Position numbers and translations under genes: made by a program
Assembly (NCBI GenBank): GCA_039915165.1
Contig: JBDSNU010000007.1
Coordinates: 113,812-177,811, forward strand
Direction of reading: 5' to 3'
Source of the DNA: Minisyncoccota bacterium
Lineage (GTDB): Bacteria > Patescibacteriota > Minisyncoccia > Phycocordibacterales > UBA9973
Length of the DNA: 64,000 nt
The notes under the pieces: model-generated
Told to the model about the DNA's origin: nothing
The model's input: only the letters and a program-made list of their open reading frames with translations
Database searches by the model: none
Part shown: positions 1 through 64,000 of the stretch, piece by piece
Layout of the letters: the number at the start of each line of letters is the position of its first letter
Numbering within the stretch: position 1 is the first letter of the stretch

Positions 1-591
1 TTTTGGATTGTCGGCTCGCAGCCATGTTAGACCTTTTTTATCTTTCCATGGTTTTCCTGTAGTTGTATCTTGCAATGCATCCTCAGGGTGAATTGTTGGC
101 CAATACGGATCTTGAAAAACAGCAATACGCCCAATGACATAGATATCTTTATCGTGTAAAGATTTGATCAATGTATCAAGGTGCGCGATACGCTTCGTAC
201 CAACACCACTAGCTGCCAATGTTGGATCTTGTGGTATGTATGACAGTCGTCCTGTAGCATCTTTAATATCAACTACTACTGCATTTACTTTTCCTCCATC
301 TAACAAAGTATTGAGATGGGCCATACTTGAAGGCGTACCAGCACTCCAACTTGAAATATAAATTGCATTAACTTGTGAGGGAGTTTCAATATGACTCACA
401 GGAGGAGTTACGGTCATAGGAACAATGTCCGCTGTTTGTGTAGTGGCAATACTTTCACTTTGTATTTGATTTGCGGGAACAATTGCCGCCGTATTGGTTC
501 GACTATAAAGATGCCATCCATACCCAGTGGCGATAAAAACAACAATGACGATTGCGATGATTCCGGATTTTCCAATGCCCTGTTGTTCCAT
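1..591 (-). CDS. Partial (C-terminus beyond window start) DUF4015-like putative glycoside hydrolase with an N-terminal TM anchor.
   Basis: Hand translation of the minus strand shows an open frame from the ATG at 591-589 to position 1 with no stop. The N-terminal TM helix is MEQQGIGKSGIIAIVIVVFIATGYGW. Motifs AIYISSWSAG and VNAVVVDIKDATGRLSY resemble the DUF4015 TIM-barrel family. It is absent from the ORF track because it has no in-window stop. Confidence 0.5.
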   Translation of the reverse strand, partial: MEQQGIGKSGIIAIVIVVFIATGYGWHLYSRTNTAAIVPANQIQSESIATTQTADIVPMTVTPPVSHIETPSQVNAIYISSWSAGTPSSMAHLNTLLDGGKVNAVVVDIKDATGRLSYIPQDPTLAASGVGTKRIAHLDTLIKSLHDKDIYVIGRIAVFQDPYWPTIHPEDALQDTTTGKPWKDKKGLTWLRADNPK

Positions 592-631
592 AATGTATAC
601 AGCAAGTATACAATCATTATCCAATAAACAA

Positions 632-1117
632 CTAGTCTTGCTCTGCTTCTGCTGCAGCTCGGGCAGCGGCAACTTCTCCTGCGATGCGTTCTAAGTTATC
701 TGCGGGATCAGAATAGTCAGTACCGTCAGGAATATAATCGATAGCTTCTTGCAACTTCTGTTCAGCATTTGGATAATCCTTCAATTGTGCAAAAAGTACT
801 CCCATCGCATTTAAAATATATGAGGCGGTACTATTTTTTTTGAGATATGTCGCTGAGTGAGCAAAGAGTGTTGGTGCTATTTTGCGAAGCTCTTCAAGAT
901 CGGTAACGTGTGACTCTTGTTCTCTAGCATATTTGCCAGCATCCTCGATCAGTACATCAAAAGCTTTACTGTATTGTTCCAGCGCCTCTTCAATATGACC
1001 CTTATCCTGCAAGGTTTGTGCTCGTTCCAAGATTTCTTCTACCGTATTCATAGCCACTATAGTATATGGATATTTGTCCATGCGCAATATCCATCCTGAG
1101 CATTTGTTGAAGGACAT
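632..1117 (-). CDS. Hypothetical helical (TPR-like) protein. The probable start is the internal Met at about 1051.
   Basis: 161-aa ORF with alpha-helical, acidic composition. No recognisable catalytic motif. Confidence 0.35.
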   Translation of the reverse strand: MSFNKCSGWILRMDKYPYTIVAMNTVEEILERAQTLQDKGHIEEALEQYSKAFDVLIEDAGKYAREQESHVTDLEELRKIAPTLFAHSATYLKKNSTASYILNAMGVLFAQLKDYPNAEQKLQEAIDYIPDGTDYSDPADNLERIAGEVAAARAAAEAEQD

Positions 1118-1134
1118 GCTATACTCGCCAAATC

Positions 1135-1944
1135 ATGAAAAACCAGCGCAAAACGCTTCCGATGAATAAATCTTTTGAACACCCTACTCCTCGTAAGGTG
1201 GTTAAACTGGCAAGTACACTTGCACCTGGTCTAGAACGTCTTGAACGAGCAATTGCTCACCAAGGGCTAGCATCACGTCGCGAAGCTAAGGCATTGATCA
1301 CTGAAGGGTCAGTTAAGGTTAATGGCAAAATTATCAAAGAACCAGGATATGGAATAAAGGTGGGTATAGATGTTATTGATATCAAAGGCGGTGTACTACA
1401 AGAAGGCAAAGAATCAGTCTTGGTATACAAACCAAGAAATATTGAAACAAGTCGAACAGATTTTGGTTCTACTGCTGACAAATCTACAAAGAGTAAGGTG
1501 AAAGATTTACATGACTTCTTTCCTAAGTTTAAACACCTAGCTCCAATTGGCCGTCTCGACAAAGAATCAGAAGGGTTGATCATTATGTCGAACGATGGAA
1601 CATTGGCTCGAGCACTCACACAAGAAGACTCTCACGTTGGTAAAAAATATTTAGTAACCGTTCGTGAAAATATTACCGATACTACAATTTCAAAAATGAC
1701 AAAAGGTATCACGCTTGATGGCGTTAAAACAAAACCCGCAGTTATAGAGCGTGCATCACGTAGATCATTTACTATTATTCTTCACGAGGGACGCAAGCAT
1801 CAAATCCGCCGTATGGCCGATGCCTGCCATCTTACCGTTGAAGAACTTATCCGTACCGATATCGGTTCACTAAATATTGGAACAATGAAAGCTGGTTCTG
1901 TAAGAATCCTCGGTGCAGCTGATATTAAGAAATTGAAGAAATAA
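1135..1944 (+). CDS. Pseudouridine synthase, RsuA/RluB family (S4 domain plus catalytic domain).
   Basis: S4-like N-terminus (GLASRREAKALITEGSVKVNGK). The catalytic region LAPIGRLDKESEGLIIMSNDG carries the conserved Asp of the RsuA/RluB family. GRKHQIRRM is present near the C-terminus. Confidence 0.8.
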   Translation: MKNQRKTLPMNKSFEHPTPRKVVKLASTLAPGLERLERAIAHQGLASRREAKALITEGSVKVNGKIIKEPGYGIKVGIDVIDIKGGVLQEGKESVLVYKPRNIETSRTDFGSTADKSTKSKVKDLHDFFPKFKHLAPIGRLDKESEGLIIMSNDGTLARALTQEDSHVGKKYLVTVRENITDTTISKMTKGITLDGVKTKPAVIERASRRSFTIILHEGRKHQIRRMADACHLTVEELIRTDIGSLNIGTMKAGSVRILGAADIKKLKK

Positions 1945-1975
1945 AAATGTGCATTGCCTAGCAATGCACATTTTT
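1943..1975. terminator. Bidirectional intrinsic terminator between the convergent rsuA-like and engB genes.
   Basis: Perfect hairpin tgtgcattgc-cta-gcaatgcaca, flanked by an A5 run and a T5 run. Confidence 0.6.
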
Positions 1976-1976
1976 A

Positions 1977-2543
1977 TTATCCTAATAGCGCCAACACTTC
2001 AGCAATACCAGTTTTTTCTTCCGCAGAAAATGGAATGACTAATTGTCCGTGCAATGTTTCTTTAATTTTTGCCAATACTGCTTGGCGAGTAGACTTCTTA
2101 ACCTTATCAATTTTGTTAGCGAGGATGATGACATCTTTATTGTCTTCAAGTAATGCATCAAGCATTTCTAGATCGGGCTCTGTTGGTCCAACAAATGCAT
2201 CAATGATCAGTACTACTTTCTTTGGCATGATCAACGGATTAAATAAGTAACTTTTGATCACGTCTTCAATTTTGGCACGCTCAACTTTTGAAACTTTGGC
2301 ATACCCATAACCAGGAAGGTCAATCAAATAAAACTTGTTGTTGATCAAGAAGACATTGATCTGACGAGTTCGTCCAGGAAAAGAACTAGTCTTGGCCAAC
2401 CCTTTGACCTTTGTCAGCACATTGATAGTACTCGACTTCCCTACATTAGAACGCCCAATAAAGGCTACCTGCGGAAATTGCAGATCTGTAACCTCGTTAC
2501 CATCTGTAACGCCTTTGATAAATTGTGCTGAAGTAATATTCAT
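1977..2543 (-). CDS. engB: Ribosome biogenesis GTPase YihA/EngB (YsxC).
   Basis: G1 motif GRSNVGKSS, G3 motif DLPGYG and NKIDK are present. The length of 188 aa is typical. Confidence 0.85.
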   Translation of the reverse strand: MNITSAQFIKGVTDGNEVTDLQFPQVAFIGRSNVGKSSTINVLTKVKGLAKTSSFPGRTRQINVFLINNKFYLIDLPGYGYAKVSKVERAKIEDVIKSYLFNPLIMPKKVVLIIDAFVGPTEPDLEMLDALLEDNKDVIILANKIDKVKKSTRQAVLAKIKETLHGQLVIPFSAEEKTGIAEVLALLG

Positions 2544-2601
2544 AGGGTCATACTAGCAGAATACGGAGATTTAGGCGATATAAAGCAATCTCGTAATATA
2601 A

Positions 2602-3684
2602 TTACTGTTTAAATCTTATTTGGAAATTTAAATTCATGAAATTTTCACCATTACTTTCATAAATTTTACCGAATTCATGTCTGCCTGAACTGGGAGTATC
2701 AAAGTATGTATTCTTGTAGAGATAATCTTTAAACTCTTCTCGATTATACACATTATAACAAACCACATCACCATCATTTTTAACAATAATATAACCACCA
2801 TAAGCTTGCATATTTCCTTCCCATATTTTACTTGGCACCATACCCAGAGCAACCGCAACTAAAAACTCTTTCATTTTATGAACAAAAAAGGTTTTAGTTA
2901 TATTTAGTTTGTTATTTAAAGTTTCTTCTTTTTCAATAACATCAACCAGATCTTCAACTGATTTTCCTTTTCCTTGATAATAAGCAAGCAGAACCTCACT
3001 TAACATTTGTGGAAAAATGGAATCTGTCATTTTAAGATTTGATTCAAATTTCTTACTAGATGTTTCAATAAAATTTAATTTTACGCCATTATTAATTATC
3101 GTATTTATTCTATCTTTTATCTTAGATTTTGTTTTAATTGCATTTATTTCTTCAATATTAGGTATTCCTCCTTTTATTAAATAAATAAAATTAGTATGGC
3201 CTGAGGCATTTAATAATGTCGAACCACCTCCAAGCATAGATTTAACGCTAAATCCTAACTTTGTATCTTCAGGGGATATTCTATCTTTTACTGTCATAAT
3301 TAGATCTTCTTTTTTATAACTTGAAGCCTTAACTCTTGTACAATACATTTCGTTCATTAATTCTTCGGCAGTATTCGAAACAAAAGAAGATGAGGATGCA
3401 TTTTTTATCTCGTCAAAAATTTTAAGTGCGCATATCTTCAACTTTTCAGCTTTTATAACTGACAATTGTTCTCCATTTTTGATAATAGAAACTGAGTTTG
3501 AATCATTTGCTATTTCATATATGTATTTTTCTCCAGGGAATTCTTCTCTTATAATATTTAAAACTTCTAAGTATTTTTCTGGAATTCTATTTCGAGCAGA
3601 ATCAGCTGCAAATAATTTACCTTCTGAAAGAATTTTTACTAGTGCATAAAATTCACTCCATTCTCCCTTATTTGCTTTTATCAT
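2602..3684 (-). CDS. Type II restriction endonuclease, probably HpaII family.
   Basis: 360-aa ORF immediately downstream of the m5C MTase, overlapping it by 17 nt. The N-terminal KGEWSEFYALVKILSEGKL is recalled as the HpaII-family signature. Codon usage is AT-rich. Confidence 0.5.
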   Translation of the reverse strand: MIKANKGEWSEFYALVKILSEGKLFAADSARNRIPEKYLEVLNIIREEFPGEKYIYEIANDSNSVSIIKNGEQLSVIKAEKLKICALKIFDEIKNASSSSFVSNTAEELMNEMYCTRVKASSYKKEDLIMTVKDRISPEDTKLGFSVKSMLGGGSTLLNASGHTNFIYLIKGGIPNIEEINAIKTKSKIKDRINTIINNGVKLNFIETSSKKFESNLKMTDSIFPQMLSEVLLAYYQGKGKSVEDLVDVIEKEETLNNKLNITKTFFVHKMKEFLVAVALGMVPSKIWEGNMQAYGGYIIVKNDGDVVCYNVYNREEFKDYLYKNTYFDTPSSGRHEFGKIYESNGENFMNLNFQIRFKQ

Positions 3685-4552
3685 ATTCTTTCATTGACTT
3701 AATTATTTGTTTTGCAACAGCTTGAATTGCTGGAACTGCAACAGAATTTCCGAGCTGTTTCATCGCCTGAGCTTCTGAAACTGGAAATTGGTAGGTTTCA
3801 GGAAAACCCATCATTCTTTTACCTTCCTCAACTGTAATTCTTTTTGCCTTTCCATCTACTAAATAAGTATCCCAGTTTCTACGATCATGTAACCCAGATC
3901 CTCTTCCTCCAACACGTAATGTGTAACCAATATCTTTTTCACAATATGCGCCAAAAATATTAGACATGGTCATTGTTCTTTCTATTGGTTTTGGAAACTC
4001 AAATTTTATTTCTTTATTTTTAAAACCAATCATAAAAAGTCGCGCCCTATGTTGAGGAAGATTAAAGTCAGAAGCTCTAACTATTTTATAATAAAAAGAA
4101 TATCCCAGCTCTTCTTCAATAACTCTTTTTACTTCAGCGAAAGTATTACCGTTATCATGCTTTAAGAAGTGACTTACATTTTCAAGAAAAAATGCTTCTG
4201 GTCTTTTTTCTTTTAAGATTTTTACGATATCATAAAACAAAGTTCCTCGAACATCATCAAATCCTTTTTTCTTTCCCGCATGACTAAATGGCTGGCAAGG
4301 AAACCCTCCAGTGAGGATATTAAAATCGGGTATATTTTTAGGATCAACTTCTTTTATATCTCCAACAAAATTATTACCTTCAAAAATCCACGGTTCTTTC
4401 TTTTTGAAGTTTAGCTGATATGTTTCTCTTGCCTTTTGGTCCAGCTCAGATACAAAGACACATTCAGCTCCAGCATTTGAAAATGCAATATTAAAACCTC
4501 CAATACCCGCAAATAGATCTATAAATTTTATTTTAGAGTTATCTTGTTTCAT
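3668..4552 (-). CDS. DNA (cytosine-5)-methyltransferase.
   Basis: Motif I FAGIGGF, motif IV GGFPCQPFS and motif VI ENV (FFLENVSHF) are present. The C-terminal LGNSVAVP is also present. Confidence 0.85.
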   Translation of the reverse strand: MKQDNSKIKFIDLFAGIGGFNIAFSNAGAECVFVSELDQKARETYQLNFKKKEPWIFEGNNFVGDIKEVDPKNIPDFNILTGGFPCQPFSHAGKKKGFDDVRGTLFYDIVKILKEKRPEAFFLENVSHFLKHDNGNTFAEVKRVIEEELGYSFYYKIVRASDFNLPQHRARLFMIGFKNKEIKFEFPKPIERTMTMSNIFGAYCEKDIGYTLRVGGRGSGLHDRRNWDTYLVDGKAKRITVEEGKRMMGFPETYQFPVSEAQAMKQLGNSVAVPAIQAVAKQIIKSMKEYDKSK

Positions 4553-4707
4553 TAAAGGTAAATAGTATTAAAATATCTCTATAAGTCGATATTCTATTAT
4601 CAGCTGATTATCTCATAAATTCAAGATTTTCTCAATTCATTCGGTGACACTATTAATGAGTATAGTTAGCCAATATATCCTTAAAAGTTTATACTGGATA
4701 TATTATT

Positions 4708-5250
4708 ATGGATGAAAAATATATAATTTTTGAAGGTTTAATTGATCAACAGGCTTCCACCAAACTTGTTGATGCAATTAAGAGCCTGACTAACTCTGGG
4801 GCTACAAAGATAACGATTCTTTTTTCTTCTCTAGGGGGAAGTATTTACGAAGGATTTTTAATCGCTACACTGATTCAAAACTCCCGTATACCAATTAAAA
4901 TTCATGCAACAAACCATATTGACTCAATTGCAAATGTCATCTTTCTTTCAGCAAAAGAAAAAACTGCGGAGTCTCATGCAAAGTTTTATCTTCACGGGGC
5001 AGCTATCCAAGGAAATTTTGATGAGAAAGCACTATTAGAAAAACTATCAGAAATCAGAGCACAAAATACTAGAATTGCTAACTTCGTTTCGGAAAATTCA
5101 TCAATTATATTTAAAAAAGTTCAGGAGATGATGAAAGCTGGAACTACACTATCGACACAAGAAGCCCATAAAAAACAAATGGTTGATAGAATTGAACATT
5201 TAGAAATTCCTGCTTTTGCAGAAAGAATTGAAATAATTTACGTTAACTAA
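4708..5250 (+). CDS. ClpP-like (S14 family) serine peptidase-like protein, standalone.
   Basis: It aligns to ClpP around INSPGG (FSSLGGSIYEG). A candidate triad is Ser in NHIDSIANV, His in KFYLHGA and Asp in QMVD. Confidence 0.55.
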   Translation: MDEKYIIFEGLIDQQASTKLVDAIKSLTNSGATKITILFSSLGGSIYEGFLIATLIQNSRIPIKIHATNHIDSIANVIFLSAKEKTAESHAKFYLHGAAIQGNFDEKALLEKLSEIRAQNTRIANFVSENSSIIFKKVQEMMKAGTTLSTQEAHKKQMVDRIEHLEIPAFAERIEIIYVN

Positions 5251-5617
5251 AATTTTTCTTCCATAAAGCTATTAACACCCTCAAATTGCTCTTATACCTC
5301 AATTCCACATGCCATTTCTTATAGTTCGGTGATTGCTCACCTACTAGATCCCAAAATGCCTGAGAGTGATTGAATTGCTTTAAATGGCAAAGCTCATGAA
5401 TGATCAGATAGTCCTGGGCTTCTGGTTCTAGAAAGAGAATGCGGTAGCTGAAGTTTAGATTACCCTTACTAGAACAACTTCCCCATCGGGTTTTTTGGTT
5501 GCGAATAGAAACGCGGTGATAGGTGAAATTATAATACGCATTGAAGTGTTCCAAGCGCTCATGAACAAGGATGCGGGCCTGCTCTTTGTATTTATTGTAG
5601 AAGGTATTTCGAAGCAT
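5243..5617 (-). CDS. YgjP/DUF45 (WLM-like) zinc metallohydrolase.
   Basis: HExxH is present in IIHELCHLKQFNHSQAFW, the typical YgjP family motif. Confidence 0.7.
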   Translation of the reverse strand: MLRNTFYNKYKEQARILVHERLEHFNAYYNFTYHRVSIRNQKTRWGSCSSKGNLNFSYRILFLEPEAQDYLIIHELCHLKQFNHSQAFWDLVGEQSPNYKKWHVELRYKSNLRVLIALWKKNFS

Positions 5618-5659
5618 TGAGACCTAATAGTCCCATACTTTGAGGATTTTCAAAAGCAA

Positions 5660-6862
5660 ATGCAAATATGCTATGGTTGTGGGTATATGAAGGAATTCAC
5701 ATTTTCTCAGCCGGTGAACATTGATACATTGCCGGCCACACTTTCCCAGCTAACCGGGTCACCGATAATTACTGGGGGCACTATCGATATATTAAACAAT
5801 GGTGATGAATTTTTTCCGTCACTATATACAGATCTCGAGGGCGCCAAAACTTCCATTGAGTTCAGTGTATACATTTGGAAGAAAGGTGTAGTAAGCACCA
5901 AAGTATGTAACCTTCTGATACAAAAAGCAAAACAAGGTGTACAAGTAAGACTATTACTTGATAGTTTTGGCGCACAACATACACCTGCAAATAAAATTGC
6001 TGAACTTAAAAAAGCAGGCGGAATGGTAGCGTGGTATCACCCGTTAAAATTTGGACTATTAATGAAGTTTTTCAAGCGTAACCATAGTCGATCTATCACG
6101 ATAGACAATACAATCTCATATACAGGGGGCATGGCAATTGCAGACTATTGGCTTGGTCATGCACAAGATAAGAATCATTGGAGAGATATCATGTTTCGCT
6201 TGAAAGGCCCCATCATCCATTCTGTTCAAGAGGCATTTACAAATATCTGGACTAGTGTTACCGGAGAAATACTTGTCGCTTCCCCCATCACTACACCGCC
6301 TGGAAATGAAATGCTTTCAATTGGTTATGTGAACGCATCTCCTGACCAAGATATGGAGCAACTATCTGCATTTTTCGCTACCACTATTGCTGCTGCCCGA
6401 GTATCAATAGATATTGTTACTCCTTATCTTATTCTTCAACCTCGGTTGAAAAAACAACTTATCAACGCAGTTCAACGAGGTGTGACAGTTCGCCTCTTAC
6501 TCCCCGGAAGATATATTGATTCAAAGATTGTGCAAGCAGCAAGTCAATATTCGTACAATGCATTACTCAGAGGCGGAATAAAAATTTTTGAATACAAGCC
6601 AACTATGATCCATGCAAAACTCTTGGTAGTTGATGGAGTATGGTCAATAATCGGTTCTGCCAATATCGACACGCGATCAACTTTTTATAATGTTGAAAAC
6701 AATATTGGTATAGCTGATGAGAAGTTTGCGGCCAAATTACAATCTATCATTCATGTTGAGATTACTAATGCTAGAGAAATTAAGGTCCGTAGATGGCAGC
6801 GTCGCTTTATATTTAGGAAAATCGCAGAATTTTTTGCTACCATTCCTGACGAGCAGTTTTAA
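5660..6862 (+). CDS. Phospholipase D / cardiolipin synthase family protein (ClsB-like, no TM segment).
   Basis: Second HKD motif is HAKLLVVDGVWSIIGSANID. The first motif is degenerate (NHSRSITIDNTISYTGGMAIAD). The alternative start is MKEF at 5687. Confidence 0.7.
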   Translation: MQICYGCGYMKEFTFSQPVNIDTLPATLSQLTGSPIITGGTIDILNNGDEFFPSLYTDLEGAKTSIEFSVYIWKKGVVSTKVCNLLIQKAKQGVQVRLLLDSFGAQHTPANKIAELKKAGGMVAWYHPLKFGLLMKFFKRNHSRSITIDNTISYTGGMAIADYWLGHAQDKNHWRDIMFRLKGPIIHSVQEAFTNIWTSVTGEILVASPITTPPGNEMLSIGYVNASPDQDMEQLSAFFATTIAAARVSIDIVTPYLILQPRLKKQLINAVQRGVTVRLLLPGRYIDSKIVQAASQYSYNALLRGGIKIFEYKPTMIHAKLLVVDGVWSIIGSANIDTRSTFYNVENNIGIADEKFAAKLQSIIHVEITNAREIKVRRWQRRFIFRKIAEFFATIPDEQF

Positions 6863-8548
6863 TTATTTATTATTCTTTGCAGCAATCACTGCTCTCGCGA
6901 GACGAAGTGTGTCGAAGGTATATTTGCCATCTAAGTGATTGTAAACAGGAGAAAGTAATGTCGTATCGCAGGCTGAAAAAGCGACAGTTATAGTTGGTAA
7001 TGCTTTTTGTAATTTTGCATCAACAAAATGAGCGATATTTTCGTAATTGAGTTTTTTAAGAATAATCAACTTTTCAATATGATCAAGAATTGTCGTCGCT
7101 ACCATTTTGCGCGCTTTGGCGATTTCAGATAATGACTTCCCTTCTAAGACTAAATCTTTTGTTAGGTCTAATGTGTCCTTCTTTTCTATTTTTTCAGACT
7201 TACCTTTTTTGGCCTCTAACGTACCTCCTGCAGCCAAAATGAAATTCTTGTGCATTGTTTCAATATCTTCTGGTTCAATATTGGCAAAAATACCCTGTGC
7301 TGAATCCGATTGCTCATGAAAGATTTGATCTTCTTGGAGAATTCGAGGGTGCACTTGAAATGTTTGCGCATTCCAACCTGCAAGATATAAACCGCTCAAT
7401 GTACGGACACGAGAAAGCGCCACATACCCTTGGCCGAATTCAAATACCTGACGCAGGTCCATCATGGCATTGTCGAGTGATAACCCTTGGCTTTTGTGAA
7501 TGGTAATTGCCCATGCTAAGCGTAACGGTATTTGCCCAATAGTTGCTTTGACCTTGCCATCTTCTTCAATCGTCCAATCCATAGGCTCAATAGTAATTTC
7601 TTCACGATTTTTAGTTTGGATGATGGGATATTTAGTGCCAGTTTCAAAACGCATTACAGTACCAGTGGTACCGTTTACATACCCTTTTTGCATATTATTT
7701 TTTGTACACATAACTGCAACTCCGATTTTCAAATCTAACCGTTCAGGAGAAAGACAGCCTTTTTTCAAACTAGCTACAAGTGACTCCGAGCCTTTACTAA
7801 ACATTGTGTATGTATTTGTTGGACCATCGATCGCATTTAGCGCAGCGGTATTGATAGCATCAACATCAGCATTGTGTGCATACAATCGAGTCATGTTTTC
7901 TGTGTCATCAAAAGAATCACTATCACTAATGAGTCTTTGTTCTAAATGAATCATGTGGTCATCCATGCGTTCATTGCGACGGATGGCTGAGAGCAAATGT
8001 AAAAATGTTTCATCACTTTGACGGTGTTGTTCTGTAAGATAACACACTAGTGGCTTCATTTCTTTCCATACACGCGCTTCAAATGCAAATGGTACAACAT
8101 CACCATATCGTGAAATCGGTGGCAGTTGAAAAAAGTCGCCAACCAAAACAACTTGTATACCACCAAATGGTTCTGGAGATTGCTTGATTGTTTTACATAC
8201 TGCATCCACTAGATCTAATGTAAATCCATCAATCATAGACACTTCGTCAATAATCAACACTTTTGTTTTATTGATACGTCGTACTAGATATTCTGTAGTC
8301 GATAATTTATCTAAATCGTATGGTGACAATGTTTTGCGAATACCAATACCACTCCATGAGTGTATGGTTTGCCCTTGAATATGAGTTGCTGCAATACCAG
8401 TTGAAGCAGTAATTGCCGGTTCAATGCCATGCTCTTTTAAATAAGAAACAAAGGCATTAATTGTGAAGGTTTTACCTGCACCTGGCTCCCCTGTCAAAAA
8501 GACGCTTGCCCCAGTCTTTAATATCGTTAATGCTTGATTTTGGGTCAT
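6863..8548 (-). CDS. RecD/Pif1-like ATP-dependent DNA helicase with a C-terminal helix-rich domain.
   Basis: Walker A GEPGAGKT and Walker B LIIDEVSMI are present, and the AAA_30/UvrD_C_2-like arrangement is seen. Confidence 0.7.
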   Translation of the reverse strand: MTQNQALTILKTGASVFLTGEPGAGKTFTINAFVSYLKEHGIEPAITASTGIAATHIQGQTIHSWSGIGIRKTLSPYDLDKLSTTEYLVRRINKTKVLIIDEVSMIDGFTLDLVDAVCKTIKQSPEPFGGIQVVLVGDFFQLPPISRYGDVVPFAFEARVWKEMKPLVCYLTEQHRQSDETFLHLLSAIRRNERMDDHMIHLEQRLISDSDSFDDTENMTRLYAHNADVDAINTAALNAIDGPTNTYTMFSKGSESLVASLKKGCLSPERLDLKIGVAVMCTKNNMQKGYVNGTTGTVMRFETGTKYPIIQTKNREEITIEPMDWTIEEDGKVKATIGQIPLRLAWAITIHKSQGLSLDNAMMDLRQVFEFGQGYVALSRVRTLSGLYLAGWNAQTFQVHPRILQEDQIFHEQSDSAQGIFANIEPEDIETMHKNFILAAGGTLEAKKGKSEKIEKKDTLDLTKDLVLEGKSLSEIAKARKMVATTILDHIEKLIILKKLNYENIAHFVDAKLQKALPTITVAFSACDTTLLSPVYNHLDGKYTFDTLRLARAVIAAKNNK

Positions 8549-8566
8549 TAGGTCTTGATTGTAACA

Positions 8567-11500
8567 TTAGCTGCGTTTTTTGCTGAATACTGCCATTATA
8601 ACTAGTGCGCCAATAGCTAATAGTCCGAGAACTATTACCTTACCGGGACCAAGTGCTGTAACACCAGCAGCGCTGGCACTGAGCCCTTTCAAGGTTACTT
8701 CCGGATCTGACATTATGGTTCCTTCATCTGGAGCAGGAGCAGTAAGTATTGTGGTTGATGTAGTTTTTTTCTTGAGCGGAGTTTTTATGTCTTCCGCATC
8801 AGGCAAAATATCATCACTGGACTCATTATTTACATTTTCTTCTGATCCATCTGTATCAGTAGGAGTAACTGTACTACTTTGCATCGATACTGAAACATTA
8901 TTTCCCGACGAAGTTGCAATGGGAGCAGTTGTTGTGGTTGGAATAATCGTTGAAGTACTACCACCACTCTCAACTTTTAATTGTTTTATTTCTTCCGTAT
9001 TTCCGGCCCTATCGATTGATACAAAATAAACTGTACTACCTACACTTGTTGCAAAAGGCTTATCATATATTTGCCATACAATATTGTCAGTAGAATATTT
9101 TGTATTAAGGATGCCCGCATTATCATCTGTAGCTTTCAATGTAACTAAGCCATCAGCATATGTCGCTGTTGTAATGGGTACGACACTATCTTTTGCTTGC
9201 TTCTCTTCTAGAGATGATGATGCTTCAACAGTACGATCAATGGTGCCGTCATTATTATCATCAATAGTAATACTTGGTGAGCTATTTTCTTTACTTAAGG
9301 TAATCGTACCAAGTGTTTTGTCTGATAATAATGGCACTGCATGATAGTATGTTTGATGCGTTACAATATCAGATTCATCACTGTGCGAAATATACATGTC
9401 ATACAATCCAGCGGATTGTGCCTGCTGGGTTATTTTATATTTTGGACCAGTAGGTAAAAATACAAATTTTTCATCATCAATAACATCATACTGCACATTA
9501 GGAATTCCATACTCTATTCCTCCATCAATAGTTGGTCCAGTATGTCTACCTAATTCATCGTACACATTAAGCATAACTGGACTGTGCACATCAATAGTAT
9601 CCCCAGCCAAATTACATTGAGTCGACATAGTTGATATATCATTATTGGTAGTAGGCGCCTTGCCATCAAGTATTTGTACTATTGTGTCTTGAATTACAGG
9701 CAGTGATGCCACTGTGCCGTGCGAACCTGCGTGGACATAATAATTGTGAGCACCATTTTCAGCGACCGCGCTACTAACAGGAACTACGCCATCACCTGAA
9801 CCGTATAATAATCTATGCTCAGGGATTAACTTAAATCCAGTTAATGTTAAAGATTGTTCTTTTGTTAACGTAAAACCAGTAATTGTTTTTGTATTACCAC
9901 ATCCAGCAAAATCATACTTATCAAATGTCGAAGTCATTGTATCAATTTTGTCATGAAGTTGGTGGGCAAATGAAAACATGTTGTCATTTCTCCCATCCGC
10001 GATCATATACTTTTCGATATTGTCCTGACTCATATCATGTATTACTTGCGTTCTATCTTGAATGTAATGACTAACACCATCGATATATTTTTTGCTCGGT
10101 AAAAGTTCATACACTGAGGGCATATTTTGTGTAATAGTTTTCACTCGCTGCTCATTTAGTACGGGGACTTGTAATAACGAACCGAGAGAAAATCTAAAGC
10201 CCATATCATCACCATACATCAATGTTTTGAATGTTTTCGGAGCGCCGAGATGTGGCACTGCGATATAAAATAGATGATCAAGCGGTGCGGTTGGGTTTTC
10301 AGAAATATACTCTTTCACTAATAATCCGCCCATACTATGCGCAATGATGGTTACCTTTTTCTTCCCGCTCTTCAGTAATGCTTTTGCGATCATGTCTTTC
10401 AACAAGGATTGATTAACTGTATTACTTAGTCGCCAGTCATAGGGAAAGACAAATAAGTTAGCACCTTCGATATATCCTTTTGTATGTAAGGCATTTATCA
10501 TACTATTAAATATATCTACCGATGATGCTGAGCGAACAATGTCGCCTACTACCATTGGGCGCACTGTACTTGGAATACCGGTTTGTAATAACTCTAGATC
10601 ATTTAAATAACTATCTGTCGGACTTAGTGCAAGCTTAGCAATATTGGGCCATAACTCACTCTTATCTCCATAGTCTTTTGTTAAGATCGAACCGGTTATT
10701 CCTGGAACTATAATTATAGGATTTTGATCAGCTGTCGGAGGAGTAACAACGGGAGCCTCTGTTGTTGTCGGCTCATCTTTCATCCCTAACCATGGTTTAT
10801 AGATAACCTCAGTAGTGTTTTTTGTAATAATTGAATCACCTTTTCCCCCACTATTACTTTTAATGGTTGGCCCTGAATCACTGCCCCAGCCGTTATTTTT
10901 TATAACTGCTTTTACCATATCGATAACTGATACCCCTATAGTATTTCCATGAAAATAATTGTTGGTAATATTTTTAATTACAGGATTATTTAGTACGAGT
11001 GCAATTTTACTCGTAGTGAAATCAGAATTCGTAATAGTCAGATCACCTTGCTGCTCTGCAATAATAGCTGTTCCCGAAATATCTTTAAAATTACTGTGAG
11101 TAACACTTACCCCGGAAGCGGTTGCCTTAATAGCACTGCATAGATTGTGGAAATTGGTATATTTAATTTTACTATCAGCATTTGCTGCAAGAATGATAGA
11201 TGACATGTTGAGTGGACAAGTGCCATCTCCATAAACATTTACTGGTGATGCCTCCGTACCATTCACCACCAATGTGCCTCCTTGAGCTACATTAATACTA
11301 AACCCATCTTGAATAAAAACAGTAATACCATAATCTATAGTCAGCGTACCGCCATTCAATACCGTAATACCAAACACATAATATTCTCCATCGCGGGAAT
11401 TAAAATGGTAATTTTGACCTTGTAAAATATCACCACCATAATTCCACCCTTTAAACCCTTTCCCTAAAAACGTTGTGCCTGAATGTGTAAATGTGCCGTA

Positions 11501-12148
11501 AACATCAATCTGTGCTGGAAATGCCGTATCAAGAAAAGTACTGTCAGTTAATGTCACCTTTCCGCGAGTATTGGTCATACCAGTATTACAATTTGTAAAC
11601 ATCATATGGGAGGCATCAAGCACCACATCGCGGTCAACAGTTATTCCTGTCGCTGCATCTTTTATTTCTACGTATGACAAAGATCCAGAAGAGTTAGCCA
11701 TAAAGGTTATACCTCCATGTTTATTGTTTGTTACTGTTTTTTCAACAGACATTGAAACGCTCATGGGAACAACTTCGGGAGTTTGTATATTTTCCTCTTT
11801 TATTGGTTCGCTGTTATTAATCTCTTGCGTTAAAGTTTTTGCGGCTGATTCTTCATCTTTAGAAATAACTATATGGTTTTTTGTTGTACCTTTTGCGATT
11901 AATTTTCCATAGACCACTAGTCGTCCATTTTGTGCAAAAAATAATTGTGTTCCGGCAGGTATGATTAGCGTGGCTCCTACACTGACAAAAACATCACCCT
12001 TCACGGTATACGTAACATCGGCATCTAAAGTAGTTTCTGTTCGCCCTGGTTTTAATTCCTCGGCATAGACTTTTATAGTACTAAAAATAAAACTGGCAAT
12101 GAGAACGGTTATGGTAATAAAAAATGTTTTTTGGAATGGTAATTTCAT
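8567..12148 (-). CDS. Giant secreted surface protein with parallel beta-helix repeats, an alpha/beta-hydrolase (lipase/esterase) domain, a Ser/Thr-rich linker and a C-terminal TM anchor.
   Basis: A signal peptide is present (MKLPFQKTFFITITVLIASFIFS...YA). PbH1-like repeats are seen (NITNNYFHGNTIGVSV). The lipase nucleophile elbow is IIAHSMGGLLV. The C-terminus is GPGKVIVLGLLAIGALVIMAVFSKKRS. Confidence 0.6.
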   Translation of the reverse strand: MKLPFQKTFFITITVLIASFIFSTIKVYAEELKPGRTETTLDADVTYTVKGDVFVSVGATLIIPAGTQLFFAQNGRLVVYGKLIAKGTTKNHIVISKDEESAAKTLTQEINNSEPIKEENIQTPEVVPMSVSMSVEKTVTNNKHGGITFMANSSGSLSYVEIKDAATGITVDRDVVLDASHMMFTNCNTGMTNTRGKVTLTDSTFLDTAFPAQIDVYGTFTHSGTTFLGKGFKGWNYGGDILQGQNYHFNSRDGEYYVFGITVLNGGTLTIDYGITVFIQDGFSINVAQGGTLVVNGTEASPVNVYGDGTCPLNMSSIILAANADSKIKYTNFHNLCSAIKATASGVSVTHSNFKDISGTAIIAEQQGDLTITNSDFTTSKIALVLNNPVIKNITNNYFHGNTIGVSVIDMVKAVIKNNGWGSDSGPTIKSNSGGKGDSIITKNTTEVIYKPWLGMKDEPTTTEAPVVTPPTADQNPIIIVPGITGSILTKDYGDKSELWPNIAKLALSPTDSYLNDLELLQTGIPSTVRPMVVGDIVRSASSVDIFNSMINALHTKGYIEGANLFVFPYDWRLSNTVNQSLLKDMIAKALLKSGKKKVTIIAHSMGGLLVKEYISENPTAPLDHLFYIAVPHLGAPKTFKTLMYGDDMGFRFSLGSLLQVPVLNEQRVKTITQNMPSVYELLPSKKYIDGVSHYIQDRTQVIHDMSQDNIEKYMIADGRNDNMFSFAHQLHDKIDTMTSTFDKYDFAGCGNTKTITGFTLTKEQSLTLTGFKLIPEHRLLYGSGDGVVPVSSAVAENGAHNYYVHAGSHGTVASLPVIQDTIVQILDGKAPTTNNDISTMSTQCNLAGDTIDVHSPVMLNVYDELGRHTGPTIDGGIEYGIPNVQYDVIDDEKFVFLPTGPKYKITQQAQSAGLYDMYISHSDESDIVTHQTYYHAVPLLSDKTLGTITLSKENSSPSITIDDNNDGTIDRTVEASSSLEEKQAKDSVVPITTATYADGLVTLKATDDNAGILNTKYSTDNIVWQIYDKPFATSVGSTVYFVSIDRAGNTEEIKQLKVESGGSTSTIIPTTTTAPIATSSGNNVSVSMQSSTVTPTDTDGSEENVNNESSDDILPDAEDIKTPLKKKTTSTTILTAPAPDEGTIMSDPEVTLKGLSASAAGVTALGPGKVIVLGLLAIGALVIMAVFSKKRS

Positions 12149-12214
12149 TCCAAAAATATACCAATTACCCCTTCAATAAAAATTGAAGGGGTAATAAATT
12201 ATTTCTCAGTTATT

Positions 12215-13069
12215 CTACTGTGGGAAATATCTCAATATCCAAGAACTTCCTGGTATCAATGGGAAGATATCATGTCCTGTTCGGCGCAAAAGATATGGTG
12301 GGATTTGGCTGAATGGGATGGTTTGTATTGTAGAAGCTGCCGGTACTGCCGTTGCAACAGCAGACGTACGGAAGACACTGAAGCTTGTGCCGTCTGCATT
12401 GATGGCAGAAGGTACTGCTAATGCAACGGTGGTATTTCCTGTATCAAGTAAATTAATCATTTGAGGATTCATTTGTGATATTGCTAGACGTTGACCATTT
12501 TGTACCGCAGTCGCTCCAGTAAACGGTACTGGTGTGAACCCTGACAAAGGAGCAAGTACTCCATTTACCTGTGCTCTCTCTTGAATCCATTCAGCGGAAG
12601 AATGTAAAGAATGATATTGAACAGTTTTTGCAAATTGTTGTTTGGTAGTGTTATTGGTAATGACAATATTCCAGATGTCGGCTGAAGTTTCAATGATAGC
12701 AACACTGATGGAGTCTTTGGGGTGAACAGCGAGATTCACTGGCGTTGAGTCTTCTGGTAGAAGTTCATACCACGCTTGATACGTAGCGCCATCACTGTTA
12801 GCAATTTCATAAACGCCGGCTTGAATCAAGTCTGCACTACCCCTACCACCAATACCCACCCATGTCGCATTTGAAGCCAAGGTAGTTGAGTATGAAAGTT
12901 CTGGCATGACAAATGTCCCACTCACCCCTGTATATGTTCCCTGCTCAACTGCATATCCACTCCAGTTAGTTGATGCATTTAAAGAAACGTCGGCATAGGC
13001 TTTTGGTATTACCAGAAAAGATAGTGAAAATATAACGGCTATCAATGCTGCTTTTATAGATTTATTCAT
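12215..13069 (-). CDS. Secreted peptidase G1 (eqolisin, glutamic peptidase) family protein.
   Basis: A signal peptide is present. The protein aligns to scytalidoglutamic peptidase: TNWSGYAV against SNWAGAV, WVGIGG...LIQAGV against WVGIDG...ILQTGV (catalytic Gln), YQAWYELLPE against YDAWYEWYPD, and SAEWIQE against NAEWIVE (catalytic Glu). Confidence 0.75.
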   Translation of the reverse strand: MNKSIKAALIAVIFSLSFLVIPKAYADVSLNASTNWSGYAVEQGTYTGVSGTFVMPELSYSTTLASNATWVGIGGRGSADLIQAGVYEIANSDGATYQAWYELLPEDSTPVNLAVHPKDSISVAIIETSADIWNIVITNNTTKQQFAKTVQYHSLHSSAEWIQERAQVNGVLAPLSGFTPVPFTGATAVQNGQRLAISQMNPQMINLLDTGNTTVALAVPSAINADGTSFSVFRTSAVATAVPAASTIQTIPFSQIPPYLLRRTGHDIFPLIPGSSWILRYFPQ

Positions 13070-13105
13070 ACTAATATATACGTTTCAAAGTTAATAATTG
13101 TTGCA

Positions 13106-14482
13106 TTAGGCAAGTACACTAGCGATGCGTGCAAGGGTCATCTCTTTTCCTAAAATACTAGCAACTTCAAATGGATCCGGTGATTTTTCTTTTCCTGTAA
13201 GCGCAACACGAAGTGGCCATAATACATTTCCCTTTCCTTCTTCATCGGCATATTCAATCACCGCAGCTTTTATACTGTCGTAATTCCATTCTGCTTCAGA
13301 TACTGGCGCCAATAAGTTACCAACGCGAGCAAGGTACTGTTTTGTTTTGATCAACCCATCAGTGTCTTCTTTCAATGTTTTCCATACCAACATTTTTTCA
13401 TCAACGAGAGGTTGTTTGAAGAAGTAATCAAACTCCCCTTCGACAGAATCAGGGCCTTCGGCATTTCCTAATAACATTTTTATATCCGAGAATTTTTCGA
13501 TGCGATCGCGAAGCAATTGTTCAATCTTTTTTAGCATTTCATGACTAGGGACAGTATCTTCGATCCATGATGGTAACCATGCATGTGCATGATCCCAAAA
13601 TGTTTTTTGATCAAACTGTTTAATATATTCACGATTAAACCAGTCTAACTTTTCAGGATTAAACATTGCGGGAGATTTTTGTACCTTACTGAGATCAAAT
13701 ATTTCAATCAACTCATCCTTGGTAAATAATTCTTGTTCAGTGCCGGGATTCCAGCCAACCATGGCAACCATGTTAAACAGTGCTTCGGGTAGATATCCTA
13801 AGTCTCGGTATTCTGTAAGTGCTAGTGCCCCTTTACGCTTTGAGAGTTTTTGTTTGTCTGATCCTAATACCAAAGGAAGGTGTGCGTATACGGGAGTCGG
13901 CGCACCAATAGCCTTTTGAATGAGTATTTGACGAGGTGTATTTGAAACATGATCCTCACCGCGAACTACATGAGTAACACCAGCATCAAAGTCATCAACG
14001 ACAACAGCAAGATGAAAAAGCGGTTCACGAATATTTTTTGCAATAACAAAATCGCCAAGGTCTTCAGTGTTCATAGTTATATTACCCTTTATTTCATCAA
14101 AGAATGTTACATTTCCATTTGGGTTTTTGAAACGTACAATTTCTTTAATTACACCCGAACCATCCTTTGCTTCTTCTTTTGAAATGTATGCAGATCCATC
14201 TTCAATCATTTTTTCGAGCACCGCTTGATGACGTTCAACATTTTCTGACTGACGAATAAATACATCATGCTCAAGACCCATCCATTCCAGACTTTCCATA
14301 ATATTTTCTTCGTACTCTTTTTTTGAACGCTCCTTGTCCGTATCTTCGATGCGTAATACAAATGTACCCTTATGTTTACGTGCATAAAGGTATGAGAATA
14401 TTGCTGTTCGGTATGCACCTGAGTGTAATTTCCCTGTCGGACTTGGTGCAAATCTTGTTACTACCTTTTTAGTATTTTCCAT
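13106..14482 (-). CDS. gltX: Glutamyl-tRNA synthetase.
   Basis: RFAPSPTGKLHSGA (HIGH-type) and KLSKRKGA (KMSKS) are present, at a length of 458 aa. Confidence 0.9.
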   Translation of the reverse strand: MENTKKVVTRFAPSPTGKLHSGAYRTAIFSYLYARKHKGTFVLRIEDTDKERSKKEYEENIMESLEWMGLEHDVFIRQSENVERHQAVLEKMIEDGSAYISKEEAKDGSGVIKEIVRFKNPNGNVTFFDEIKGNITMNTEDLGDFVIAKNIREPLFHLAVVVDDFDAGVTHVVRGEDHVSNTPRQILIQKAIGAPTPVYAHLPLVLGSDKQKLSKRKGALALTEYRDLGYLPEALFNMVAMVGWNPGTEQELFTKDELIEIFDLSKVQKSPAMFNPEKLDWFNREYIKQFDQKTFWDHAHAWLPSWIEDTVPSHEMLKKIEQLLRDRIEKFSDIKMLLGNAEGPDSVEGEFDYFFKQPLVDEKMLVWKTLKEDTDGLIKTKQYLARVGNLLAPVSEAEWNYDSIKAAVIEYADEEGKGNVLWPLRVALTGKEKSPDPFEVASILGKEMTLARIASVLA

Positions 14483-14564
14483 ATCCTCATCATAGCAAAA
14501 TATCGCTTTATTGACAAAAATACTTAAAGTTATATAGTTATAAAAACCCTTAAATCAAAAATGT

Positions 14565-14879
14565 ATGATAGTTGAATTACTTGTACTTAGCATGTTCGGA
14601 GTAGCAATGTTAGGATCTTCATTATTTTATTTTTTCAAAGTATCACGCACGAGTACTGCATACGGTGCATACTTGCAAAAGAATACCGCTGAACTGTGGA
14701 TCTTCGCAATTGTCACAATACTCGGTGCAGCCAGTTTCCTTTTTTTGTTCTATGCAATAAAAATTTTCGATACAAAGAGCGATCCTACTCAGGTATTGCA
14801 GCCTATGATTATCATCTATGCTCTGGTTTACATGATTGATTATTTGATTGCAGCAACTCGGTATACGAAAATTACATAA
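14565..14879 (+). CDS. Hypothetical integral membrane protein (3 TM).
   Basis: Hydrophobic segments, followed by a terminator. Confidence 0.4.
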   Translation: MIVELLVLSMFGVAMLGSSLFYFFKVSRTSTAYGAYLQKNTAELWIFAIVTILGAASFLFLFYAIKIFDTKSDPTQVLQPMIIIYALVYMIDYLIAATRYTKIT

Positions 14880-14881
14880 AT

Positions 14882-14926
14882 AAAATGCCCACACAATTTA
14901 TAATTGTATGGGCATTTTTTATTTTT
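14882..14926. terminator. Bidirectional intrinsic terminator.
   Basis: Stem aaaatgccca / tgggcatttt with an inner acaat/attgt stem. It lies between the convergent genes. Confidence 0.55.
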
Positions 14927-15746
14927 ATATACTGAGATCTCTTCCTCTACTCCATTCATACATCACCACTGATGTTGCAACCGAAGCGTTCAAGGATTCA
15001 CAGTTTGGATTCATAGGGATAGTTAATCCTATATCACATAACTCTAATGTTTTTTCACGAATACCTGTTGACTCATTGCCAACAATAAACAATGTAGCAG
15101 TATCAAACACTGCCTTACTGAGTTGAGTATCACCATTCATTACCAATCCATAACTCCACATATGCTTTTCTTTGAGCATGCGTACTGTTTGATTTACATT
15201 GCCAATTTTCACAATTGGAATACGGAATACCATACCAGCAGAAGTTTTGATCACCGTACCAGTGATTAGTGATTGGTTGTGTTCGGGCATCAACACAGCA
15301 TGTGCACCGAAAGCTGCAGCTGAACGAATGATCGCACCAACATTATGTGGATCATGTAGCTCATCAAGCAAAACGAAGCATAGATTTTCAGGATGTTCAC
15401 CGTCAAACAGTTTCACTACATCATCAAGAGGTGTGTACAATTTCTCTGGATTGATAACAGCGATCACACCTTGGTGCACAGCATCACTTGCAACAGGACC
15501 AGTGCTACCCTGCTTCATTGGCGTAAATACAATATTGTTAGCATTCAATAGTGAGATGAGTTCTTTATCTTGTTCGGCATTCACATCCAAAAAAACCTTT
15601 TGTACTGAAGCCGGTTTTGCTAATAACGCTTCTCGCAACGCATGCTTGCCGTATAAATAAATTTTGTCATCTGTCGGTCTTGATTTCATTACCTGCATAC
15701 TACAACACAAAATGGATTTCGTAAATACAATACTTTGACATTTCAA
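14925..15746 (-). CDS. rlmB: TrmH/SpoU family RNA 2'-O-methyltransferase (RlmB-like). The probable start is the internal Met at about 15698.
   Basis: Motifs LDELHDPHNVGAIIRSA, LFIVGNESTGI and NPNCESLNASVATSVVMYEW are present. Confidence 0.8.
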   Translation of the reverse strand: MKCQSIVFTKSILCCSMQVMKSRPTDDKIYLYGKHALREALLAKPASVQKVFLDVNAEQDKELISLLNANNIVFTPMKQGSTGPVASDAVHQGVIAVINPEKLYTPLDDVVKLFDGEHPENLCFVLLDELHDPHNVGAIIRSAAAFGAHAVLMPEHNQSLITGTVIKTSAGMVFRIPIVKIGNVNQTVRMLKEKHMWSYGLVMNGDTQLSKAVFDTATLFIVGNESTGIREKTLELCDIGLTIPMNPNCESLNASVATSVVMYEWSRGRDLSI

Positions 15747-15792
15747 ATAAAAAGACTATCATTGTTGAAATTAACAAAATAAATATATTTCT

Positions 15793-16137
15793 ATGAACAA
15801 GCACATTTGCAAGAACTTTGTAGTAACCTGTATGGATTTCCGAATCCAAGCAACCGTTGAAGCATTACTGGAAAATCTCGGTATTGAAAAAGGCACATAC
15901 GACCGAACAAGTTTCGCCGGAGGTGCAGCTGATACAGAAAATTTGAAAAAACACTTAGAACTTTCAAAGCGTTTACACGAATCATCACATGCAATCCTTA
16001 CTATCCACGAAGACTGTGGTGCCGGAGCAAAAGAAGCAGACCTACTTACCGCAAAAACTATCGCGGATGAACTTGGGTTCACCTCACAACTATTTACTAT
16101 CAAGCTTGATGGTACATGGGAAGAAGTTCAGGGATAA
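15793..16137 (+). CDS. Small protein (114 aa) with beta-carbonic-anhydrase-like Zn-ligand motifs.
   Basis: CMDFR (CxDxR) and IHEDCG (HxxC) are separated by about 50 aa, as in beta-CA. The protein is far shorter than canonical beta-CA. Confidence 0.35.
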   Translation: MNKHICKNFVVTCMDFRIQATVEALLENLGIEKGTYDRTSFAGGAADTENLKKHLELSKRLHESSHAILTIHEDCGAGAKEADLLTAKTIADELGFTSQLFTIKLDGTWEEVQG

Positions 16138-16247
16138 ATCTTTGAACGATAAAAGGCCATTGAGATATCAGTGGCTTTTTTTATTTCTTAATTCCATTAT
16201 TTGTTGCAATATCAAAACTGAGTGGTATAGTACACAAAATCATATAG

Positions 16248-16391
16248 CAATGGGAAACTCAAAAAAGAACATTCCAAAAAATGAGAATAGCAAAACTATT
16301 ACTCAAAACACTCACTTCAAACAACAAAGTAAATACCCACGCCAGAATATTGGCCCCGCCGCTCGCCCTAGCAGAGCCACGCATGGGTAAT
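16248..16391 (+). CDS. Possible 47-aa basic small protein (MGNSKKNIPKN...RATHG), followed by its own terminator.
   Basis: ATG-initiated ORF ending just before the hairpin terminator at 16403-16432. Composition is low-complexity and no homology was recognised. Confidence 0.2.
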
Positions 16392-16402
16392 GAGTAAAGA
16401 AT

Positions 16403-16432
16403 AAAACCGACAGCATCAAGCTGTCGGTTTTT
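16403..16432 (+). terminator. Intrinsic terminator.
   Basis: Stem aaaaccgacagc-atcaa-gctgtcggtttt. Confidence 0.55.
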
Positions 16433-16597
16433 ATGTATAAGGTGCAACGGAAAGGAATTTTTCCCTCGACTAAACATTCTGCAAAATGTTTGTCTGGGCA
16501 CCCTCTCACCTATTTTTCTGCTGAAAAATTATGGCTCCGACGTTCAAGTCCTTAGTAAAGACATATGCAGGTTTAGTTACAGTGCGACTGTTGAATA

Positions 16598-16663
16598 CCC
16601 GACGCACAAAAGACAAAATCCCCATACACATGTGTATGGGGATTTTGTCTTTTGTGCGTCGGG
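16598..16663. repeat. 66-nt perfect palindrome (33-bp arms, no loop) overlapping the 3' acceptor end of tRNA-Tyr.
   Basis: cccgacgcacaaaagacaaaatccccatacaca followed by its exact reverse complement. Confidence 0.9.
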
Positions 16664-16737
16664 AAGGATTTGAACCTTCGTAGCCCGAAGGCGACAGATT
16701 TACAGTCTGTTGTAATTGACCGCTCTACCACCGACGC
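16655..16737 (-). tRNA. tRNA-Tyr (GTA anticodon), long variable arm, CCA not encoded.
   Basis: Acceptor stem GCGTCGG/CCGACGC. Anticodon arm ACAGA-CTGTAAA-TCTGT. T arm GAAGG-TTCAAAT-CCTTC. Variable stem GCC-TTCG-GGC. Confidence 0.8.
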
Positions 16738-16769
16738 ATGTCTCAGTCCAGTGAAGGACTGCGGATATT

Positions 16770-16800
16770 CTACACTAAAAATTGAAAATTCAAAGTGTAG
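16770..16800 (-). terminator. Hairpin downstream of clpB.
   Basis: tctacact...agtgtaga 8-bp stem with an A/T-rich loop. Confidence 0.35.
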
Positions 16801-16805
16801 AGGAT

Positions 16806-19493
16806 TTAAGAAGTAGTTACTTCTTTATTTCGACTGAAAGAACTGATGCGCTTTTTCTTAGCTTGAACGGTGACAATAACTTCGTCACCCTTCATTGAAA
16901 CATCCACTGTATCACCTTCGTTAATTGTACGGGAGATGATACGTTCTGCGATTGGATTCAAAATCTTAGTCTGAATTAATCGGTTTAATGGACGTGCGCC
17001 GTACTGAGGATTATACCCGACACGTGCCAGGTATGAAAGTGTTTCTTCCTGTACAGTGACAGTAATCCCCTTTTCCAACAGTCGATCAAGTACAACTTTG
17101 GTGCGGATACCAACAATATCTTTGATTGACTCAGGACTGAGAATATCGAAGACAATAATTTCATCAATACGATTCAAGAATTCAGGGCGGAAGTAATCTT
17201 TGAGCGCTCCCTCTACCTTATCTTTTGTTTGAACGTATTCTTTTGCTTCATTATTGTTATGGAAGCCAATGCTTTCCATTTTCTGAATGAATTCAGAGCC
17301 AATGTTTGAAGTCATGACAATGATAGTATTCTTGAAGTTCACGGTTCTGCCCTTTGAGTCAGTCAGGCGTCCATCATCTAGTACCTGTAGCAATACATTG
17401 AAGACTTCAGGGTGTGCCTTTTCAATTTCATCAAACAAAATCACAGAGTACGGTCGATGACGAACTGCTTCAGTAAGCTGGCCGCTTTCATCATGACCAA
17501 CATATCCTGGAGGTGAACCAATAAGCTTAGACACACTGTGACGCTCCATATATTCACTCATATCAACGCGAATTAACGCTTTGTCATCATTGAACATGAA
17601 GTCTGCCAATGTCTTTGTCAGCTCAGTTTTACCAACACCTGTTGGGCCCAAGAATAAGAATGAGCCGATTGGGCGATTAGGGTCACCAATACCAGCACGG
17701 TTACTACGAACCACATGTGCGATCTTTTCAATGGCTTCTTGTTGACCAATCACGCGCTTGTGAAGCTCAGATTCCATATTCATCAGCTTCTCACGTTCTT
17801 CTTCAAGCATTTTCATCAAAGGCACTCCAGTCCAGCGAGCAACCACTTCAGCAATATCTTCTGCTGTGATATCTTCACGAAGTACACGACGGGATTTTTG
17901 AAGTTTTTTCAAACGAGTCATTTTTACTTCGAGATCTTTCTGAAGTAAGGGCAAATGACCGTAACGGATTTCTGCTGCGCGACCGAGGTCTGCACGGAGC
18001 TCGGCTGCCTCAGCTTCAAGACGAAGTGTTTCCAAATCTTTTTTGATCTTACTGATATCTTGTAAAAGAGTTTTTTCAGTCTTCCACTTCATTTCTAATT
18101 CTTTTGTACGCTCTCTGGAGTCAGCAATTTCTGCTTCAATAACTTTGATACGAGATTTTGCAATTTTGGTATCAATGTCTTTTTCCACATCTTTCTTCAA
18201 TGCTTCTTTTTCAATTTCAAGACGCATGATTTTACGATGCGCTTCTTCAAGCACTGGTGGCTTATTTTCTAATGCCATACGCAATGCCGACGAAGCTTCA
18301 TCGAGTAGGTCAATCGCCTTATCGGGTAAATATCTATTGGTAATATAACGAACAGATAATTGTGCAGCAGCAATCAATGCGTCATCGGTAATGTGTACAC
18401 CATGGAAAATTTCATACTTTTCTTTCAGTCCACGAAGGATAGCAATAGTATCTTCTTGAGTGGGTTCTTCGATATATACAGGCTGGAATCGACGAGCAAG
18501 TGCTGGGTCTTTTTCAATATGCTTCTGATATTCTTTCAGTGTTGTTGCACCGATTGCGCGAACTTCTCCCCGAGCAAGTGCGGGTTTCAATAACTGAGAC
18601 ATATCGCCTCCCCCATCACCAGTACCACCAGCGCCGACAATATTATGAATTTCATCAATAAAAAGAATCACACGACCTTCCATGCGTTCTACTTCTTTCA
18701 GAATGTTTTTTAACCGTTCTTCAAACTCGCCACGATATTTTGTACCAGCAAGTAGTGATCCAATATCAAGTAGCACGATTTCTTTGTCCTTCAATGATTC
18801 AGGTACATCACCTTTGGCAATACGGTTAGCGAGCCCTTCAACAACAGCAGTCTTACCTGTACCTGCTTCACCGATAAGGATTGGGTTGTTTTTTGTGCGA
18901 CGAGAGAGGATCTGCATGATACGCATGATTTCTTTGTCACGACCAATAACCGGGTCAAGTTTATCTTCCCGGGCCATAGTGGTAAGGTTGCGCGTAAACT
19001 TAGCGAGCATACGCATTTTTTTATTTCCGCCAGCATCTGCAGTTTTGTTGGTACGGAATTCTTCAACAGCTTGCACCAAAGATACTCGATCAATTTTGAA
19101 CTGATCTAGTAATTCAGATGCTTCGTTTTTTATATCTAACAGCGAGATAAACAGGTGCTCAGTTGAGACAAAATTGTCTTTCAACTCGCTGGCAACTTTT
19201 AATGAATGTTCGATTGCTTGTGCAAGGTCTCCAGTCAAAAACATTTGGTATGACGGAGCAACAGTAGTGTGAGTATCAACAGATTCAATTCCTTCGAGAA
19301 CAGAGTCGGTGAGTAACATAGTGTCCACTTCCAGTCGGTCGAGCAGTGTGACAACATTTGATTCTTCTTGAACAAGTAATGACGCCAATAAGTGCATGGT
19401 GTTTACATTATTTTGTCCTCGTTCAATTGCCAGTTCGTGCGCCCGCTTAATCGCTTCCTTTGCTTTCGTAGTGAATTGATGTAGTGGTGGCAT
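16806..19493 (-). CDS. clpB: Chaperone ClpB (Hsp100 disaggregase).
   Basis: Two AAA+ modules are present (GEAGTGKT and GPTGVGKT), with a long M-domain coiled-coil. The length is 895 aa. Confidence 0.95.
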
Positions 19494-19624
19494 AGTATTT
19501 TATATAATTAAAAATTTTGTACAGTGTTTACAAGGGTTTCAGAGAAATCAGTCAAAACAGAAAAGTCATTCGGGCTATAGCTACTATAGCACTGATGGCA
19601 AGTTTTTTCCAGAAACAGATAAAA

Positions 19625-19665
19625 AATAAATAAACGGGGTCAGACCCCATTTATTTATTTTTTAT
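19625..19665. terminator. Long perfect hairpin terminator.
   Basis: aaataaataaacggggtc-a-gaccccatttatttattt (18-bp stem) followed by a T run. Confidence 0.6.
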
Positions 19666-20862
19666 ATTTTATTAGTATTTCTTTTAAAGCATGTATAAAG
19701 TTTTTTACTTCATTTTTGGTTGTACTGCGTCCATAAGAAATTCGCACCGCTCCCCAGCCTTGTCCATAGATACGCTCAACAATTCCTGATTCATCATTGT
19801 CTTCGTTTTTGCAGGCGCTTTTTGCGCTAACAGCAAAACCCCGGGCATCGAGTTCAAGTACCATTAACTCACTATCAAAATCTTTCAATGCAATGTGTGT
19901 GATATGCGGCGTGCGCTCATGTTGTACTGCTGTTATTGTTGCCTGTGGGATTTCTTTTGAAATAAGATCTTCTGTATATCGCTGGATATCTGCAATTGAT
20001 TGCGAATAGCTCTCAACATCTTTCTGTGCAAATGTCAGTGAGTGAGCAAAATCATGAATTAATTGAATGGGTTCTGTGCCTGGACGCAAACCATGCTGCT
20101 GGCCTCCGCCATACATAATAGGCGTGATCGGTGTGCCGCGTTTAACATAGAGCATTCCTACTCCTTTTGGACAATATAACTTTGTGGCGCCAAGCGTCAT
20201 CATATCTACGCCAAGCTTTTGCACATTCAATGAGAAATGCAGCGGCGCTTGTGTGGCATCTATATGCAAATATATTTCTACACTCGGGTTGTGCTTACGC
20301 AAAAATCGCACTCGCTTTGCAATTTCATAAATCGGCTGCACTACACCAATTTCATTATTGACATGCATCACAGAAACAATGGCTGCTAGTATTTCTTCCG
20401 GCAGAATAATTTGTTTTGGATCAATAATCCCCTGTTCTGTTGGCAAAATAGTTACAGTAATTTCTTTTGCTAAGACTGCCACAGTTTCTAATACTGCTGT
20501 ATGTTCAGTATCGGTAGTAATAATTGCAATTTGGTTTGGTTGAATGTTTTTGGCTAACAATCCACGAACTGTACCTTGTAATGCCAAGTTATCTGACTCT
20601 GTAGCATTCGAAGTGAAAATAATTTCATCAACATGTGCTGACAATGTTGTAGCGACTAATTCATGAGCATCTCTGAGTACCTTTTTTGCTACTAGTCCCT
20701 CCTTATGTAGAGCACTTGGATTGGCTTGTAGTGCCATTGTTGAAATTATAGGGAAATCGGCCAACATACGCTGATCAAGCGGTGTACTTGAGGCAAAATC
20801 GAGATATGTACGATCGCTTTGTGCTGACAGCGTCGTTTTTGAAAAAGACTTGAAAAAACCCA
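19655..20862 (-). CDS. Cysteine desulfurase (class V aminotransferase, IscS/NifS-like). The true start is the ATG at 20862, not the ORF-track start at 21157.
   Basis: YLDFASSTP matches YLDNAATTP. The PLP-Lys region is TLGATKLYCPKGVGMLYV. The upstream 98 aa of the ORF are Cys-rich junk antisense to the DUF4446 gene. Confidence 0.8.
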
Positions 20863-20885
20863 TAAAAATAGTATAATAGCTGCTT

Positions 20886-21362
20886 ATGGGACAAAGTATA
20901 CCATTAATACCTGTTGTGCTGATTATCATCCTTGCAATAGCCGTTGGTGTACTGACTTTTTTAGTTGTGCAGTTGCAAAGAAAGCTTCGCATATTCATGA
21001 ACGGCAAAGACGGATCTGATCTCGAAACTACCCTCATGGATCTGACACAAAAGGTCTTCAATATCGAAGATACCCTCCAGGCACACAAAGAAGGACTTGA
21101 ATATATTGATGGACGTGTGAAGCGTAGTATCCGCGGATACTCACTTGTTCGATACAATGCCTATGACAATGCCGGCGGCGAACAAAGTTTTGCTTCAGGC
21201 TTGCTCGATGAACATGGCGATGGCTATATCCTTTCTGTCATCACTAACCGCAGTCATGTTGGCGTATATTCAAAAAAAATTATCGCTGGTCAGCCAGAGA
21301 CTTCTCTCACCAATGAAGAAGCAGAAGCACTTACCCAAGCTAAACAACCACTCAACTTATGA
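20886..21362 (+). CDS. DUF4446 family membrane-anchored protein.
   Basis: N-terminal TM segment. The core VRYNAYDNAGGEQSFASGLLDEHGDGYILSVITNRSHVGVYSK resembles DUF4446. An ATGA overlap with infB suggests translational coupling. Confidence 0.55.
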   Translation: MGQSIPLIPVVLIIILAIAVGVLTFLVVQLQRKLRIFMNGKDGSDLETTLMDLTQKVFNIEDTLQAHKEGLEYIDGRVKRSIRGYSLVRYNAYDNAGGEQSFASGLLDEHGDGYILSVITNRSHVGVYSKKIIAGQPETSLTNEEAEALTQAKQPLNL

Positions 21363-22840
21363 ACAACATCAAAACAACTCGTCCACCAGTAGTCGCAGTC
21401 ATGGGTCACATCGACCACGGCAAGTCGACACTGCTCGACTACATTCGCAAAGCAAACGTTACAGCCGGTGAAGCCGGTGGTATTACTCAGCACCTCAGTG
21501 CATATGAGATTAGTATTCCCTATCAAGGCGCCGATCGTCGTATTACATTCCTTGATACTCCTGGACACGCTGCATTCGCTGGTATGCGTGAACGTGGTGC
21601 TATTGCTGCTGATATTGCTATCTTGGTGGTGTCTGCTGAAGACGGTGTAAAAGCTCAAACTATTGAGGCGCTTCATACTATCCGCAATGCAAAGATTCCT
21701 TTCATTGTTGCTATCAACAAAATCGACCGTCCTACTGCAAATATTGAAAAGGCAAAGCAGATGTTGGCTGAACAAGAAGTACTGGTTGAAGGATACGGTG
21801 GCGATATCGCATGGAATGCTATCTCTGCAAAAGTTGGTACAGGTATTGATGAACTGCTCGAAACAATCTTGCTCGTTGCTGATGTTGAAGATTTGCAAAC
21901 AACACCTGCGAATAATGCTGAGGGTATCATCATTGAATCTCGCCTCGATACTAAGCGTGGTATCACTGCTACCTTGATGGTGAAAGACGGTACTCTGAAA
22001 AAGAGTCAGTTCGTTGTTGCTGGTACTGCTATCACGACTACCCGTATTATGGAAAACTTCTTGGGCAAGACTATTGCAGATGCAGATGCTGGAACACCTG
22101 TACAACTCGTAGGATTCGACCACATGCCTGACATTGGCGTACCTGTTGTTGTATTCGACAAGAAGCGTGATGCTGAAAACTATATTGAAGAACTTGCTAC
22201 TGCTGATAAGAAAGTAGAAACTCGTACTAAGGATAGCGAAAAGGCTGTGCCTATTATCATTAAAGCTGACGTCTACGGTACTGCTGAAGCGGTAGAACAT
22301 GAAATCAAAAAAATGAAGGTTGAGGGACTTCATATTCGTATCATTAGCAAAGGTGTAGGTAATATTGGTGAAGCTGATATTAAACATGCACAAGGCGACA
22401 AAGATACTATTATCCTTGGTTTCAAAGTACAACTCGACAATAGTGCTCGTGATATTCAAGACAAGGTGGGTGCTACTATCCAAACATTTGATATTATTTA
22501 CAAGCTTACTGAATGGCTTGAAGTTGAACTTGAAAAGCGCCGTCCCCGAATTGAAACTCGTGAAGTCATCGGTACTGCAAAAGTATTGAAGACCTTCTCA
22601 AAAACAAAAGAGCGCCAAGTGCTTGGCTGTCGTGTTGAATCAGGCAGTATCACTGATGGCGCAAAGGTTTCAGTTATCCGTCGTGAATTTGCATTGACTA
22701 CCGGTACTGTTGTCGAACTACAACAAGCAAAGCAAAAAATGCGTGAGGTAACAGATGGTGAATGCGGTATCTTGGTTGAATGTAAAAACGACATTGCTCC
22801 CGGTGATATTCTTGAAGCATTTATCTACGTAACAAAATAA
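21359..22840 (+). CDS. infB: Translation initiation factor IF-2, short form lacking N-terminal domains.
   Basis: G-domain motifs VMGHIDHGKST, DTPGH and NKID are present, followed by the beta-barrel and C2 domains. The length is 493 aa. Confidence 0.9.
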   Translation: MNNIKTTRPPVVAVMGHIDHGKSTLLDYIRKANVTAGEAGGITQHLSAYEISIPYQGADRRITFLDTPGHAAFAGMRERGAIAADIAILVVSAEDGVKAQTIEALHTIRNAKIPFIVAINKIDRPTANIEKAKQMLAEQEVLVEGYGGDIAWNAISAKVGTGIDELLETILLVADVEDLQTTPANNAEGIIIESRLDTKRGITATLMVKDGTLKKSQFVVAGTAITTTRIMENFLGKTIADADAGTPVQLVGFDHMPDIGVPVVVFDKKRDAENYIEELATADKKVETRTKDSEKAVPIIIKADVYGTAEAVEHEIKKMKVEGLHIRIISKGVGNIGEADIKHAQGDKDTIILGFKVQLDNSARDIQDKVGATIQTFDIIYKLTEWLEVELEKRRPRIETREVIGTAKVLKTFSKTKERQVLGCRVESGSITDGAKVSVIRREFALTTGTVVELQQAKQKMREVTDGECGILVECKNDIAPGDILEAFIYVTK

Positions 22841-22841
22841 T

Positions 22842-23183
22842 ATGCCTACAGGAAATAAAAATCAAAGTGGTCGCGATACAAAGATTGAGGAACAAGTAAA
22901 AGAAATTGCCGCTCGCGTTATTGAACGTGAAAGCAACAAAACTGCACTGATCACTGTGAACTATGTTGAACTATATGAGAAAGGCCGCAAGGCAATGATC
23001 TATATCAGCGTACTTCCAGAAACTGGTGAAGAGTCAGCATTGAACTTCTTGAAGCGTAAGCGTATTGATATGCGTGATGAAGTAAAGAAGTACTTAAGAA
23101 TTCGTACTATTCCCTTTCTCGATGTTGCAATTGATATGGGAGAAAAAGCTCGTCGACACATCGACGAATTGTTGAAAGAATAG
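22842..23183 (+). CDS. rbfA: Ribosome-binding factor A.
   Basis: 113-aa KH-like protein immediately downstream of infB, in the conserved gene order. Confidence 0.8.
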   Translation: MPTGNKNQSGRDTKIEEQVKEIAARVIERESNKTALITVNYVELYEKGRKAMIYISVLPETGEESALNFLKRKRIDMRDEVKKYLRIRTIPFLDVAIDMGEKARRHIDELLKE

Positions 23184-23244
23184 TAAGATAGTGAAGCCGA
23201 CGGAAGCCCTTCGACAGATTTCTCCTTACGGAAAATCTTCTCAG

Positions 23245-23275
23245 GGCCGAAAATCGGCTATGCCGATTTTCGGCC
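23245..23275 (+). terminator. Hairpin terminator after rbfA. Its 3' arm overlaps the 5' end of tRNA-Cys by 4 nt.
   Basis: ggccgaaaatcggc-tat-gccgattttcggcc (14-bp perfect stem). Confidence 0.6.
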
Positions 23276-23343
23276 TGGTGGCCAAGTGGTAAGGCGGTTC
23301 TCTGCAAAAGAACTATACGCGAGTTCGATTCTCGCCCAGGCCT
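23272..23343 (+). tRNA. tRNA-Cys (GCA).
   Basis: Acceptor stem GGCCTGG/CCAGGCC. 3-bp D stem. Anticodon arm GTTCT-CTGCAAA-AGAAC. T arm GCGAG-TTCGATT-CTCGC. Confidence 0.8.
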
Positions 23344-23396
23344 CCTTCGCCGCGCTGAAGCTCGTAAGAGCGAAAGCGGGACGAGTAAGTAATATT

Positions 23397-23479
23397 GCCC
23401 GAGTGGTGGAATGGTAGACACGGGGGACTTAAAATCCCCTGCCCTCACCGGCGTGTGGGTTCGAGTCCCACCTCGGGCA
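23397..23479 (+). tRNA. tRNA-Leu (TAA).
   Basis: GCCCGAG...CTCGGGC acceptor stem. Anticodon loop CTTAAAA. Long variable arm. T arm GTGGG-TTCGAGT-CCCAC. Confidence 0.8.
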
Positions 23480-23523
23480 CAGAAAAGTAAATAAAGACAA
23501 ACATCAATGTGACTATTGAATTT

Positions 23524-23588
23524 GGGTGCACAGACAAAACAAAAAGCATTACCGTTTCGGTAATGCTTTTTGTTTTGTCTGTGCACCC
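23524..23588. terminator. 65-nt perfect hairpin (31-bp stem, 3-nt loop) between the convergent tRNA pairs. It overlaps the 3' end of tRNA-Lys.
   Basis: gggtgcacagacaaaacaaaaagcattaccg-ttt-cggtaatgctttttgttttgtctgtgcaccc. Confidence 0.85.
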
Positions 23589-23654
23589 AGCAGGACTCGA
23601 ACCTGCGACAGTCTCCTTAAGAGGGAGCTACTCTACCAACTGAGTTATGGGTGC
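23582..23654 (-). tRNA. tRNA-Lys (CTT).
   Basis: Acceptor stem GCACCCA/TGGGTGC. D arm ACTC-AGTTGGTA-GAGT. Anticodon loop CTCTTAA. T arm GCAGG-TTCGAGT-CCTGC. Confidence 0.8.
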
Positions 23655-23668
23655 ATAACCGTACAGAG

Positions 23669-23750
23669 TGCTGGGAGGGAGACTTGAACTCCCAAGCCTT
23701 GCGGCATTAGTTCCTAAGACTAACGTGTATACCAATTCCACCATCCCAGC
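23669..23750 (-). tRNA. tRNA-Leu (TAG).
   Basis: Acceptor stem GCTGGGA/TCCCAGC. Anticodon arm TTAGT-CTTAGGA-ACTAA. Long variable arm. T arm GGGAG-TTCAAGT-CTCCC. Confidence 0.8.
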
Positions 23751-23898
23751 ACACTATACAGTGCGTCTATCATAGCGTATTTATGCTTCCCTTTCAAGCT
23801 TATTTCACCATATTTTTACAATATAAGGGTATATTGACAATTTGACATTTTTATGCTATGATAAAGAAAAATAAATTTGTAACTTAACAATAGAAAAA

Positions 23899-25173
23899 AT
23901 GATAGAAACTATGCCCGAGTGGGAATATTGGACTCTAGTGAGTTTAATTTCCCTTCTCATTTTATGGTACATTTCCAACTGTTTCAATACGGTTCGTGAA
24001 GGATGGCACTACAATATCGTACTCTTTGGCCGTTGGTCAAGAACAATCAGTGGTGTGAGAGATCGCATACCTGACAAAGAAGGCAATCTTATCGTCTGTG
24101 ATGGATGCAATACTGCAACGTGGTTTTTCATCTTTTATGGGGTGGAAAGAATTGCCAGCTACAGATTTCATTGGGTTGAAGGAATGGAGACAACTAAAAT
24201 TGATCCGAACGGAAATCCAGAGAATATTATTTGGGGCAAAACAAAAGATGATGCTTTGGTTACAGTACAACGCGATGAAATGACTACTCATCATAAAGAT
24301 CGTCACGACTACCGATTTCGTCTGAACGGCCTGGAAACAGGCAAAAAAGAAAATGAACCGGTAGATACTGATGTGGTAGAAAACGTTAAGATTAACACCT
24401 TATTGAATTCCACTATCCGAATGATGAACCCGTTCAAGGCACAATTTCGTTCGGGTGGTGATGCAGACTGGTATAACAGCCTTTATGCAACTATTACCGG
24501 TACCATGGGTGAAGTATTAGCTGACACAATTTATGCTGATCTCGGCGATTTACGCGGAGAGAAGCTGCAAAATGTGTTGGTAAAAAACACTGAACCTCAA
24601 GAAATTGCGGCTACTGATGCCAATACTCAGTCACATGAAATACTTTTTAAGGATAACAATGGTAAGCGCTCGGAGAAAATTACTTTCATTCAGCGTATTA
24701 ATTACGAAATGATGATAGTAAAAGATCTTGGCATTGAACTTGTTAACATTACAATGATGGATTTCGAGCCTGATGATGCATATAAAGGGTTTGTGGAAGC
24801 AATGCAGCGCCAAGCGATTTCGAGCGTAAATGTCAAAACCGCTGAAAACGATGCGCAAGCCCGGAAGAAAAAATTAGATGTGGAGAAGAATTATGCAATT
24901 GATATTCTCACCGCGTCTAAAAATGCAAAAATCGAGTTGAAAAAGACCGAGGATGTAACAGTAACGAAGAAAGCTCAACACCTAGCCAATTTGCGCGTAC
25001 TAGTAGAAAGTCAAAGTGGTATAAGTAATGACATTGGCACTGTCGATGTTAATAAACTTATCAATAACACGGTTTCATTAGACGTTGCAGAAGAAATTAG
25101 ATCCGAAAGCGATGACCAAGCTTCGCCACCACAAAATTCAAACAGACCAAATCAAAACAGAAGGAGAAATTAA
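23899..25173 (+). CDS. SPFH/band-7 (HflK/C-like) domain membrane protein.
   Basis: N-terminal TM segment. The region GIELVNITMMDFEPDDAYKGFVEAMQRQAIS...AENDAQARKKKLDVEKN is typical of the SPFH C-terminal and coiled-coil part. Confidence 0.45.
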   Translation: MIETMPEWEYWTLVSLISLLILWYISNCFNTVREGWHYNIVLFGRWSRTISGVRDRIPDKEGNLIVCDGCNTATWFFIFYGVERIASYRFHWVEGMETTKIDPNGNPENIIWGKTKDDALVTVQRDEMTTHHKDRHDYRFRLNGLETGKKENEPVDTDVVENVKINTLLNSTIRMMNPFKAQFRSGGDADWYNSLYATITGTMGEVLADTIYADLGDLRGEKLQNVLVKNTEPQEIAATDANTQSHEILFKDNNGKRSEKITFIQRINYEMMIVKDLGIELVNITMMDFEPDDAYKGFVEAMQRQAISSVNVKTAENDAQARKKKLDVEKNYAIDILTASKNAKIELKKTEDVTVTKKAQHLANLRVLVESQSGISNDIGTVDVNKLINNTVSLDVAEEIRSESDDQASPPQNSNRPNQNRRRN

Positions 25174-25175
25174 CA

Positions 25176-25898
25176 ATGAAACAATCGAGGATTCTCGCGT
25201 TTAAAAACCAGTTATTTGCAAAAGGAAATGTCTGGCTTCACAACAGTGATCTAAAAAGATTAGTAGTAGTAATTAGTATAGGAGTTATTCTTATACTAAT
25301 ACTGCGAGCTATTCTTATGAAAATCCCCAGCAGTGGCATAGGAATAAATGTTGGAGGTATACTATTAATTGCCATTTGTTTATTGGCACTCGGAATTATC
25401 TTTGGAAAATATCTGAAAAAAATTACACTGGCAAAATTACTTTGGTGGAAGAAAAATTCTTCCACTCCCTCTTCTGTTGCAACAGGTGCTGCAATACCCA
25501 CAAAGAAAACTTGTGGTAGTAATTGGGCTAGTAATTTACTTAAGTTTGCATTTGCAGTACTAGTATTAGTTATAGCTGCTTATTGGGGCATAACTAGTTA
25601 CCGCACTGTAATTGTTGAAGGTGAGGGCTCAATACCTAGAACGCCGGCAATGCTTGGAATAAGAGATTCAACAAATCCTTACACTGAGTACACGCAAATT
25701 TATGTTAGTGGTACACCATATCACTTTCAGAAAAATGTCTATTACTTATATCACCACACTGGGACAGATTTCTTTTTTAAAGGTACTACTGGCATGAAAG
25801 AGCAATTTAAATTTGTTAATAAAGGCCGTGGTTATTATTTAATTAAATCTGTCATCGCTGATGATGTTATGGTAACAAGTTACGACACTAGTGACTAA
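25176..25898 (+). CDS. Hypothetical membrane protein (3 TM plus a C-terminal soluble domain).
   Basis: Good RBS (aggagaaattaacaATG). Hydrophobic N-terminal half. Confidence 0.45.
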   Translation: MKQSRILAFKNQLFAKGNVWLHNSDLKRLVVVISIGVILILILRAILMKIPSSGIGINVGGILLIAICLLALGIIFGKYLKKITLAKLLWWKKNSSTPSSVATGAAIPTKKTCGSNWASNLLKFAFAVLVLVIAAYWGITSYRTVIVEGEGSIPRTPAMLGIRDSTNPYTEYTQIYVSGTPYHFQKNVYYLYHHTGTDFFFKGTTGMKEQFKFVNKGRGYYLIKSVIADDVMVTSYDTSD

Positions 25899-25918
25899 TG
25901 TTCTTTGTACTAAAAGCC

Positions 25919-25949
25919 AAAGCCGCTCATATTTATGAGCGGCTTTTTT
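25919..25949. terminator. Intrinsic terminator.
   Basis: aaagccgctcat-attt-atgagcggcttt followed by a T run. Confidence 0.6.
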
Positions 25950-25989
25950 CTTCGCCCGCCATAGCTCTAGCGGAGGAGGGTATTCTTTT

Positions 25990-26334
25990 TTATTTAGGAT
26001 ACTGCAATTCCGTAATAGTTGGCGGAACAAATGTTTGTTGCTTGCTATTGAGCGTTAAGCCCGTAACACCAACTGTGTTGCCGAGAATGGTAATAATACC
26101 AAACACTCCAAACATGATTACAAACCCTACGATGCCCCACAACATATGATCCTTCCCTTCCTGACGCTTATCTTTGTCAGCAGCATTGCTGATGAATTGA
26201 AAGACGCCCCAAATGAAGACAACGAATGCAATAATGAATGCTCCTTCGATGGCGGGATTGATAATGTTGATATTTATCTTATACAACACTGTATCCAGCG
26301 CATCAGGACCTTGTGTAGCGGCGTAGGCAAACAT
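25990..26334 (-). CDS. VirB2/TrbC-like two-TM module protein, a putative T4SS-type pilin family member (paralog 1, module only).
   Basis: TM1 FIIAFVVFIWGVFQFI, a basic loop KDKRQEGK and TM2 WGIVGFVIMFGVFGII. The module is shared with four adjacent paralogs. Confidence 0.5.
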   Translation of the reverse strand: MFAYAATQGPDALDTVLYKININIINPAIEGAFIIAFVVFIWGVFQFISNAADKDKRQEGKDHMLWGIVGFVIMFGVFGIITILGNTVGVTGLTLNSKQQTFVPPTITELQYPK

Positions 26335-26340
26335 TGAATG

Positions 26341-26748
26341 CTATTGAAGGAATCCAGTAGTAGTACCACAAGTACCTGCAGTAGGATTGTATGTCAAACC
26401 TGGAGGACAAGTAACAGCTGGAGATCCAGACATTGTATCAACACCAGTAATTGTTCCTGCTAGGTGAATGATGCCCCATACAGCAACTGACACGAATAGA
26501 CCGATCAATCCATTGATCATAGCCTTGCGAAGATCAGCAACCTTAGATGCATCTGTGTTCATAATGAAACGAAGCACATTGTACAAGAAGAATACTGTCA
26601 TCAAGATAGTAAGAACTGTAACTGCTAAACGCAAGTATACAAGCCCTTGGCCTACGAATGAGTTGATATAGTTAAAGTTTTGCGCGAAGGCAACTGCGGG
26701 CAAAAGAACTGCTGATAGTGCACTAACATTAAAAACTGCTTTTTTCAT
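26341..26748 (-). CDS. Secreted VirB2/TrbC-like module protein with a Cys-containing C-terminal tail (paralog 2).
   Basis: Signal peptide MKKAVFNVSALSAVLLPAVAFA. Module LRLAVTVLTILMTVFFLYNVLRFI...GLIGLFVSVAVWGIIHL. Tail CPPGLTYNPTAGTC. Confidence 0.5.
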   Translation of the reverse strand: MKKAVFNVSALSAVLLPAVAFAQNFNYINSFVGQGLVYLRLAVTVLTILMTVFFLYNVLRFIMNTDASKVADLRKAMINGLIGLFVSVAVWGIIHLAGTITGVDTMSGSPAVTCPPGLTYNPTAGTCGTTTGFLQ

Positions 26749-26831
26749 AATAAATTAATTATTTACTTTATCCTGGTTAAGTACAGGTATAATAAAAAGT
26801 ATACCACGAAAAGCTATTGTCTAGCAGTGGA

Positions 26832-27728
26832 TTACTTTGATGCCTTACTATTACTGAGATAGTCGGTCTGTAGGACAGGGACAGTATTATCAAGACCTAA
26901 TGTAGTGGTAGCAATTTTTATAATTCCCCACACTGATACCATAACGAATAAGCCAATCAGACCCATATATATGAACTGTTTACTTTCTTGCTTGTCTTTT
27001 TGTTCAGAGGATCGGATGAATTTAAATACACCCCACAAGAAAACAACGAATGCCAACGTGAAGATACCAGGGATTATTACTGCTCCAATAATACATTTCG
27101 CCCAGATTGCAATATCTAACAATGTTTTAAATTTGGCACTACATGATTGTGCTGCTTGCATGTCTGTAGCGGTTGCCGCCAATCCTGCACCTGATCCAGT
27201 ATTGTATGCAGTACTACTGCCACCATTGAGAGGATTGGTTGTTTGTGAGCCGCCTACTTGCTGGGAAGTAGCTGAGGGATTGTAGTAATAATATTGCTGA
27301 CAGGCAGCTACCATCGTATCAGTTGTTGCATTGGTACAACAAGTACTAGCATTACCATCTGTTATGGTAGCGCAACTACTTTGGGTTTGAGCAGTAGTGG
27401 TTGATGGGGCACGGTTTGCACATGCATCTGCATAGGTATATGAGTTGGCGCCATAACAACAGGTAGAGTAATTATCATTAGTAACATTACTACAACTGAT
27501 TGCAGTGTTGGTTGTAGCTGGTGTGGTGGTAGTAGTTGTAGGATTCGCTTTTTCATATTCAGAACATTGCATGCTATTTGCAGCAACTCCCTCACCGCCA
27601 ACGGACTGAACACAACAAGATTGATAATTAGCACTAGTGACCGGCTGACATGAATCCGCAGCCTGAGCTGTAGGGAGGATAGAAACCAATGAAAGTACTA
27701 ATATAATTGCAGCAAGTATTTTTTTCAT
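26832..27728 (-). CDS. Secreted Cys-rich repeat ectodomain protein with a C-terminal VirB2/TrbC-like module (paralog 3).
   Basis: A signal peptide is present. Three degenerate repeats of NY-x-[ST]-CC type occur (SANYQSCCV, NDNYSTCCY, DGNASTCCT). The C-terminal module is FVVFLWGVFKFIRSSEQKDKQESKQFIYMGLIGLFVMVSVWGIIK. Confidence 0.55.
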   Translation of the reverse strand: MKKILAAIILVLSLVSILPTAQAADSCQPVTSANYQSCCVQSVGGEGVAANSMQCSEYEKANPTTTTTTPATTNTAISCSNVTNDNYSTCCYGANSYTYADACANRAPSTTTAQTQSSCATITDGNASTCCTNATTDTMVAACQQYYYYNPSATSQQVGGSQTTNPLNGGSSTAYNTGSGAGLAATATDMQAAQSCSAKFKTLLDIAIWAKCIIGAVIIPGIFTLAFVVFLWGVFKFIRSSEQKDKQESKQFIYMGLIGLFVMVSVWGIIKIATTTLGLDNTVPVLQTDYLSNSKASK

Positions 27729-27732
27729 ATTA

Positions 27733-28173
27733 TTAATTTACTATATTGTTAACTGTTCCAACAATAGCATTGGTAAGCGTCCAAGCACCCAGGATAAGCA
27801 GAGTTCCGATGACTGTGTAGAAGAACATATTCTTTGCTACCTTCATCTTCTCTGGATTGCCGCGAGCAAAAATAAACTGTAGGCCTGTCCAAATAAACAT
27901 AAGGATGATCAATGGTAATGCAATGCGAATGACAATGCTTAAAATTTTATTAATGGCTTCGGGTATGGTACTTATTCCACTTAAGGGATTGTTGAGATGG
28001 ATATTTAATGCAGAACCTGATGATACAGGAGCCCCATTTCCAGGGGAAGGAGTTGCGCTATTTCCTCCATTCCCAGGAGAAGGTGTGGTTGCGGCCTGCA
28101 CAGAAAGAGTCATTACAAAAAACAATACTATTGCTGAAAGTGAACCGAGATATTTTTTCATATTTTTAATCAT
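27733..28173 (-). CDS. Secreted Pro/Gly-repeat protein with a C-terminal VirB2/TrbC-like module (paralog 4).
   Basis: A signal peptide is present. The tandem repeat is TPSPGNG-x5. The module is LPLIILMFIWTGLQFIFARGNPEK...TVIGTLLILGAWTL. Confidence 0.5.
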   Translation of the reverse strand: MIKNMKKYLGSLSAIVLFFVMTLSVQAATTPSPGNGGNSATPSPGNGAPVSSGSALNIHLNNPLSGISTIPEAINKILSIVIRIALPLIILMFIWTGLQFIFARGNPEKMKVAKNMFFYTVIGTLLILGAWTLTNAIVGTVNNIVN

Positions 28174-28176
28174 ATA

Positions 28177-29052
28177 TTATTTTTGGAAGAAGTATAAATC
28201 GTCATGATATCCTAGTACTGAAATAATAGTGCGCACTATCACCCATGCACAAAGCATGAGCAACAGTCCAAGTACGAGATGCTTCGCCATACTGCCGAGT
28301 TTGGCATGCTGACCAGGCTTACCCATGGCCGCAATATAACTATAGCCGAGATACATTATCATGATGATTACCAATGGTAACAAGATAGTATTAAAAAAGA
28401 ATGACATGATATTATTCGCCAACTGCAATAGAGAGTTAAGATCACATTCGTCCCCTGCTCCACCATCACAAGGAATAAGCCCCATGCCTTTACTACTAGA
28501 AGATGATACAGGAACTAATGGTGGAATAGTACCATTTGTTATTGTGGTTGAAGATTGATTTGGTGTTGATGTTGAAGCTGGAATAACAGCCGGCGTTTGA
28601 GTTTGCTGAGTCGCAAGCCCAGCACCAGAAGTTGTCGCAACAGCTGCTTTTGTAGTGAAATCACAGTCAGTTATTGCTTCGGTAGTGTTAGATGATTGAG
28701 AAGTAGGGATAACAAAAACGCTATAACTAGTTAATGGCTTCAGATTATGAAAACCGTAGTTCTGCTGAGTATTGTACGATGCAGGACTTATCACATCCAC
28801 TGGTTTCAAATTTTTTTTATCATCTACATCTGCTATAACGAAACCTGCATTACTAAAAGTATATGTGGTGGTATTTTGCTTAATAGTTAGTACAGCTAAA
28901 TCAGGCCTTATGTCCTTTGCAATACATGAAAAACTGGCTGCGTGTATCTTCTGAGTAGGTATAGCTACAAGTGCCGCAAAAATAAACAGGTGAAAAATCT
29001 TAATGCCAAAAACATTTTTATTGAGCAGTTGTTTGAAGGTCGCGTGTTGCAT
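28177..29052 (-). CDS. Secreted protein with a roughly 200-aa ectodomain and a C-terminal VirB2/TrbC-like module (paralog 5).
   Basis: Signal/anchor segment. Ser/Thr-rich linker. A CDGGAGDEC motif precedes the module LLPLVIIMIMYLGYSYIAAMGKPGQHAK...LGLLLMLCAWVIV. Confidence 0.5.
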   Translation of the reverse strand: MQHATFKQLLNKNVFGIKIFHLFIFAALVAIPTQKIHAASFSCIAKDIRPDLAVLTIKQNTTTYTFSNAGFVIADVDDKKNLKPVDVISPASYNTQQNYGFHNLKPLTSYSVFVIPTSQSSNTTEAITDCDFTTKAAVATTSGAGLATQQTQTPAVIPASTSTPNQSSTTITNGTIPPLVPVSSSSSKGMGLIPCDGGAGDECDLNSLLQLANNIMSFFFNTILLPLVIIMIMYLGYSYIAAMGKPGQHAKLGSMAKHLVLGLLLMLCAWVIVRTIISVLGYHDDLYFFQK

Positions 29053-30307
29053 TGTCGATTGCTGTTTGCGTATCAGTAGTATTACTGTTTACGTTATTAA
29101 TCATATCACGGAAGATCGTATTGGTACTAGCAGGATTGGGGTCTGGCCATGAGAATGCAGAGAGTGCTGATTGGAAAAAAACTGAAACATATGGATTGCT
29201 TTGCGCTAGCTGTAATAGGTCACGGCGCACTGGTGGTAATGAAAATTGTTTTGACAATGCATCAATACTTGCACTAGTTGCCAGCTGACTTGCAGCAGCA
29301 TACGCAGCAATAGCATTCGGTGCTTTGGCCATTATACCTACTGCCAATATTGATCCGTATGTTGTACCGCGACCTGTTGCAGAACTTTGAAACATTTGTG
29401 ACACATCGAAATTAAGATTGGGGTTTTGGGATTGGATTTGAAACAACTCACTAGCGCGACCGATATAAAATGCAGACTTCCCAGCCAAGAAATTTTGGAG
29501 GCTTTCAGGCAAAGAACTATTCCATGTGTAGTTGTCTTTGGTAGGGTTGGCAAAACTAGTGTAATAATCCAACGCTTGCACTGCTGCAGGTGTTTCCGTA
29601 GCACTACTGCCATTATTTAATACCACTTTTTGATTGACGATAATTGGATTGCCTGTTTGCAAAAATAATGTTGAGAGAATATCTCGCGCATGCAAAATAT
29701 TATTTGCTTCGCCCAGCGCAACAGTGCTCTGAGTAATCTGTCGTTTAGCATCACGACGAGTAAGTACTGGAATAGCCGCCTGCAAATCACTCCATGTTTT
29801 CGGTGGTACTAAAAAGTTTCGAGAAGCCAATATATCTTTGTTGTAATACACAACAAGTGGATCTACGAGTAGCGGCAATGCGCCGATACCAGTACTGGAC
29901 AAGAAAAACTGTGCACCATCAATGTTGGTATCGCGATACTGTCGCTCAGTATATGCACTAAAAGGTATGGTGTAGAGCTTACTACTGAGTTGAGCGTATT
30001 GCTCAGAATTAATCATGACCAAATCTGGTGATTGACCATTTGCTAGTGCAGTAATAATCTCCTGATAAAACGTTACGGCTTTGTGCTGACTATAATCAAG
30101 TGTGTAGCCATAATTTTCACTATTAAAGTTGTCGACAAACTTTTGCATATCAGCATACGGGATCACACCCCATACAACAACGGTACCTGTGGGAGTGGTG
30201 GATGCTGTTTTACTAGAGGATGAAAAAAGCCCTGAGAAAACTGCAATTGCAATGACAAAGCCAACAATAAATACAACAATGAGAATGGTTTGAAATGATG
30301 ACTTCAT
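29018..30307 (-). CDS. Extracellular solute-binding protein (ABC-type, family 1-like), TM-anchored, with no adjacent permease or ATPase.
   Basis: N-terminal TM anchor, and SBP-like periplasmic-binding fold signatures across 429 aa. Confidence 0.5.
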   Translation of the reverse strand: MKSSFQTILIVVFIVGFVIAIAVFSGLFSSSSKTASTTPTGTVVVWGVIPYADMQKFVDNFNSENYGYTLDYSQHKAVTFYQEIITALANGQSPDLVMINSEQYAQLSSKLYTIPFSAYTERQYRDTNIDGAQFFLSSTGIGALPLLVDPLVVYYNKDILASRNFLVPPKTWSDLQAAIPVLTRRDAKRQITQSTVALGEANNILHARDILSTLFLQTGNPIIVNQKVVLNNGSSATETPAAVQALDYYTSFANPTKDNYTWNSSLPESLQNFLAGKSAFYIGRASELFQIQSQNPNLNFDVSQMFQSSATGRGTTYGSILAVGIMAKAPNAIAAYAAASQLATSASIDALSKQFSLPPVRRDLLQLAQSNPYVSVFFQSALSAFSWPDPNPASTNTIFRDMINNVNSNTTDTQTAIDNATRDLQTTAQ

Positions 30308-30327
30308 GCAATTAAATATAATGAGTA

Positions 30328-30852
30328 TTACTTACCAAAAAGTATAGCATAGTGATGCGCTCCACTTGGTAGGCTATCAGCTAATTTTTTAAATCCTATC
30401 GTTCCAAGTAATGCTTCTGACATTGCCTCTGTAAAAATATGATGAGGTTTCGGACCGAGCCCACCAAAGGATTCTGTCCAATCAACTAGTACGATCTTGC
30501 CACCTTGTTTCAATACTCGATATGCTTCCTTCAACATCGCAGCCTTGTCATCAAGCGTGAACAATACATTGAAACACAGGACAACATCAACACTTTCATT
30601 GGCAAGTTTTGTGCCCTCAGGTATTTCAATATCTCCCCACAATACGTGAAGGTTGGGTAGTTTTTTATCAAGTGCATCACGGGTGATACGAGTAACTTGA
30701 TCTTTATTTATTTCAATAGCAAAGACTTGTCCTTGTGGTACTAATGTAGCAGCGAGCGCTGCTACCATACCACTACCAGCACCAAAGTCAGCGATAGTAT
30801 TTGTTGACTGAATATGCGCAGCCGCGAGAGTTTGTATAGGATCCATGAACAT
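30328..30852 (-). CDS. Class I SAM-dependent methyltransferase (small).
   Basis: Motif I DFGAGSGM and motif post-II DVVLCFNVL are present. The length is 174 aa. Confidence 0.65.
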   Translation of the reverse strand: MFMDPIQTLAAAHIQSTNTIADFGAGSGMVAALAATLVPQGQVFAIEINKDQVTRITRDALDKKLPNLHVLWGDIEIPEGTKLANESVDVVLCFNVLFTLDDKAAMLKEAYRVLKQGGKIVLVDWTESFGGLGPKPHHIFTEAMSEALLGTIGFKKLADSLPSGAHHYAILFGK

Positions 30853-30867
30853 GCACCTAGTATAGCA

Positions 30868-33327
30868 CTAGAGACATGTAACTGAAGCGAGACTATCCCC
30901 AGCGCGCAACTTCATGATCGTTACTCCTTGAGTTTGTCTACCACTTGAAGGCACTGTATTCAGATCAACACGGATCACTTGTCCTTTCTTTGACATAGCA
31001 ACAAGTTCCATATCATTGAGCACTACCTTTCCTACCATCAATGCACCAGAACGCGCAGTAACTTTTGTCGTTTTGATACCTGAACCGCCACGCTTCTGAA
31101 TTTTGTATTCACTCATTGCAGTTTTTTTACCAATACCGTTAGCACTCATGGCAAGCATGAAGGTGTTTTCTTCCGTAGAAACAACATCAGCACCAATGAT
31201 GACATCTCCTTTGCCGAGCTTCATTGCGCGAACACCACCTGCAGTACGTCCCATCTCACGAATATCTGTTTCTTCAAAACGAATGGATTGACCGAGTGCT
31301 GTAGCCAAGATCACACTGTTGTCTTTTTGCACGCGAAGTACGGCTTCAAGTTCATCTCCAGCATCCAAACGAATAGCAATAATGCCACTGCGTCGAACGT
31401 CTTTGAAACTCTCGTATGAAATTTTCTTGGCAGTTCCCTGTTTTGTAATCAACATCAATGATGCTTTTTCGGCCTTGGCTTTCTTTGGTACAGCAAGAAT
31501 TGAAGTAACTCTTTCATCGGCAGACAGAGACAGGAAGTTCATAATAGACTTACCTTTTGTTGCACGCTTACCTTCTAGCAGTTCATACATTTTGATCTGG
31601 TATGCCTTACCGCGATTGGTGAAGAACAACAAGTCACTATGCGTGTCTGTCATTAATAGAATGGTAACGAAATCTTCTTCCTTTGTTTCAAGGTCGATCA
31701 CTCCTACCCCTCCACGTTTCTGGATTTTGTATTCTGTTGGATCTGTACGCTTAACGTATCCGCCTGCAGTAAATACCAATACTGAATCTTTTTCAGGAAC
31801 AAGGTCTTCATCAGAAATTGCTTTATTTCCCGCATCGATAATCTTAGTTCGGCGTTCATCGCCATACTTGTCACGAATTTCTATCAATTCATCTGAGATG
31901 ACTTTATAAATTTTCTTGGCACTTGCAAGCAATGCTTCAAGTTCAGCAATTAACAGCTGCTTCTCTTTGAGTTCAAGCTCAACAGCTTTTCGCTCCAAAC
32001 CAGCAAGCTTTTGCAAACGCATTTCCAAAATAGCAGTAGCTTGTAAGTCAGAGAATTTAAATTCTTTGATCAAGTTTACTTTTGCGAGTGCAGCGTCTTT
32101 TGACTCACGAATAATAGTAATAACACGATCGATGTGATCAAGTGCTTTCTTTAGACCGAGCAAAATATGTTCACGGTCTTTTGCCTTCGCCAAATCATAC
32201 GCAGTACGACGACGTACAACTACCTCTCGATGAGCAATGAAGTATGTCAAAATAGACTTCATTGAAAGCGTCTGCGGGATGCCGTCAACAAGTGCCACCA
32301 TGTTGTAGTGGAAACTTTGTTCTAGTTGTGTGTGTTTGTATAAAAAGTTCAATACTTTCTGAGGGTTGATACCACTCTTCAAGGTGATCACTACGCGCAT
32401 ATCCTTGGTTGAAAGTTCATCAAGCGCTTTAATACCTTCAAGTTTCTTTTCTTGAACAAGTGTTGCAATAGATTCAACAAATGTTGATTTGTTTACACGA
32501 TATGGCAAAGACGTAATGATGATTTGATATGAACCATTTTTTAGCTCAGTGATTTCTGCTTCACCACGACACACAACACCTCCACGACCTGTTGCACTGG
32601 CATGTAAAATATCAGCTTTATTAAATGCTAGACCGCCAGTTGGAAAGTCGGGTCCTTTTACGATTTCTGCCAAGTCTTCGTTGGTAGCATTATCGTTTTC
32701 GATCAAATGCAAACATGCATCAATAATTTCTGTGAGGTTGTGAGGAGCGATGTTAGTCGCCATACCAACAGCGATACCAAGGGTACCGTTCAACAAAAGG
32801 TTTGGCACAGCAGAGGGTAATACAGAAGGTTCTTTACGAGTGGAGTCATAGTTAGGACGAAAATCCACTGTGTCTTTTTCGATGTCACGCAAAAGTTCAG
32901 ATGCAATCTTTGACATACGAGCTTCGGTATAACGCATCGCAGCAGCGTTATCGCCATCAACAGAACCGAAGTTACCTTGACCTTGGATCAAAGGATATCG
33001 CATTGAGAAATCCTGTGCGAGGTTAACCATCGCATCATATACAGATGAGTCACCGTGTGGGTGATATTTACCAAGTACATCACCAACTACGGTCGCACTC
33101 TTACGGTATTTTGCTGTTGCAACCAATCCGTTTTCATACATAGAATACAAAATACGTCGGTGAACCGGCTTCAAACCATCGCGCACATCAGGCAATGCAC
33201 GGTCAGTAATAACACTCATGGCATAGTCAATAAAAGACTCGCGCATTTCTGTAACAATGTTTACAGGAACAACATTGAGGCGAGGTTCAGCTGGTGCCGC
33301 TGGGACAGTAAGTTCTTTTTTAGCCAT
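30868..33327 (-). CDS. gyrA: DNA gyrase subunit A.
   Basis: [23 protein letters not shown] and YHPHGD are present, together with C-terminal beta-pinwheel repeats. The length is 819 aa. Confidence 0.95.
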
Positions 33328-33346
33328 ATAGTAGAGGTATTATAGC

Positions 33347-33553
33347 TTATTTTGAGTGAAAAAGCGATTGTGTATCTGTTAAAAGTGTGGCGTAAGCACT
33401 GGTAATTGCCTCTTCTGGGCCACGTTCTACTTGTTGAGGACGGGTATATACGTAGATCATTATAAGTACGAGAATAATAGCAATAATACCTGTTGCAATA
33501 ACGGCATAACGCTTGCGAACATGGAGTGGCTTACCTTGTAAATATTTGATCAT
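33347..33553 (-). CDS. Small single-TM membrane protein.
   Basis: 68 aa with a central hydrophobic helix. Confidence 0.35.
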   Translation of the reverse strand: MIKYLQGKPLHVRKRYAVIATGIIAIILVLIMIYVYTRPQQVERGPEEAITSAYATLLTDTQSLFHSK

Positions 33554-33570
33554 ATTACTGAATTAAATAA

Positions 33571-34215
33571 TTATCCTTGTGGTTCAAGTAATAAAATATA
33601 TCCTTCTTTGCCATCAAGGTCTCGGCGTTTCAGTGTTGCCTTGTCTTGAGATTCATTTTTTTCTTGCCCGCCTTCTTTTAGAAATTGGTTAAGTGTAGCA
33701 GCATTGTATTCATATGGAATAACTACGTTCGGATCAAATGATAGTGCGGTCTTGTATGCTTTGGCTGCAGTAAGATCCAATGAATCACTTCCTACAGGAA
33801 CAAAAATCATATCTGCATTTGAAGCAATTTCTTTTGCATCAGGTGTCATAGTCTTATCATCCGTTAATAATCCGAGAAATGCGATCTTAATACCATCTAG
33901 TTCAAAACCGTATACAGTATTGTTGTACGTCTTCCCTTCCATTATTACAGTACTAGGTGCACCGTTAATCATTAACTCTCGCACTTCATAGTTGCCAGGA
34001 CCATCGATAACGAATGGTTCTTTGTCACCAAGAGTAACAGTATCTCCCCCATTTGTATCAATAGTGTTAGTAGTAATAAGTGCGATATCAGCCCCAAAAC
34101 GTGGCACTTTTGCAAATGCCTTCGAATCCTTGGCAGGAGGATTGATAGCGATAGTAAGATCTCCTAATGTCAGTTTAAAATAAGACTTTCCGAAATATGT
34201 GATAACCATGTCCAC
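33571..34215 (-). CDS. UPF0173-like metal-dependent hydrolase (MBL fold).
   Basis: 214 aa. The N-terminal MDMVITYFGKSYFKL and overall pattern resemble UPF0173/YtkL-like proteins. Confidence 0.45.
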   Translation of the reverse strand: MDMVITYFGKSYFKLTLGDLTIAINPPAKDSKAFAKVPRFGADIALITTNTIDTNGGDTVTLGDKEPFVIDGPGNYEVRELMINGAPSTVIMEGKTYNNTVYGFELDGIKIAFLGLLTDDKTMTPDAKEIASNADMIFVPVGSDSLDLTAAKAYKTALSFDPNVVIPYEYNAATLNQFLKEGGQEKNESQDKATLKRRDLDGKEGYILLLEPQG

Positions 34216-34420
34216 ACTATACCAAAAAGAGCGGAAATAAAAAAATCACAGCGAAATGACCTTCAGAAAACCTTGCTATTTCACTCTATATACTGTATAT
34301 TTTCCTCACTCTATTGAGTATTAGTCATTCCCTTTTGGAATAACCCCCTCTGGTGCACTCAGACCTTTGGGAATCTAAAAGGTGGTTATAGCCACCTTTC
34401 GAGGTGGCAATTTTTTATTT

Positions 34421-35542
34421 ATGGATATAGAAGAAACAAAAGTAATCAACAACGATGTATCTGAAGAAGTTTCAGTACCGTCAGAACCTCACCGTGCAAT
34501 GATGGATGAGATCGTTGAAGGTCCTGTTATTGCTGTTGATAAATCAGCAATTTACATCGATCTTAAACCTTTCGGTACAGGTATCATTTATGGCCGCGAA
34601 TTCATCGCTGCTCGTGACCTGATCCGCAAGACAAACATTGGCGACATCATCAAGGCAAAAGTTGTTGATATCGAAAATGAGGACGGCTATGTTGAGCTTT
34701 CATTGAAAGAAGCAAAGCAGGCATTGATCTGGAATGAAGCAGAAATTGCTATCAAATCTAAGACAATGTTTGACCTTACTATCAAGGATGCCAACAAAGG
34801 TGGTCTTATTATTGACTGGCAGGGTGTTTCTGGATTTCTTCCAGCTTCACAGCTTAAGCCTGAACACTACCCTCGCGTAGAAGATTCTGATAAGGACAAA
34901 ATCCTTGTAGAACTTAAAAAGCTTATCGGTACTAAGTTTGCAGTGACAATGATCTCTGCTAACCCAAAGGATGGCAAGCTTATCTTCTCTGAAAAGGATG
35001 GTTCACCTGAAGAACGTCAGGAAGTAGTAAGTAAGTACAACGTAGGCGATGAACTCGACTGCGAAGTAACTGGTATCGTAGACTTCGGTGTATTCTTGAA
35101 AATCGAGGATGGCCTAGAAGGATTGGTACACATCTCTGAGCTTGACTGGGGACTTGTTGAAGACCCTCGTCAAATGTTCAAATTGAAAGACAAGGTAAAA
35201 GCTAAGATCATCGACATCAAGGATGGCAAGATCTCACTTTCAATCAAAGCATTGAAAGAAAACCCTTGGAAATCATTTGAAAGTACTTTGAAGAAAGGAG
35301 ATATCGTTAAAGGTGCTGTAATCAAATACAACAAACACGGTGCTCTCGTTTCTATCAAGGAAGGCGTAGCAGGACTTGTTCATCACTCAACATTCGGTAG
35401 TGAAGAAAAACTCCGCGAAGCACTTCAACTTGGCAAGACCTATCCTTTCACTGTGACTCTCTTTGAACCAAAAGAACAGCGTATGACTCTTGTCTGCGGT
35501 GAACAGAAAGTTGAAGAAGAAAAAACAGAAGAGGCTAAATAG
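34421..35542 (+). CDS. rpsA: 30S ribosomal protein S1 (short, 4 S1 domains). The ORF track starts it at 34382.
   Basis: Repeated S1 domains are present (GDIIKAKVVDIE..., GDELDCEVTGIVDFGVFLKIEDGLEGLVHISEL). Confidence 0.85.
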   Translation: MDIEETKVINNDVSEEVSVPSEPHRAMMDEIVEGPVIAVDKSAIYIDLKPFGTGIIYGREFIAARDLIRKTNIGDIIKAKVVDIENEDGYVELSLKEAKQALIWNEAEIAIKSKTMFDLTIKDANKGGLIIDWQGVSGFLPASQLKPEHYPRVEDSDKDKILVELKKLIGTKFAVTMISANPKDGKLIFSEKDGSPEERQEVVSKYNVGDELDCEVTGIVDFGVFLKIEDGLEGLVHISELDWGLVEDPRQMFKLKDKVKAKIIDIKDGKISLSIKALKENPWKSFESTLKKGDIVKGAVIKYNKHGALVSIKEGVAGLVHHSTFGSEEKLREALQLGKTYPFTVTLFEPKEQRMTLVCGEQKVEEEKTEEAK

Positions 35543-35554
35543 TTTCTTACTCGT

Positions 35555-35590
35555 AACACAAAAGCCGCCTCGTAAAGGGCGGCTTTTGTG
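35555..35590 (+). terminator. Intrinsic terminator after rpsA.
   Basis: acacaaaagccgcc-tcgtaaag-ggcggcttttgtgt. Confidence 0.65.
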
Positions 35591-35629
35591 TTTGTATGTA
35601 AGATATTTATTAAAGGAAAATAAAAGAAT

Positions 35630-35735
35630 TAATAGGGACAGTCCCCTATGTTTTTTCATAAGAAAAGACCCTTACATTAGAGGGTCATTTCTTTACGTAT
35701 TAAAGGTTTTAATAGGGACAGTCCCCTGTATTTTC
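35630..35735. repeat. Two copies of an 18-nt near-palindromic motif (aatagggacagtcccct) 78 nt apart, with a gaccct/agggtc hairpin between them.
   Basis: Direct repeats at 35633-35652 and 35711-35730 lie in the convergent rpsA/pth intergenic region. Confidence 0.7.
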
Positions 35736-35770
35736 TATTGCAGAAATCTTTATATTTAGATTGTTATCAC

Positions 35771-36337
35771 CTAGTTGTATTCGTTCATAATGTCCTGTGT
35801 GCTTTTGAACGGCAGTGCCTCGATGACCTTAATCGCTTTGCCTATTCCCTGATCGCGGAGCTCGTCTTCGAAGGGGGCGAAGTTTGAAAGCAAGAATGTT
35901 TCGAAACCATTTGGTGGCAAAATTTTTGATTGTAATTCTTCATGAACAGGACGAACACCAATACGGATACGTAAGAAATCTTTTGTACCAAGGTGATCGA
36001 TAACAGACTGCACACCATTGTGCCCACCAGCACCGCGCCCGAATGAACATTTAATTTCGCCAAGCGGAATATCGATGTCATCATAGACAACAACAACGGG
36101 TCCATTATGTTGCTTCACCAACATTGCTGCTGCCAAACCAGAATTATTCATAAAGGTAGTAGGTTTTGCGAGCAACAACTCTGTGCCAAAAGATGCAATC
36201 TCCGAATGAAAAAGTTTTCTCTCATTAAAATGCAGTCCTTCTAATGCTGCCATTACACTAAGTGTCATGAAGCCAACATTGTGGCGGTTGCGGACGTACG
36301 TAGTTCCAGGGTTGCCGAGCCCAATAACGATATTCAT
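35771..36337 (-). CDS. pth: Peptidyl-tRNA hydrolase.
   Basis: The N-terminus MNIVIGLGNPGTTYVRNRHNVGF matches the Pth signature. Confidence 0.9.
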   Translation of the reverse strand: MNIVIGLGNPGTTYVRNRHNVGFMTLSVMAALEGLHFNERKLFHSEIASFGTELLLAKPTTFMNNSGLAAAMLVKQHNGPVVVVYDDIDIPLGEIKCSFGRGAGGHNGVQSVIDHLGTKDFLRIRIGVRPVHEELQSKILPPNGFETFLLSNFAPFEDELRDQGIGKAIKVIEALPFKSTQDIMNEYN

Positions 36338-36384
36338 ACCGCTACTGTACCATATATTGCCATTCTGCTATACTTGCCCTAATT

Positions 36385-36996
36385 ATGGAACAAACAACAG
36401 AACACCAGACTCCCTCTCCAGAAATAGCCCCGCGGAAGACTTTTTTCCAAACTGGCCTTGGAAAGTTTATTGAAAATGTTCTTTATATCATTGGCGCAGT
36501 TATTTTTGCTGCAATTATCCAAGCGTTCCTTATTCGTCCTTTTATTGTAAGCGGTACATCAATGGACCCTGTGATCAAAAACGGTCAGTACCTTATTATT
36601 GATGAAGTAACCTACCATATCCATACACCTGAGCGTGGCGATGTGATCGTTTTCAAGGCACCACCAGAACCAAGCAAGTACTACATCAAACGTGTAATCG
36701 GCCTACCAGGAGATACCGTGAAGATCAAAGACGGTAAGGTTACTATTGTTAATACTGCACATCCAGATGGATTTACATTGAATGAACCTTATCTGACTCA
36801 CCTTTCAAACGATAATGGAACATTCGTTGTTACTCAAAATAATTACTTTGTGATGGGAGACAATCGTACTGGAAGTTACGACTCTCGATCATGGGGTATG
36901 CTGCCTATTGAAAATATCCGTGGGCGTGCAGTGCTACGACTATTACCAGTAAATACCGTAAGTGTATTACCAGGAAAAGAAACATATGAGTACTAA
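36385..36996 (+). CDS. lepB: Signal peptidase I.
   Basis: SGTSMDP (Ser), KRVIGLPGD (Lys) and GDNRTGSYDSR boxes are present. Confidence 0.85.
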   Translation: MEQTTEHQTPSPEIAPRKTFFQTGLGKFIENVLYIIGAVIFAAIIQAFLIRPFIVSGTSMDPVIKNGQYLIIDEVTYHIHTPERGDVIVFKAPPEPSKYYIKRVIGLPGDTVKIKDGKVTIVNTAHPDGFTLNEPYLTHLSNDNGTFVVTQNNYFVMGDNRTGSYDSRSWGMLPIENIRGRAVLRLLPVNTVSVLPGKETYEY

Positions 36997-38284
36997 ACCA
37001 GAACCAAAAAAATCAACTCAAGAAATCGCTAGTCCAAAAGGCATGCGTGACATTATTGGCGACGACTACTACAAATTCCAGGGCTTCTTCGAAAAAGCTC
37101 AGGAAGTAGCGGTGTACTACGGCTTCACTCCTATTGAAACTCCTATTTTAGAATATGAGAATACTTTCACACGTGCTGTTGGTGAAGGCACTGATATCGT
37201 CGATAAGGAAATGTATACTCTCAAAACTAAAGGCGGTGATCACCTGGCAATGCGCCCAGAGCACACAGCAAGCTTAGTTCGCGCATACATCGAACATGGT
37301 ATGCAGAGTTTGCCACAACCACAACTCTTTTATCACAGCGGTCCAGTATTCCGTCACGACAAACCTCAGCGAGGACGATACCGACAGTTCTATCAATTTG
37401 ACGTTGATGTTCTTGGTAATGAAAAAAGTATCATCGATGCGTTGGTTATTCGTACTATCTACACTATTTTGGAAGAAGCTGGTGCAAAAAATTTGGTAGT
37501 AAATATTAACTCAATTGGTGACAAAGAATCACGTCCTGCGTATTTGAAAGAACTGGTTGCTTATTACAGAAAACATTTGAATGACCTCCCAGCTATTGAC
37601 CAAGAACGATTGAAAACAAATCCAATGCGTATCCTAGACTCAAAGGAAGAAAAAACAAAAGAAATTAACCAAAATGCTCCTGACTCAATCAGCTTCCTTT
37701 CAACTAGTGGCAAGCGTCACTTCAAAGAAGTACTTGAATGTCTTGATCAAATGGGCATCCCTTATCAAATCGACAAGTTGCTTGTACGAGGTCTTTCATA
37801 TTACACACATACCGTATTTGAAATCATGGAAACAGATGAAGATGGTCGCACACAAACTATCGCTGCTGGTGGACGCTATGATTACCTTGGCAAAGAACTT
37901 GGTGCTAAAAAAGATCTTCCGGCTATGGGTGGGTCAATTGGTATGGACCGCATCATCGAACGTCCTTGGTTCAAAGATCTTGCTCCACGTATCATGAAGA
38001 AACCAAAAGTGTATTTCATCCAAGTTGGACTTGAAGCTAAGCTTAAAAGTTTGAATGTTATCGAAGTGCTTCGTAAGGCACATATTCCTGTAATGCAGGC
38101 ATTGTCAAAAGATTCTCTTTCAGCGCAACTTGCTGTAGCAGAAAAAGCTGGCGTTCCTTACACTATTATCTTTGGTCAGAAAGAAGCAATGGAAAACTCT
38201 GTTATGGTTCGCAACATGGATACTCGCAGTCAGGATGCTGTTCCAATCGCAGAATTGCACACCTACCTTAAGTCATTGAAGTAA
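36986..38284 (+). CDS. hisS: Histidyl-tRNA synthetase. The ORF track starts it at 36962; the start at 36986 overlaps lepB by 11 nt.
   Basis: Class II motifs are present and the N-terminus is KGMRDIIGDDYY. The length is about 432 aa. Confidence 0.9.
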   Translation: MSTKPEPKKSTQEIASPKGMRDIIGDDYYKFQGFFEKAQEVAVYYGFTPIETPILEYENTFTRAVGEGTDIVDKEMYTLKTKGGDHLAMRPEHTASLVRAYIEHGMQSLPQPQLFYHSGPVFRHDKPQRGRYRQFYQFDVDVLGNEKSIIDALVIRTIYTILEEAGAKNLVVNINSIGDKESRPAYLKELVAYYRKHLNDLPAIDQERLKTNPMRILDSKEEKTKEINQNAPDSISFLSTSGKRHFKEVLECLDQMGIPYQIDKLLVRGLSYYTHTVFEIMETDEDGRTQTIAAGGRYDYLGKELGAKKDLPAMGGSIGMDRIIERPWFKDLAPRIMKKPKVYFIQVGLEAKLKSLNVIEVLRKAHIPVMQALSKDSLSAQLAVAEKAGVPYTIIFGQKEAMENSVMVRNMDTRSQDAVPIAELHTYLKSLK

Positions 38285-38285
38285 T

Positions 38286-38774
38286 ATGAAAGCTATCGTA
38301 CAAACACCTGAACCTGTGCTGCGCAAAATCGCTGCAGCAGTGCAACCTTCTGCTATTAAGAGTACATTCGTTCAAGGACTGCTCGCAGACATGAGTGATG
38401 CTATTGCTCGTGAAGAAGACGCGGTTGCTATTGCTGCACCACAGCTCGGTGAATCATTGCGCATCTTCGTTGTATCACAACGGGTAAATAAAAAGTTTGA
38501 ATCTGATTTGGTTTTTATCAACCCAGAAATTATTCGTCTTGGTAAAAACAAAACTATCATGCAAGAAGGCTGTTTGTCTGTGCGATGGAAATATGGCGAT
38601 GTGAAGCGTGCAACTACAGCCACAGTTCGCGCACTCAATGCTGAAGGTAATGAATTTGTCGTGAATGGCCGCGGACTATTAGCACAAATTTTTCAACACG
38701 AAACTGATCACCTGAATGGTATTCTATTTATCGATACTGCAAAGAATGTAGAAGATATCCCTCCTGCAAAATAA
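38286..38774 (+). CDS. def: Peptide deformylase.
   Basis: Motifs EGCLS and QHETDHLNG are present. Confidence 0.9.
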   Translation: MKAIVQTPEPVLRKIAAAVQPSAIKSTFVQGLLADMSDAIAREEDAVAIAAPQLGESLRIFVVSQRVNKKFESDLVFINPEIIRLGKNKTIMQEGCLSVRWKYGDVKRATTATVRALNAEGNEFVVNGRGLLAQIFQHETDHLNGILFIDTAKNVEDIPPAK

Positions 38775-38808
38775 ATAACGGGAGCTAAGCTCCCGTTATT
38801 TATTTTGC
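38770..38808 (+). terminator. Intrinsic terminator after def.
   Basis: aataaataacgggagc-taa-gctcccgttatttatt. Confidence 0.6.
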
Positions 38809-38849
38809 TAAGCAACACACATTCATACGATTGTGTTATCATTTATCAT

Positions 38850-39701
38850 ATGAATTACCGCTACGTATTTTTCGGAACGCCCCATATTGCAGCGCTGACA
38901 CTACAAGGTCTGAAAGATAAGGGATTGTTGCCTAGTTTGATCGTTACGGCTCCTGCACGCCCTCAGGGACGCGGTATGCACATGATTGAGACACCAGTGG
39001 CTACATTTGCAGCTATACACAATATCCCGGTTATTAGTCCTGAAAAGATTACCTCAGAAGTTATTGAGGATTTAAAAAACCGAGGTCCTTGGGATTTCTT
39101 TTTCGTCGTAGCCTATGGCAAAATCCTGCCAACTTCCCTCTTAGAAATTGTTGATAACAAAGTATTGAATCTTCACCCGTCACTTCTCCCTCTTTACCGC
39201 GGACCATCACCACTAGAGTCAGTACTGCTCAGTGATGACAAAGAAACTGGTGTAAGTATCATGGAGCTTGATGCTCTAGTGGATCATGGACCGGTAGTTG
39301 TTCAGTCATCTTTTACACTCGAACCTTCTACCACTGTAGATGCACTAACAGAAGAAAGTGCACGCATCGGTAGTGAACTTTTTGTAAATAACATTGAAGC
39401 GTATTTAAATAAAACTATTACTCCTACGGAGCAAGATCATGATACTCACACTCATACTCGCAAGTACATCAAAGCTGATGGATTGATCACTGACGATATG
39501 TCGCACTGGACTAAATGGAAAACATTTCGTGCATTGGGCAATCGCGGCTGGGTACATTTCATCACCGAGAAGCATGGTGAATCGTTGCAGATAAAAATAA
39601 CAAAAGCCTCATACCAGGATGAGACTTTTGTTATCGATGAAGTTATTCCGGAAAATGGTAAGCGTCAGTCGTATACTGATTTCTTACATTCCCTTAACTA
39701 A
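38850..39701 (+). CDS. fmt: Methionyl-tRNA formyltransferase.
   Basis: The N-terminus is MNYRYVFFGTP and the SLLP motif is HPSLLPLYRGPSP. The track ORF starts at 38805. Confidence 0.85.
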   Translation: MNYRYVFFGTPHIAALTLQGLKDKGLLPSLIVTAPARPQGRGMHMIETPVATFAAIHNIPVISPEKITSEVIEDLKNRGPWDFFFVVAYGKILPTSLLEIVDNKVLNLHPSLLPLYRGPSPLESVLLSDDKETGVSIMELDALVDHGPVVVQSSFTLEPSTTVDALTEESARIGSELFVNNIEAYLNKTITPTEQDHDTHTHTRKYIKADGLITDDMSHWTKWKTFRALGNRGWVHFITEKHGESLQIKITKASYQDETFVIDEVIPENGKRQSYTDFLHSLN

Positions 39702-40037
39702 TCGTTTCAATGTTGCTGCTCCTCGACGGAACAATGTTTGTGAGCGCGCTTTACCCCCTTTGATTTCTCGAATTATTTCAGTGCGAACATCATCGATTGC
39801 TTCATAGAGATCAGTCTTTTCAGATGAAGCATTGTATTGCTTTCCTAAAGGCGTTGTAACATTTACTTCAGCTTTGTACACGTCACCATTTTTGTGATGC
39901 ATGGTAGTTTTGCCAATTTCAACGGCGATAATACAGTCGCCTTCAGTGTATTTGGTAATACTACTAAGACGCTTCTCTGTATAATCTGTTAATGCGGGAG
40001 TAAGTTCTATTAGGGTACTTTTTATACTTATGCTCAT
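39684..40037 (-). CDS. hpf: Ribosome hibernation promoting factor (short HPF/RaiA).
   Basis: 117 aa with the sigma-54 modulation protein fold pattern (ISIKSTLIELTPALTDYTEKRL). Confidence 0.8.
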   Translation of the reverse strand: MSISIKSTLIELTPALTDYTEKRLSSITKYTEGDCIIAVEIGKTTMHHKNGDVYKAEVNVTTPLGKQYNASSEKTDLYEAIDDVRTEIIREIKGGKARSQTLFRRGAATLKRLVKGM

Positions 40038-40063
40038 ATACCCTATTATACTCCATTAATGGA

Positions 40064-41131
40064 TTATTTCTTCCACGCAGTAGGAGCTGCGAGAGTTTTG
40101 CCACTCTTCACCATATCAGCTTCTGTTTCAACGATCACTTCTGCCATGATTGAAACTGCTTCAACAGCGAATTCACCGAGTGAACTTTCTTCTGAAAGCA
40201 TTGTTGCATCTGCACCTGAGTATACAGCGTTTGCAATGTCAGAAACTTCAGCACGTGTTGGCACTGGAGCCTTGATCATTGATTCAAGCATTTGAGTTGC
40301 AACGATAACTGGCTTACCTACTGCATTACACTTTTCGATAAGCATCTTTGTTACTGCTGGAACTTTTGCATGTCCGATCTCAACAGCAAGGTCACCGCGA
40401 GCTACCATAACGATATCTGTAGCAGCAATGATTTCATCAATTTTTTCTACTGACTCGGGAGTTTCGATCTTTGCAACGATTGGCTGACTGCCACCGTGCT
40501 GTGTGATCAATGCGCGAAGTTCTTCAATATCTTTTGCTGTACGAACGAATGAAAGAGCGATAAAGTCCACACCCATTTTCACTGCGAATTCTAGATCGCC
40601 TTTATCCTTTTCTGTTAGAGCAGAAATAGTAAGGAATGCATTTGGAAGATTCACTCCACGACGTCCTTTGATAACACCCCCAACTTCAACTGTTGTGTAC
40701 ATGTCACCGTTTTCAACCTTGTCTACCACAAGCTTGCGACGACCATCATCGAGCATGATCACCTGCCCTGGCTTCATTTCTGAAACGATTTCTGGGAAGT
40801 TGAAAAATACTTTGTTTACATCACCTTCACATGGAGTTGTTGAAAGGATGAACTGAGCACCAGGAACGAGTTCAACTGGGCCATTAGCAAAGTCACCGAT
40901 ACGGATCTTTGGACCAGAGAGGTCAAGCAAGATTTCGATAGGCATACCAGCTTCAGCAGCACCTGCACGAATGTTTTCGATGCGAGCCTGGTGAATAGTT
41001 TGGTCATCATGACTCATATTTGTACGAGCAATGTTTACACCAGCCTTTAACAGCTTAGTGAAGTTTTCTTTTGATTCTGATCCTGGACCAATAGTGGCCA
41101 CGATTTTTGTTTTTCTAGCAATTTGTGACAT
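40064..41131 (-). CDS. pyk: Pyruvate kinase, core only (no C-terminal allosteric domain).
   Basis: TKIVATIGPGS...NIARTNMSHD N-terminus and K/Mg site region. The length is 355 aa. Confidence 0.8.
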   Translation of the reverse strand: MSQIARKTKIVATIGPGSESKENFTKLLKAGVNIARTNMSHDDQTIHQARIENIRAGAAEAGMPIEILLDLSGPKIRIGDFANGPVELVPGAQFILSTTPCEGDVNKVFFNFPEIVSEMKPGQVIMLDDGRRKLVVDKVENGDMYTTVEVGGVIKGRRGVNLPNAFLTISALTEKDKGDLEFAVKMGVDFIALSFVRTAKDIEELRALITQHGGSQPIVAKIETPESVEKIDEIIAATDIVMVARGDLAVEIGHAKVPAVTKMLIEKCNAVGKPVIVATQMLESMIKAPVPTRAEVSDIANAVYSGADATMLSEESSLGEFAVEAVSIMAEVIVETEADMVKSGKTLAAPTAWKK

Positions 41132-41179
41132 AATTTTTTGGGTTATTTGAAATAATTAAAAGCAGTGTAGTATAGCCTT

Positions 41180-41470
41180 ATGGGCAAGATTTTGGCAATA
41201 GTCTTTTTAATACTGTTTATATGGGTAGCGATACCTCATATTGCAAAGGGCGAATGGATCGCCCCGACTGCTATTGCGCCTAACTCTTGGCTAGCAGGCA
41301 ATTCTTATAATAACCAGCTAGCAAATGCGTCCTTTGGCGCGCCGGAGGTATCGAAGGCGGCTGCTTCACCTGTTCAAGGATATGGCTGGTTCCATTTCGA
41401 CTTCTGGAAACATGACCCCTCTGCTCCAGGCCGCGTGGTAACCAAAAGCGACTTTTCCCTACGACTATAG
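41180..41470 (+). CDS. Hypothetical small secreted protein.
   Basis: An N-terminal hydrophobic signal is present. No homology was recognised. Confidence 0.3.
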   Translation: MGKILAIVFLILFIWVAIPHIAKGEWIAPTAIAPNSWLAGNSYNNQLANASFGAPEVSKAAASPVQGYGWFHFDFWKHDPSAPGRVVTKSDFSLRL

Positions 41471-41563
41471 CCAGCACCAAAAATCGTTGAAATCGTAAAT
41501 AAATAATGCTATAGTGCAGTGCACTTTATTCCCTTCCTGAGGGACAAAGCCTGTCACACAATA

Positions 41564-41635
41564 TTCCCCTGTAGCTCAGCGGTAGAGCGGTCGCCTGTTA
41601 AGCGATTGGCCGTAAGTTCGAATCTTACCGGGGGA
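41564..41635 (+). tRNA. tRNA-Asn (GTT).
   Basis: Acceptor stem TCCCCTG/CGGGGGA. D arm GCTC-AGCGGTA-GAGC. Anticodon arm GTCGC-CTGTTAA-GCGAT. T arm GTAAG-TTCGAAT-CTTAC. Confidence 0.75.
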
Positions 41636-41698
41636 GCTAAGTGTTTATCGTGAAAGTGACCTATCCGCGTCCGGATAAGCCATTTTCTAGCGAGTTAA

Positions 41699-41759
41699 GT
41701 AACACACCAAAAAAGCCACAATGACTTAACCCACAATTGTGGCTTTTTTGGTGTGTTAC
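41699..41759. terminator. 24-bp perfect-stem hairpin between tRNA-Asn and the ABC/IS chimeric gene.
   Basis: gtaacacaccaaaaaagccacaat-(13 nt)-attgtggcttttttggtgtgttac. Confidence 0.7.
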
Positions 41760-41762
41760 TTT

Positions 41763-42602
41763 TTAATCAGGCAAGAATCCACCTGACTGCATTTTCCATA
41801 AATGAGCATACTTTCCATTCTGTTGAAGCAATTCTTCATGCGTACCATCCTCAACAATTTTTCCACCTTCCACAAATACAATACGGTCCATTGATTGAAG
41901 TGTCGAGAGTCGGTGAGCAATAGCAATGACTGTCTTCCCTTTCATTAGAATGGTTAATGCTTCTTGTACCTTTCCCTCACTTTCGCTATCAAGGGCACTC
42001 GTTGCTTCATCGAGAATAAATAGCGGGCTGTTCTTAAGTATGGCTCGAGCAATTGCAATACGCTGTCGTTGTCCACCCGAAAGCTTCACGCCCCGTTCAC
42101 CGACAACAGTGTTGTAGCCTTTTGGCAATGTTGAAATAAAGTCATCGGCATAGGCCATCTTTCCTGCTTGTTCGACTACTTCTCTTGAAGCCTCGGATGA
42201 GCCGTAGCGAATGTTTTCAGCAATCGTCGTATGGAAGAGCGATGTATCCTGAGAAATAAAAGAAATATGAGAACGGAGAGAATCTTGGGTCATTGTTGTT
42301 ATATCCACATCATTAATTTTTATTGTTCCACTTTGTGGGTCAAAGAACCTCAATAAAAGATTTATCGCCGTAGTCTTTCCCGCGCCGCTCAAGCTTGGCT
42401 TGAAGCCGCATAGCAGATGAACGTGGTCACCGTCGGTGCCGATGGCTTCGAACTCGATGTCGTAGCGTTCCTGGATGGAGCGGGAAATCTCCAGAATCGC
42501 TCTGTCTATCCGTGGCGTCAGCAGCGCCTTGCGGTACTTTAACGGAAAGACTATGTGATAGTGGGTGTCGTACGTGCTGTGGTTTGCGCTCTTGTTCGCC
42601 AT
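41763..42602 (-). pseudogene. Chimeric ORF. An IS200/IS605 TnpA N-terminal fragment (about 64 aa) is fused in frame to the C-terminal nucleotide-binding domain of an ABC exporter whose TMD is missing.
   Basis: The N-terminus HYHIVFPLKYRKALL...GDHVHLL matches the TnpA HuH motif. Walker A is LSGAGKTT, the signature is LSGGQRQRIAIARA, Walker B is ILDEATSALD and the H-loop is IAHRLST. GC content changes sharply at about 42405. Confidence 0.7.
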
Positions 42603-42700
42603 GGTTCGAGTCTATATGAAAACCTTAGGTTTTCATACTTTCCGAAAAGGAAACCCCGCAGCAAGCTGCGGGGAATTTGGGGGTTTAAAGACTAATATAA
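42410..42700 (-). mobile_element. IS200/IS605-family remnant: left-end hairpin plus the 5' part of tnpA.
   Basis: The subterminal hairpin ccccgcagc-aa-gctgcgggg lies upstream of the tnpA start. The segment is high-GC relative to its flanks. Confidence 0.55.
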
Positions 42701-42815
42701 CATCTAAATCTTTTACTTCCTGATATCTATTTTTTACCTCATCAAATAGTTCTTTGTATCTTTCAAAACCAACATTCATAGATTAATTATTATATAAATT
42801 GTACGTCTTAATGTA

Positions 42816-43103
42816 TTAGGACAGGTGAACCAATCGCTTATCCGTGATGGTTTTATGAAGCTTGTCGCGCTCGATTGTTCGCGCTATTTCAGGTATTCCT
42901 AGAGCTGAGGATGGAATATCACAAATCATATTACCGTGAAGATCAATGATCGCTCCTTTTTGAACAAGCGTGGTCTCGTTCCAAAAAGAATCGCCAAGAT
43001 TAAATTTTTGCATGATTCGCAGACCGTTACCATTCTTGTCCTGAAACACTGAAGACGTTTCTGTGCCATGCAGCGTCCGTTCCACTGCGCCTCCAACAGG
43101 CAC
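42816..43103 (-). pseudogene. Orphan C-terminal fragment of a paralog of the 43367-43996 gene (low GC).
   Basis: It shares the SSVFQ[DG]K[ND]G segment and a 28-bp near-identical nucleotide patch with the upstream gene. Confidence 0.45.
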
Positions 43104-43366
43104 GCGCTGTATTTTATGCGGGAGCGTCGTACTCCACTACTGCATGACACCAGATATATTTTTTTAATATGTATCCTTCACGCACCACCCTGACGCAGAC
43201 CTCGACCTGCGCCAATCCCGATGTGATCGGATAGAAACCTTCGCCCGAAGCCGTGACCGCAGGCATGTCAAAAATCTCGGCTTTAGTATATCAAAATAAA
43301 ATTAAACGCAAAAAGAGCCCAAGGTACAAAGTATCCAAGGGCTCAATAGTTTTAGAGGCAAAATCC

Positions 43367-43996
43367 TCAAGGTTTTTCTGCGAGAAACATCCAGTCAACG
43401 TCAGCAAACCAGTGGCCATCAACAACCACCAGGCTAAGCCTGCGCCTGCCATCGTCACGACTGACGCACAGGAAGCAACGGCGACCATCCTTGCCCTGAA
43501 ACACTGAACTTTCAGCGTTTTCTGCGGCGACAAAGTCTTTGCCGGCAAGTTCTGCGGGAAGCTTGTTTTCGGGAACGGCAGCCATGGCACCGGTTAAGTA
43601 GTTTGGTGCACTTTTGCATAAGGTCAGGCCGAACTTGTTCACGTACGCTTCCTCGTCGCCACTGTCCACGTTTTCGGTGACAGGGACGAAGTAGATGCGC
43701 TTTGCGCCAGCTGCTTCCAGTAACGGAATGCGGTCGTGATCATCGCTGATCCAATCGTACACGCTGTCGTAGTTTCCTTTCTCGATCGCCAGAGCGATGT
43801 TATTAATCGGATCTACAACAACAGAATACAAATCCTGAATCTTCGCTTCGCGGTCGGCCAATAGCTTGCCGAGGTTTTTCAGATCGTCTTCGGTGAGGAA
43901 TTCGATCGCTTTGTCGGAACCTTTGGCGTCCGTGATTCCTTGCCTCACCAAGACTGCGTAGTCTGAGTCGGCAATGATAAGAATTGTTTCGGGCAT
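43367..43996 (-). CDS. Hypothetical protein in the high-GC island. The probable start is MPETILIIADSDYAV at 43996; the ORF track extends it to 44134.
   Basis: 210-aa ORF at about 52% GC. No confident family assignment. Confidence 0.4.
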   Translation of the reverse strand: MPETILIIADSDYAVLVRQGITDAKGSDKAIEFLTEDDLKNLGKLLADREAKIQDLYSVVVDPINNIALAIEKGNYDSVYDWISDDHDRIPLLEAAGAKRIYFVPVTENVDSGDEEAYVNKFGLTLCKSAPNYLTGAMAAVPENKLPAELAGKDFVAAENAESSVFQGKDGRRCFLCVSRDDGRRRLSLVVVDGHWFADVDWMFLAEKP

Positions 43997-44155
43997 TAGT
44001 ATGTTTTTACAGTGTTTTGAAAAGAAATACGTTTTTAGTATCATAGCATGAATTGAGTATAAAGTCAATGATTTAAAGGCTATGCCCAAAAAGCCTCGTT
44101 TTTTCGCCACGACTACACATTTTCCCCGATCCAAGCTAAGGTACCCAAACCTTCC

Positions 44156-44623
44156 TTAACAAAGCCCCATGCCTCCATTCTCCCTCACCCAGTCCACCCA
44201 CACGTCAAAGTCCCTGTTATTCTCCATGATCGCAAGCGACCTGATGACCGCCATCGCAAACGCATCGGCCAGGTCGTCATGTCCCTCGATGCCAAATCCG
44301 GTCAGTTGGCTGACGAGCTCCTCCGCGCCATGCCTCGGGAACTGGATAATTCCTGTCTGTATGTAGTGCGAGGTCATGGCAAGGCGCGAGCGCTTGTCGG
44401 TCGTGTTCTTCACGCCTTCCACCTGTACTCCTGATCCAGAGAGCTGGTCCGCATAGATTTCCTGAAAGCCGTTCGACTCGATCACCACCAACGGTTCCAT
44501 GTCATACGGCAGGTTCTTTGCGAGCATCCGTATCGTCCTCGTTGTTTCGGGATACGGCATTCGCTTGTTGATTGGATTTGGCAGGATGTACATTTTGATG
44601 TCCCTGTCCTTCTGATGCAGCAC
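44156..44623 (-). pseudogene. Phage terminase large subunit C-terminal nuclease domain fragment (ATPase domain missing).
   Basis: The C-terminal HDDLADAFAMAV motif and RNaseH-like nuclease domain pattern are present. Only 155 aa remain. Confidence 0.55.
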
Positions 44624-44680
44624 GCCCGTGACGACTGCCGAACAGTGCGGTCTTTGCCGATACTCAACAGCAAATCAGCG

Positions 44681-45085
44681 CTAGGATTCTTCATGATGTT
44701 CTTCGGACACAATGCCCGCCAATTTCAATGCCTGCTCGACCAATACCTTTTGTTCCGGAGACATCTCGTGAATGGTTTCCAATCTTCCATCAATCTGTAC
44801 CTTTGTTTTGTAGTCGCCATGGTGGTGCTTGAGCCAGTACATGATCGCAGCCAGATTACGATCCTTGACCGCGCCGATGAGCTGGGACTCTGCCACGTCA
44901 TTGATGAGCAAGCGTCCTTCGCTGACTGCCTGGTCGGCTGATGTGGCGAATGCCTCGTCCTCCGCTTTCCATCGGTAAAAAGTTGCTCGTGAGATATCGA
45001 GCTTTTCGCAGGCGATCTGAACAATCGGTGTTTTCCGCAGTTGCTCCAGAAGCAGAGCTTTGTTTTCTTCGGTGGTTTTATTCAT
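44681..45085 (-). CDS. Phage terminase small subunit-like HTH protein.
   Basis: IACEKLDISRATFYRWKAEDEAF is the HTH typical of terminase small subunits. The gene sits directly upstream of the terminase large fragment. Confidence 0.55.
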   Translation of the reverse strand: MNKTTEENKALLLEQLRKTPIVQIACEKLDISRATFYRWKAEDEAFATSADQAVSEGRLLINDVAESQLIGAVKDRNLAAIMYWLKHHHGDYKTKVQIDGRLETIHEMSPEQKVLVEQALKLAGIVSEEHHEES

Positions 45086-45638
45086 AGAGCAATGTGGGCT
45101 GTATCTTCGTCAGTTTCTCAAATCGATCCATGACGGTCTGGCAGTATTCAATATCAAGCTCGACTCCAAGACACACTCGGTGGGTTTGTTCGCACGCAAT
45201 GAGTGTTGAACCGCTCCCAAGAAAGCAGTCGTAGACAACTTCATTAATATTTGTGCTGTTGAGAATGAGATTCCGCAGAAGCGGTATCGGCTTCATGGTC
45301 GGGTGCAGACTGCTTTTCGTCGGGCGAGGATAGAAGAGATCGCACCAGACGAAGACATGCGTATCCATCTTTGAAATCTCCAAGCCGTTGCCGATTATGT
45401 TCTTCAGAAATGTTTTGTACTCATCGTCGGGCTTGCTGTCATCGACTGACCCGCCATAGTGCTGCCTGCGTCCGACGCCCTTGTTGTAGTCGAGAGAGAT
45501 GTTGTACGGCGGGTCGAAGTACAGCATGGAGACGTTCACGCAGGTGCTTTCTTTTTGTTCGAGGCGAACCCCGGCAATGCTGTTACCGGGGTTGGGAGCA
45601 AATAAAAAAGCTCCATCCTTTACCCAACCTCGTTGCAA
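45078..45638 (-). pseudogene. Phage-type N6-adenine/N4-cytosine DNA methyltransferase (beta-class order: DPPY before FxGxG), probably N-terminally truncated.
   Basis: Motif IV is LYFDPPY and motif I is CFLGSGSTLIA. High GC. Confidence 0.6.
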
Positions 45639-45639
45639 G

Positions 45640-45877
45640 AGAGCTGGAAAAATCAGGAATGGTTATAGAACGACTGGAGCCATGGAAAGGCAAAGTTACA
45701 TTCAAAGATGTGGGGGCCCTTGTATTTATGCTCAAGGCTGTGCCATGGACTGTAGGTGATTTCAGTGTCATTAAACACCGAGAGGTATTAGAAAAGCTAA
45801 AAAAAGATATTGATAAGAACGGAAAATTAACTTTTGCTGAGAGTAAGTATTTAATAATTGCAAAGAAAAAAGTCTAG
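45640..45877 (+). pseudogene. C-terminal remnant of a native class I SAM-dependent methyltransferase, cut by the high-GC insertion.
   Basis: The low-GC tail ...ERLEPWKGKVTFKDVGALVFMLKAVPWTVGDFSV resembles the C-termini of type-11 methyltransferases. The upstream part of the ORF is out of context and high-GC. Confidence 0.45.
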
Positions 45878-45895
45878 TTTCCTGCTAGTAAAGTC

Positions 45896-45923
45896 TTTCG
45901 AACATCGTCCAGGGTTCGGAGCA
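45896..45923. repeat. Copy 1 of a 27-28 nt imperfect-palindromic direct repeat.
   Basis: tttcgaacatcgtccagggttcggagca. Confidence 0.85.
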
Positions 45924-46240
45924 CTTGACAATGTATTTAAAATACATATTGTTTATATGGGACTCAAAAACAGTTAGTATATTTAAAGAACTTAATGGCA
46001 TGTTAATCTCGACATGGTCATTAATTAGTAAGGCGGTTCTTACCCTTTTGCCAAAAGTATGCTCAATCAATGAGCGAAATTGAAAATAAAGGATTCTTTA
46101 GGCGCCTCTTAGAGAATTTCTTTGAGATTAAAGAAATTAAAATAGATAAGGAGAATAATCTGTCCTGTCTATTCCCTCGGTTACCACAAAGCCCACCTCT
46201 CACAATGTGATGTTAAGGGCTTTTTTATTTGACCAAGCAG

Positions 46241-46268
46241 TTTCGAACATCGTCCAGCGTTCGGAGCA
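46241..46268. repeat. Copy 2 of the same repeat.
   Basis: tttcgaacatcgtccagcgttcggagca. Confidence 0.85.
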
Positions 46269-46593
46269 TTTGAGCGAAAACAAAAGTACCCTTCACTGGG
46301 TATTTTTGCTTTTCCGAAAATGCGAACCCCGGGAAGTGGTTACCGTGGGAGTAATAAAAAAACCACCCGTCGTATATCATCGAATCGGGTGGTTTAGAAA
46401 AGAATTATCCCCTACTACTTACGGGAAATTGTACTGGTTTTCCAGGTACTACACTGGCTGAAGTTTTTTTATCTTTTGCAGCTTTTTGTAGCTCGTAAAA
46501 ATTTACCGCATCTTTTCCAGTTAGGATCGGTGTCTCTTTAAGTGGTTTTGCCATAACTTTTAACTATTTTCATTACTTTAACACAAAAGTTGT

Positions 46594-46620
46594 TTTCGAA
46601 CATCGTCCAGCGTTCGGAGT
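46594..46620. repeat. Copy 3 of the same repeat.
   Basis: tttcgaacatcgtccagcgttcggagt. Confidence 0.85.
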
Positions 46621-46669
46621 AAATAAATCACTCATAAGAAATAAGTGGGCCTTTGCTATACTAGTAATA

Positions 46670-47242
46670 ATGATGTCACAATATGAGGTCTTAGCATTTA
46701 AAAATTCTAAAAGTTGGCGACAGTGGCTCTTGAAGTCCCATAGCAATACTGAGGGGGTCTGGCTGCGAATATATAAAAAGGCTTCCGACATCTCTTCGGT
46801 TTCCTATGCAGAAGCCCTTGATGATGCTTTATGTTTTGGCTGGATTGATGGTCAAAAGAAAAAATATGACGACGTATCCTATATTCAGAAATTTACACCA
46901 CGACGAGCACGCAGTATGTGGTCAAAGCGCAATATAGAACATATTGAAAGACTAACTAATGATAAGCTGATGACCTCAGCAGGAATTACTGAGGTGGAAA
47001 AAGCTAAAGCCGATGGTCGCTGGGAAGAAGCGTATGACTCGCCTAGTAATATGATGGTACCTGACGATTTCATTACTGCAGTAAAGGCAGACAAAAAAGC
47101 TTTTGCGAATTACCAATTACTTAAAAAATCAGACTTATACAGTATTGGTTTTAAGCTACAGACTGCGAAAAAAGCAGAGGCCCGAGAAAGAAGATTCCTC
47201 TCTTTACTTGAAAAGTTACATAAAGGCGAATCATTACATTAG
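46670..47242 (+). CDS. YdeI/OmpD-associated (OmdA) family protein.
   Basis: The pattern W..WL..H......W........SYAEALDDALCFGWIDG is characteristic of this family. Confidence 0.6.
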   Translation: MMSQYEVLAFKNSKSWRQWLLKSHSNTEGVWLRIYKKASDISSVSYAEALDDALCFGWIDGQKKKYDDVSYIQKFTPRRARSMWSKRNIEHIERLTNDKLMTSAGITEVEKAKADGRWEEAYDSPSNMMVPDDFITAVKADKKAFANYQLLKKSDLYSIGFKLQTAKKAEARERRFLSLLEKLHKGESLH

Positions 47243-47317
47243 AACGTTATTGTTTTTTCAATACTGTCCTACCAAAAATAGCATTGTCTTTTACCCCAAA
47301 GCTACTATAATTTAATC

Positions 47318-47689
47318 ATGACAAAAGGAACATATGTAGACGGGTTTGTAATACCAATAAAGACGAAAGATGTTGCGGCTTATAAAAAGATGGCGGTATG
47401 GGGTGCAAAGATGTGGAAAAAACATGGGGCACTTGAATACTTCGAATGCATAGCTGATGATTTAAGTGTGGTAAACGGTATGGGTCAGGGCTTTGAAAAG
47501 ATGGCTAAACTCAAGGAAGATGAGACTGTTATATTCTCTTTTATTGTTTATAAGTCAAAAGCACAGCGTGATCAAATAAATAAAAAAGTGATGACAGATC
47601 CTACTATGAAAGATTTTGACGAAAAATCTATGCCAGTTGATATGAAGCGTTTCGTAATGGGAGGTTTTAAGATTTTAGTTAAAAACTAA
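47318..47689 (+). CDS. DUF1428 family protein.
   Basis: GTYVDGFVIPIKTKDVAAYKKMA...HGALEY...DQINKKVMTDP matches DUF1428. Confidence 0.55.
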   Translation: MTKGTYVDGFVIPIKTKDVAAYKKMAVWGAKMWKKHGALEYFECIADDLSVVNGMGQGFEKMAKLKEDETVIFSFIVYKSKAQRDQINKKVMTDPTMKDFDEKSMPVDMKRFVMGGFKILVKN

Positions 47690-47720
47690 AGTTAGCTATT
47701 CAAACAAACATATTTTTAAA

Positions 47721-48176
47721 ATGAAAACTTTACTTGATACCTCGACCAGAGATGAACTAATTGCCAGAATAAGAAATGTTAACGAGCGCAGTGCTGCGCA
47801 ATGGGGCAAAATGAATGTGTCTCAAATGTTGAAGCACTGCACAATTGCCGATGAGTTGTACTTAGGTAAAACAACATACAAGCAAAACTTTTTTGGGAAA
47901 TTGTTTGGTCAAATGGCAATGAAGAATTTATTAAAAGATGAAAAGCCGTTGGGTCGCAATACCCCTACTATCCCCCAGCTTAAAAACTTGGAGAGTGACA
48001 GCAACATCGAAGTCGACCAAAATAGACTGATTGATTCTGTACAAGAATACGAGCATTTCTCAAGGCAACTCATAGTGCACCCTTTTTTCGGCAACATGAC
48101 TCGAGAACAAATAGGAATGATGGCGTATAAACATATTGATCACCATCTCAGACAGTTCAACGCGTGGTGTTTTTAG
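47721..48176 (+). CDS. DUF1569 (DinB_2-like) family protein.
   Basis: WGKMNVSQMLKHC...HPFFGNMT...KHIDHHLRQF is present. Confidence 0.55.
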   Translation: MKTLLDTSTRDELIARIRNVNERSAAQWGKMNVSQMLKHCTIADELYLGKTTYKQNFFGKLFGQMAMKNLLKDEKPLGRNTPTIPQLKNLESDSNIEVDQNRLIDSVQEYEHFSRQLIVHPFFGNMTREQIGMMAYKHIDHHLRQFNAWCF

Positions 48177-48240
48177 ACTTTGGACAAAATAAAAAACCTC
48201 TCACTATATGAGGGGTTTTAAATTATGATACTATTATCCT

Positions 48241-48681
48241 ATGGCTACAATAAATCCTTGGATCAACTTTAACGGCAATGCTGAAGAAGCATTCACATTT
48301 TATAAATCAATATTTGGTGGTGAATGTACAAAAATTATTCGCTTCAAAGATCTCGCAAGTACTGAATTTCCAGTACCAGAAACAGAGGCGGAAAAAATAA
48401 TGCAGATCTCATTACCCATCGGTACGGGCAGCGTACTGATAGCAAATGATGTGCCTGCATTTATGGGAACAGTAAGTGAACAAGAAAATCGCAGTAAAAT
48501 TTTAGTTACTGCCGATAGTAAAGAAGAAGCAGATGCTATATTCAACGGTCTTTCAGAGGGAGCAGAAGTAGAAGGCCCAATCGGTGAAAGTCCTTGGGGT
48601 AGCTATGCTGGAACACTAAGAGATAAGTACGGTATCGAATGGGTAGTAGAATTTTCAGCTATTGATCAACGTCCTGAGTAA
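48241..48681 (+). CDS. VOC/glyoxalase-fold PhnB-like protein.
   Basis: The N-terminus INPWINFNGNAEEAFTFYKSIFGG and the C-terminus GPIGESPWGSYAGTLRDKYGIEWVV match the PhnB-like family. Confidence 0.6.
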   Translation: MATINPWINFNGNAEEAFTFYKSIFGGECTKIIRFKDLASTEFPVPETEAEKIMQISLPIGTGSVLIANDVPAFMGTVSEQENRSKILVTADSKEEADAIFNGLSEGAEVEGPIGESPWGSYAGTLRDKYGIEWVVEFSAIDQRPE

Positions 48682-48730
48682 AATAAAAAGCCAGAATAAA
48701 TTCTGACTTAATAAAAACTCGAGATCAATA

Positions 48731-49027
48731 CTAGCTGGCTTTCATAAAAATTGGCGACATATCCAACGCCCTGTTTATAAAATCGAAGGGCGAGATACCA
48801 AGAGAGGTAGCGAGTAAAATCATCTGCTCGGACTTGGGTCTTTTTTTGCCGTGTAGCATATCCTGAACTTCACCTAACTCAACACTGAGTATTCTGGCAA
48901 AATCATCTGGCGTTTTTTCATTTTCTTTCATAATTTTGCTAAATGACAAGCCAGAACGATTCTGTTGCAGAGGGCATTCTCCAAACAATTTTCCACATAC
49001 CGGGCATTTTTTACTATTCTTTTCCAT
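48731..49027 (-). CDS. Zn-ribbon plus XRE-type HTH small regulator.
   Basis: The N-terminal zinc ribbon is KKCPVCGKLFGECP. The HTH-like segment is ...QMILLATSLGISPFDFI. Confidence 0.45.
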   Translation of the reverse strand: MEKNSKKCPVCGKLFGECPLQQNRSGLSFSKIMKENEKTPDDFARILSVELGEVQDMLHGKKRPKSEQMILLATSLGISPFDFINRALDMSPIFMKAS

Positions 49028-49246
49028 TACTATAGGGGTTTAGTGTAAGATGGTTTTTATATACTGTAAACTGATTAATTCATATTGTCAATATTTGTCG
49101 TTACTTTTTTATCTCCCCTCCTTCATATATACTACCCTCAGCGATAAATCCATCTTTATCACTCCGGCACTCCTGCTTGGTCTGCGACTGGAGCGATGGT
49201 GCGCCCTATAAAGCTGAACGCTTTATCAATAGTTAAAAATACTACT

Positions 49247-49441
49247 ATGTCTGATCTTACTAATTTTAAACACAAGGACTTGAACACTGTTTCCGACGAA
49301 GAGAAAGAGTGGTACAAAGACAGCATGCGCAATTGGCGTAGCTGGGGATCTTGGTTTTCATGGGGCTCACCTGTGGGTCTTGGCATTTGGTTCTTATGCG
49401 TAGCAGGTACCATTTGGATCATCATGCAAGCCTTCCATTAA
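49247..49441 (+). CDS. Small membrane protein. The start is uncertain; the ORF track gives 49196.
   Basis: The C-terminal TM helix is VGLGIWFLCVAGTIWIIM, followed by a hairpin terminator. Confidence 0.3.
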   Translation: MSDLTNFKHKDLNTVSDEEKEWYKDSMRNWRSWGSWFSWGSPVGLGIWFLCVAGTIWIIMQAFH

Positions 49442-49442
49442 T

Positions 49443-49478
49443 AACAAAAAGCGCGGACAGCGTCCGCGCTTTTTGTTA
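49443..49478 (+). terminator. Intrinsic terminator.
   Basis: aacaaaaagcgcggac-agc-gtccgcgctttttgtt. Confidence 0.6.
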
Positions 49479-49494
49479 TAGAATTTTAATTATA

Positions 49495-49857
49495 TTATTT
49501 TTCTTCTTCGTTCAGTTTAACCGCTGCTTCAGGAGTAGAAACGGTTTTGCCCATAAGGAATAACTTGATGATTCCATACGCAACAATCCAATACACTGCC
49601 ATTGCTAAAAGAGTAGTCCATTCAAAAGTACTGCCAGCAACTATGTGAGTATTATGAAATACTGCTAAAAAGGGTGTGGCAAAAATATACGTTATGCCGT
49701 ACACGAATGAGCTAAATCCTGCTGAAGGATTGGCGGCCAAGAGTTTTAATATAAAACGAAAAGCCAACAGTACTTCTACGATTCCTAGAACATACCAGAC
49801 AATCTGAGTACTACGATAAAGGGGTTTTGTGCTTGAAGCACTATAAGATGAATCCAT
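49495..49857 (-). CDS. Hypothetical multi-TM membrane protein. The start is taken at the internal Met; the ORF runs to 49950.
   Basis: Three or four hydrophobic helices. The upstream part of the ORF overlaps the DUF1059 gene. Confidence 0.35.
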   Translation of the reverse strand: MDSSYSASSTKPLYRSTQIVWYVLGIVEVLLAFRFILKLLAANPSAGFSSFVYGITYIFATPFLAVFHNTHIVAGSTFEWTTLLAMAVYWIVAYGIIKLFLMGKTVSTPEAAVKLNEEEK

Positions 49858-49894
49858 ATATTTTTTAAGATTATTAATACTATTAAAGTATATA

Positions 49895-50113
49895 CTATTT
49901 ATCTTCCGGAGTTGCATCCCAATCTTTGTGGAACTTTTCAGACCATGCAACCATCATAGGATGGTCTGCTGGCATTGCTTTGATATCTGCTGCCATTTCA
50001 GGATGAACCGCTTCGATATGCTGCATCCCTACTGCAATCATTTCTTCACTGGTTTCAGCTGACATTGAGTGGTCACACATTCCGCCCATTTGAGCACAAG
50101 TCATTGTTTTCAT
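49895..50113 (-). CDS. DUF1059 family small protein.
   Basis: MKTMTCAQMGGMCDHSMSAETSEEMIAVGMQHIEAVHP is the characteristic DUF1059 N-terminus. Confidence 0.6.
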   Translation of the reverse strand: MKTMTCAQMGGMCDHSMSAETSEEMIAVGMQHIEAVHPEMAADIKAMPADHPMMVAWSEKFHKDWDATPEDK

Positions 50114-50267
50114 AGAAAATTTTTATTTAAGAATAATATAACCATGATAGCATAGCGTTGAATATTTTATACACAGTCAGCATTTGACTCCTCTTCTCAA
50201 AGGCGTAGGATTAATAGAGACTCGTTCTTAAATAAAAAAGTATTATCAATAGTAAACAATCACAATC

Positions 50268-50417
50268 ATGCTTAATACAATTGCAATCATCTTAATTATT
50301 TTATGGCTTGTAGGATTTCTCGCATTTCCTGCAATTGGTGGAATTATTCATATCTTACTCGTTATCGCAGTAATCATGATAATTGTCCGCATCATCCAAG
50401 GACAAAGACCTCTGTAA
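50268..50417 (+). CDS. lmo0937-family small membrane protein (49 aa). It is not in the ORF track because it is shorter than 60 aa.
   Basis: Hand translation gives MLNTIAIILIILWLVGFLAFPAIGGIIHILLVIAVIMIIVRIIQGQRPL, which matches the lmo0937 family consensus. Confidence 0.6.
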   Translation: MLNTIAIILIILWLVGFLAFPAIGGIIHILLVIAVIMIIVRIIQGQRPL

Positions 50418-50444
50418 TAATTATCAGTAATTTATTTTCCATTT

Positions 50445-50633
50445 ATGACAACTATTATAAATACCCCCAATGGCAATAATGACAGCGGTAGCGGTCTTGG
50501 CATCATAATTGGTATCATTCTTATTGTTGTTATTGGTATCCTGGTATATCGTTACGGATTTCGATCACACTCAACAAATATAAATGTTAACGTCCCAACT
50601 CCCACAGTTAACACGGGCGGAGCGGCACAATAA
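50445..50633 (+). CDS. Small single-TM protein.
   Basis: 62 aa with a central hydrophobic helix GLGIIIGIILIVVIGILVY. Confidence 0.35.
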   Translation: MTTIINTPNGNNDSGSGLGIIIGIILIVVIGILVYRYGFRSHSTNINVNVPTPTVNTGGAAQ

Positions 50634-50665
50634 CATTTCTTATATGTATTAAAAAAGTCACATTT

Positions 50666-51769
50666 GTGGCTTTTTTAGTTTCTAAATCCACTACGTATGC
50701 GTGGTATAATTTACTTATGAAAAATTCAACAAAAACTCTTTTAGTTATTATTGCAGTAATCGCAATAGTAGTAATAACACTTTTTATTACACGAACTACT
50801 ACATCACCAAAAGCTGAAATTCTAACAGCTGAACAACCAACTTCAATTATTACAGGCTTTGCATGGCGATATGAAAAAGGCAGTAACGATGCTGATGGAT
50901 TGCCGCAAACGCAAATATTTTTAGACACAACACATACAGACGGAAAAGTAACTTCAATAAAAATTGATGAGGTTCAAGGCAGCTGTAATACTATTGACGC
51001 AGCAAAAGATGATAAGGATATTGTTTCTGGTACTACTAAAATCCAATGCTATGCAGCTGGCATGGGAGAATGGTACAAAATCGTCAAAGCAGAAAAAGCT
51101 TATGAAGTCCGCCGTAAGTATTTCGAGGAAACAAGTCCAGATATGACTCCTACCAACTATCAATACGAAACAATTGTCACTATTCCAAATAATGAGTCTG
51201 TAATTGCGGCACCTACAATATCGTCTGATAAAAAAGATATATTGAAAGATGGAAAAGTTTTATTGAGCGTTGATGATTCTGATATTTTTGAATATGTTAA
51301 AAAAGCAGAAAATGGGTTATGCGATAGTTCAAATATAAATACGACACCTACTCGAAAATCTTTTTGTACAAGTAAAACGACATTTAGAGCAGAAGCTTTT
51401 TTTACTAAAATAGTTGTATCTCCTACTAACAATGCAATTGGTTTTACTATACAAACTACCGAGCTATCACCCGACTCAGTTGCAGGTATTTTCCTCCGAT
51501 TAAATACAACGTATAAGGTACATCTATTAACTAACTATTATTTAGGAAACGATTTTTCTGCCTTTGCTCCATCAGGAAGTCGCTTTGCCTTTACAGAAAA
51601 ATGCTTCGAAGGAAATTGTGGTTTTACCATCATGACAACAAATACACTTACCTCTGTAAAACATTTCGGCAACTCAGAAACTGGGCCCAATTATGTATTT
51701 GTGAGATGGATTAATGATTCAACTATTGAATATAAGCTCGACGGTACGACAAAGCAAACTTCGATCTAG
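50666..51769 (+). CDS. Hypothetical TM-anchored extracellular protein. The probable start is MKNSTK at 50718.
   Basis: An N-terminal TM anchor is present. No family was recognised. Confidence 0.35.
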   Translation: MAFLVSKSTTYAWYNLLMKNSTKTLLVIIAVIAIVVITLFITRTTTSPKAEILTAEQPTSIITGFAWRYEKGSNDADGLPQTQIFLDTTHTDGKVTSIKIDEVQGSCNTIDAAKDDKDIVSGTTKIQCYAAGMGEWYKIVKAEKAYEVRRKYFEETSPDMTPTNYQYETIVTIPNNESVIAAPTISSDKKDILKDGKVLLSVDDSDIFEYVKKAENGLCDSSNINTTPTRKSFCTSKTTFRAEAFFTKIVVSPTNNAIGFTIQTTELSPDSVAGIFLRLNTTYKVHLLTNYYLGNDFSAFAPSGSRFAFTEKCFEGNCGFTIMTTNTLTSVKHFGNSETGPNYVFVRWINDSTIEYKLDGTTKQTSI

Positions 51770-51790
51770 AGCATTAGATTAATTGCTTTA

Positions 51791-52306
51791 TTGCGGTACA
51801 ATGATGATATTACTTATAGCAATTACCATATGACCAACAAAGAATTTTTTATCGAAACACTAAAAGAAGAAGCGCCAAAATTTAAAAAGGTTATTGAAGC
51901 TTTGAATGAAGATGATCATTCATACAAAGTTCATGAGAAGTCTCGCGAAGCTGGCAATCTTGCTGGACAGCTAGCAATTCAATGGAAAGGTATTTCGGGC
52001 ATCGCAACAACTGGTCGCCCTAATTTTGATGTTCATGCGATGTCAGGCCAAACTAAAAGCGATATGCTTGAAAATTTTGATAGTGGTATAGAGCAGCTGT
52101 ATAAAGATCTCGAAAATATAACAGACGAAGAATGGGAAAACGGTGCCGCTGGCTTTAGTGAAGTAATGAACGAAAAGAAATATCACCTGGCATGGATATT
52201 CTTGTTTGATGCTATCCACCACCGCGGCCAACTTTCTACTTACCTTCGCGGCATGGGGGCAATCGTTCCTTCAATCTATGGACCTTCTGCTGACATGCAA
52301 AACTAG
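51791..52306 (+). CDS. DinB/YfiT-like (DinB_2 superfamily) metal-dependent protein. The probable start is at 51833.
   Basis: A C-terminal HHRGQ motif is present on a four-helix bundle pattern. Confidence 0.55.
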   Translation: MRYNDDITYSNYHMTNKEFFIETLKEEAPKFKKVIEALNEDDHSYKVHEKSREAGNLAGQLAIQWKGISGIATTGRPNFDVHAMSGQTKSDMLENFDSGIEQLYKDLENITDEEWENGAAGFSEVMNEKKYHLAWIFLFDAIHHRGQLSTYLRGMGAIVPSIYGPSADMQN

Positions 52307-52377
52307 TCAAATATTGACTTTCCCCTTCTAATGCTTATGATTACGGAAAATCACATCCGTTAACTAAACAACTACAT

Positions 52378-52920
<543 letters not shown>

Positions 52921-52956
52921 GGCCTTTACATATTATTGTAAAGGCCTTTTTACTTG

Positions 52957-53505
52957 CTAGGTGTGGTAAAAACTGATAGGAAATAAACTCATTATCTCAA
53001 ACATTTCTCCGTTTATTGTTTTAAGTCGTATGACATCAGTAATAAGATACTGCTCACTCGTCCTCTGGTTTTCTTTGTAGAAATAAATTATATCGCCGAC
53101 AAAGCCCCGATTAGCATTCACAAAAAATAAAAATGATAACGCATTGAGCATACTTAATGCATATTTTTGCACATGTGATAAATAATCTGCAGAATGTGAA
53201 ATAGTATTGCCAGTATCTCTTGCCAAGAGTCGGGCTTTTTGTTTTCTGTTAAAAAACAATGGCGCTTCTTTATCCCAGCAAAAAGCTAAGATAAAAAATC
53301 GGTCACACTCCTTAACGTCGAATACAAACCAGAACAATTGCATAAATTCTTCCTTTGTATCTTTATTTACCAATAGTACTTCTTGGCGAAATGTTAAGCG
53401 TGACTTAAGGTCCGCATTACTCTCATCTCTTAAGATATGAATAAAAGTTCTTGTTCCTTCTTTGTACAACGTAAACGTTTTATCAGGTATTACTATCTGT
53501 TCCAT
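52957..53505 (-). CDS. Hypothetical protein.
   Basis: 182-aa ORF with no recognisable motifs. Confidence 0.3.
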   Translation of the reverse strand: MEQIVIPDKTFTLYKEGTRTFIHILRDESNADLKSRLTFRQEVLLVNKDTKEEFMQLFWFVFDVKECDRFFILAFCWDKEAPLFFNRKQKARLLARDTGNTISHSADYLSHVQKYALSMLNALSFLFFVNANRGFVGDIIYFYKENQRTSEQYLITDVIRLKTINGEMFEIMSLFPISFYHT

Positions 53506-53586
53506 ATGTATTGATTTAAATGATTTTCTTCATATTGCCTTATTTAAGCAATAAGTCAAATATAGAGAGGACAAAAAAAGCTGAGT

Positions 53587-54579
53587 TCAAAATCGAAACT
53601 CAGCTCCAGGTTTTTTTTGAAAGGTATCCCATCCTTTACCATACATTACTCGTGTGTCGTACTTTTTCTCAATCTCAAATGCTTTTTTAATCAACGTAGG
53701 ATCATTCTTGCCAGACCTAACTACAGTATCAACCCAGATCGAGAGACTGGTTCGAGCATTTTTTTCCACATGTGCAAAAGGGTGTTTAATTCCCTCTTCA
53801 AGTATTTCTACTGCTTCGGTAGAGGGAATGTGCCCACATGCTAACATAATAGCTTGTGGTACGGTCTTGTAATATTTTATCGATAAATAATTATCAGTAA
53901 AATCATGATAGTACTGCTCAAATTTCTTGCGAAGATTTTTACAATAAATCTCACCACTAGAAAATGCTTGTAAGCTGAACGCGATATCAATAATACGATA
54001 ACGATCATGCTCACAACCCAGGATTTCATTTACTACAGGATCGGCAATATTTTTTCTCATTGCCTGTAATGCAGAAGTTGCATGTCTACGAAGATTATGT
54101 GATTCGTCATACAAAGCAACCTCGCGCAGCTCAGGAACAGCATCACTATACCGACAGTCTTTAATAAAAGATATTAGTGAGTGTCGGTCACCCTCTAAGT
54201 AAAAAGTATTCATCCCCATAGAATCTTCTTCTTGGTCTTCCTCATCCAACCAAAACTCTTTGAATGCGGGAAGCCTATCATCAACAATTAACTTCTTAGC
54301 TACTGCCAAATCAAAAATATTGGTTTTTCTTAGTACGATTCTTTGTTCACGCAAATATGTTTCCACTGCATCATATTGATAAATGGGAAATGGTATTTCG
54401 CCATACATAGGATCATTTATGAAATATAGGTCTCCTTGCTTTTCAACAAAGGTATCGTCAAGCACTGATTTGTATCCATATAGATTGGGTGCTATTGAGA
54501 AAACCTTGTTCTCATATAGCATGGCGAATGGTTTTCTCATTTTTCTTTTTTTCTGAATACTACTGTTTTTACGCAGCAA
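53587..54579 (-). CDS. Hypothetical protein (helical repeat-like).
   Basis: 330-aa ORF. It has a weak resemblance to HEAT-like DNA alkylation repair proteins, which is not secure. Confidence 0.3.
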   Translation of the reverse strand: MLRKNSSIQKKRKMRKPFAMLYENKVFSIAPNLYGYKSVLDDTFVEKQGDLYFINDPMYGEIPFPIYQYDAVETYLREQRIVLRKTNIFDLAVAKKLIVDDRLPAFKEFWLDEEDQEEDSMGMNTFYLEGDRHSLISFIKDCRYSDAVPELREVALYDESHNLRRHATSALQAMRKNIADPVVNEILGCEHDRYRIIDIAFSLQAFSSGEIYCKNLRKKFEQYYHDFTDNYLSIKYYKTVPQAIMLACGHIPSTEAVEILEEGIKHPFAHVEKNARTSLSIWVDTVVRSGKNDPTLIKKAFEIEKKYDTRVMYGKGWDTFQKKPGAEFRF

Positions 54580-54641
54580 GTCAAACTAGTGCAATTTTGA
54601 CAAAGTTATAAAAAACACTAGTATGAAGAAAACGTAAAAAT

Positions 54642-55274
54642 ATGAAAACAATAAAAGTTATTATTGATGAAGATAATAGGGATTTTTTTAGACAGATCAA
54701 AGAAGCATGCGATGAATTGTCCCTACCTTCGTTCCCAACTTCTAGGGAGGAATACTCTGCGCTTGAATCTGGTTTGAAAGAATTTATTGGTGATGAGCAA
54801 GCACATACTATTCTGTACATTATTAACGTACGTGTAGTAAATGATAAAATCGACGATAGATTTTATACCTCGTATGCAAAAGGAAGAAAAACACTTTTTC
54901 TTTTTGGTCTAAGAAAAAATAAAAAGCGTTACATGGAACAAATTGTACAGTGGTGTGATGATCACCCCGAATGTTCTTTTACTGAAAAAGGCGCCTATAC
55001 CTTTCACTCTAATATCACTTCTAAAATCCGAAATATATTAAAGGCAAAGGTGGGATTTTTTATTTTAAATAGCAAACGATGCAGTGTTCCAACAAACGAT
55101 ACAATGTATGACTGTAATGATTGCTTGCAGAACAAAGTAGAGCACAAAATCATAACAATACCTGGACCTCCTTCTGAAGGTGGGCAAACTTCATATCGAG
55201 GCGAAGCTACTACACTCAGAGAATGTACAGGATGCGGCGCACAAGATGGTCCGTGGGTTATGGCGCAATGCTAA
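54642..55274 (+). CDS. Hypothetical protein with a Cys-rich C-terminus.
   Basis: 210-aa ORF with multiple CxxC-like pairs near the C-terminus. Confidence 0.3.
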   Translation: MKTIKVIIDEDNRDFFRQIKEACDELSLPSFPTSREEYSALESGLKEFIGDEQAHTILYIINVRVVNDKIDDRFYTSYAKGRKTLFLFGLRKNKKRYMEQIVQWCDDHPECSFTEKGAYTFHSNITSKIRNILKAKVGFFILNSKRCSVPTNDTMYDCNDCLQNKVEHKIITIPGPPSEGGQTSYRGEATTLRECTGCGAQDGPWVMAQC

Positions 55275-55323
55275 TCTTAGCCGGTTACTGATAAAACAGT
55301 GGCCGGTTTTTAATTTTGAAACA

Positions 55324-56184
55324 TTAATTAAATCCCTGGAAATGAAGCACTTGTTGCAGCCAGTCCAATATAATTCTGCCGTCGTCATAGCGACTCTTAG
55401 AATGCAGGAAGACAACAGTTATATAATCAAACTTCCCTTCCCCGCTGGCAATGAAAACAAGATCTTGCCCGGCCAAATCAGTTACCCCCGTCTTACTAAG
55501 AATGATTGCAGAACTATATAAAGGATCACGATTGATTTTATTGGTAGTTTTCACATCGAGTTTCGTGCCGCTTTTTTGATCAGTAATCACTGCACTTTTT
55601 TCTTTGAGAATCTCAGTTAGCAAAGGATCTGTTCGATATATATCACTGAGTAAGTATGAAAGATTTTTTGGTGTTAAGCGATTAGGTAATTGTATTTTTG
55701 ATGTGGGATCAAGACCAGAAGGGTTAATAAAATTCTTTGTTGTATATCCCCCTGCATGAAGAAAGATATTCATAGTTGCCAAGAATTGCCCTGGAGCTGC
55801 TGATAATGCAAACTGATTGGCAACACCATTGTTGGAACTGATCAGCATCGAGCGAAGCAAATCATCCCTTGAGAACACCATCCCAGGCAAAATTCCACCA
55901 TTATCTTCTTGCGTATGGAGCAGTGCTGCTTCGGAAATAGTGAGCGTGCTGTTTTGTGGATATAAAAGTTCTACCGCTCGTGCACTAGCCAGCTTAGTAA
56001 TACTAGCAATAGGAAAAAGTGTGTTTTCTTTTTCACCATACAGCACGGTGGGTACACCGTTGTGCCAACCATAAATTGCGATTCCTTTTGCAGTCAGCGA
56101 AGCAAGGTTTACATTTACCGACTGTGCGATAGTGTATGAAGGCATTAGTAGAAAAAGTACAATGAGAATGAGTCTGTATTTCAT
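55324..56184 (-). CDS. Secreted serine-type D-Ala-D-Ala carboxypeptidase / beta-lactamase-fold protein (S11-like).
   Basis: A signal peptide ending in TIAQS is present. SxxK is SITKL, the SxN region is ISSNNG, and a KTG-like region is present. Confidence 0.6.
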   Translation of the reverse strand: MKYRLILIVLFLLMPSYTIAQSVNVNLASLTAKGIAIYGWHNGVPTVLYGEKENTLFPIASITKLASARAVELLYPQNSTLTISEAALLHTQEDNGGILPGMVFSRDDLLRSMLISSNNGVANQFALSAAPGQFLATMNIFLHAGGYTTKNFINPSGLDPTSKIQLPNRLTPKNLSYLLSDIYRTDPLLTEILKEKSAVITDQKSGTKLDVKTTNKINRDPLYSSAIILSKTGVTDLAGQDLVFIASGEGKFDYITVVFLHSKSRYDDGRIILDWLQQVLHFQGFN

Positions 56185-56202
56185 ATTTCAATCATACCAG
56201 TT

Positions 56203-57249
56203 TTATTCAAAGTTCCACCACTCTTTATTCTTTATTTCTTTGCCCAGCGTATATACCTCTCCCAACATCGGAGTAACAACCTGATAATTTTTATCCGGTG
56301 CCACAGCCATAAGTCGTTTGATCGGATCGTTCCATGCATGAACTGACAATACAAACTTCCCCCAATGAACTGGGAGCAATACTGTTGTTTTTAGATCAGT
56401 CGCAGCCTGTGCAGTTTGTTCTGGAAACATATGAATCTCGGGCCAGTTTTTGTTGTACTGTCCACACTCAATAAATGCCATATCAAATGGGCCGTGTGTA
56501 TTGCCAATTATTTTAAACTGTTTGTCATATCCAGAATCGCCACCGATAAAAATTTTGACACCATTCAATTCTAAAACAAATGAAGACCACAGTGTCTTGC
56601 CTCGTGTTAAAAATCTGCCAGAAAAATGCCGAGCAGGAAATGCGGTTACTGTTACCGTACTATTCAGCGCAGAAGATTGATGCCAATCAAGCGCAGTAAT
56701 GATCGAACTATCGAATCCCCAATAGTTCAAGTGGGACTGTACCCCTGCAGAAGTAATAATATTTTTAATCTTCCCTTTCAATGCCAGCACTGTCTCATAA
56801 CTTAAATGGTCATAGTGATCGTGTGTGATGATAAGCAAATCAATTTCAGGAAAATCCTCAGGAGTATAAATAGTAGTGCCAGTAAAACCATGCCCAATAA
56901 ATGATACAGGTGAAGCGGGTCCGAACAATACAGGATCAACCAATACCTTGAAGCCTTTATGAGAGATCAAATAACTCGAGTGACCAAACCATACTACTAC
57001 AGGCTCGTCATCAACAAGGTGATGCAAGTCTGCCTTATCAGTTACAAACTGTCTTGAGGGTTTTGTTAATTTAGAAGCATTTACATATGCCTTAATCAGA
57101 TCAAAAAATGAAACATCTTTTGGCATTACTGCTGTCGGTTCAATATTTTCATATCTCTTCCCTCCTCTTGGTGCCTTACCCAACTTTGTAATAATCATCC
57201 TTATAGAATAGCAGAATATAAGGTGACGAGCGACAATAGAAAAGAGCAT
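56203..57249 (-). CDS. MBL-fold metallohydrolase.
   Basis: The motif LIITHDHYDHL (HxHxDH) is present. Confidence 0.65.
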   Translation of the reverse strand: MLFSIVARHLIFCYSIRMIITKLGKAPRGGKRYENIEPTAVMPKDVSFFDLIKAYVNASKLTKPSRQFVTDKADLHHLVDDEPVVVWFGHSSYLISHKGFKVLVDPVLFGPASPVSFIGHGFTGTTIYTPEDFPEIDLLIITHDHYDHLSYETVLALKGKIKNIITSAGVQSHLNYWGFDSSIITALDWHQSSALNSTVTVTAFPARHFSGRFLTRGKTLWSSFVLELNGVKIFIGGDSGYDKQFKIIGNTHGPFDMAFIECGQYNKNWPEIHMFPEQTAQAATDLKTTVLLPVHWGKFVLSVHAWNDPIKRLMAVAPDKNYQVVTPMLGEVYTLGKEIKNKEWWNFE

Positions 57250-57277
57250 AGTTAATTATTAACTACGCTCTTTGTTT

Positions 57278-58456
57278 TTAATGAAACACTTTTTTACTAC
57301 TAAATACGACACCGAAGTTGGCATAATGGGACTGCCCGCCATGCCAGTACACTTTTGTATTAAGCGCAAGCCATGGCAACACATGGTACTTTATGCCTCC
57401 AGTCCAATAGCCGTGTTCGGCTAATAAGGAATTGAAATGCACATAGCGTCCATACGTACCTGTAACAGCAAATCGTCCCAACCATATATCAACACCTGCA
57501 CTGAGCCCCACACTGAAGTGGTCGTAAGATGAAAATGATGATTGGTATGTATTAAGGAAGTTATCATACGTGAAAGGATGGGTGTAATACACCACATCAC
57601 TTCCCGCCTTTAATCCTATAACAGGATTAAGTCGATAATTATATCCAGCATACATACCGATCTGATATAAATTGGATCGGGTCTTGCGTACAATACCGGT
57701 AGTATCGTAATAAAACCATTGGCCGGGTATAGCAGGGTTTTTGAATATCCCCGTTTTTACCACGTCACGACGTCCTGCACCAATACCAAATTCAAAAGAG
57801 TGTCTTGTAACACTATCTTGTGAATGATGGATATGTGTTGGACCTTTACTGGAAAATTGTTGCACAACACCGAGTGTTGCTAACAAAGTGTTAATGCCAT
57901 TATTGGGCATCTGAGTGCACGCATTAGAGTAATGTTGAACATTTACGCCGAATTGCAGCGATGTTGAGGGTCCAATTGATGTTTCCATTTTTGCCCCCAA
58001 CTGCAATACGGCATTCACATGACTGCCAAAAACAAAGTTCTTGTTTGTATAAAATGTTTGCGTAACATATGCCAATCCCAATCCTGGAGATATTAATAAT
58101 CGAGTACTTCCGCTATTCCATAATGAAATGTTCAAGCGACTACTCAGACTATACATATTGCCAATGATCCCTTTCGTTGACTGAACGCCATTACGAGTAA
58201 GATTTTGCACATCGATATACGTTGCGGCAATACTTACACTTTTTACATGCAACATACGAACCCAATCAGCATCATAGTGTGCCATACTGATTTGATAGCT
58301 ACCCTCTATCCCATAAAAATTTCCTTTCAACTTCTCTTGAGATGCCGTAGAAATGTTTATGCCAGCTATAGGCGTTATCGCAATACTATTATTATCTTGA
58401 GCGGCACAATTCTGAACAACAAATAAACTACTGAGAAGTACAATTATTAGTTTCAT
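57278..58456 (-). CDS. Predicted outer-membrane beta-barrel protein, possibly a tandem acyloxyacyl-hydrolase/PagL-like fold.
   Basis: A Bacteroidetes-type signal peptide is present (MKLIIVLLSSLFVVQNCAAQ). Alternating amphipathic beta-strands are rich in G and Y, and the C-terminus is aromatic. Confidence 0.45.
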   Translation of the reverse strand: MKLIIVLLSSLFVVQNCAAQDNNSIAITPIAGINISTASQEKLKGNFYGIEGSYQISMAHYDADWVRMLHVKSVSIAATYIDVQNLTRNGVQSTKGIIGNMYSLSSRLNISLWNSGSTRLLISPGLGLAYVTQTFYTNKNFVFGSHVNAVLQLGAKMETSIGPSTSLQFGVNVQHYSNACTQMPNNGINTLLATLGVVQQFSSKGPTHIHHSQDSVTRHSFEFGIGAGRRDVVKTGIFKNPAIPGQWFYYDTTGIVRKTRSNLYQIGMYAGYNYRLNPVIGLKAGSDVVYYTHPFTYDNFLNTYQSSFSSYDHFSVGLSAGVDIWLGRFAVTGTYGRYVHFNSLLAEHGYWTGGIKYHVLPWLALNTKVYWHGGQSHYANFGVVFSSKKVFH

Positions 58457-58582
58457 ATTTAGTGATTTAATTTTGTGAAAGATCTATTTATTACTTTGTT
58501 ATTACCATATATTTGACATAAAGTCAATATTCTCGTCTTAATACTCTGTACATTTTATAAAAAATATGTATAATTATAAATT

Positions 58583-59818
58583 ATGTCGAAAACACCTACA
58601 ATACGAGTGCTATTTAATGACGCGCATGTCAACATGCCCGGCAGTAAGCAAATTCCTCAAGGTGGGCCTGCACGTTTTGCACAAAACTTTTCTCATTATT
58701 TTGCTGCACATTCAAAAAACATTAGTCTTATCTCAATACTCTTCACTCATGACGAACTAGCAAAAAGTGTGTCTTTTCGAAAAACCACAGCCGCATCACA
58801 TGACTATTATGAAGTGACATACCATAGTGCATCTCTCAGTAATACATTTAAAAATGATTATTCAAAAGCTTCATATATTGATATTCTTTCCCCGTGGATA
58901 AAACAGATCGATGCTATTTTTGACATTGCTCAACCAACAATTGTTTTCCTAAATGGCTTTAGTCTTACAAACTGGATGATTATGGAAGTTGCACATCGCC
59001 GTGGGGTTACAGTATGTACACAACATGCCGGCATTTGGAAAAAAGAACTAGAGGTTGGTAAAGATCGTTTTTCATCATCAGTGCGCACTATTTTTGTTGG
59101 TTTCGAAAAAGAAATTATATCTAAATCTAACCATCTCATATTTCTAAATGATCATAGTCGAAGTACTTTTTTTGCAGTTCATACTATCAAAAAAACTCCG
59201 CTATTATTTGCAAAAACTTCTATCATCCCCCTCCCTCTAGATACTCGTGGTAGCAGGGAAATTTCTCTATCAAAAAAGCCTTTCTATACAATTGGCATGG
59301 TGGCACGGTGGGATAGTATAAAAAATCATGCTGCAATTGCCCGTGTTGCAACATATGTACATAAAAAACAATTGCCATATTCTTTCCATATAGTAACTAA
59401 ATGGGCCAATGGTGTAGTTTCAAACTTTAAAGAAAAATACCAACAACTAGTGACCATTGTTACGCCAATGCAGCCGGATGAATTAAAAAATTTTTATATT
59501 TCCAAAGATATCTTCATCCTACCTTCAAAATTTGAAACATGTGGATCTGTTGTTATGGAAGCAATCCTGTATGGCAAACCGGTAATAATTTCAGACCAAG
59601 TAGGGTGGGTGACGGAGTACAGAAAATTTAAACTGAGTAAGTTGATCATCCCCCCTTCTGCTAGTGGAGAAAAAATTGCAAACACTATTAGTGAATTAAT
59701 AAAAAATAAGGAATTATATATTTCACGTCTTACGCAACTACAAAAACATATCGCGAAAGAGCATTCTCTTCCAGTTGTATTTAAACAGTATTATCAAGTA
59801 TTTAAAAAACTTTCATAA
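58583..59818 (+). CDS. Glycosyltransferase family 4.
   Basis: The GT-B C-terminal domain carries the E-x7-E region ETCGSVVMEAILYGKPVI. Confidence 0.7.
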   Translation: MSKTPTIRVLFNDAHVNMPGSKQIPQGGPARFAQNFSHYFAAHSKNISLISILFTHDELAKSVSFRKTTAASHDYYEVTYHSASLSNTFKNDYSKASYIDILSPWIKQIDAIFDIAQPTIVFLNGFSLTNWMIMEVAHRRGVTVCTQHAGIWKKELEVGKDRFSSSVRTIFVGFEKEIISKSNHLIFLNDHSRSTFFAVHTIKKTPLLFAKTSIIPLPLDTRGSREISLSKKPFYTIGMVARWDSIKNHAAIARVATYVHKKQLPYSFHIVTKWANGVVSNFKEKYQQLVTIVTPMQPDELKNFYISKDIFILPSKFETCGSVVMEAILYGKPVIISDQVGWVTEYRKFKLSKLIIPPSASGEKIANTISELIKNKELYISRLTQLQKHIAKEHSLPVVFKQYYQVFKKLS

Positions 59819-59821
59819 CAT

Positions 59822-60898
59822 ATGACACCACGACACAAAAAACTTCATATTGCGCAAATTGCTCCACTTGGTAGCCCTGTTTCTTCACATCAAAATAAGG
59901 CTATTTATTCTCACATTGGACATCTGGTTGATGGCTTCGCTGCAAAAAAACACATGGTTACTTTGTATGGGGATCCTGCTTCTACTATTAATGGTGACGT
60001 GCGGAGCTCTGTATTCCATTATGATGCAGAGAGTAAGGCGGCAGTAGCTCGCTATGAACAATGGGGTTTGCTTTCTGATTGTTATCTCGACGCTCAACAA
60101 GGCGCTTTTGACATTATCCATAGTCATATGAATGTAATGACTGGATTTTTCTCACGATTGGAAAAGGAAATTCCTACATTGATTTCTATTCACTCGCCAC
60201 TTGAAAACTGGATGAAGCCAATTTTATTAAAACATAAAGATGAAAAATATATTTCATTCTCATTAGCACAGCGCAAACAGTTACCTGAACTCAATTGGTA
60301 TGCCAATATCTACCATGGCGTTGATACTGACCTTTTTGCGTTTGAAAAAGAACCCGAGGATTACGTATTATTTATTGGCAGGCTAACCCACGATAAAGGT
60401 GCTCATGTTGCGATTGCTGCTTGCAAAGAAGCGGGTATACAGTTAAAAATTGCTGGTCGTAGTTATGGCACAGAAACATATTGGCATAATATGATTGAAC
60501 CATTTATTAACGACAGCAGTATTAAATATTTGGGCGAAGTTTCTCTCCAAGAAAAAATCCCGCTTATTCAAAAAGCAAAAGCAATTGTTTTTCCTACATT
60601 TTATCCTGAAGCATTTGGATATGTACTTATTGAAGCAATGGCATGTGGTACTCCTGTTATCGCTTTCCCGAATGGATCAGTACCTGAAATTGTAAAGCAT
60701 GGAGTCACTGGGTTTCTAGTAAAAGACCAGGAAGAAATGGTGGGTGCATTAAAATTGATTGATACCATTGATCGCAAACAGGTACGCAATCGTGCTGAGC
60801 AATTCTTCAGTTTGAAGCGAATGCTGTCTCACTATGACAGTGTATATAATCGTATTATTGCTGATACAAAATTTAAGAAACGAAAGAAAGAGAAATAA
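59822..60898 (+). CDS. Glycosyltransferase family 4.
   Basis: The motif PEAFGYVLIEAMACGTPVIAFPNGSVPEIV is present. Confidence 0.75.
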   Translation: MTPRHKKLHIAQIAPLGSPVSSHQNKAIYSHIGHLVDGFAAKKHMVTLYGDPASTINGDVRSSVFHYDAESKAAVARYEQWGLLSDCYLDAQQGAFDIIHSHMNVMTGFFSRLEKEIPTLISIHSPLENWMKPILLKHKDEKYISFSLAQRKQLPELNWYANIYHGVDTDLFAFEKEPEDYVLFIGRLTHDKGAHVAIAACKEAGIQLKIAGRSYGTETYWHNMIEPFINDSSIKYLGEVSLQEKIPLIQKAKAIVFPTFYPEAFGYVLIEAMACGTPVIAFPNGSVPEIVKHGVTGFLVKDQEEMVGALKLIDTIDRKQVRNRAEQFFSLKRMLSHYDSVYNRIIADTKFKKRKKEK

Positions 60899-60936
60899 TA
60901 TTGTTATAAGCCTTATAAACGTGCTATAAAAGAATT

Positions 60937-61299
60937 ATGAAAAAATATAAAATAGCATTTTGGATCACGACAACTATTATTTTCTTATTCGAGAGTGTTG
61001 CTTCAGCACTGACTTTTCAATCACCTTTAGCAAGAGAAGGCATTGCTCACCTGGGCTATCCTCTGTATTTTGGTGCCCTCCTTATGGTATTCAAAGTAAT
61101 TGGAGGACTGGCATTAATGCTACCTCAAGTTACTAAGCGCCACAAAGAATGGGCATATGTGGGGTTTGGCATTGATTTCATTTGTGCTTTTGTAAGTTAT
61201 GCAGTAGTTGATGGAGTAACAAGTTCATTAATCCTTCCTATAATATTCATGGTAATACTCGCAATCTCATACACTTCTTATCACAAACTGAACGCGTAA
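60937..61299 (+). CDS. DoxX family membrane protein.
   Basis: 120 aa with 4 TM segments and a DoxX-like pattern. Confidence 0.5.
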   Translation: MKKYKIAFWITTTIIFLFESVASALTFQSPLAREGIAHLGYPLYFGALLMVFKVIGGLALMLPQVTKRHKEWAYVGFGIDFICAFVSYAVVDGVTSSLILPIIFMVILAISYTSYHKLNA

Positions 61300-61355
61300 T
61301 AAAAAAGAGCTTCCAGCCGCCTTCGTAACTACGTCGCGCCAAGGAGGCTCTTTTT

Positions 61356-62618
61356 TTATTGCACTTCTCCCAAATAAGGTAACGGTAGACCGTAGACATA
61401 TTTATCAGTAGTGTGGCGAAGCATGCTTTTCTGTAAGCGGTCCTTATTGGATGGCATCGTAGAGAGTACACTCAGACTATTTTGTCCAAACTTTTTGCGT
61501 ATAGCATCAACAGTGTGCATTAACCTCCCTTCCTCGGTAGTGTTTTTTTGCTCACCAAAAAGATCTTCTTGAATATGGATGTCTTTGCGCAACCCCCAGA
61601 CAGTAATTCCAGTAGCTTTGTATCGAATACCTTTTCGTAATAACAATATAACTTGTTCTCGAACAATCGCTGTTATATCTAATACGTTGTTGGTATAACG
61701 TGGCAAAGGAATCGCTATACCCGAATATTTACGGTCAGTGGTTTTAACATAAATACTAAGACCGTTGGTAAATAATCCTTGCTTGCGCATACGAGTAAAT
61801 ACCACATCAGCATTGTGCAGTAATTCGGCGGCGATATATGAGGGGTCTATTGAGGCTGGCATAAATGACCGTGTTGCCTGCAGCGACTTGGACTGAGAAC
61901 GATCATTAGAAACATCAAAACGGTTATGGCCCTTCATTTCATGCCATAATTCTTGAACAGGTGCATTAAAGGTTTCCATAACGCGCTGCTCTGGCCACTG
62001 GGTAAATTCATATGCGGTAGCTACTCGTAATGTTTGGAAGCGTCGAGATAGTCGCCAACCAATACCCCAGACAGACTCTATGCTGGTTTTTTGCAGTACT
62101 TCTTTTTCATCATCAATAGTGACTACTGTGGCGCCATCGGGTTTTTGATATTTTGAAGCCAACTTTGCCAATACTTTTGTGCGAGCCATGCCGAAAGAAT
62201 ACGTTAATCCAATCTGTAATTGGATTTTTTTCTTCAATGCAATAACCCACCCATACACTTGATCTTTGGACCATGCTTCTGGCAAACGTACTAGTGCAAA
62301 ACATTCATCAATGCTGTATTTTTCTAACACTGCAACTTCTGCATCCAGCAATGTACAAAGTTTAAGTGCATAATGGTCATACAATTCGAAATGAGAAGTT
62401 AAGATCGCCACTTGGGGAAATTGTTCTTTAATTTTGAACATAGGCATGCCACGAGTAATACCTAGGCGCTTCGCTTCATATGTCATAGCCATTGCAATGC
62501 CACGCTCTTCACCAACTACTACAGGTTTGCCGTGCAAATGAGGAAAGCGCGCGATTTCACAATATGCAAAAAAGCCGTCGCCATCGATATGAAGTATCCA
62601 TTCTTTTTTCTTAAGCAT
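61356..62618 (-). CDS. umuC: Y-family DNA polymerase (UmuC / Pol V catalytic subunit-like).
   Basis: The N-terminus is ILHIDGDGFFAYCE. The DEC region is SIDECFALV. The gene overlaps upstream umuD by 8 nt. Confidence 0.8.
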   Translation of the reverse strand: MLKKKEWILHIDGDGFFAYCEIARFPHLHGKPVVVGEERGIAMAMTYEAKRLGITRGMPMFKIKEQFPQVAILTSHFELYDHYALKLCTLLDAEVAVLEKYSIDECFALVRLPEAWSKDQVYGWVIALKKKIQLQIGLTYSFGMARTKVLAKLASKYQKPDGATVVTIDDEKEVLQKTSIESVWGIGWRLSRRFQTLRVATAYEFTQWPEQRVMETFNAPVQELWHEMKGHNRFDVSNDRSQSKSLQATRSFMPASIDPSYIAAELLHNADVVFTRMRKQGLFTNGLSIYVKTTDRKYSGIAIPLPRYTNNVLDITAIVREQVILLLRKGIRYKATGITVWGLRKDIHIQEDLFGEQKNTTEEGRLMHTVDAIRKKFGQNSLSVLSTMPSNKDRLQKSMLRHTTDKYVYGLPLPYLGEVQ

Positions 62619-62916
62619 ACTTTCTCACCACTGCTTTCACTACAGCAGTAATACTATAAGAAGTTTTGGCTTGAATAGTATCAAAGTATTTCATTTTCCA
62701 GACACCATCGATTGCAGCAATAACAATGTCACCGCGCTTAGCTTCTACTGCTCTCTCAACAATAACAAAATCTCCTTCACAGATCCCTGCTTCTTGCATC
62801 GCATTGCCACTAACACGCAACATAAATGATGCTTCCCTGTTATCGATCAAATACGCATCCAGAGTGGTGCGGTCTAAAAGATTTTCTTCAGCTGGTGTGG
62901 GAAATGAGTTTTTCAC
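62611..62916 (-). CDS. umuD: UmuD-prime-like S24 peptidase-fold protein; the N-terminal segment containing the UmuD self-cleavage site is absent.
   Basis: The protein aligns to E. coli UmuD from FPSPA onward: SFPTPAEE...RVSGNAM (Ser) ...GDIVIAAIDGVWKMKYF (Lys). The region including the Cys-Gly cleavage site is absent. The start is a GTG. Confidence 0.7.
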   Translation of the reverse strand: MKNSFPTPAEENLLDRTTLDAYLIDNREASFMLRVSGNAMQEAGICEGDFVIVERAVEAKRGDIVIAAIDGVWKMKYFDTIQAKTSYSITAVVKAVVRKYA

Positions 62917-62918
62917 CT

Positions 62919-62943
62919 GTTCAGTATACTGAACGATCGTTCA
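62919..62943. promoter_or_regulatory. Overlapping perfect palindromes at the umuD start: GTTCAGTATACTGAAC and TGAACGATCGTTCA (GAAC-N4-GTTC, Cheo-box-like). Putative LexA operator.
   Basis: Read directly: ctGTTCAGTATACTGAACGATCGTTCAc, 2 nt upstream of the umuD GTG. Confidence 0.5.
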
Positions 62944-63192
62944 CTACTCAATACCCTATTTATTTACGACACACAATTACCAGAGCGATAGTATCTATTA
63001 TTTTTTGATAGTGGTATTTTATATATAGGAATATTTTTTCTTCTCAATTCTTTCTTGACCGGAAGGTTCGGGTAACACGTATTGTTTACAATATGGACTA
63101 AGCGAACCCTAAACCACTATGACAGTTTCTTAGAATTCTTATCTCCCAGTACGACGTCTCCGCAAGGAGGCTTTTTGCATTCTTTTTTTTAT

Positions 63193-63828
63193 TTAATATC
63201 CTTCTGGAAATGCGAATGTTGCAGGAATAGTTTTTGGTAATTGATCAGGAGTACCATAGAACAAAAATAGTTCTTGGTGAGCAGCAAGTACAAACTCACG
63301 AAGATCACCTTGATACAAAGTTCCGTTTACATATAGCTGCAGTACTTTACTATTACCAACAGCGTAGTTACCAATACTAGTAGTAGTAAATTTCAATCCC
63401 CAAATATCGAAAAATTGCCCGAGGGTAAATGTTTGTACTATTGGTGACTCAACGTGAACAATGCCACTAGTATCGTGAACATGGATGGTCGCAATAAACT
63501 GATCAGCTTGATCTATACCAATGTGAGTAGGTACTGGGACCACTTGGCCATCTATCAACATATCTAGATGTTGGTGAATGTGCAGCGCTGTTCCTTCTGC
63601 TGTTAATGCTGGTAGACCAATTGCTGACAAACGCTGCTTCAAGTGGTTGAATTCAGCGGGCCATGGCGCACTTCCTGTTTCAATACCAGGAAGTTGTGTA
63701 GCATCAGTAACTGGTGCTATTGCTTTATGAGCATTACTATATGCCCAAACAATAAGTCCGATAATAACGATTGCTATGCCAGTAAATATATACCATCCTG
63801 AGGTTTTATTGGTTGTTTTTTCATTCAT
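63193..63828 (-). CDS. Hypothetical TM-anchored protein with His-rich motifs.
   Basis: An N-terminal TM segment is present. HIHQH and IHVHD motifs are seen. Confidence 0.35.
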   Translation of the reverse strand: MNEKTTNKTSGWYIFTGIAIVIIGLIVWAYSNAHKAIAPVTDATQLPGIETGSAPWPAEFNHLKQRLSAIGLPALTAEGTALHIHQHLDMLIDGQVVPVPTHIGIDQADQFIATIHVHDTSGIVHVESPIVQTFTLGQFFDIWGLKFTTTSIGNYAVGNSKVLQLYVNGTLYQGDLREFVLAAHQELFLFYGTPDQLPKTIPATFAFPEGY

Positions 63829-63865
63829 ATTAAAATTATACCAAATGACGTATACTATCCCTATA

Positions 63866-64000
63866 TGAATATGATGATCATCGAGTACGTAATTGCGCTT
63901 ATTAGTTCAATAGCACTGGACGGCTTATGGCTGGGAGTGATCTCAAAATCTTGGTACAACAAATATATAGGCGACCTCATGCTTGAAAAACCTCACCTTA
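63866..64000 (+). CDS. Partial (3' truncated by window end) small membrane protein, DUF2177-like.
   Basis: MNMMIIEYVIALISSIALDGLWLGVISKSWYNKYIGDLML... runs open to the window end. Confidence 0.35.

Follow-up and report, generated by a model that had tools for sequence, protein, structure and literature searches.

A membrane-tethered LCAT-type hydrolase fused to a beta-helix, a candidate lipid-acquisition enzyme of Patescibacteria

Patescibacteria are devoid of lipid synthesis, and the mechanisms by which they take up and break down lipids have not been identified (PMC11665869). CPR bacteria are enriched in lysolipids, for which an unnamed phospholipase A has been invoked as a possible source (PMC7242380), and a secreted phospholipase has been proposed to harvest host lipids in Vampirococcus (PMC8080830). 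Here we ask what is encoded by a long open reading frame in a Candidatus Paceibacterota MAG (Patescibacteria/CPR), the product of which is annotated by NCBI as hypothetical, how this product is held at the cell and what it might act on. The window referred to below is the whole stretch of DNA analysed, 64,000 nucleotides in length.

Domain architecture and the hydrolase domain

The open reading frame (1193 aa, ATG start) occupies positions 8567..12148 of the minus strand. A sequence-only reading of the same DNA had placed the protein at these positions, leaving the strand unstated, and the frame is borne out. With its length of 3.6 kb in DNA of 38% GC, 13 full-length homologues and relatives encoded by at least 219 GTDB species representatives, nearly all of them Patescibacteria, the frame and its features are far beyond chance, and the spread of the family is Patescibacteria-wide. 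The order of parts from N- to C-terminus is signal peptide, right-handed beta-helix, LCAT-family alpha/beta-hydrolase, beta-sandwich/Ig modules, disordered Ser/Thr-rich stalk, single TM helix and SKKRS (Table 1). In the searches made, the full combination of beta-helix, LCAT domain, Ig modules and anchor was found in Patescibacteria only.

Table 1. Features of the LCAT-type gene and its product (positions in the window)
Feature	Position	Strand	Residues and basis
Terminator-like hairpin, 14-bp stem then T-run	12164..12195	-	consensus scan; pattern match
Signal peptide, MKLPFQK + hydrophobic core + KVYA/EE	12062..12148	-	1-29; hydropathy peak 7-29
Right-handed parallel beta-helix	10784..12061	-	30-455; pLDDT, Foldseek, Pfam Beta_helix
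Pro/Thr-rich interdomain linker	10724..10783	-	456-475; composition; pLDDT <50 over 452-472
LCAT/LPLA2-type alpha/beta-hydrolase domain	9659..10723	-	476-830; Pfam, phmmer, Foldseek
Nucleophile elbow AHSMGG with S605	10325-10342	-	603-608
Asp786 in GDGVVP	9779-9796	-	predicted triad residue
His810 in GSHGT	9713-9727	-	predicted triad residue
Two beta-sandwich modules	9155..9658	-	831-998; pLDDT 80-89, all-beta
OmpL47-type / bacterial Ig-like domain	8969..9154	-	999-1060; pLDDT 81-89, beta strands
Disordered stalk, Ser/Thr-rich then acidic	8747..8968	-	1061-1134; pLDDT ~25
Conserved juxtamembrane block	8654..8746	-	1135-1165
L-S-A-S-A motif (L-x-A-S)	8669-8683	-	1156-1160
C-terminal transmembrane helix, LGPGKVIVLGLLAIGALVIMAVF	8585..8653	-	1166-1188; GPGK at 1167-1170
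Predicted cytoplasmic basic tail SKKRS + stop codon	8567..8584	-	1189-1193; sequence

A hydropathy scan of the whole protein revealed only two hydrophobic segments, at residues ~7-29 and ~1166-1188. The former agrees with the signal peptide proposed earlier: it is followed by a putative signal-peptidase-type site VYA/EE, where direct reading gives V and A at -3 and -1, and homologues have equivalent N-termini. In the structure model pLDDT is low here, and residues 7-18 form a short helix. The window contains a gene for signal peptidase I at 36385-36996.

The parallel beta-helix repeats noticed in the sequence were recovered in the structure model as periodic short strands over residues 46-452, with pLDDT ~90 over residues 30-452, interrupted by a disordered insertion at ~98-143. 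Pfam Beta_helix (PF13229) scored 22.2 bits in the whole protein (cutoff 25.9) and 26.0 bits when residues 30-455 were scanned alone, and precomputed PF13229, PF28492 and PF05048 matches exist on homologues. Among the Foldseek matches of this region are AlgG (4nk8), PL6 alginate lyase (8bwk), RbmB (9ozl), the K1 capsule lyase and Ag43. Its C-terminal cap, NNGWGSDSGP...NPxGxGD (residues 418-440), has its cap residues invariant in 13 sequences, and the cap motif NxWGxxxGP occurs somewhere in the protein in 45 of 76 relatives, which points to a conserved beta-helix/lipase supra-domain.

The nucleophile elbow AHSMGG had been described as LCAT/PGAP1-like, and the LCAT half of this assignment stood. 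In a domain HMM scan Pfam LCAT (PF02450) scored 84.5 bits over residues 543-728 (cutoff 21; E=1.1e-23), whereas the PGAP1 profile stayed below threshold (16.9 vs 24.3 bits). Phmmer retrieved the LPLA2 structure 4x90 (E=1.5e-6) with the AHSMG elbows aligned. Structure prediction gave a hydrolase fold around the elbow, and its eight best Foldseek matches were without exception to LPLA2 or LCAT (E 4e-10 to 4e-6, TM 0.55-0.65 normalised to target length), the top one reaching E 4e-10 and TM 0.65 over ~410 aligned columns. Ser605, Asp786 and His810 are, like the elbow itself, invariant in all 13 sequences, and Asp786 and His810 also in 77 of 77 relatives, a set not selected on those residues. Judged by this conservation, the three residues are the predicted catalytic triad. 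Residues 485-545 and 638-664, the counterparts of the membrane-binding and cap/lid subdomains of LCAT, have pLDDT below 50.

These matches bear on the idea of a non-lipid carboxylesterase, whose substrates would be polyesters or acetylated or esterified polysaccharides, with the beta-helix as a substrate-binding or second catalytic (lyase-like) module. The resemblance of the beta-helix to polysaccharide lyases and epimerases would suit such an enzyme, as would weak Foldseek matches to the PHB depolymerase PhaZ7 (E~9e-3) and source names like 'pimeloyl-ACP methyl ester carboxylesterase'. Those names are, however, automatic and generic, and profile scans of the protein and its domains returned no carbohydrate-esterase or lyase family at threshold. 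In both sequence and fold, LPLA2 and LCAT outscore all other matches by orders of magnitude, with true lipases next, and we regard a non-lipid esterase as very unlikely.

The two beta-sandwich modules that follow the lipase-type domain have no matching Pfam family (residues 831-998). They carry a conserved motif C845...HSPVxLxVYDxxGxHTG, in which H855, S856, P857, D864 and H869 are kept by 70-75 of 77 sequences. The next module matched NCBIfam NF047446 (OmpL47-type) at residues 1002-1059 with 42.2 bits, the cutoff being 40. Of these sequences, 73 have both C845 and C750 and four have neither; the joint retention or loss of the two cysteines fits an extracytoplasmic disulfide, which, as this covariation suggests, probably joins the hydrolase domain to the beta-sandwich. 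A DsbB-family gene lies directly upstream of the orthologue in five loci. Taken with the signal peptide and the single C-terminal TM helix, these observations argue for an extracytoplasmic location. The tests support the cell-surface protein with a lipase-type domain that had been proposed: it has several domains, is extracytoplasmic and tethered to the membrane, and its serine hydrolase domain is genuinely of the LCAT/LPLA2 type.

The C-terminal tail

Between the Ig-like module and the membrane lies the long Ser/Thr linker of the sequence-only reading, confirmed here as a predicted disordered stalk: 29 of 76 residues in the scanned window 1060-1135 are Ser or Thr, and its length and sequence vary among homologues. 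The juxtamembrane block is likewise modelled as disordered, despite invariant residues: in PAPDEGTIMSD (1138-1148), P, A, E, G, T, M and D do not vary in the seven closest sequences. The following TM segment reaches a hydropathy maximum of 2.84, with a model helix at 1170-1188. The terminal helix and its basic tail are conserved in orthologues, so that neither of the two findings that would have undone the sequence-only reading, a missing hydrolase fold at AHSMGG or a C-terminal hydrophobic segment lost from orthologues, was made. The hydrophobic segment is kept in 11 of 11 close homologues with intact C-termini, endings of the KKRS/KRRA/KKRR type recur in homologues, and of 70 distant relatives 28 have a C-terminal TM. 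A basic cytoplasmic tail agrees with the positive-inside rule. In other relatives this position is taken by attachment modules of other kinds, so that the C-terminal end acts as an anchoring device that can be exchanged.

The tail had also been likened to a sorting signal, though one that is neither LPXTG nor PEP-CTERM. A processed signal of a new type would be cut at L-x-A-S by a sortase-, rhomboid- or exosortase-like enzyme, the cleavage attaching the ectodomain to the wall or shedding it, and the TM helix would act as a transient retention signal. Consistent with this, motif, spacer, TM helix and basic tail follow one another in a tripartite arrangement with the register of LPXTG signals. 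All 12 family members, even those with otherwise unalignable tails, have [LI]x[AST][SN] at a distance of 37-40 aa from the C-terminus (background 0.046 per 12-aa window). Of the 28 TM-tailed distant relatives, 14 have a related motif, [LIQ][TLSA]A[SA][VAILT] (background 0.005 per window), which in some relatives is also found ahead of amphipathic endings that are not TM helices. A passive anchor explains neither the conserved register of L-x-A-S nor the invariant PAxxEGTxMxD block. Over half of CPR genomes encode sortases, but outside Microgenomates their occurrence is patchy (PMC6744442).

The searches argue for a different answer. None of the NCBIfam sorting-signal models, TIGR01167 included, matched the tail even at E<=10. 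An LPXTG-type signal was rejected on this ground and on the pentapeptide, which is LSASA; the PEP-CTERM, PGF-CTERM and GlyGly-CTERM types (exosortase/archaeosortase/rhombosortase) were rejected as well, no CTERM model matching at the same level. Control tails in the same scan gave weak Loki-, PGF- and Heimdall-CTERM matches for relatives P0057, P0056 and P0009, showing that CTERM-type signals can be reported by it; the PGF/Loki-CTERM-like tail of the distant relative P0057, although sub-threshold, counts for processing. A profile of the 62-aa tail, searched against 1.84 billion representatives, recovered its own family only. Motif and anchor were found together neither in the other ORFs of the 64-kb window nor in any of the 997 ORFs outside the family that were scanned in ~1.2 Mb of related loci, whereas sorting signals are normally common to several unrelated substrates. 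Searches of the window, of ~7 kb upstream of it and of the recurrent neighbours turned up no gene for a sortase, exosortase or rhomboid. The lack of a sorting-model match and the absence of the tail from unrelated proteins favour a plain type-I membrane anchor; a processed sorting signal is improbable.

Gene neighbourhood and possible function

The gene stands in a conserved order, SpoU methylase, gltX, (G1 peptidase), LCAT-type gene and Pif1-like helicase, and this synteny argues for a core gene inherited vertically across Patescibacteria. The terminator-like hairpin separates the start codon of the LCAT-type gene from the G1 peptidase gene upstream of it. Neither a lipid transporter nor an acyltransferase was found among the conserved neighbours. 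In 48 of 70 wider relatives a gene for a ~105-aa protein with three TM segments lies directly downstream; this partner gene is absent from the window. The window also contains a cardiolipin-synthase-like gene 1.7 kb away from the LCAT-type gene, an arrangement not conserved in relatives.

What the enzyme acts on is not fixed by its membership of the LCAT family. We consider it fairly probable that the protein is a type-I membrane-anchored ectoenzyme, in which a glycan-binding beta-helix positions a phospholipase A-type hydrolase on the lipids of a neighbouring or host cell. After Sec export, signal-peptidase cleavage behind VYA29 would free the N-terminus, and the single C-terminal TM helix would halt transfer, leaving SKKRS in the cytoplasm. 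The ~105-residue disordered stalk, Ser/Thr-rich and acidic, and three beta-sandwich/Ig modules would then extend the enzyme through the wall. The Ser605-Asp786-His810 hydrolase, probably locked by the disulfide to the neighbouring beta-sandwich, would carry the polysaccharide-lyase-like beta-helix at the distal tip, where the latter would bind envelope glycans of the neighbouring or host cell and thereby place the hydrolase; the beta-helix could also be a spacer instead of a binding module. Deacylation of phospholipids by phospholipase A activity, possibly accompanied by transacylase activity as in LCAT/LPLA2, would yield lysolipids and fatty acids usable by a lipid-auxotrophic symbiont. Action on host membranes or lipids, as already envisaged from the sequence, is suggested by the enzyme family, by surface display and by the lipid auxotrophy of Patescibacteria (PMC7242380, PMC11665869).

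The same domain might instead serve the producer's own envelope, with a housekeeping task in the outer leaflet: as an acyltransferase or phospholipase it would remodel lipids that the cell has scavenged (e.g. re-acylate lysolipids) or acylate a wall polymer. LCAT-family enzymes (LCAT, LPLA2, PDAT) are often transacylases, and the conserved housekeeping neighbourhood, vertical inheritance, the nearby cardiolipin-synthase-like gene and the richness of CPR membranes in lysolipids (PMC7242380) would all accord with such a role. On the other hand, the cardiolipin-synthase-like neighbour is not kept in relatives, and the stalk, the three Ig-like modules and the ~420-residue beta-helix would, in the modelled architecture, hold the active site far from the producer's own membrane, a geometry that suits reaching outward. 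An own-envelope role thus seems unlikely to us. Under the favoured reading, as an outward-reaching phospholipase, the LCAT-type gene would be a concrete candidate for the uptake of fat from hosts by ultra-small, lipid-dependent symbiotic bacteria.

Comparison with known systems

The closest characterised counterparts are lysosomal phospholipase A2 (group XV PLA2, 4X90) and LCAT (4XWG/4XX1), members of PF02450 that share the alpha/beta-hydrolase fold, the AHSMG-type elbow and the Ser-Asp-His triad, and act at membrane or lipoprotein surfaces as phospholipase A and transacylase. They differ in being eukaryotic soluble glycoproteins of ~380-420 aa, with 14-19% identity to the Patescibacterial domain and without beta-helix, Ig modules or membrane anchor; for the counterparts of their membrane-binding and lid subdomains, the model of the Patescibacterial protein is of low confidence. 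Homologous catalytic domains (24-47% identity) occur in uncharacterised bacterial PF02450 lipase/acyltransferase proteins of Clostridium, Streptomyces, Saccharospirillum, Acidobacteria and many Patescibacteria, bacterial relatives of this type amounting to 545 matches at E<=1e-6. In the Patescibacterial ones the catalytic domain is followed by the same HSPVxLxVYD beta-sandwich, but bacterial PF02450 proteins are mostly 350-650 aa long and lack the N-terminal beta-helix and TM tail.

The T6SS effector Tle4 (4R1D) is a serine alpha/beta-hydrolase phospholipase aimed at the membrane of another bacterium, as the Patescibacterial enzyme may be, with a weak fold match (E=1.9e-5), and the three-TM gene directly after the lipase gene in distant relatives recalls effector-immunity pairs. 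The Patescibacterial enzyme, by contrast, would be tethered to its producer and not injected. A Tle-type effector was rejected, given the low similarity to Tle4 (TM 0.33) and no T6SS genes or adjacent partner gene in the window; Pfam Tle3 is matched only by distant relatives, at E~0.1. A hydrolase followed by a C-terminal beta-barrel/sandwich is also seen in the Archaeoglobus fulgidus lipase AFL (2ZYH; fold match E=4e-4), the second domain of which contributes to lipid binding. This similarity (TM 0.25) is far weaker than that to LPLA2/LCAT, and AFL is soluble, without beta-helix or anchor.

With LPXTG signals the tail shares the succession of short motif, spacer, hydrophobic helix and basic tail, the motif lying ~38 aa from the C-terminus; it differs in the motif itself, in being confined, in the searches made, to one family and in having no sortase gene nearby. 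Finally, pectin-lyase-fold surface proteins are common in CPR (PMC5220378) and resemble the N-terminal part in their secreted right-handed beta-helix with the NxWGxxxGP cap; what sets the Patescibacterial protein apart from them is the fusion of this beta-helix to a lipase.

Architecture and active site of the lipase

The open reading frame on which the sequence-only reading was based was recovered exactly; it has an ATG start and encodes 1193 aa. The window belongs to a MAG assigned to Candidatus Paceibacterota (Patescibacteria/CPR), and NCBI lists an identical protein, MEO5646040.1, from a 192-kb contig under the name 'hypothetical protein ABIO57_03150'. Hydropathy scan revealed only two hydrophobic segments. 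The first (residues ~7-29) is followed by KVYA|EE, which complies with the -3/-1 rule of signal peptidase I, and the second (residues ~1166-1188, with GPGK at 1167-1170) is followed by the basic tail SKKRS, so that both the signal peptide and the C-terminal membrane helix expected from the sequence are present. The Ser/Thr-rich linker is equally evident, with 29 Ser/Thr among the 76 residues scanned (1060-1135).

The domain around AHSMGG (residues 603-608) had been described as LCAT/PGAP1-like. Its LCAT part stands, since residues 543-728 match PF02450 with 84.5 bits against a cutoff of 21 (E=1.1e-23), while the match to PGAP1 is sub-threshold, as are those to the other generic alpha/beta-hydrolase families that accompany it. 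Residues 1002-1059 match the NCBIfam model of an OmpL47-type Ig-like domain (42.2 bits, cutoff 40). Beta_helix (PF13229) is sub-threshold over the whole protein and marginally above the cutoff when residues 30-455 are scanned alone (26.0 versus 25.9 bits). PF24096/DUF7379 was considered for the beta-sandwich following the lipase domain and rejected, its match overlapping the nucleophile-elbow region instead.

An AlphaFold2 model built on the 13-sequence family alignment (mean pLDDT 68.9) supports the postulated beta-helix, predicted confidently for residues 30-452 (pLDDT ~90) with a disordered insertion at ~98-143. The alpha/beta domain (476-830) is of moderate confidence and the beta-sandwich modules (845-1060) are confident; residues 1062-1166 are disordered and precede a terminal helix (1170-1188). 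Within the insertion, short repeated (S/T)PE(V/I)xPL-like motifs can be read by eye, and their copy number differs between homologues. In Foldseek searches of the PDB, the beta-helix matched AlgG, PL6 alginate lyase, RbmB and similar proteins. The best eight PDB matches of the model were all lysosomal phospholipase A2 (LPLA2) or LCAT (E 3.8e-10 to 3.9e-6; TM 0.55-0.65, normalised to target length), followed by the T6SS phospholipase Tle4 (E=1.9e-5). Because of these LPLA2/LCAT matches, a hydrolase fold around AHSMGG can be regarded as predicted.

Conservation of the active site agrees with this assignment. All 13 full-length homologues share S605, D786 (part of GDGVVP) and H810 (part of GSHG), and D786 and H810 are retained in 77 of 77 sequences when the wider set of 76 GTDB relatives, chosen without reference to either residue, is considered. 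Profile, nucleophile elbow, triad and overall fold all place the protein in the LCAT family (PF02450); the stretches equivalent to the lid and membrane-binding subdomains of LCAT (485-545 and 638-664) are modelled at low confidence, with pLDDT below 50. The motif HSPVxLxVYDxxGxHTG of the beta-sandwich is also strongly conserved among relatives. Two cysteines, C750 of the hydrolase domain and C845 at the beginning of the following beta-sandwich, occur together in 73 sequences, and the same four sequences carry other residues at both positions. Such joint retention and loss suggests a disulfide between the two domains and, with it, an extracytoplasmic enzyme. In five loci (L023, L026, L036, L044 and L046) the gene next upstream of the orthologue encodes a DsbB-family protein (31 bits, cutoff 22), which fits both the location and the covarying pair. 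We conclude that the gene encodes a genuine, conserved, surface-tethered protein, a predicted LCAT-type lipase.

Anchor or sorting signal

The membrane helix and basic tail are kept in 11 of 11 close homologues with intact C-termini; the hydrophobic end is thus a constant feature of the close family. The sequence-only reading had remarked that this tail resembles a sorting signal, being neither LPXTG nor PEP-CTERM. The latter statement is borne out: the tail matched none of the NCBIfam sorting-signal models, even with the threshold relaxed to E<=10, and none of the tests run supports an LPXTG, PEP-CTERM or PGF-CTERM protein. The scan was capable of reporting such signals, because control tails from other relatives gave weak Loki-, PGF- and Heimdall-CTERM matches. 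Among them is relative P0057, whose C-terminus '...IPGFPVWSIVVALLVYSHILRNRIL' produced a sub-threshold Loki-CTERM/PGF-like match.

The resemblance itself is a more delicate matter, as the tail might represent a processed sorting signal of a new type. In every member of the close family the motif [L/I]-x-[A/S/T]-[S/N] lies 37-40 residues before the C-terminus (exactly 38 in nine of twelve), even where the tails are otherwise unalignable, the background rate of the motif being 0.046 per 12-residue window. A related motif occurs in 14 of the 28 distant relatives with membrane-helix tails, and the block PAxxEGTxMxD, predicted to be disordered, is invariant in the seven closest sequences. Sortases are, moreover, found in more than half of CPR genomes, with a patchy occurrence outside Microgenomates (PMC6744442). 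Against a processed signal stand, besides the lack of any model match, the failure to find another carrier or a processing enzyme. A profile of the 62-aa tail, which recovers its own family members at E~1e-25 in a local hmmsearch, returned only the family's own representative in an exhaustive search of 1.84 billion representatives. No other ORF combining motif and anchor was found in the window or among 997 non-family ORFs from ~1.2 Mb of related loci. Regular-expression searches for the sortase motif TLxTC and for other ORFs with a C-terminal membrane helix and basic tail yielded no convincing candidate, either in the window or in the related loci L001-L006, and there is no sortase-type gene within the window or ~7 kb upstream.

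The distant relatives bear on the same question. A C-terminal membrane helix with basic tail is present in 28 of 70 complete sequences; in others the C-terminus is an amphipathic basic segment containing Trp, or an unrelated module (…IKEDIxYLINNL, …DWNxxRxIVY). Such an exchangeable end fits a family-specific attachment device, which also speaks against a processed signal. Further anchor types are seen in distant LCAT-domain relatives, namely P0057 and, with a helix and an Arg-rich tail, P0056 and P0066, and surface tethering of LCAT-type enzymes appears to have arisen repeatedly. On balance of this evidence we favour a plain type-I anchor and consider a new processed signal unlikely.

Distribution and genomic neighbourhood

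A word-indexed protein search yielded 13 proteins with the full architecture, and a scan of GTDB species representatives found relatives encoded in at least 219 stretches. The best 80 of these 219 are nearly all Patescibacteria, comprising Nomurabacteria, Paceibacterota, Minisyncoccia and Falkow-, Komeili-, Magasanik-, Staskawicz- and Taylorbacteria. The records of L054, L061, L072, L073, L075, L078 and L084 carry the titles 'uncultured Gammaproteobacteria', 'Methanoregula sp.' or 'Saccharibacteria'; the gene versions on these contigs are typically Patescibacterial, and wrong labels or misbinning are probable. On its own, the LCAT-type domain is common among bacteria: a domain-only search, in which the 13 full-length family members did not appear, gave 545 matches with generic names and no characterised member among them.

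Gene order around close orthologues is conserved (SpoU methylase, gltX, in some cases the G1 peptidase, lipase, Pif1-like helicase, GTPase), and in the window the helicase gene begins 18 bp after the lipase gene. Judged by this conserved order, the lipase gene is a vertically inherited core gene and not mobile cargo. Directly upstream of it lies a gene for a secreted endopeptidase of the G1 type, known mostly from fungi, which also precedes the P0004 orthologue and is present in five GTDB loci by neighbour clustering. An obligatory operon of the two genes is unlikely, because a terminator-like hairpin intervenes and the L001 and L002 orthologues have no such peptidase gene upstream. The cardiolipin-synthase-like gene is situated two genes away from the lipase gene; its product is possibly a head-group remodelling enzyme in an organism without lipid synthesis. 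Functional linkage to the lipase was rejected, as this gene is not syntenic in relatives.

A different neighbour emerged from our survey of related loci L015-L086. Immediately downstream of the lipase gene, and on the same strand, 48 of 70 distant relatives have a gene for a protein of ~90-120 aa with two or three membrane segments (for example 'MIQKLQKTFHTDKWWGKTIFIILTYVLYWCIFYG...'). The gap is mostly 5-20 bp, such as 11 bp after the lipase stop in L023 and 7 bp in L053, and the gene occurs whatever C-terminal type the lipase has. By composition-corrected BLAST, 35 of 51 such proteins fall in one cluster; none has a Pfam match. No homologue is present in the window or in its close relatives, a marginal match in L007 having been rejected as an unrelated single-TM protein. 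Immunity, docking or uptake are conceivable functions of the small protein, which we regard as the most interesting lead.

Features of the window and of related loci (window positions unless a locus is named)
Feature	Coordinates	Strand	Remarks
HpaII-type restriction endonuclease with overlapping ORF	2602-4552	-	endonuclease E=4e-108
ORF overlapping the endonuclease gene	3668-4552	-	DNA_methylase (PF00145), precomputed Pfam annotation of L005
Cardiolipin-synthase-like PLD-superfamily gene, ClsB-like	5660-6862	+	two PLDc_2 domains; TIGR04265 248 bits, below the 290 cutoff
LCAT-type lipase	8567-12148	-
Beta-helix insertion of the lipase	11720-11857		residues 98-143
Terminator-like hairpin	12195-12164		14-bp stem and T-run, between G1 peptidase and lipase genes
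Secreted G1 (Peptidase_A4, eqolisin-type) glutamic endopeptidase	12215-13069	-	E=6e-35, directly upstream of lipase
Five tandem T4SS_pilin/TrbC-VirB2-like genes	25990-29052; L005 1235-3358	- (window)
Solute-binding protein	29018-30307		follows the pilin-like genes
tRNA-Asn	41565-41637		adjoins the island
Higher-GC island	~41700-46000		GC 0.47 vs ~0.39
D-Ala-D-Ala carboxypeptidase	55324-56184	-	neighbour of PagL-domain gene
MBL-fold hydrolase	56203-57249	-	neighbour of PagL-domain gene
Secreted 392-aa protein, PagL lipid A 3-O-deacylase domain	57278-58456	-	E=7e-13; OMP beta-barrel match sub-threshold
DsbB-family gene, L036	9365-9928 (L036)		example

Other loci in the window were also annotated (see table). 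The tandem pilin-like genes, the solute-binding protein gene and a gene for a VirD4/TrwB-type coupling protein, situated ~5 kb before the window begins, together resemble a type IV secretion locus of Patescibacteria. In the higher-GC island, an IS200-type Y1 transposase fragment is fused to a fragment of an ABC ATPase, and a weak terminase-like ORF and an N6/N4 DNA methylase are also encoded; the island, next to a tRNA gene, is probably the remnant of a mobile element or prophage. Restriction-modification genes differ at the same place in orthologous loci, L002 having BpuJI-type genes. The PagL-domain protein, named acyloxyacyl hydrolase at NCBI, is of outer-membrane type, although a Patescibacterium is supposedly monoderm. 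Its local gene order is reproduced in an independent Logan assembly, and horizontal transfer, misbinning or an attack on host LPS could account for its presence.

Possible role in lipid acquisition

A large part of bacterial diversity belongs to the Patescibacteria (CPR), which lack fatty acid and phospholipid synthesis yet possess ordinary acyl-lipid membranes rich in lysolipids. Architecture, fold family, conserved triad, evidence for extracytoplasmic location and conserved anchor form the basis of the mechanism that we propose, the further steps of which we infer from them. Once the protein has been exported by Sec and its signal peptide cleaved, the C-terminal helix would hold the lipase at the membrane, SKKRS remaining on the inner side. 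The lipase would be carried outward on the Ig-like modules and the disordered stalk of ~105 residues, and the beta-helix would form the tip. This beta-helix would probably dock on envelope glycans of another cell, because its fold resembles polysaccharide-binding and lyase folds. The LCAT/LPLA2-type hydrolase would then deacylate phospholipids and may also transfer acyl groups.

This mechanism fits published observations: Patescibacteria are without lipid synthesis and their mechanism of lipid acquisition is unidentified (PMC11665869), CPR membranes are lysolipid-rich with phospholipase A suggested as a possible source (PMC7242380), and for Vampirococcus, harvesting of host lipids by a secreted phospholipase has been proposed (PMC8080830). 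Less probably, the lipase may remodel the cell's own lipids, or it may be a non-lipid esterase; should the enzyme prove to be an ordinary esterase, the finding would shrink to a routine annotation upgrade. The sequence-only interpretation is supported in part, and a biological role of the lipase in attacking host lipids seems plausible. Far more speculative, and in our estimate improbable, is that the lipase belongs to the missing host-lipid acquisition system of Patescibacteria. As a surface-tethered phospholipase A/transacylase it would take acyl chains or lysolipids off the host envelope, acting jointly with a dedicated membrane component. That component would be the ~105-aa 3-TM protein in most lineages and the invariant juxtamembrane PAxxEGTxMxD / L-x-A-S tail, perhaps also a new processing or sorting site, in this clade.

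A gene annotated as hypothetical has thereby become a member of a phylum-spanning family that occurs in at least 219 species representatives. The enzymes of this family are surface-displayed, retain an intact LPLA2/LCAT-type triad and, in most lineages, are paired with a small membrane protein gene. The family offers a specific, clonable candidate for how episymbionts get host lipids, S605A being the obvious control. No earlier description of it was found in the literature searched. The lipase resembles antibacterial phospholipase effectors only loosely. That CPR phospholipases might attack hosts has been published before; new are the architecture, combining beta-helix, LCAT domain, putatively disulfide-linked beta-sandwich, Ig-like domain, stalk and anchor, and its phylum-wide spread.

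Follow-up and report, generated by a model that had tools for sequence, protein, structure and literature searches.

A predicted secreted G1 glutamic peptidase with a clade-specific C-terminal tail in a Minisyncoccota bacterium

The closest described relatives of the protein reported here are two fungal members of the G1 peptidase family (eqolisins), scytalidoglutamic peptidase (SGP, or scytalidopepsin B; MEROPS G01.001, PDB 1S2B and 2IFW) and aspergilloglutamic peptidase (AGP; PDB 1Y43). Both are secreted enzymes with an acidic domain, in which two seven-stranded sheets form a half-pipe cleft, and with a Gln/Glu dyad. Fungal G1 preprosegments are roughly 55 amino acids long and rich in positive charges (PMC6154417). 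Stocchi et al. (PMC6154417) propose, in SGP numbering, that G8, G41, G44, G55, W67, E69 and P72 are required together with either D43 or G43; G43 is a tolerated variant seen in fungi, bacteria and archaea, and the D43A mutant of SGP keeps about 20% of its activity (PMC6154417). Bacterial and archaeal members of the family are documented as well (PMC3009609, PMC6154417). They lack the disulfides of the fungal enzymes (PMC3009609), and in published trees the prokaryotic and fungal enzymes cluster apart (PMC3009609, PMC6154417). The first bacterial member to be characterized, pepG1 from Alicyclobacillus sp. DSM 15716, was described in 2010 as a pepstatin-insensitive enzyme with optima at pH 3-4 and 60 degrees C (PMC3009609). 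It comes from a thermoacidophile, whose habitat matches that pH optimum. The SignalP site of its precursor lies after residue 33 and the mature N-terminus at residues 60-62, which leaves about 27 prosegment residues (PMC3009609). The G1 enzymes characterized so far work in the range of pH 2-5. An uncharacterized prokaryotic comparison set is provided by Chloroflexota homologs of ~428 aa that carry the NCBI name 'G1 family glutamic endopeptidase'.

We analysed a window of 64,000 nucleotides (the whole stretch of DNA under study) from a Minisyncoccota bacterium; a taxonomy look-up gives Paceibacterota as a synonym of this phylum, which belongs to the CPR/Patescibacteria. The gene of interest is a complete ATG-to-stop reading frame of 284 codons in the ORF list:

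12215..13069, minus strand: G1 peptidase precursor gene, stop codon included (ORF list, PF01828, NCBI identity)

Its 284-aa product matches the Pfam model PF01828 (Peptidase_A4), which represents MEROPS family G1, with E=5.8e-35 and a score of 121 bits, five times the gathering cutoff of 22.3, and aa 34-214 align to profile positions 1-190 of 206. This was the best profile match, and no non-G1 beta-sandwich family did better. In a phmmer search of all PDB sequences, the only significant matches were SGP (3.7e-10, with aa 33-213 aligned to chain residues 3-194) and the heavy chain of AGP, listed as aspergillopepsin II (5.8e-10), the third match being insignificant at E=0.13. NCBI lists a protein identical to the 284-aa sequence (P0001) under the name 'MAG: G1 family glutamic endopeptidase [Candidatus Paceibacterota bacterium]'. 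A scan of the protein against NCBIfam returned zero matches at E<=0.01, so that this name presumably comes from another rule. We regard membership of the G1 family as virtually certain. The G1 identity is already known, since the same protein is so annotated publicly, and the family assignment brings no novelty, as eqolisins of bacteria and archaea have been documented since 2010.

At E<=1e-3 the homolog search yielded 2599 proteins, mostly prokaryotic, with Paceibacterota, Nomurabacteria and Chloroflexota among the named sources; a relative with 66% identity belongs to 'Candidatus Nomurabacteria'. The statement in the first-pass annotation that the family is mainly fungal thus reflects an outdated view of 2004-2010, as the characterization of pepG1 in 2010 also indicates. 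Within the catalytic domain, identity to the window protein is 69-79% in its own clade, 50-54% for the other prokaryotic G1 proteins and 25% for SGP and AGP. A neighbour-joining tree places the window protein in a tight clade nested among the prokaryotic sequences and well away from the fungal enzymes, in agreement with the published split between the prokaryotic and fungal branches (PMC3009609, PMC6154417); pepG1 likewise belongs to the prokaryotic branch. We found no literature linking G1 or Peptidase_A4 to Patescibacteria.

The fold was predicted with AlphaFold2 (AF2) from an alignment of 75 homologs, and the resulting model has a mean pLDDT of 84.5. In this model the core (aa ~30-237) is all-beta, with pLDDT mostly above 90, and corresponds to the following segment:

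12359..12979, minus strand: catalytic beta-sandwich domain, aa 31-237 (AF2 and Foldseek)

The model shows the two-sheet beta-sandwich of the 'half-pipe' type expected for G1. When compared with the PDB by Foldseek, its top five matches were all SGP or AGP structures (2ifw_A, 2ifr_A, 1s2b, 1y43_B and 3trs_D; E 2e-14 to 1e-8, TMt 0.79-0.85), led by SGP 2ifw_A with E=2.3e-14 and TMt 0.81, and with the AGP entries 1y43_B and 3trs_D at TMt 0.84-0.85. Matches to YncM/CPAVM1, neprosin, lectins and glucanases were at least 100-fold weaker. Among these, neprosin, a prolyl endopeptidase of the glutamic class (PDB 7ZU8 and related entries), is a distantly similar beta-sandwich that has a zymogen mechanism and catalytic residues of acidic type. 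However, its Foldseek match is weak (E about 1e-5, TM about 0.4-0.5, 10% identity), and it represents a separate family with a Glu/Glu dyad, of which the window protein is not a member.

In the translation, the motifs LIQAGV and SAEWIQE occupy aa 81-86 and aa 158-164, respectively, and contain the two putative catalytic residues:

12821..12823, minus strand: codon caa of catalytic Gln83 in LIQAG, equivalent to SGP Q53 (sequence read, two alignments)
12578..12580, minus strand: codon gag of catalytic Glu164, the last E of SAEWIQE, equivalent to SGP E136 (sequence read, two alignments)

Of the two glutamates in the second motif, E160 pairs with SGP E132 and E164 with SGP E136, which identifies E164, and not E160, as the catalytic one. 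Both Q83 and E164 are invariant in the 75-sequence alignment. They are 81 residues apart, compared with 82 in pepG1 (Q117/E199) and 83 in SGP (Q107/E190). In the phmmer alignment, read in the SGP numbering of PMC6154417, G8, G41, G44, Q53 and G55 of SGP correspond to G38, G72, G75, Q83 and G85 of the window protein, and W67, E69, P72 and E136 to W100, E102, P105 and E164. An independent MAFFT alignment of 22 prokaryotic homologs with the two fungal enzymes reproduced every hallmark column. The one substitution is at D43 of SGP, where the window protein has G74; all sampled prokaryotic sequences have glycine at this position. The motifs WVGIxG, [IL]Q[AT]G, Y-x-AWYE-x-x-P and AE[WF]IxE are likewise shared with SGP and AGP, from which the window protein differs by its low identity (about 25%), the lack of disulfides, the D43 to Gly change and the bacterial rather than fungal host. 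The superposition on SGP and the sequence alignment suggest that Gln83 and Glu164 would face one cleft. The other prokaryotic G1 homologs have an identical LIQAG and the same hallmark columns, including G at SGP position 43.

The N-terminus, judged by eye, resembles a Sec signal peptide: it has a basic n-region, a hydrophobic h-region and an A-x-A site, and reads MNKSIKAALIAVIFSLSFLVIPKAYA followed by DVS across the predicted cleavage site:

12992..13069, minus strand: predicted Sec signal peptide, aa 1-26, MNKSIKAALIAVIFSLSFLVIPKAYA, cleavage after AYA (sequence by eye)

A26 is invariant within the clade, and AF2 models aa 3-19 as a lone helix. The conserved NWSGY starts only nine residues past the predicted cleavage site, too close to it for an N-terminal prosegment to fit in between. 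The protein therefore lacks the basic prosegment that characterized G1 enzymes commonly have at the N-terminus, a shared property of theirs and not one by which membership of the family is assigned. The whole protein contains no Cys, and the calculated pI of aa 27-237 (the catalytic domain with the four preceding residues) is 4.48, within a clade range of 4.05-4.67. The absence of Cys and the acidic domain fit the report on the bacterial G1 enzyme (PMC3009609). By its published description (PMC3009609), pepG1 resembles the window protein in being Sec-exported, in having a cysteine-free mature enzyme and in the nearly equal spacing of its dyad (Q117/E199 against Q83/E164), whereas the ~27 residues between its signal site and mature N-terminus have essentially no counterpart here, and the window protein has in addition a conserved C-terminal tail. 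The first-pass annotation had described a secreted protein that can be matched block by block to scytalidoglutamic peptidase and keeps the catalytic Gln and Glu in their LIQAGV and SAEWIQE environments, and had named the profile search, the predicted fold and the Gln/Glu pair as the points on which this would turn. On each of them the results given above agree with its description, the secretion signal being predicted by eye.

The catalytic domain ends with the motif F-x-V-x-R-T-S-A, which is followed by a linker and then by the conserved tail:

12317..12358, minus strand: variable Ala/Thr/Pro/Ser linker, aa 238-251 (clade alignment, low pLDDT)
12218..12316, minus strand: clade-specific C-terminal tail, aa 252-284, PFSQIPPYLLRRTGHDIFPLIPGSSWILRYFPQ (clade conservation)

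The linker varies in length and sequence across the clade, and the tail has the clade consensus IPPFELHRTGHxIxPxxPGxxWxIxF. The tail of the window protein is basic, with a pI of about 10, and the tails of most relatives range from neutral to basic, several clade members having neutral or acidic ones (e.g., P0020, pI 4.2). Most other prokaryotic homologs end in a short A/T/P linker and a basic, Arg-rich stretch that does not contain the ELHRTGH...W.I..F motif. These homologs also differ by a 170-250-aa N-terminal extension (with PF22819 in a few of them), which is missing in the Paceibacterota clade. We searched for the tail elsewhere with a profile of 36 positions, whose sensitivity is limited. 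Among the 1286 six-frame ORFs of the window and of four related loci (L001-L004), the tail HMM matched G1 genes only, and among 1.84 billion cluster representatives there were six matches, the sole genuine one being the representative of the G1 clade. Of the other candidate carriers, P0122-P0125 are mistranslated CRISPR arrays with FQLHHTGIKT repeats, and P0121 is a simple tandem repeat. As judged from these sequence searches, the tail is exclusive to the Paceibacterota G1 clade. The lack of a prosegment and the clade-exclusive conserved tail make for a mildly unusual architecture, a small variant of the G1 design, which raises a small question about the control of prokaryotic G1 peptidases.

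A possible, although rather unlikely, explanation is that the tail is a C-terminal prosegment or autoinhibitor, i.e., a basic pseudo-substrate that would occupy the acidic cleft until its autocatalytic removal at low pH. It is similarly doubtful that such a tail would take the place of the basic N-terminal prosegment of the fungal enzymes and pepG1. Pointing in this direction are the absence of N-terminal room for a prosegment, the conservation of the tail behind a flexible linker, its charge (pI about 10 against 4.5 for the domain), its restriction to G1 proteins and the Arg-rich C-termini of most prokaryotic homologs, positive charge being likewise abundant in the fungal prosegments (PMC6154417). 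However, aa 238-284 were disordered and undocked, with pLDDT 35-60, in both AF2 runs, one on the 75-sequence alignment and the other on a clade-only alignment of 25 sequences; moreover, several clade members have the neutral or acidic tails mentioned above, and we found no literature report of a C-terminal prosegment in any G1 enzyme. The broader proposal, that the clade represents a new zymogen or regulatory design with a tethered tail acting as an autoinhibitory pseudo-substrate or a pH-released latch, is slightly more doubtful still. If it held, the Arg-rich C-terminal tails seen across prokaryotic G1 homologs might represent this device in a simpler form.

Alternatively, the tail could be a retention or sorting element that holds the protease on the cell envelope, as might be suggested by its C-terminal position behind a Ser/Thr/Ala/Pro linker on an exported protein, and by its basic cluster and hydrophobic end. 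We consider this distinctly unlikely. If the tail were a general sorting signal, one would expect it on further exported proteins, and its exclusivity to the G1 clade argues against this: no other ORF matched in the window or the four related loci, and no genuine non-G1 match was found among the 1.84 billion representatives, within the limited sensitivity of the 36-position profile. Furthermore, the tail has no hydrophobic stretch of transmembrane length and matches no sorting-domain model of NCBIfam. The G1-only matches in both searches, made with this low-sensitivity profile, led us to reject a sorting signal shared with other proteins.

The G1 gene lies between a tRNA synthetase gene and the gene of a large surface protein, all on the same strand:

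13106..14482, minus strand: gltX (glutamyl-tRNA synthetase), upstream neighbour (Pfam tRNA-synt_1c, 2.3e-83)
12164..12195, no strand assigned: perfect 14-bp inverted repeat, a terminator-like hairpin between the G1 stop and the LCAT start (terminator scan)
8567..12148, minus strand: LCAT-like surface protein of 1193 aa, downstream neighbour (Pfam, NCBIfam NF047446, sequence)

The gap of 36 nt between gltX and the G1 start is free of hairpins; in L001-L004 the two genes are separated by 22-40 nt or overlap, again with no hairpin between them. The best promoter-like site is located upstream of gltX, at 14517..14489. Since gltX is always close and no hairpin intervenes, we infer a gltX-G1 transcription unit, and G1 is more likely cotranscribed with gltX. 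On the downstream side, the RNA fold of the 12164..12195 hairpin has a free energy of -24.6 kcal/mol. As a conserved terminator between the G1 and LCAT genes this hairpin was rejected, because L001 has only a weaker form (-11.4) and none is evident in L002 or L004. All loci have a conserved TATA-like motif ahead of the LCAT start codon.

The downstream protein has an LCAT-like lipase domain (PF02450, 1.1e-23) with an AHSMGG motif, a region matching the Pfam Beta_helix model with 22.2 bits, which is below the cutoff, an OmpL47-type domain (NCBIfam NF047446), a signal-peptide-like N-terminus and a C-terminal hydrophobic membrane anchor. Its earlier description as a beta-helix/lipase protein therefore agrees with the domain matches, the beta-helix part at a sub-threshold score. 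The further claim that the two genes form a secreted hydrolase pair was not supported. According to this proposal, the peptidase and the LCAT-like lipase would be a functionally coupled module, for example one attacking proteins and lipids of a host envelope together. The genes are indeed on the same strand and adjoin each other at a distance of 66 nt, they are adjacent in L001, L002 and L004 and nearly so in the P0002 contigs, both proteins have export signals, and such a module would be plausible under an episymbiotic lifestyle. However, the adjacency belongs to a housekeeping block, SpoU-GltX-G1-LCAT-Pif1, that is collinear in close relatives at 59-80% protein identity, and hence is not independent evidence, being indistinguishable from inherited gene order. 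In L003 (P0014, 60% identity), GltX-G1-Pif1 is kept and the LCAT gene is missing; in the P0002 contigs, a 235-aa gene is interposed between the G1 and LCAT genes; and L005 and L006, which carry more distant G1 genes, have other, unrelated genes beside them. The terminator-like hairpin separates the two genes in the window, and the TATA-like motif hints at a promoter of the LCAT gene's own. Thus, across the loci compared, co-occurrence or adjacency beyond shared ancestry was not found for the two genes. The adjacency to the LCAT-like lipase is conserved gene order, functional coupling is not supported, and we judge it quite improbable.

Taken together with the invariant dyad, the fold and the export signal, the gene very probably encodes an active secreted G1 glutamic peptidase. 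In the mechanism that we propose, the precursor would be exported via Sec and cut after Ala26, and the roughly 210-residue two-sheet beta-sandwich would cleave peptide bonds as scytalidoglutamic peptidase does. By analogy with that enzyme, Glu164 would activate water as the general acid/base, and the side-chain amide of Gln83 would polarise the scissile carbonyl and stabilise the tetrahedral intermediate. On the same analogy, the enzyme is probably insensitive to pepstatin and most active at acidic pH, the domain pI of 4.5 being the only, and an indirect, pointer to the latter. The opposite view, that the protein is a non-catalytic beta-sandwich (lectin- or glucanase-like, or a pseudo-peptidase) merely resembling G1, could appeal to the kinship of the G1 fold with concanavalin-A-like lectins and glucanases (weak Foldseek matches, E 1e-4 to 1e-3) and to the non-peptidase homologs that MEROPS lists in G1 (PMC3009609), but it is highly improbable given that the dyad and the other hallmark positions are conserved, and invariant across 75 homologs, that the SGP/AGP matches stand 5-10 orders of magnitude above any lectin or glucanase match and the Pfam score far exceeds its threshold. 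For an active G1 peptidase, extracellular proteolysis supplying peptides and amino acids to a biosynthetically poor organism would be the most plausible role.

The position after gltX is kept in five genomes at 59-80% protein identity, and the G1 gene is inherited vertically within the clade at this fixed place just downstream of gltX. Recent horizontal acquisition was rejected, as the GC content of the gene region equals that of the rest of the window and the position is kept in relatives down to 59% identity. There is one G1 gene each in the window and in L001-L004, with no paralogs beyond it. An ultra-small, host-dependent CPR lineage thus stably keeps a secreted protease of the acid type at one fixed place in the genome, a point that bears on amino acid acquisition by CPR bacteria. 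An Rfam scan of the window returned tRNAs only and no rRNA. With ClpB, GltX, a SpoU methylase, a Pif1-type helicase, GyrA, pyruvate kinase and tRNAs among its genes, the window fits a small bacterial chromosome.

The giant LCAT/beta-helix surface protein encoded downstream of the glutamic peptidase (G1) gene shows a clean presence/absence polymorphism among the related loci, being absent in L003, the locus of the P0014 relative. There, the position of the LCAT/beta-helix gene is occupied only by a spacer of 736 nt (6874..7609), in which a single 52-aa ORF lies; the same slot in the other genomes holds an LCAT/beta-helix gene of roughly 1200 aa. In the window, a PLD-type gene lies less than 2 kb from the LCAT-like surface lipase gene (8567..12148, minus strand), so that two enzymes acting on lipids are encoded close together:

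5660..6862, plus strand, PLD-type enzyme, cardiolipin-synthase-like, with two PLDc_2 domains

Host lipids are thought to be a dependency of organisms of this type.

Short conserved TATA-like motifs were found 5-12 nt upstream of the start codons of both the G1 and the LCAT-like genes, in the window as well as in relatives (L001-L004):

Window spacer 13070..13105 and its L001-L004 equivalents, before the G1 start codon, CGTATATAT(A/T)AGT
Window spacer 12149..12214 and its L001-L004 equivalents, before the LCAT-like start codon, TTG(C/G)TATA(C/T)

These motifs could be -10-like promoter elements with very short leaders; alternatively, they could represent a lineage-specific translation-initiation context.

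Outside the CPR clade, most prokaryotic G1 homologs (P0032-P0120, Chloroflexota type) have an N-terminal extension of 170-250 aa that follows a membrane- or signal-like start and is annotated with PF22819 in a few of these proteins, and most likewise carry a short Arg-rich C-terminal tail. The combination of this extension and tail is not discussed in PMC3009609 or PMC6154417. Among the matches of the G1 C-terminal tail profile in the representative library, P0122-P0125 are CRISPR arrays called as ORFs, in which the unit FQLHHTGIKT repeats at regular spacing and the same repeat, read in other frames, gives FNCTIQELK and SIAPYRN. Such mistranslated arrays give false matches to short basic motifs.

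The 42-46 kb region of the window could represent a mobile island or else the scar of a rearrangement. It includes a stretch with a GC content of 0.47, compared with about 0.39 elsewhere in the window, which is bordered by a composite ORF and contains a methylase fragment:

41763..42602, minus strand, Y1 transposase/ABC ATPase composite ORF of 279 aa
45078..45638, DNA methylase fragment

In the composite ORF, aa 10-72 correspond to an N-terminal fragment of an IS200-like Y1 transposase, and aa 72-202, continuing in the same reading frame, to the ATPase domain of an ABC transporter. Two further ORFs inside this stretch, 43367..44134 and 44156..44623, have no Pfam match.

Finally, four tRNA genes are clustered inside 480 nt:

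23272..23750, both strands, tRNA genes Cys, Leu-taa, Lys-ctt and Leu-tag

The listed 159-aa ORF at 23107..23586 overlaps this cluster and is probably spurious.

Follow-up and report, generated by a model that had tools for sequence, protein, structure and literature searches.

An array of five pilin-like genes follows a solute-binding protein gene

The window, the 64-kb stretch of DNA analysed here, is a piece of the chromosome of a Candidatus Paceibacterota/Nomurabacteria MAG. The host, a Patescibacterium with an ultrasmall genome, goes by the source names Ca. Paceibacterota, Ca. Nomurabacteria and Minisyncoccia. In a Ca. Paceibacterota MAG g5 corresponds to ABIO57_03260, and the closest genomes are Ca. 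Nomurabacteria. Five adjacent minus-strand ORFs (g1 to g5) occupy positions 25990-29052, each with a two-helix hairpin of about 75 aa, which confirms the array described in an earlier note on this DNA. The features considered below are:

25919..25946, strand not assigned: terminator-like hairpin, 12-bp stem with 6 G-C pairs
25990-26334, minus strand: g1, last-position pilin, 114 aa, hairpin at aa 16-97 (PF18895 match)
26341-26748, minus strand: g2, position-4 pilin, 135 aa, hairpin at aa 28-106 (PF18895, 24.2 bits, E 4e-5)
26772..26806, minus strand: promoter-like conserved element in the g3-g2 gap (alignment of 13 loci)
26832-27728, minus strand: g3, position-3 pilin, 298 aa (PF18895 below gathering, positional orthologs)
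27733-28173, minus strand: g4, position-2 pilin, 146 aa (PF18895 and PF04956 above gathering)
28177-29052, minus strand: g5, position-1 pilin, 291 aa (PF18895 27.9 bits, AlphaFold2, ortholog alignment)
29018..30307, minus strand: solute-binding protein (SBP) gene, 429 aa, SBP_bac_8/SBP_bac_1 (Pfam E 2e-22 and 1e-19)
36385-36996: LepB (signal peptidase) gene

The genes are tightly packed. The SBP stop overlaps the longest g5 ORF by 35 nt, and the junctions in the window are of 20 nt or less except for the g3-g2 gap, which measures 83 nt here and 70-91 nt in the 13 loci aligned. This gap contains a near-invariant TGnTATACT (TG at 26805-26806, TATACT at 26798-26803) followed by CCTG (26784-26787) and CAGG (26772-26775), a 4-bp stem for which the alignment gave no covariation. 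The TGnTATACT looks like an extended -10 promoter element and precedes the last two genes, g2 and g1, which it may serve. A bidirectional terminator-like hairpin lies between the stops of g1 and of a convergent gene encoding a 240-aa membrane protein, where, as a predicted terminator, it delimits the operon. In total, the region has no more terminator-like sites than expected by chance; the placement of this one is what is informative.

The five genes share a VirB2/TrbC-type hairpin

The assignment of the common module to the VirB2/TrbC pilin superfamily, proposed in the earlier note, is borne out by profile searches. Pfam PF18895 (T4SS_pilin) is matched by all five genes (E = 6e-8 for g1, 4e-5 for g2, 3e-3 (0.0026) for g3, 1e-11 for g4 and 2e-6 for g5), with g1 (33.0 bits), g4 (45.0) and g5 (27.9) above the gathering threshold of 26.6 and g2 (24.2) and g3 (18.2) below it. 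The TrbC profile PF04956 is in addition matched by g4 (30.6 bits, gathering 27.9), for which NCBI's own name is 'TrbC/VirB2 family protein'; its relatives are named either so or 'pilin'. For g2 and g3, below the PF18895 threshold, the link to the family comes from the common architecture of the module and from positional orthology. Against an HMM built from the five modules, g3 itself among them, g3 scores 105 bits; positional orthologs in relatives support g3 independently of this score. Apart from the five genes, the 64-kb window has no ORF that matches this HMM. Among extended relatives, 73 of 78 match PF18895. Weaker matches were obtained to the 'pilin-like' families of monoderm conjugation NF045849 and NF045890; thus, g1 reaches 37.4 bits (cutoff 40) against NF045849, 'Mbov_0395 family pilin-like conjugal transfer protein'. 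We conclude that g1-g5 are a tandem set of divergent VirB2/TrbC-type pilin genes, of which g4 is the most canonical VirB2-like member.

Hydropathy places two TM segments in the module of each gene, as had been claimed. The loop that joins them, said to be basic, is clearly so only in g4 and g5 (net charge +3), the loops of g1-g3 being of mixed charge (0 to +1). AlphaFold2 models a helical hairpin in g4 (70-102/107-145, pLDDT ~95) and in g5 (205-241/246-279). When the hairpin was compared to the PDB with Foldseek, the best match had an E of 1.1 and the archaeal conjugation pilus of A. pernix (8dfu) an E of 7.8; a bare helical hairpin is too simple a fold for structure searches to separate VirB2 hairpins from other helical hairpins. 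A profile search against PDB sequences returned 0 matches.

Members differ in their termini and outer domains

Read from sequence only, g2-g5 carry predicted signal peptides with n-h-c regions and AxA-type sites (AFA↓QN in g2, TAQA↓AD in g3, SVQA↓AT in g4 and KIHA↓AS in g5, where the peptide spans ~1-38). A full signal peptide is lacking in g1, which, like its orthologs, has only a conserved ..(I/F)AYA(D/A) stub; it carries no ectodomain and has a conserved C-terminal QTFxPPxI motif. The C-terminal tail of g2 is conserved (TCPPG...C, Cys114 and Cys127), and g2 orthologs keep both this tail and a constant length. In g3, three copies of C-x10-CC-x11-15-C (aa 27-143, nt 27300-27650; cysteines 27/38/39/55, 79/90/91/103 and 119/130/131/143) and a low-complexity linker accompany the hairpin module at aa ~200-280 (nt 26889-27131). 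In g4, TPSPGNG occurs twice within a disordered Pro/Gly/Ser spacer, alongside a conserved NPL motif and the hairpin (aa 70-145, nt 27739-27966). Finally, g5 combines an FN3/Ig-like beta-sandwich of ~95 aa (aa 41-133, nt 28654-28932), identified with AlphaFold2 and Foldseek, a disordered Ser/Thr-rich linker of ~65 aa (aa 140-203), the hairpin (aa 205-279, nt 28216-28440) and a conserved GLIPCDG..C motif. Foldseek matches of its ectodomain in the PDB are the RsgI4 sensor domain (E 5e-5), insulin-receptor FnIII and FN3 domains. The five unlike ectodomains listed in the earlier note stand for g1 (none), g2 (Cys tail), g3 (Cys-rich triple repeat) and g4 (Pro/Gly repeat), and the globule of ~200 aa ascribed to g5 resolves into the beta-sandwich and the disordered linker.

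The SBP gene and the array form a conserved unit

Among related loci, 61 offer 3.5 kb or more of downstream sequence, and in all 61 the SBP gene lies directly upstream of a pilin array, with a median gap of 2 nt. The arrays have 4-7 pilin genes, 5 of them in 44/61 loci, and positional orthology follows the order 5-4-3-2-1 or 5-4-3-3-1. The SBP has an N-terminal TM anchor, ahead of which F5, Q6 and T7 are invariant. Far from being the 'orphan' of the earlier note, it is the sole invariant partner of the array. The neighbours named there fare differently: the SPFH-like and 240-aa membrane protein genes are not conserved with the array, and the former (23899-25173) has no Band_7/SPFH match in Pfam even at E<=1.

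Across ~100 loci, the recurrent neighbours are a methyltransferase and GyrA upstream and the pilins downstream, with no permease or ATPase among them. No BPD_transp or ABC_tran gene adjoins the SBP gene in the window, which does not follow the operon pattern of an SBP-dependent ABC importer, although an importer may be encoded elsewhere. The block S1-MBL-GyrA-MT-SBP-array is syntenic in the lineage, and the adjacency of SBP and array may therefore partly reflect general synteny; in one locus (L093), the SBP-array unit is retained amid a different gene context.

Comparison across relatives showed gain and loss of ectodomains at positions 1-3. These are FN3, PKD, TIG and Cys-rich repeats, with an SLT lytic transglycosylase in a single case. 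Among 78 extended members, a census counted fn3 in 4, PKD in 2-3, TIG in 1 and SLT in 1, the last being a pilin-SLT (VirB1-like) fusion at position 1. In the closest relative, the g5 ortholog is without the FN3 domain and linker, and genomes whose GyrA proteins are 95% identical can differ in whether they have the FN3 domain. Many genomes have only bare hairpins of ~80-160 aa as all their 4-7 members, and other members of the family have 2-17 hairpins fused in one polypeptide.

T4SS core genes are not found near the array

Pfam scans of large ORFs and phmmer searches with pCF10 PrgH/I/J/K/L/PcfC detected no homolog of VirB4, VirB6, VirB3, VirB8, VirD4 or VirB1 in the 64-kb window or in the 8.6 kb to its right, nor any within ~10 kb of the array in ~100 related loci. 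The earlier statement that no VirB4, VirD4 or VirB6 lies within 15 kb thus extends to the whole window and beyond. As a consequence, the link of the array to a T4SS machine rests on homology and on other lineages. Patescibacteria pilin genes were found near virB4 in only 1,135/1,948 assemblies (PMC12102498), and in the part of the published Table S1 that was covered, 19/20 Nomurabacteria assemblies are VirB4-positive.

Comparison with known systems

Patescibacteria arrays of divergent VirB2-like genes were described in 2023-2025 (PMC10633639, PMC12102498, PMC12857230), together with their T4SS, so the 'uncharacterised' apparatus of the earlier note has published counterparts. The survey reports 441 arrays of 2-11 genes in 383 assemblies, with a mean identity of 25% and a maximum of 54%; since such arrays are published, the kind found here is already known. 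Named precedents are the Southlakia epibionticum ML1 cluster SEML1_0006-0019, an essential pilin series within a T4SS cluster (PMC10633639, PMC12857230), and the 'Sec-secreted array' of TM7x. Ours shares with them the phylum, PF18895/PF04956, the tandem arrangement (five contiguous genes here, 4-7 in relatives), the low mutual identity (8-45%, mean 23%), a chromosomal location and the absence of a nearby relaxase. It differs in lying away from a virB4 cluster, welded to an SBP gene beside gyrA, in its fixed five-gene order conserved across Paceibacteria and in the modular nature of several members, with FN3 or Cys-rich ectodomains. The survey found arrays most abundant in Microgenomatia and Saccharimonadia and does not mention an SBP (PMC12102498). 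What is new here is thus the array following an SBP gene in fixed ortholog order, with swappable adhesin-like outer domains on some members.

Like the diderm pilins (Agrobacterium VirB2, F TraA, RP4 TrbC), the present proteins are small and have two hydrophobic helices and a short charged loop, with a signal peptide predicted in g2-g5. Solved structures of the F and T pili have both termini on the outer face and the loop lining the lumen, and the ectodomains found here would accordingly sit outside. The differences are considerable: the present host is a monoderm, five paralogs are co-encoded where those systems have one major pilin, some members carry large N-terminal ectodomains, VirB4, VirB5 and VirB6 are not adjacent, cyclisation or lipid binding is without support, and no solved structure is matched by sequence or fold. 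The core T4SS machine of Patescibacteria is itself related to Gram-positive MPF-FATA systems (PMC12102498). PrgF (of the Enterococcus pCF10 T4SS, an MPF-FATA system) and the NCBIfam Mbov_0395 and pLS20_p028 families are likewise small two-TM hairpins of monoderm conjugation loci. With PrgF as phmmer query against 7,451 ORFs, weak matches to g1-type pilins were obtained (best 1.2e-5); hhalign gave a probability of 2.5%, PrgF did not match PF18895 in Pfam, and g4-type profiles matched neither PrgF nor PrgG. Homology of PrgF to the present pilins is not established.

Modular type IV pilins such as PilB of Streptococcus sanguinis also join a conserved pilin module to an adhesive or enzymatic domain displayed on the filament (PMC8179133), but they belong to an unrelated filament system (class III signal peptide, PilD processing), whereas the module here is of the VirB2 hairpin type.

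A proposed modular pilus or stalk of mixed composition, and rival explanations

On balance we favour the view that the locus is a chromosomal, vertically inherited Paceibacteria operon of an SBP gene followed by the genes of five ancient T4SS-pilin paralogs, and that these pilins would form a modular pilus or stalk of mixed composition, assembled by a T4SS whose genes lie elsewhere. Of the readings considered, it is the most likely. Export, insertion and assembly can be proposed partly from sequence, while display on a shaft and the part of the SBP are more conjectural. The products of g2-g5 would leave the cytoplasm by the Sec pathway, and signal peptidase would cleave them at their AxA-type sites. 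The hairpins would insert with the short charged loop in the cytoplasm and both ends outside the cell, so that any N- or C-terminal extension would be extracellular. The Patescibacteria T4SS (VirB4/TrsD/VirB3/VirB6-like), with its genes at another place in the genome, might then take subunits from the pool in the membrane and assemble them into a mixed pilus or stalk. The short, constant members g4, g2 and g1 would form the shaft, g2 and g1 possibly under their own conserved promoter-like element. Members at positions 1-3 would act as modular pilins, their exchangeable domains, binding or enzymatic, being displayed on the filament for host-cell contact; these are FN3 and Cys-rich repeats here and PKD, TIG or SLT lytic transglycosylase in relatives. 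The co-transcribed SBP would probably bind a glycan or sugar from the host at this interface. The surface filament or adhesin for host attachment suggested in the earlier note is in keeping with FN3, PKD and TIG domains at the same positions in relatives; the interpretation given in that note is, as a whole, partly supported. Points counting against a T4SS-built pilus are the sub-threshold scores of g2 and g3, the non-basic loops of g1-g3 and the lack of a normal signal peptide in g1. A pilus of this kind has not been seen in any Patescibacterium, and PMC12857230 speaks only of the 'potential to elaborate conjugative pili'.

It is conceivable, though rather unlikely, that the five hairpin proteins work independently of any T4SS, as a hetero-oligomeric membrane or surface complex with the SBP for nutrient capture or attachment, the VirB2 fold having been co-opted for use outside the secretion machine. 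By analogy, this would resemble the archaeal 'bindosome', in which pilin-like proteins keep sugar-binding proteins at the surface. T4SS core genes adjoin the array in 0 of ~100 loci and the SBP gene always does; the two stay together when surroundings differ, the F-Q-T motif at the SBP anchor is invariant, and 2-17 fused hairpins per polypeptide are hard to reconcile with a classical polymerising pilin. However, synteny may explain part of the adjacency, and T4SS pilin genes away from virB4 are common (PMC12102498). Moreover, homologous arrays of Saccharibacteria lie inside a T4SS cluster and are essential along with it (PMC10633639), one relative's module is fused to a VirB1-like SLT, a T4SS-type accessory, and the unit encodes neither an assembly ATPase nor an ABC permease. 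Alternatively, unrelated surface proteins (adhesins, enzymes) might merely share a two-TM anchor in a monoderm without sortase-type anchoring, forming no filament or common complex. The attachment of FN3, PKD, TIG, SLT and Cys-rich repeats to the same module, with both termini predicted outside, would suit such display. We nevertheless regard it as improbable: where all 4-7 members are bare hairpins there is nothing to anchor, it is the hairpin that is conserved, with subfamily motifs (NPL, GLIPCDG..C, TCPPG..C, QTFxPP), and the ectodomains that are dispensable, and the constant paralog order implies that the members function together.

Several divergent tandem VirB2 copies also occur in the T4SS loci of Bartonella and Anaplasma phagocytophilum, host-dependent bacteria like this one, where their presumed role is in antigenic variation or host range (an analogy drawn in PMC12102498, whose discussion raises host-range versatility). 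A similar set for antigenic or phase variation, in which the expressed pilin is swapped with silent variants or paralogs alternate with hosts, could account for the divergent tandem paralogs and for ectodomains differing between close relatives. We consider it very improbable here, the pattern of orthology having largely refuted it. Genomes with GyrA only ~60-70% identical keep a positional ortholog of every paralog, in unchanged order, all five ORFs are intact in one tight operon, and the paralogs split into two deep subfamilies with different conserved motifs. Nor are there nucleotide repeats between the five genes to drive recombination, the sole similarity being a 39-nt stretch (85%) between g1 and g3. 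The 'pilin cassette set' of the earlier note does not fit, because dozens of genomes carry same-order positional orthologs and such repeats are absent; the fixed order over deep divergence speaks for five members with a structural role each, and against antigenic variants that can replace one another. That the array is an assembly or annotation artefact, made of collapsed or duplicated repeats or of chance ORFs, has a negligible probability. The five genes are old paralogs with unrelated nucleotide sequences, and the same five-gene arrangement recurs in two independent Logan assemblies, the NCBI MAG and ~100 other contigs.

A shared pilin module in five adjacent genes

Five adjacent minus-strand genes were claimed in the earlier note to share one hairpin module, and ORF, Pfam and hydropathy analyses bear this out. 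The genes follow, in order of position, directly on that of a membrane-anchored solute-binding protein (SBP):

SBP gene: 29018-30307, minus strand; 20 nt from the methyltransferase gene
g5 (position 1): 28177-29052, minus strand, 291 aa; overlaps the SBP gene by 35 nt (longest ORF)
g4 (position 2): 27733-28173, minus strand, 146 aa; 3 nt from g5
g3 (position 3): 26832-27728, minus strand, 298 aa; 4 nt from g4
g2 (position 4): 26341-26748, minus strand, 135 aa; 83 nt from g3
g1 (last position): 25990-26334, minus strand, 114 aa; 6 nt from g2

The module (~75 aa) carries two transmembrane (TM) segments, and hydropathy profiles reveal an extra N-terminal hydrophobic segment in g2-g5. AlphaFold2 models contain a long helical hairpin in g4 (residues 70-102/107-145, pLDDT ~95) and in g5 (205-241/246-279). 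The basic loop said to connect the two helices is found in g4 and g5, not in the other three members. All five proteins match PF18895 (T4SS_pilin), with g1, g4 and g5 exceeding the gathering score, and g4 also passes PF04956 (TrbC/VirB2). Sub-threshold NCBIfam matches (NF045849 and NF045890) are to 'pilin-like' or transmembrane families of monoderm conjugation systems. The Pfam results uphold the proposed pilin homology: the module does belong with the VirB2/TrbC family. This is already publicly annotated, g4 being named 'TrbC/VirB2 family protein' by NCBI and its relatives 'pilin'. Comparison of the hairpin with solved pilins, by fold and by sequence, gave no significant match, which is uninformative rather than negative. 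An HMM built from the five modules found no sixth copy in the window, and the module profile matches 37,633 cluster representatives in a library of 1.84 billion proteins.

Identity among the five modules ranges from 8 to 45% (mean 23%), and a single 39-nt stretch is the only nucleotide repeat among the five genes. Low module identity and the near-absence of nucleotide repeats mark g1-g5 as old paralogs rather than assembly duplicates; with nothing repeated beyond that stretch, an assembly artefact is ruled out.

Operon anatomy

Sigma-70 and terminator scans of the region gave overall counts not above chance. From the terminator scan, we retained as evidence only the strong hairpin past g1, and the one long intergenic gap of the array, between g3 and g2, was analysed by alignment:

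Hairpin downstream of g1: 25919-25946; 12 bp, common to g1 and the convergent gene
Element in the g3-g2 gap: 26772-26806, minus strand; contains TGnTATACT at 26798-26806

This gap measures 70-91 nt in 13 aligned loci. TGnTATACT is near-invariant within it (also in the related loci L004-L020) and resembles an extended -10 element. It probably marks a separate internal promoter for the constant pilins g2 and g1. A CCTG...CAGG pair past TGnTATACT was considered as an RNA structure and rejected, since it forms 4 pairs only and shows no covariation.

The SBP-array unit across genomes

Related loci were collected using the SBP as a handle: 21 came from genomes and 80 from metagenomes, with SBP identities between 34% and 88%. 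Sequence reaches at least 3.5 kb downstream in 61 loci, and in every one of these the SBP gene leads directly (median gap 2 nt) into a run of 4-7 module genes; 44 loci have five. The unit lies in a syntenic block, S1-MBL-GyrA-methyltransferase-SBP-array-(variable)-RbfA-IF2, from which the methyltransferase is missing in several loci; at locus L093, SBP and array are surrounded by RecJ, ComEC and a GDSL lipase instead. The unit also lies on three near-complete contigs, ERZ1292629.1 (~700 kb, L121), Ga0209417_1000014 (506 kb, L106) and DASWWS010000001.1 (364 kb, L008).

In closer relatives, the best match of each window gene occupies the same array position. In all loci the order is g5-type, g4-type, then 2-5 members of the g3/g2/g1 subfamily, the pattern being 54321 in 25 loci and 54331 in 16. 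Each type carries its own conserved motif: GLIPCDG..C in g5-type members, NPL preceding helix 1 in g4-type members, a TCPPG..C tail in g2-type members, and an '..AYA' stub with a QTFxPP tail in g1-type members. A fixed paralog set and order over deep divergence suggests a mixed filament with distinct subunit roles, not antigenic variants. We therefore rejected antigenic variation, against which the lack of nucleotide repeats and the fixed positional orthology both speak.

In the N-terminal anchor of the SBP (aa 1-30), F5-Q6-T7 (MKSSFQTILI...) is invariant in orthologs down to 38% identity, which is unusual in a plain signal anchor. There is a loose similarity to class III (prepilin-like) leaders, although neither the Gly at -1 nor the Glu at +5 is present.

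Variable outer domains

The ectodomains, i.e. the extensions beyond the module, differ from gene to gene. As first described, g2 has a Cys tail (TCPPG...C, C-terminal) and g3 a Cys-rich triple repeat (three C-x10-CC-x11-15-C units); a short duplicated TPSPGNG lies inside a disordered spacer of g4. The supposed large globule of g5 turned out to be a beta-sandwich of ~95 aa (AlphaFold2, pLDDT 83-95) followed by a disordered Ser/Thr linker. In the PDB, the sandwich is closest to the RsgI4 sensor domain (E 5e-5) and to FnIII domains.

Across genomes the variability is concentrated at array positions 1-3, where lengths span 113-572, 107-477 and 91-345 aa, respectively; at position 4 and the last position length is almost constant. 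In the closest relative (GyrA 95% identical), the g5 ortholog keeps the N-terminus and module and is missing the FN3 domain and linker. By similarity, the 85 extensions form 26 clusters, which are common to different array positions. Pfam domains detected in 78 extended members were fn3 (4), PKD (2-3), TIG (1) and SLT (1). The SLT case is the first gene past the SBP at locus L153 (8892-10010; JGI Ga0568922_0004633), which joins a VirB2-like hairpin (aa 43-110) to a lytic transglycosylase domain (aa 225-328; PF01464, E 3e-19). As lytic transglycosylase is a VirB1-type activity of T4SSs, this protein is in effect a fusion of VirB2-VirB1 type. Outer domains of the FN3, PKD, TIG and SLT kinds, gained and lost, are candidate determinants of host specificity. 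In many genomes all members are bare hairpins. A role of the hairpin as a pure membrane anchor is a weak explanation at best.

Genomic setting and search for T4SS core genes

The g5 protein is identical to ABIO57_03260, encoded on a 192-kb contig of a Candidatus Paceibacterota bacterium MAG (NCBI), and the nearest genomes are Ca. Nomurabacteria MAGs. Genes around the array are housekeeping (IF2, RbfA, tRNAs, GyrA, S1, Pth, LepB, HisS, Def, Fmt, ClpB, GltX), which places the locus on the chromosome rather than on a mobile element.

The absence of VirB4, VirD4 and VirB6 nearby, reported from the sequence alone, was confirmed on a wider scale. Pfam searches of all large ORFs in the window gave no homolog of VirB4, VirB6, VirB3, VirB8, VirD4 or VirB1, and no core gene occurs in the 8.6 kb to the right, which encode LysE, RNase HII, DnaE and SecA. 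Six-frame ORFs of the window and ~105 loci (1.46 Mb) contained no T4SS core gene when searched with the proteins of pCF10, an Enterococcus plasmid with an MPF-FATA T4SS. No ATPase is found among the large recurrent neighbours of the array, and no VirB4 on the contigs of more distant pilins (short contigs or one archaeal contig).

Between the array and the tRNA cluster, two plus-strand genes (23899-25898) occupy a variable slot. One encodes a 424-aa protein with an N-terminal TM segment and a coiled-coil-like part, the other a 240-aa membrane protein with three TM segments. The former had been taken for an SPFH protein; Pfam gives no SPFH match. Neither was accepted as part of the system, being present in 5 and 0 of ~100 loci, respectively. 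In other genomes the slot holds different genes of 370-485 aa with, by eye, a TM-like N-terminus and then a charged coiled-coil-like region.

Relation to known pilin arrays

In a survey of 3,035 Patescibacteria genomes based on PF04956 and PF18895, Quinonero-Coronel et al. 2025 (PMC12102498) detected VirB2-like pilins in 1,948 VirB4-positive assemblies, in 1,135 of which they lie near virB4, as well as 441 arrays of 2-11 pilin genes (mean identity 25%). Such arrays are what distinguishes the T4SS of Patescibacteria from other monoderm T4SSs; this T4SS is essential in the one species tested, and its function is described in the literature as completely unknown. PF18895 is also reported to predominate among the Pfam domains of freshwater-specific protein clusters, attributed to Patescibacteria. 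Since this kind of feature is already described, the present locus adds an example and reveals no new kind of system. SBP linkage, fixed paralog order and swappable FN3/PKD/TIG/SLT heads are modest new details; the accessible literature makes no mention of an SBP partner of pilin arrays.

The family may also extend to less expected proteins. PrgF (pCF10 prgF, L160 19545-19772), a 75-aa two-TM protein of the Enterococcus MPF-FATA T4SS, gives weak phmmer matches to g1-type pilins (best 1.2e-5) and an hhalign probability of 2.5% with the g1 profile. It has no PF18895 match, and hhalign of the g4 profile against PrgF or PrgG gave nothing. Monoderm T4SSs are usually stated to be without VirB2-like proteins; if the PrgF/g1-type relationship were true, they would not lack them. 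The family does include single polypeptides with 2-17 tandem hairpin modules (P0122, P0116, P0117 and P0127). The largest, P0122 (L159 10001-15328, GCA_975902405.1), has 17 modules in 1,775 aa, and its host is probably an archaeon, as ribosomal protein L39e is encoded on the same contig. Unless they are processed, such proteins do not seem to fit the behaviour of a simple polymerising pilin.

Possible functions

Beyond the established family membership, hairpin architecture, operon structure, orthology pattern and ectodomain folds, a function can be proposed by analogy with VirB2/TraA pilins. Both termini of g1-g5 would lie outside and the loop inside; subunits would be pulled from the membrane and polymerised by a VirB4-containing machine, and the ectodomains displayed on the filament exterior. 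In such a filament, g4, g2 and g1 would be shaft components and g5 and g3 modular host-contact subunits; at this contact, the SBP may bind glycans of the host. Being an invariant partner, the SBP may link the filament with the capture of nutrients or glycans. In the leading alternative, SBP and array function independently of a T4SS. That reading draws on the lack of core genes near any of ~100 arrays, on the strict SBP linkage and on the polypeptides in which 2-17 modules are fused. VirB4 is present in 19 of the 20 Nomurabacteria assemblies in part of a published Table S1, and virB4 of Paceibacteria is mostly situated near dnaA.

It is also conceivable, though we consider it improbable, that the SBP and the fixed set of about five VirB2-like paralogs form one undescribed machine, a hetero-oligomeric stalk capturing host surface glycans or nutrients. 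It might be built in five-fold layers like those of known conjugative pili, with one paralog at each position. It could carry, or cooperate with, the sugar-binding protein and exchangeable FN3, PKD, TIG or SLT heads, and could be either T4SS-independent or a dedicated second use of the T4SS. If true, the unit would belong to the conserved core genome in a large part of the Paceibacteria. Patescibacteria account for a large fraction of uncultured bacteria and are attached to host cells in life. Should the SBP link be no more than synteny, the locus would be an ordinary, already annotated case of a very common family.

Other features of the window

Further genes were noted outside the array:

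2602-4552: complete HpaII-type restriction-modification pair, RE_HpaII (E 4e-108) and C-5 cytosine methyltransferase
5660-6862: PLD-type phospholipase, 400 aa
8567-12148: 1,193-aa protein with an LCAT-like lipase domain and a beta-helix
41763-46000: region of G+C 0.47 (vs ~0.40)
57278-58456, minus strand: 392-aa ORF matching PagL (lipid A 3-O-deacylase; E 7e-13, above gathering)

In the region at 41763-46000, one ORF has the N-terminus of an IS200-like Y1 transposase joined to an ABC ATPase domain. A transposase HTH ORF and a truncated N6/N4 DNA methylase are also present there, and the stretch probably represents a degraded mobile element or foreign DNA. A PagL ORF is unexpected in a phylum considered monoderm and without LPS; this one also matches an outer-membrane beta-barrel below threshold. 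The PLD-type phospholipase and the LCAT-like protein, encoded near each other, may be tools for host-lipid scavenging; an LCAT-domain protein is also encoded near the array at locus L111.

Follow-up and report, generated by a model that had tools for sequence, protein, structure and literature searches.

IS-associated gene truncation and fusion open reading frames (ORFs) are commonplace. The mobile element considered here belongs to the same group as IS200 of Salmonella, whose left end has a terminator against incoming transcription and a second hairpin for translational repression; a Y125F variant of the IS200 transposase is listed as catalytically dead (PMC4513863). In addition, a preprint reports that the 5' end of the Salmonella IS200 tnpA transcript is processed into a regulatory small RNA (bioRxiv 10.1101/2024.06.26.600842). 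For the second gene family involved, the ABCB-type exporters MsbA and Sav1866, solved structures serve as reference. Here, we describe a locus in a 64-kb stretch of DNA (hereafter the window, meaning the whole stretch that was analysed), in which the 5' part of an IS200-type transposase gene reads in frame into the 3' part of an ABCB/MsbA-type half-transporter gene. Each parent is a member of a well-known family, and the fusion itself is a single occurrence; we regard the chimera as a real but ordinary pseudogene-like relic, which is probably recent.

Anatomy of the chimeric ORF

The first-pass annotation of the window had proposed an in-frame TnpA-ABC chimera of 840 nt, and this proposal was borne out by Pfam (Table 1). 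The encoded protein of 279 residues matches Y1_Tnp (PF01797) at residues 10-72 (E 1.4e-12; 48.2 bits against a cutoff of 23; profile positions 2-64 of 121) and ABC_tran (PF00005) at residues 72-202 (E 1.4e-26; profile positions 20-137 of 137). The chimera is an object that exists, at the coordinates of Table 1, far beyond chance. The passage from a high-GC TnpA segment into a low-GC nucleotide-binding domain (NBD), which had been noticed earlier, was also found: the tnpA part (42386-42602) has 55% G+C and the ABC part 43%, compared with 39.6% for the whole window, and GC3 drops abruptly at the junction, from ~8-11 per 12 codons to ~2-7 per 12 past residues 73-85.

Table 1 Features of the chimeric ORF and its surroundings. 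Positions are those of the window unless a relative is named.
Feature	Position	Strand	Basis
tRNA-Asn(GTT)	41565..41637	+	ARAGORN; Rfam tRNA, 70 bits
26-bp perfect inverted repeat, 13-nt loop	41697..41761	.	Self-blast, arms 41697-41722 and 41736-41761
Chimeric ORF, 840 nt including stop, 279 aa, ATG start	41763..42602	-	ORF list; Pfam
ABCB/MsbA-type half-transporter 3' remnant: NBD, from within Walker A to stop	41763..42381	-	Alignments to P0002, Sav1866 and MsbA
Junction, 6-nt overlap CGGCGC, within codons S72-G73-A74	42382..42387	-	blastn to L087 and L003
IS200-type tnpA 5' remnant, codons 1-72	42388..42602	-	Y1_Tnp profile; 81% aa identity to L087 tnpA
IS200-type left end, intact, directly 5' of ATG	42603..42689	-	Fold; alignments to L005/L006/L087-L090
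Left-end hairpin 3	42615-42637	-	DNA fold
Left-end hairpin 2	42639-42653	-	DNA fold
Left-end hairpin 1, terminator-like	42654-42673	-	DNA fold
TTTAAA(C) boundary, conserved	42684-42689	-	IS alignments
Prophage debris, ~50% G+C	44156..45638	-	Pfam and PHROGs, terminal profile portions only
Terminase large-subunit (TerL) C-terminal fragment	44156-44623	-	Pfam/PHROGs
Small-terminase-like (TerS-like) HTH protein	44681-45085	-	Pfam/PHROGs
N6/N4 DNA methyltransferase fragment	45078-45638	-	Pfam/PHROGs
Group I introns in tRNA-Asn of relatives	L011:7329-7598; L014:7331-7600; L016:6981-7290; L022:3746-4087		Rfam RF00028

Two Logan assemblies, made from different runs, contain an identical protein of 279 residues (P0001). 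The contig from SRR26386601 matches the window over 20.8 kb at 100% identity and spans the chimeric ORF together with its flanks, and the contig from SRR26386600 matches over 17.1 kb with only 2 differences, which lie at the adjacent bases 36098-36099, far from the ORF. Since the window exceeds both Logan contigs in length, it derives from yet another assembly. Misassembly at the junction, named in the first-pass annotation as grounds for discarding the fusion, is very unlikely, because two Logan assemblies that were made separately show the same junction. Among the 120 matches listed from a collection of 5.8 billion proteins, P0001 is the only one that unites PF01797 and PF00005.

The assignment of the N-terminal part to the IS200/IS605 TnpA family stood, with a Pfam match above the cutoff and annotated tnpA genes among the hits, and its length had to be revised from 64 to ~72 residues, i.e. 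by ~8 codons. In the protein collection, these 72 residues matched IS200/IS605 TnpA proteins at 74-80% identity; a tblastn search of plasmids with the same part retrieved annotated tnpA genes, e.g. of Legionella longbeachae at 54%, and a search of plasmid records with the DNA of the IS fragment gave zero matches. The HUH motif is kept (H60-V-H62) and aligns with DHIH of the relatives. A metagenome scan with the IS part yielded 80 related loci, the closest of which (L087) is an intact tnpA-only element of ~565 bp composed of a left end, a tnpA gene for 147 residues and the right-end hairpin CCCCGTCGGCTTGCCGCGGGG; by blastn, the window aligns with positions 1415-1721 of this locus from 42689 down to 42382 at 82.8% nucleotide identity. 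Full-length TnpA relatives have 142-147 residues and contain ...LWGGEFWSDGYY..., the WSDGYY region of the catalytic tyrosine. The match of the chimera to them stops at about residue 73, and the C-terminal helix with the catalytic tyrosine is absent from it. What the IS has lost amounts to ~70 C-terminal TnpA residues, including the catalytic-tyrosine motif, plus the right end. Downstream of the chimera, no right-end-type hairpin was detected with the pattern CCCCG..CGGGG, which matches only the left end and one unrelated site on the upstream side (45569-45591), and a self-search of the 64-kb window (E <= 1e-3) revealed no second copy of the IS. Lacking both the WSDGYY region and the right-end hairpin, the IS fragment is neither autonomous nor mobilisable. 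The IS is an undescribed member of the IS200 group.

In the left end, for which one hairpin had been claimed, three were found: the single-stranded DNA fold of 42595-42710 (-) has z = -4.7, none of 200 shuffles folds equally well, and the segment aligns with the left end of intact relatives. Related copies of the IS share these conserved subterminal hairpins, hairpin 1 with a stem that varies from copy to copy on both arms (GCAG/CTGC vs TCGG/CCG[CA]). Upstream of the common TTTAAAC, the flanks diverge in all IS copies; given this divergence and the shared TTTAAAC, the left end found here is complete and forms a normal boundary of insertion at ~42689. Rfam recognised no family in the left end or the 5' UTR, the only hits being tRNA-Asn and sub-threshold noise on the terminator hairpin. 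A 48-aa ORF (42633-42779, -) begins in AT-rich host DNA (MNVGFERYKELFDEVKNRYQEVKDLDVIL...) and runs into the IS left end; it has no family match and may be the 5' stub of a gene interrupted by the IS insertion.

The ABC part had been described as an NBD from Walker A onward. It is indeed an NBD of the MsbA/Sav1866 type that reaches the C-terminus, but its Walker A motif is incomplete. Residues 71-278 of the chimera are 76% identical to residues 168-375 of the relative P0002, and residues 70-272 align with residues 374-576 of 578 in Sav1866 and 377-581 of 582 in MsbA; the NCBIfam family MsbA_lipidA aligns to the ABC half at positions 368-570 of 572, with all NCBIfam scores far under the family cutoffs. 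The Q-loop (SQD117), the signature (LSGGQ174), Walker B (LFILDE194), the D-loop (SALD202) and the H-loop (AHR229) are intact, and the 207 codons of the ABC part contain zero stops or frameshifts. The Walker A consensus G-x4-G-K-[ST] is broken: the chimera reads S70-LSGA-GKTT and the relatives read VGLSGAGKTT, such that Ser70 from the TnpA side stands in place of the first glycine. Altogether, ~370 codons of the ABC gene are gone: those for the complete transmembrane domain, for the strands with which the NBD begins and for the leading glycine of Walker A. In established ABC structures, the segment before residue 374 of Sav1866 and 377 of MsbA includes the aromatic residue of the A-loop and the strand leading into the P-loop; the missing N-terminal piece of the NBD measures ~37 residues by Sav1866 numbering.

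The earlier statement that the transmembrane domain is gone was corroborated, as Pfam gave no match to ABC_membrane (PF00664) in the chimera and tblastn with the N-terminal parts of twelve relatives found nothing credible as a transmembrane-domain remnant within the 64 kb. A search for an intact paralogue of the ABC gene had also been recommended; the self-search at E <= 1e-3 found no second ABC NBD in the window. The closest ABC relatives are annotated as subfamily B fused permease/ATPase proteins. The nearest of them (L003) is 70% identical in DNA, and synonymous sites between it and the ABC part of the chimera are likely saturated. The called proteins of the closest relatives, P0005 (L085:5520-6306) and P0002 (L003:340-912), are likewise short at the N-terminus: the transmembrane domain in L085 extends upstream in another frame, by frameshift or assembly error, and in L003 homology begins just ~75 nt upstream of the called start. 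Two MAFFT alignments (A2, A5) misaligned the two unrelated halves of the chimera.

The variable island next to tRNA-Asn

Between the stop codon of the ABC part and tRNA-Asn lies a perfect inverted repeat, which is likely a bidirectional terminator. The repeat is unusually long for a terminator, and sub-threshold Rfam matches to microRNA precursors in it are hairpin artefacts. With the neighbouring pyruvate kinase gene, 74 genomic loci were retrieved, the nearest of which (77-88% identity) come from metagenome assemblies of Candidatus Nomurabacteria / Paceibacterota (Patescibacteria). The host is an uncultured Nomurabacteria-like bacterium of the Paceibacterota. Gene order is conserved in the relatives from ~30.9 kb of the window to tRNA-Asn, the homology of 21 relatives ends at the 3' end of the tRNA, and the sequence beyond is different in each relative genome; none of the 21 has an ABC NBD or TnpA gene beside tRNA-Asn, with at most 8 kb compared on that side. 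A DinB-family gene, located at 51791-52306 in the window, is found ~600 bp from tRNA-Asn in the relative L015, which implies a variable island of ~10 kb in the window (41640-51790). The chimera is the first gene of this island and adjoins tRNA-Asn.

The window was searched for a direct repeat of the att type that would match the 3' end of tRNA-Asn and mark the limits of the island, with a negative result. A partial copy of this 3' end (TACCGGGGGAGCA) does occur behind the tRNA of the relative L013, a hint that integration in the Nomurabacteria lineage has a hot spot at tRNA-Asn. The orthologous tRNA-Asn(GTT) gene carries a group I intron (Rfam RF00028, 79-88 bits) at position 34/35 in four genomes of related Nomurabacteria/Patescibacteria, whereas the copy of the window is uninterrupted.

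Just upstream of the left end of the IS, the G+C content is ~50% over 43000-45900, and this stretch includes the prophage debris listed in Table 1. The ORF at 45371-45877 (+) had zero matches in Pfam and PHROGs, and the ORFs at 42816-43103 and 43367-44134 had zero family matches. With these truncated mobile-element genes nearby, the chimera sits among decayed mobile-element genes. The methyltransferase fragment contains a second CCCCGG...CCGGGG palindrome (45569-45591), the two pattern matches comparing with 0.08 expected.

Breakpoint, origin and fate of the fusion

The tracts of homology to the two parents overlap at the junction: by blastn, similarity to the IS (L087) covers 42689-42382 and similarity to the ABC gene (L003) covers 42387-41837. 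Alignment to the intact IS and to ABC relatives thus moved the breakpoint, given as ~42405 in the first-pass annotation, by ~20 nt. The shared stretch is 6 nt long by the BLAST bounds and up to 12-13 nt if the codons matched, both lengths being read from relatives that are 83% (IS) and 70% (ABC) identical and are not the exact parents. At the level of the peptide, the crossover is KPSLSGADVV in the closest intact IS, VGLSGAGKTT in the ABC relatives and KPSLSGAGKTT in the chimera. The analysis directly establishes how the chimera is built, from which two families it descends, where the two homologies meet and overlap, which parts are gone, and that the junction is real.

The order of events, the mechanism of deletion and the lack of function are what we infer from these findings. 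In a first step, a tnpA-only IS200-type element of ~565 bp would have inserted at 42689 by normal transposition, in the same orientation as the downstream ABCB/MsbA-type half-transporter gene, whose end adjoins tRNA-Asn. In a second step, a deletion that began at codon ~73 of tnpA and reached the codons for Walker A in the ABC gene would have removed the 3' half of tnpA, the right end of the IS, any DNA between the two genes and ~370 ABC codons. The simplest mechanism for this deletion would be illegitimate recombination across the CGGCGC microhomology, where both genes encode L-S-G-A. Given the 6-nt overlap of the homology tracts, a microhomology deletion would account for the in-frame fusion, the frame being kept because the crossover falls where the two genes specify one and the same peptide; since the open frame is inherited from the parents, it is no evidence of selection. 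A junction made by TnpA was considered and rejected, as the break is inside tnpA and not at an element end.

On these grounds, we hold it to be highly probable that the chimera was left behind by a microhomology deletion and has no function. A recent date for the deletion is suggested by the NBD motifs, which are intact, and by the 55% G+C of the IS part, which is still unameliorated. The intact motifs after Walker A and the open frame of the ABC part could be held against a relic, but they fit retained function and a recent deletion equally.

Decay is also routine in the IS lineage as a whole, as 4 of the 80 metagenomic relatives are internally truncated; 75 are intact elements. At a Candidatus Taylorbacteria locus, only the left end and the first ~84 codons of a related tnpA are present (L007:1815-2167 and the equivalents in L008-L010; 17 contigs from several sources), and in the metagenomic relatives L112 and L094 tnpA breaks off at codons 69 and 86. 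The ends of several independent relics thus fall within ~15 codons of the break described here. In L005 (497-545) and L006, which hold the same element, an insertion of ~45 nt interrupts tnpA and reading resumes in another frame; this decayed copy was found in two different assemblies.

The first-pass annotation had offered two fates for the chimera, a soluble ATPase or a dead relic, of which the second is much better supported. Lacking the catalytic tyrosine and the right end, the chimera cannot transpose DNA, and lacking a membrane domain, it cannot be a transporter. If it were expressed and kept as a soluble ATP-binding protein or as an NBD decoy, the sheet-helix unit of TnpA would have to replace the NBD strands. 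Such a product is compatible with the open frame of 279 codons, with the intact Q-loop, signature, Walker B, D-loop and H-loop and with the identical sequence in two read sets. However, a serine replaces the first P-loop glycine, everything preceding residue 374 of Sav1866 is missing, and, by inspection of the sequence, the distance from the P-loop to the end of the HUH strand of TnpA exceeds that for the native strand by ~5 residues. Without the strands before the P-loop and the A-loop segment, and with the first P-loop glycine replaced, normal ATP binding or hydrolysis is doubtful and, judging from the sequence, unlikely for the product of the chimera. In addition, no sigma-70-like promoter was recognised upstream of the ATG, with the reservation that host promoters may not resemble the sigma-70 consensus, no recognisable Shine-Dalgarno sequence precedes the ATG, and hairpin 1 of the left end scores as a terminator on the coding strand. 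Furthermore, there is no second instance among the matches listed from the 5.8-billion-protein collection, and the two carrier genomes are essentially identical (2 differences in 17 kb), so that no conservation over time is evident. A dead relic is favoured because of the missing NBD strands and P-loop glycine, the repressive hairpins, the lack of a promoter and of a Shine-Dalgarno sequence, and the fragment-rich surroundings; a retained soluble protein is, in our view, improbable.

Quite improbable, too, is a function at the level of RNA, in which the left end and the 5' fragment of tnpA would be kept as a small RNA of the 5'-tnpA type or as a transcription insulator and the fused ORF would be incidental. 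The three left-end hairpins are fully intact and other relics keep the left end and 69-86 codons (L007-L010 in Taylorbacteria; L094 and L112), and such a role, if true, could explain why relics consisting of the left end and ~70-85 codons recur in this bacterial group. Rfam, however, matches no family in the region, relics of the 5' part are a small minority beside 75 intact relatives out of 80, as random decay predicts, and the two genomes that carry the chimera are identical. We therefore attach little weight to the prospect that the relic might not be inert, be it as a soluble P-loop protein in which the TnpA fold would replace NBD strands or as a structured regulatory RNA or insulator formed by the left end and the 5' tnpA segment, on the model of the small RNA of Salmonella IS200. 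Least credible is an assembly or sequencing chimera between the IS of a higher-GC organism and a low-GC host genome: the compositional step at the junction is sharp and the IS fragment has merely ~300 bp, but the identical ORF and flanks occur in the separately assembled contigs of SRR26386601 and SRR26386600, the same low-GC contig continues on either side of the IS fragment, and the left-end boundary is a normal insertion boundary.

Regarded as a relic of a microhomology deletion, the chimera has little significance outside annotation, where the ORF needs a flag as pseudogene or chimeric relic and where the labels 'ABC transporter ATP-binding protein' and 'IS200/IS605 transposase' should be avoided. 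It provides a clean, base-resolved case of a probable microhomology deletion leading to an in-frame gene fusion in an uncultured bacterium with a small genome, and it marks tRNA-Asn as a variable integration spot in the Nomurabacteria lineage. An expressed chimera would amount to a natural experiment with recombined domains, but none of the results points to expression.

Comparison with IS200 elements, ABCB-type exporters and other fusion ORFs

With the IS200 group, represented by Salmonella IS200 and the intact L087, the chimera shares the Y1_Tnp match over 72 residues and the HUH motif, and its left end has the order known from Salmonella IS200, i.e. a terminator-like hairpin and then hairpins abutting the start codon. 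It differs from the intact L087 in that ~300 of ~565 bp are left and that the C-terminal half of TnpA and the right-end hairpin are missing. The Q-loop, LSGGQ, Walker B, D-loop and H-loop are common to the chimera and the ABCB-type exporters MsbA and Sav1866; in contrast to these exporters, the chimera has neither a transmembrane domain nor the early NBD residues, and its first Walker A glycine is replaced. As in other fusion and read-through ORFs from IS decay, of which the same IS lineage offers further examples (P0123 in L112 and P0130 in L007-L010), a truncated transposase gene runs into unrelated sequence. Unlike in IS-decay fusion ORFs, the partner in the chimera is a recognisable gene that is entered in its native frame via the shared LSGA.
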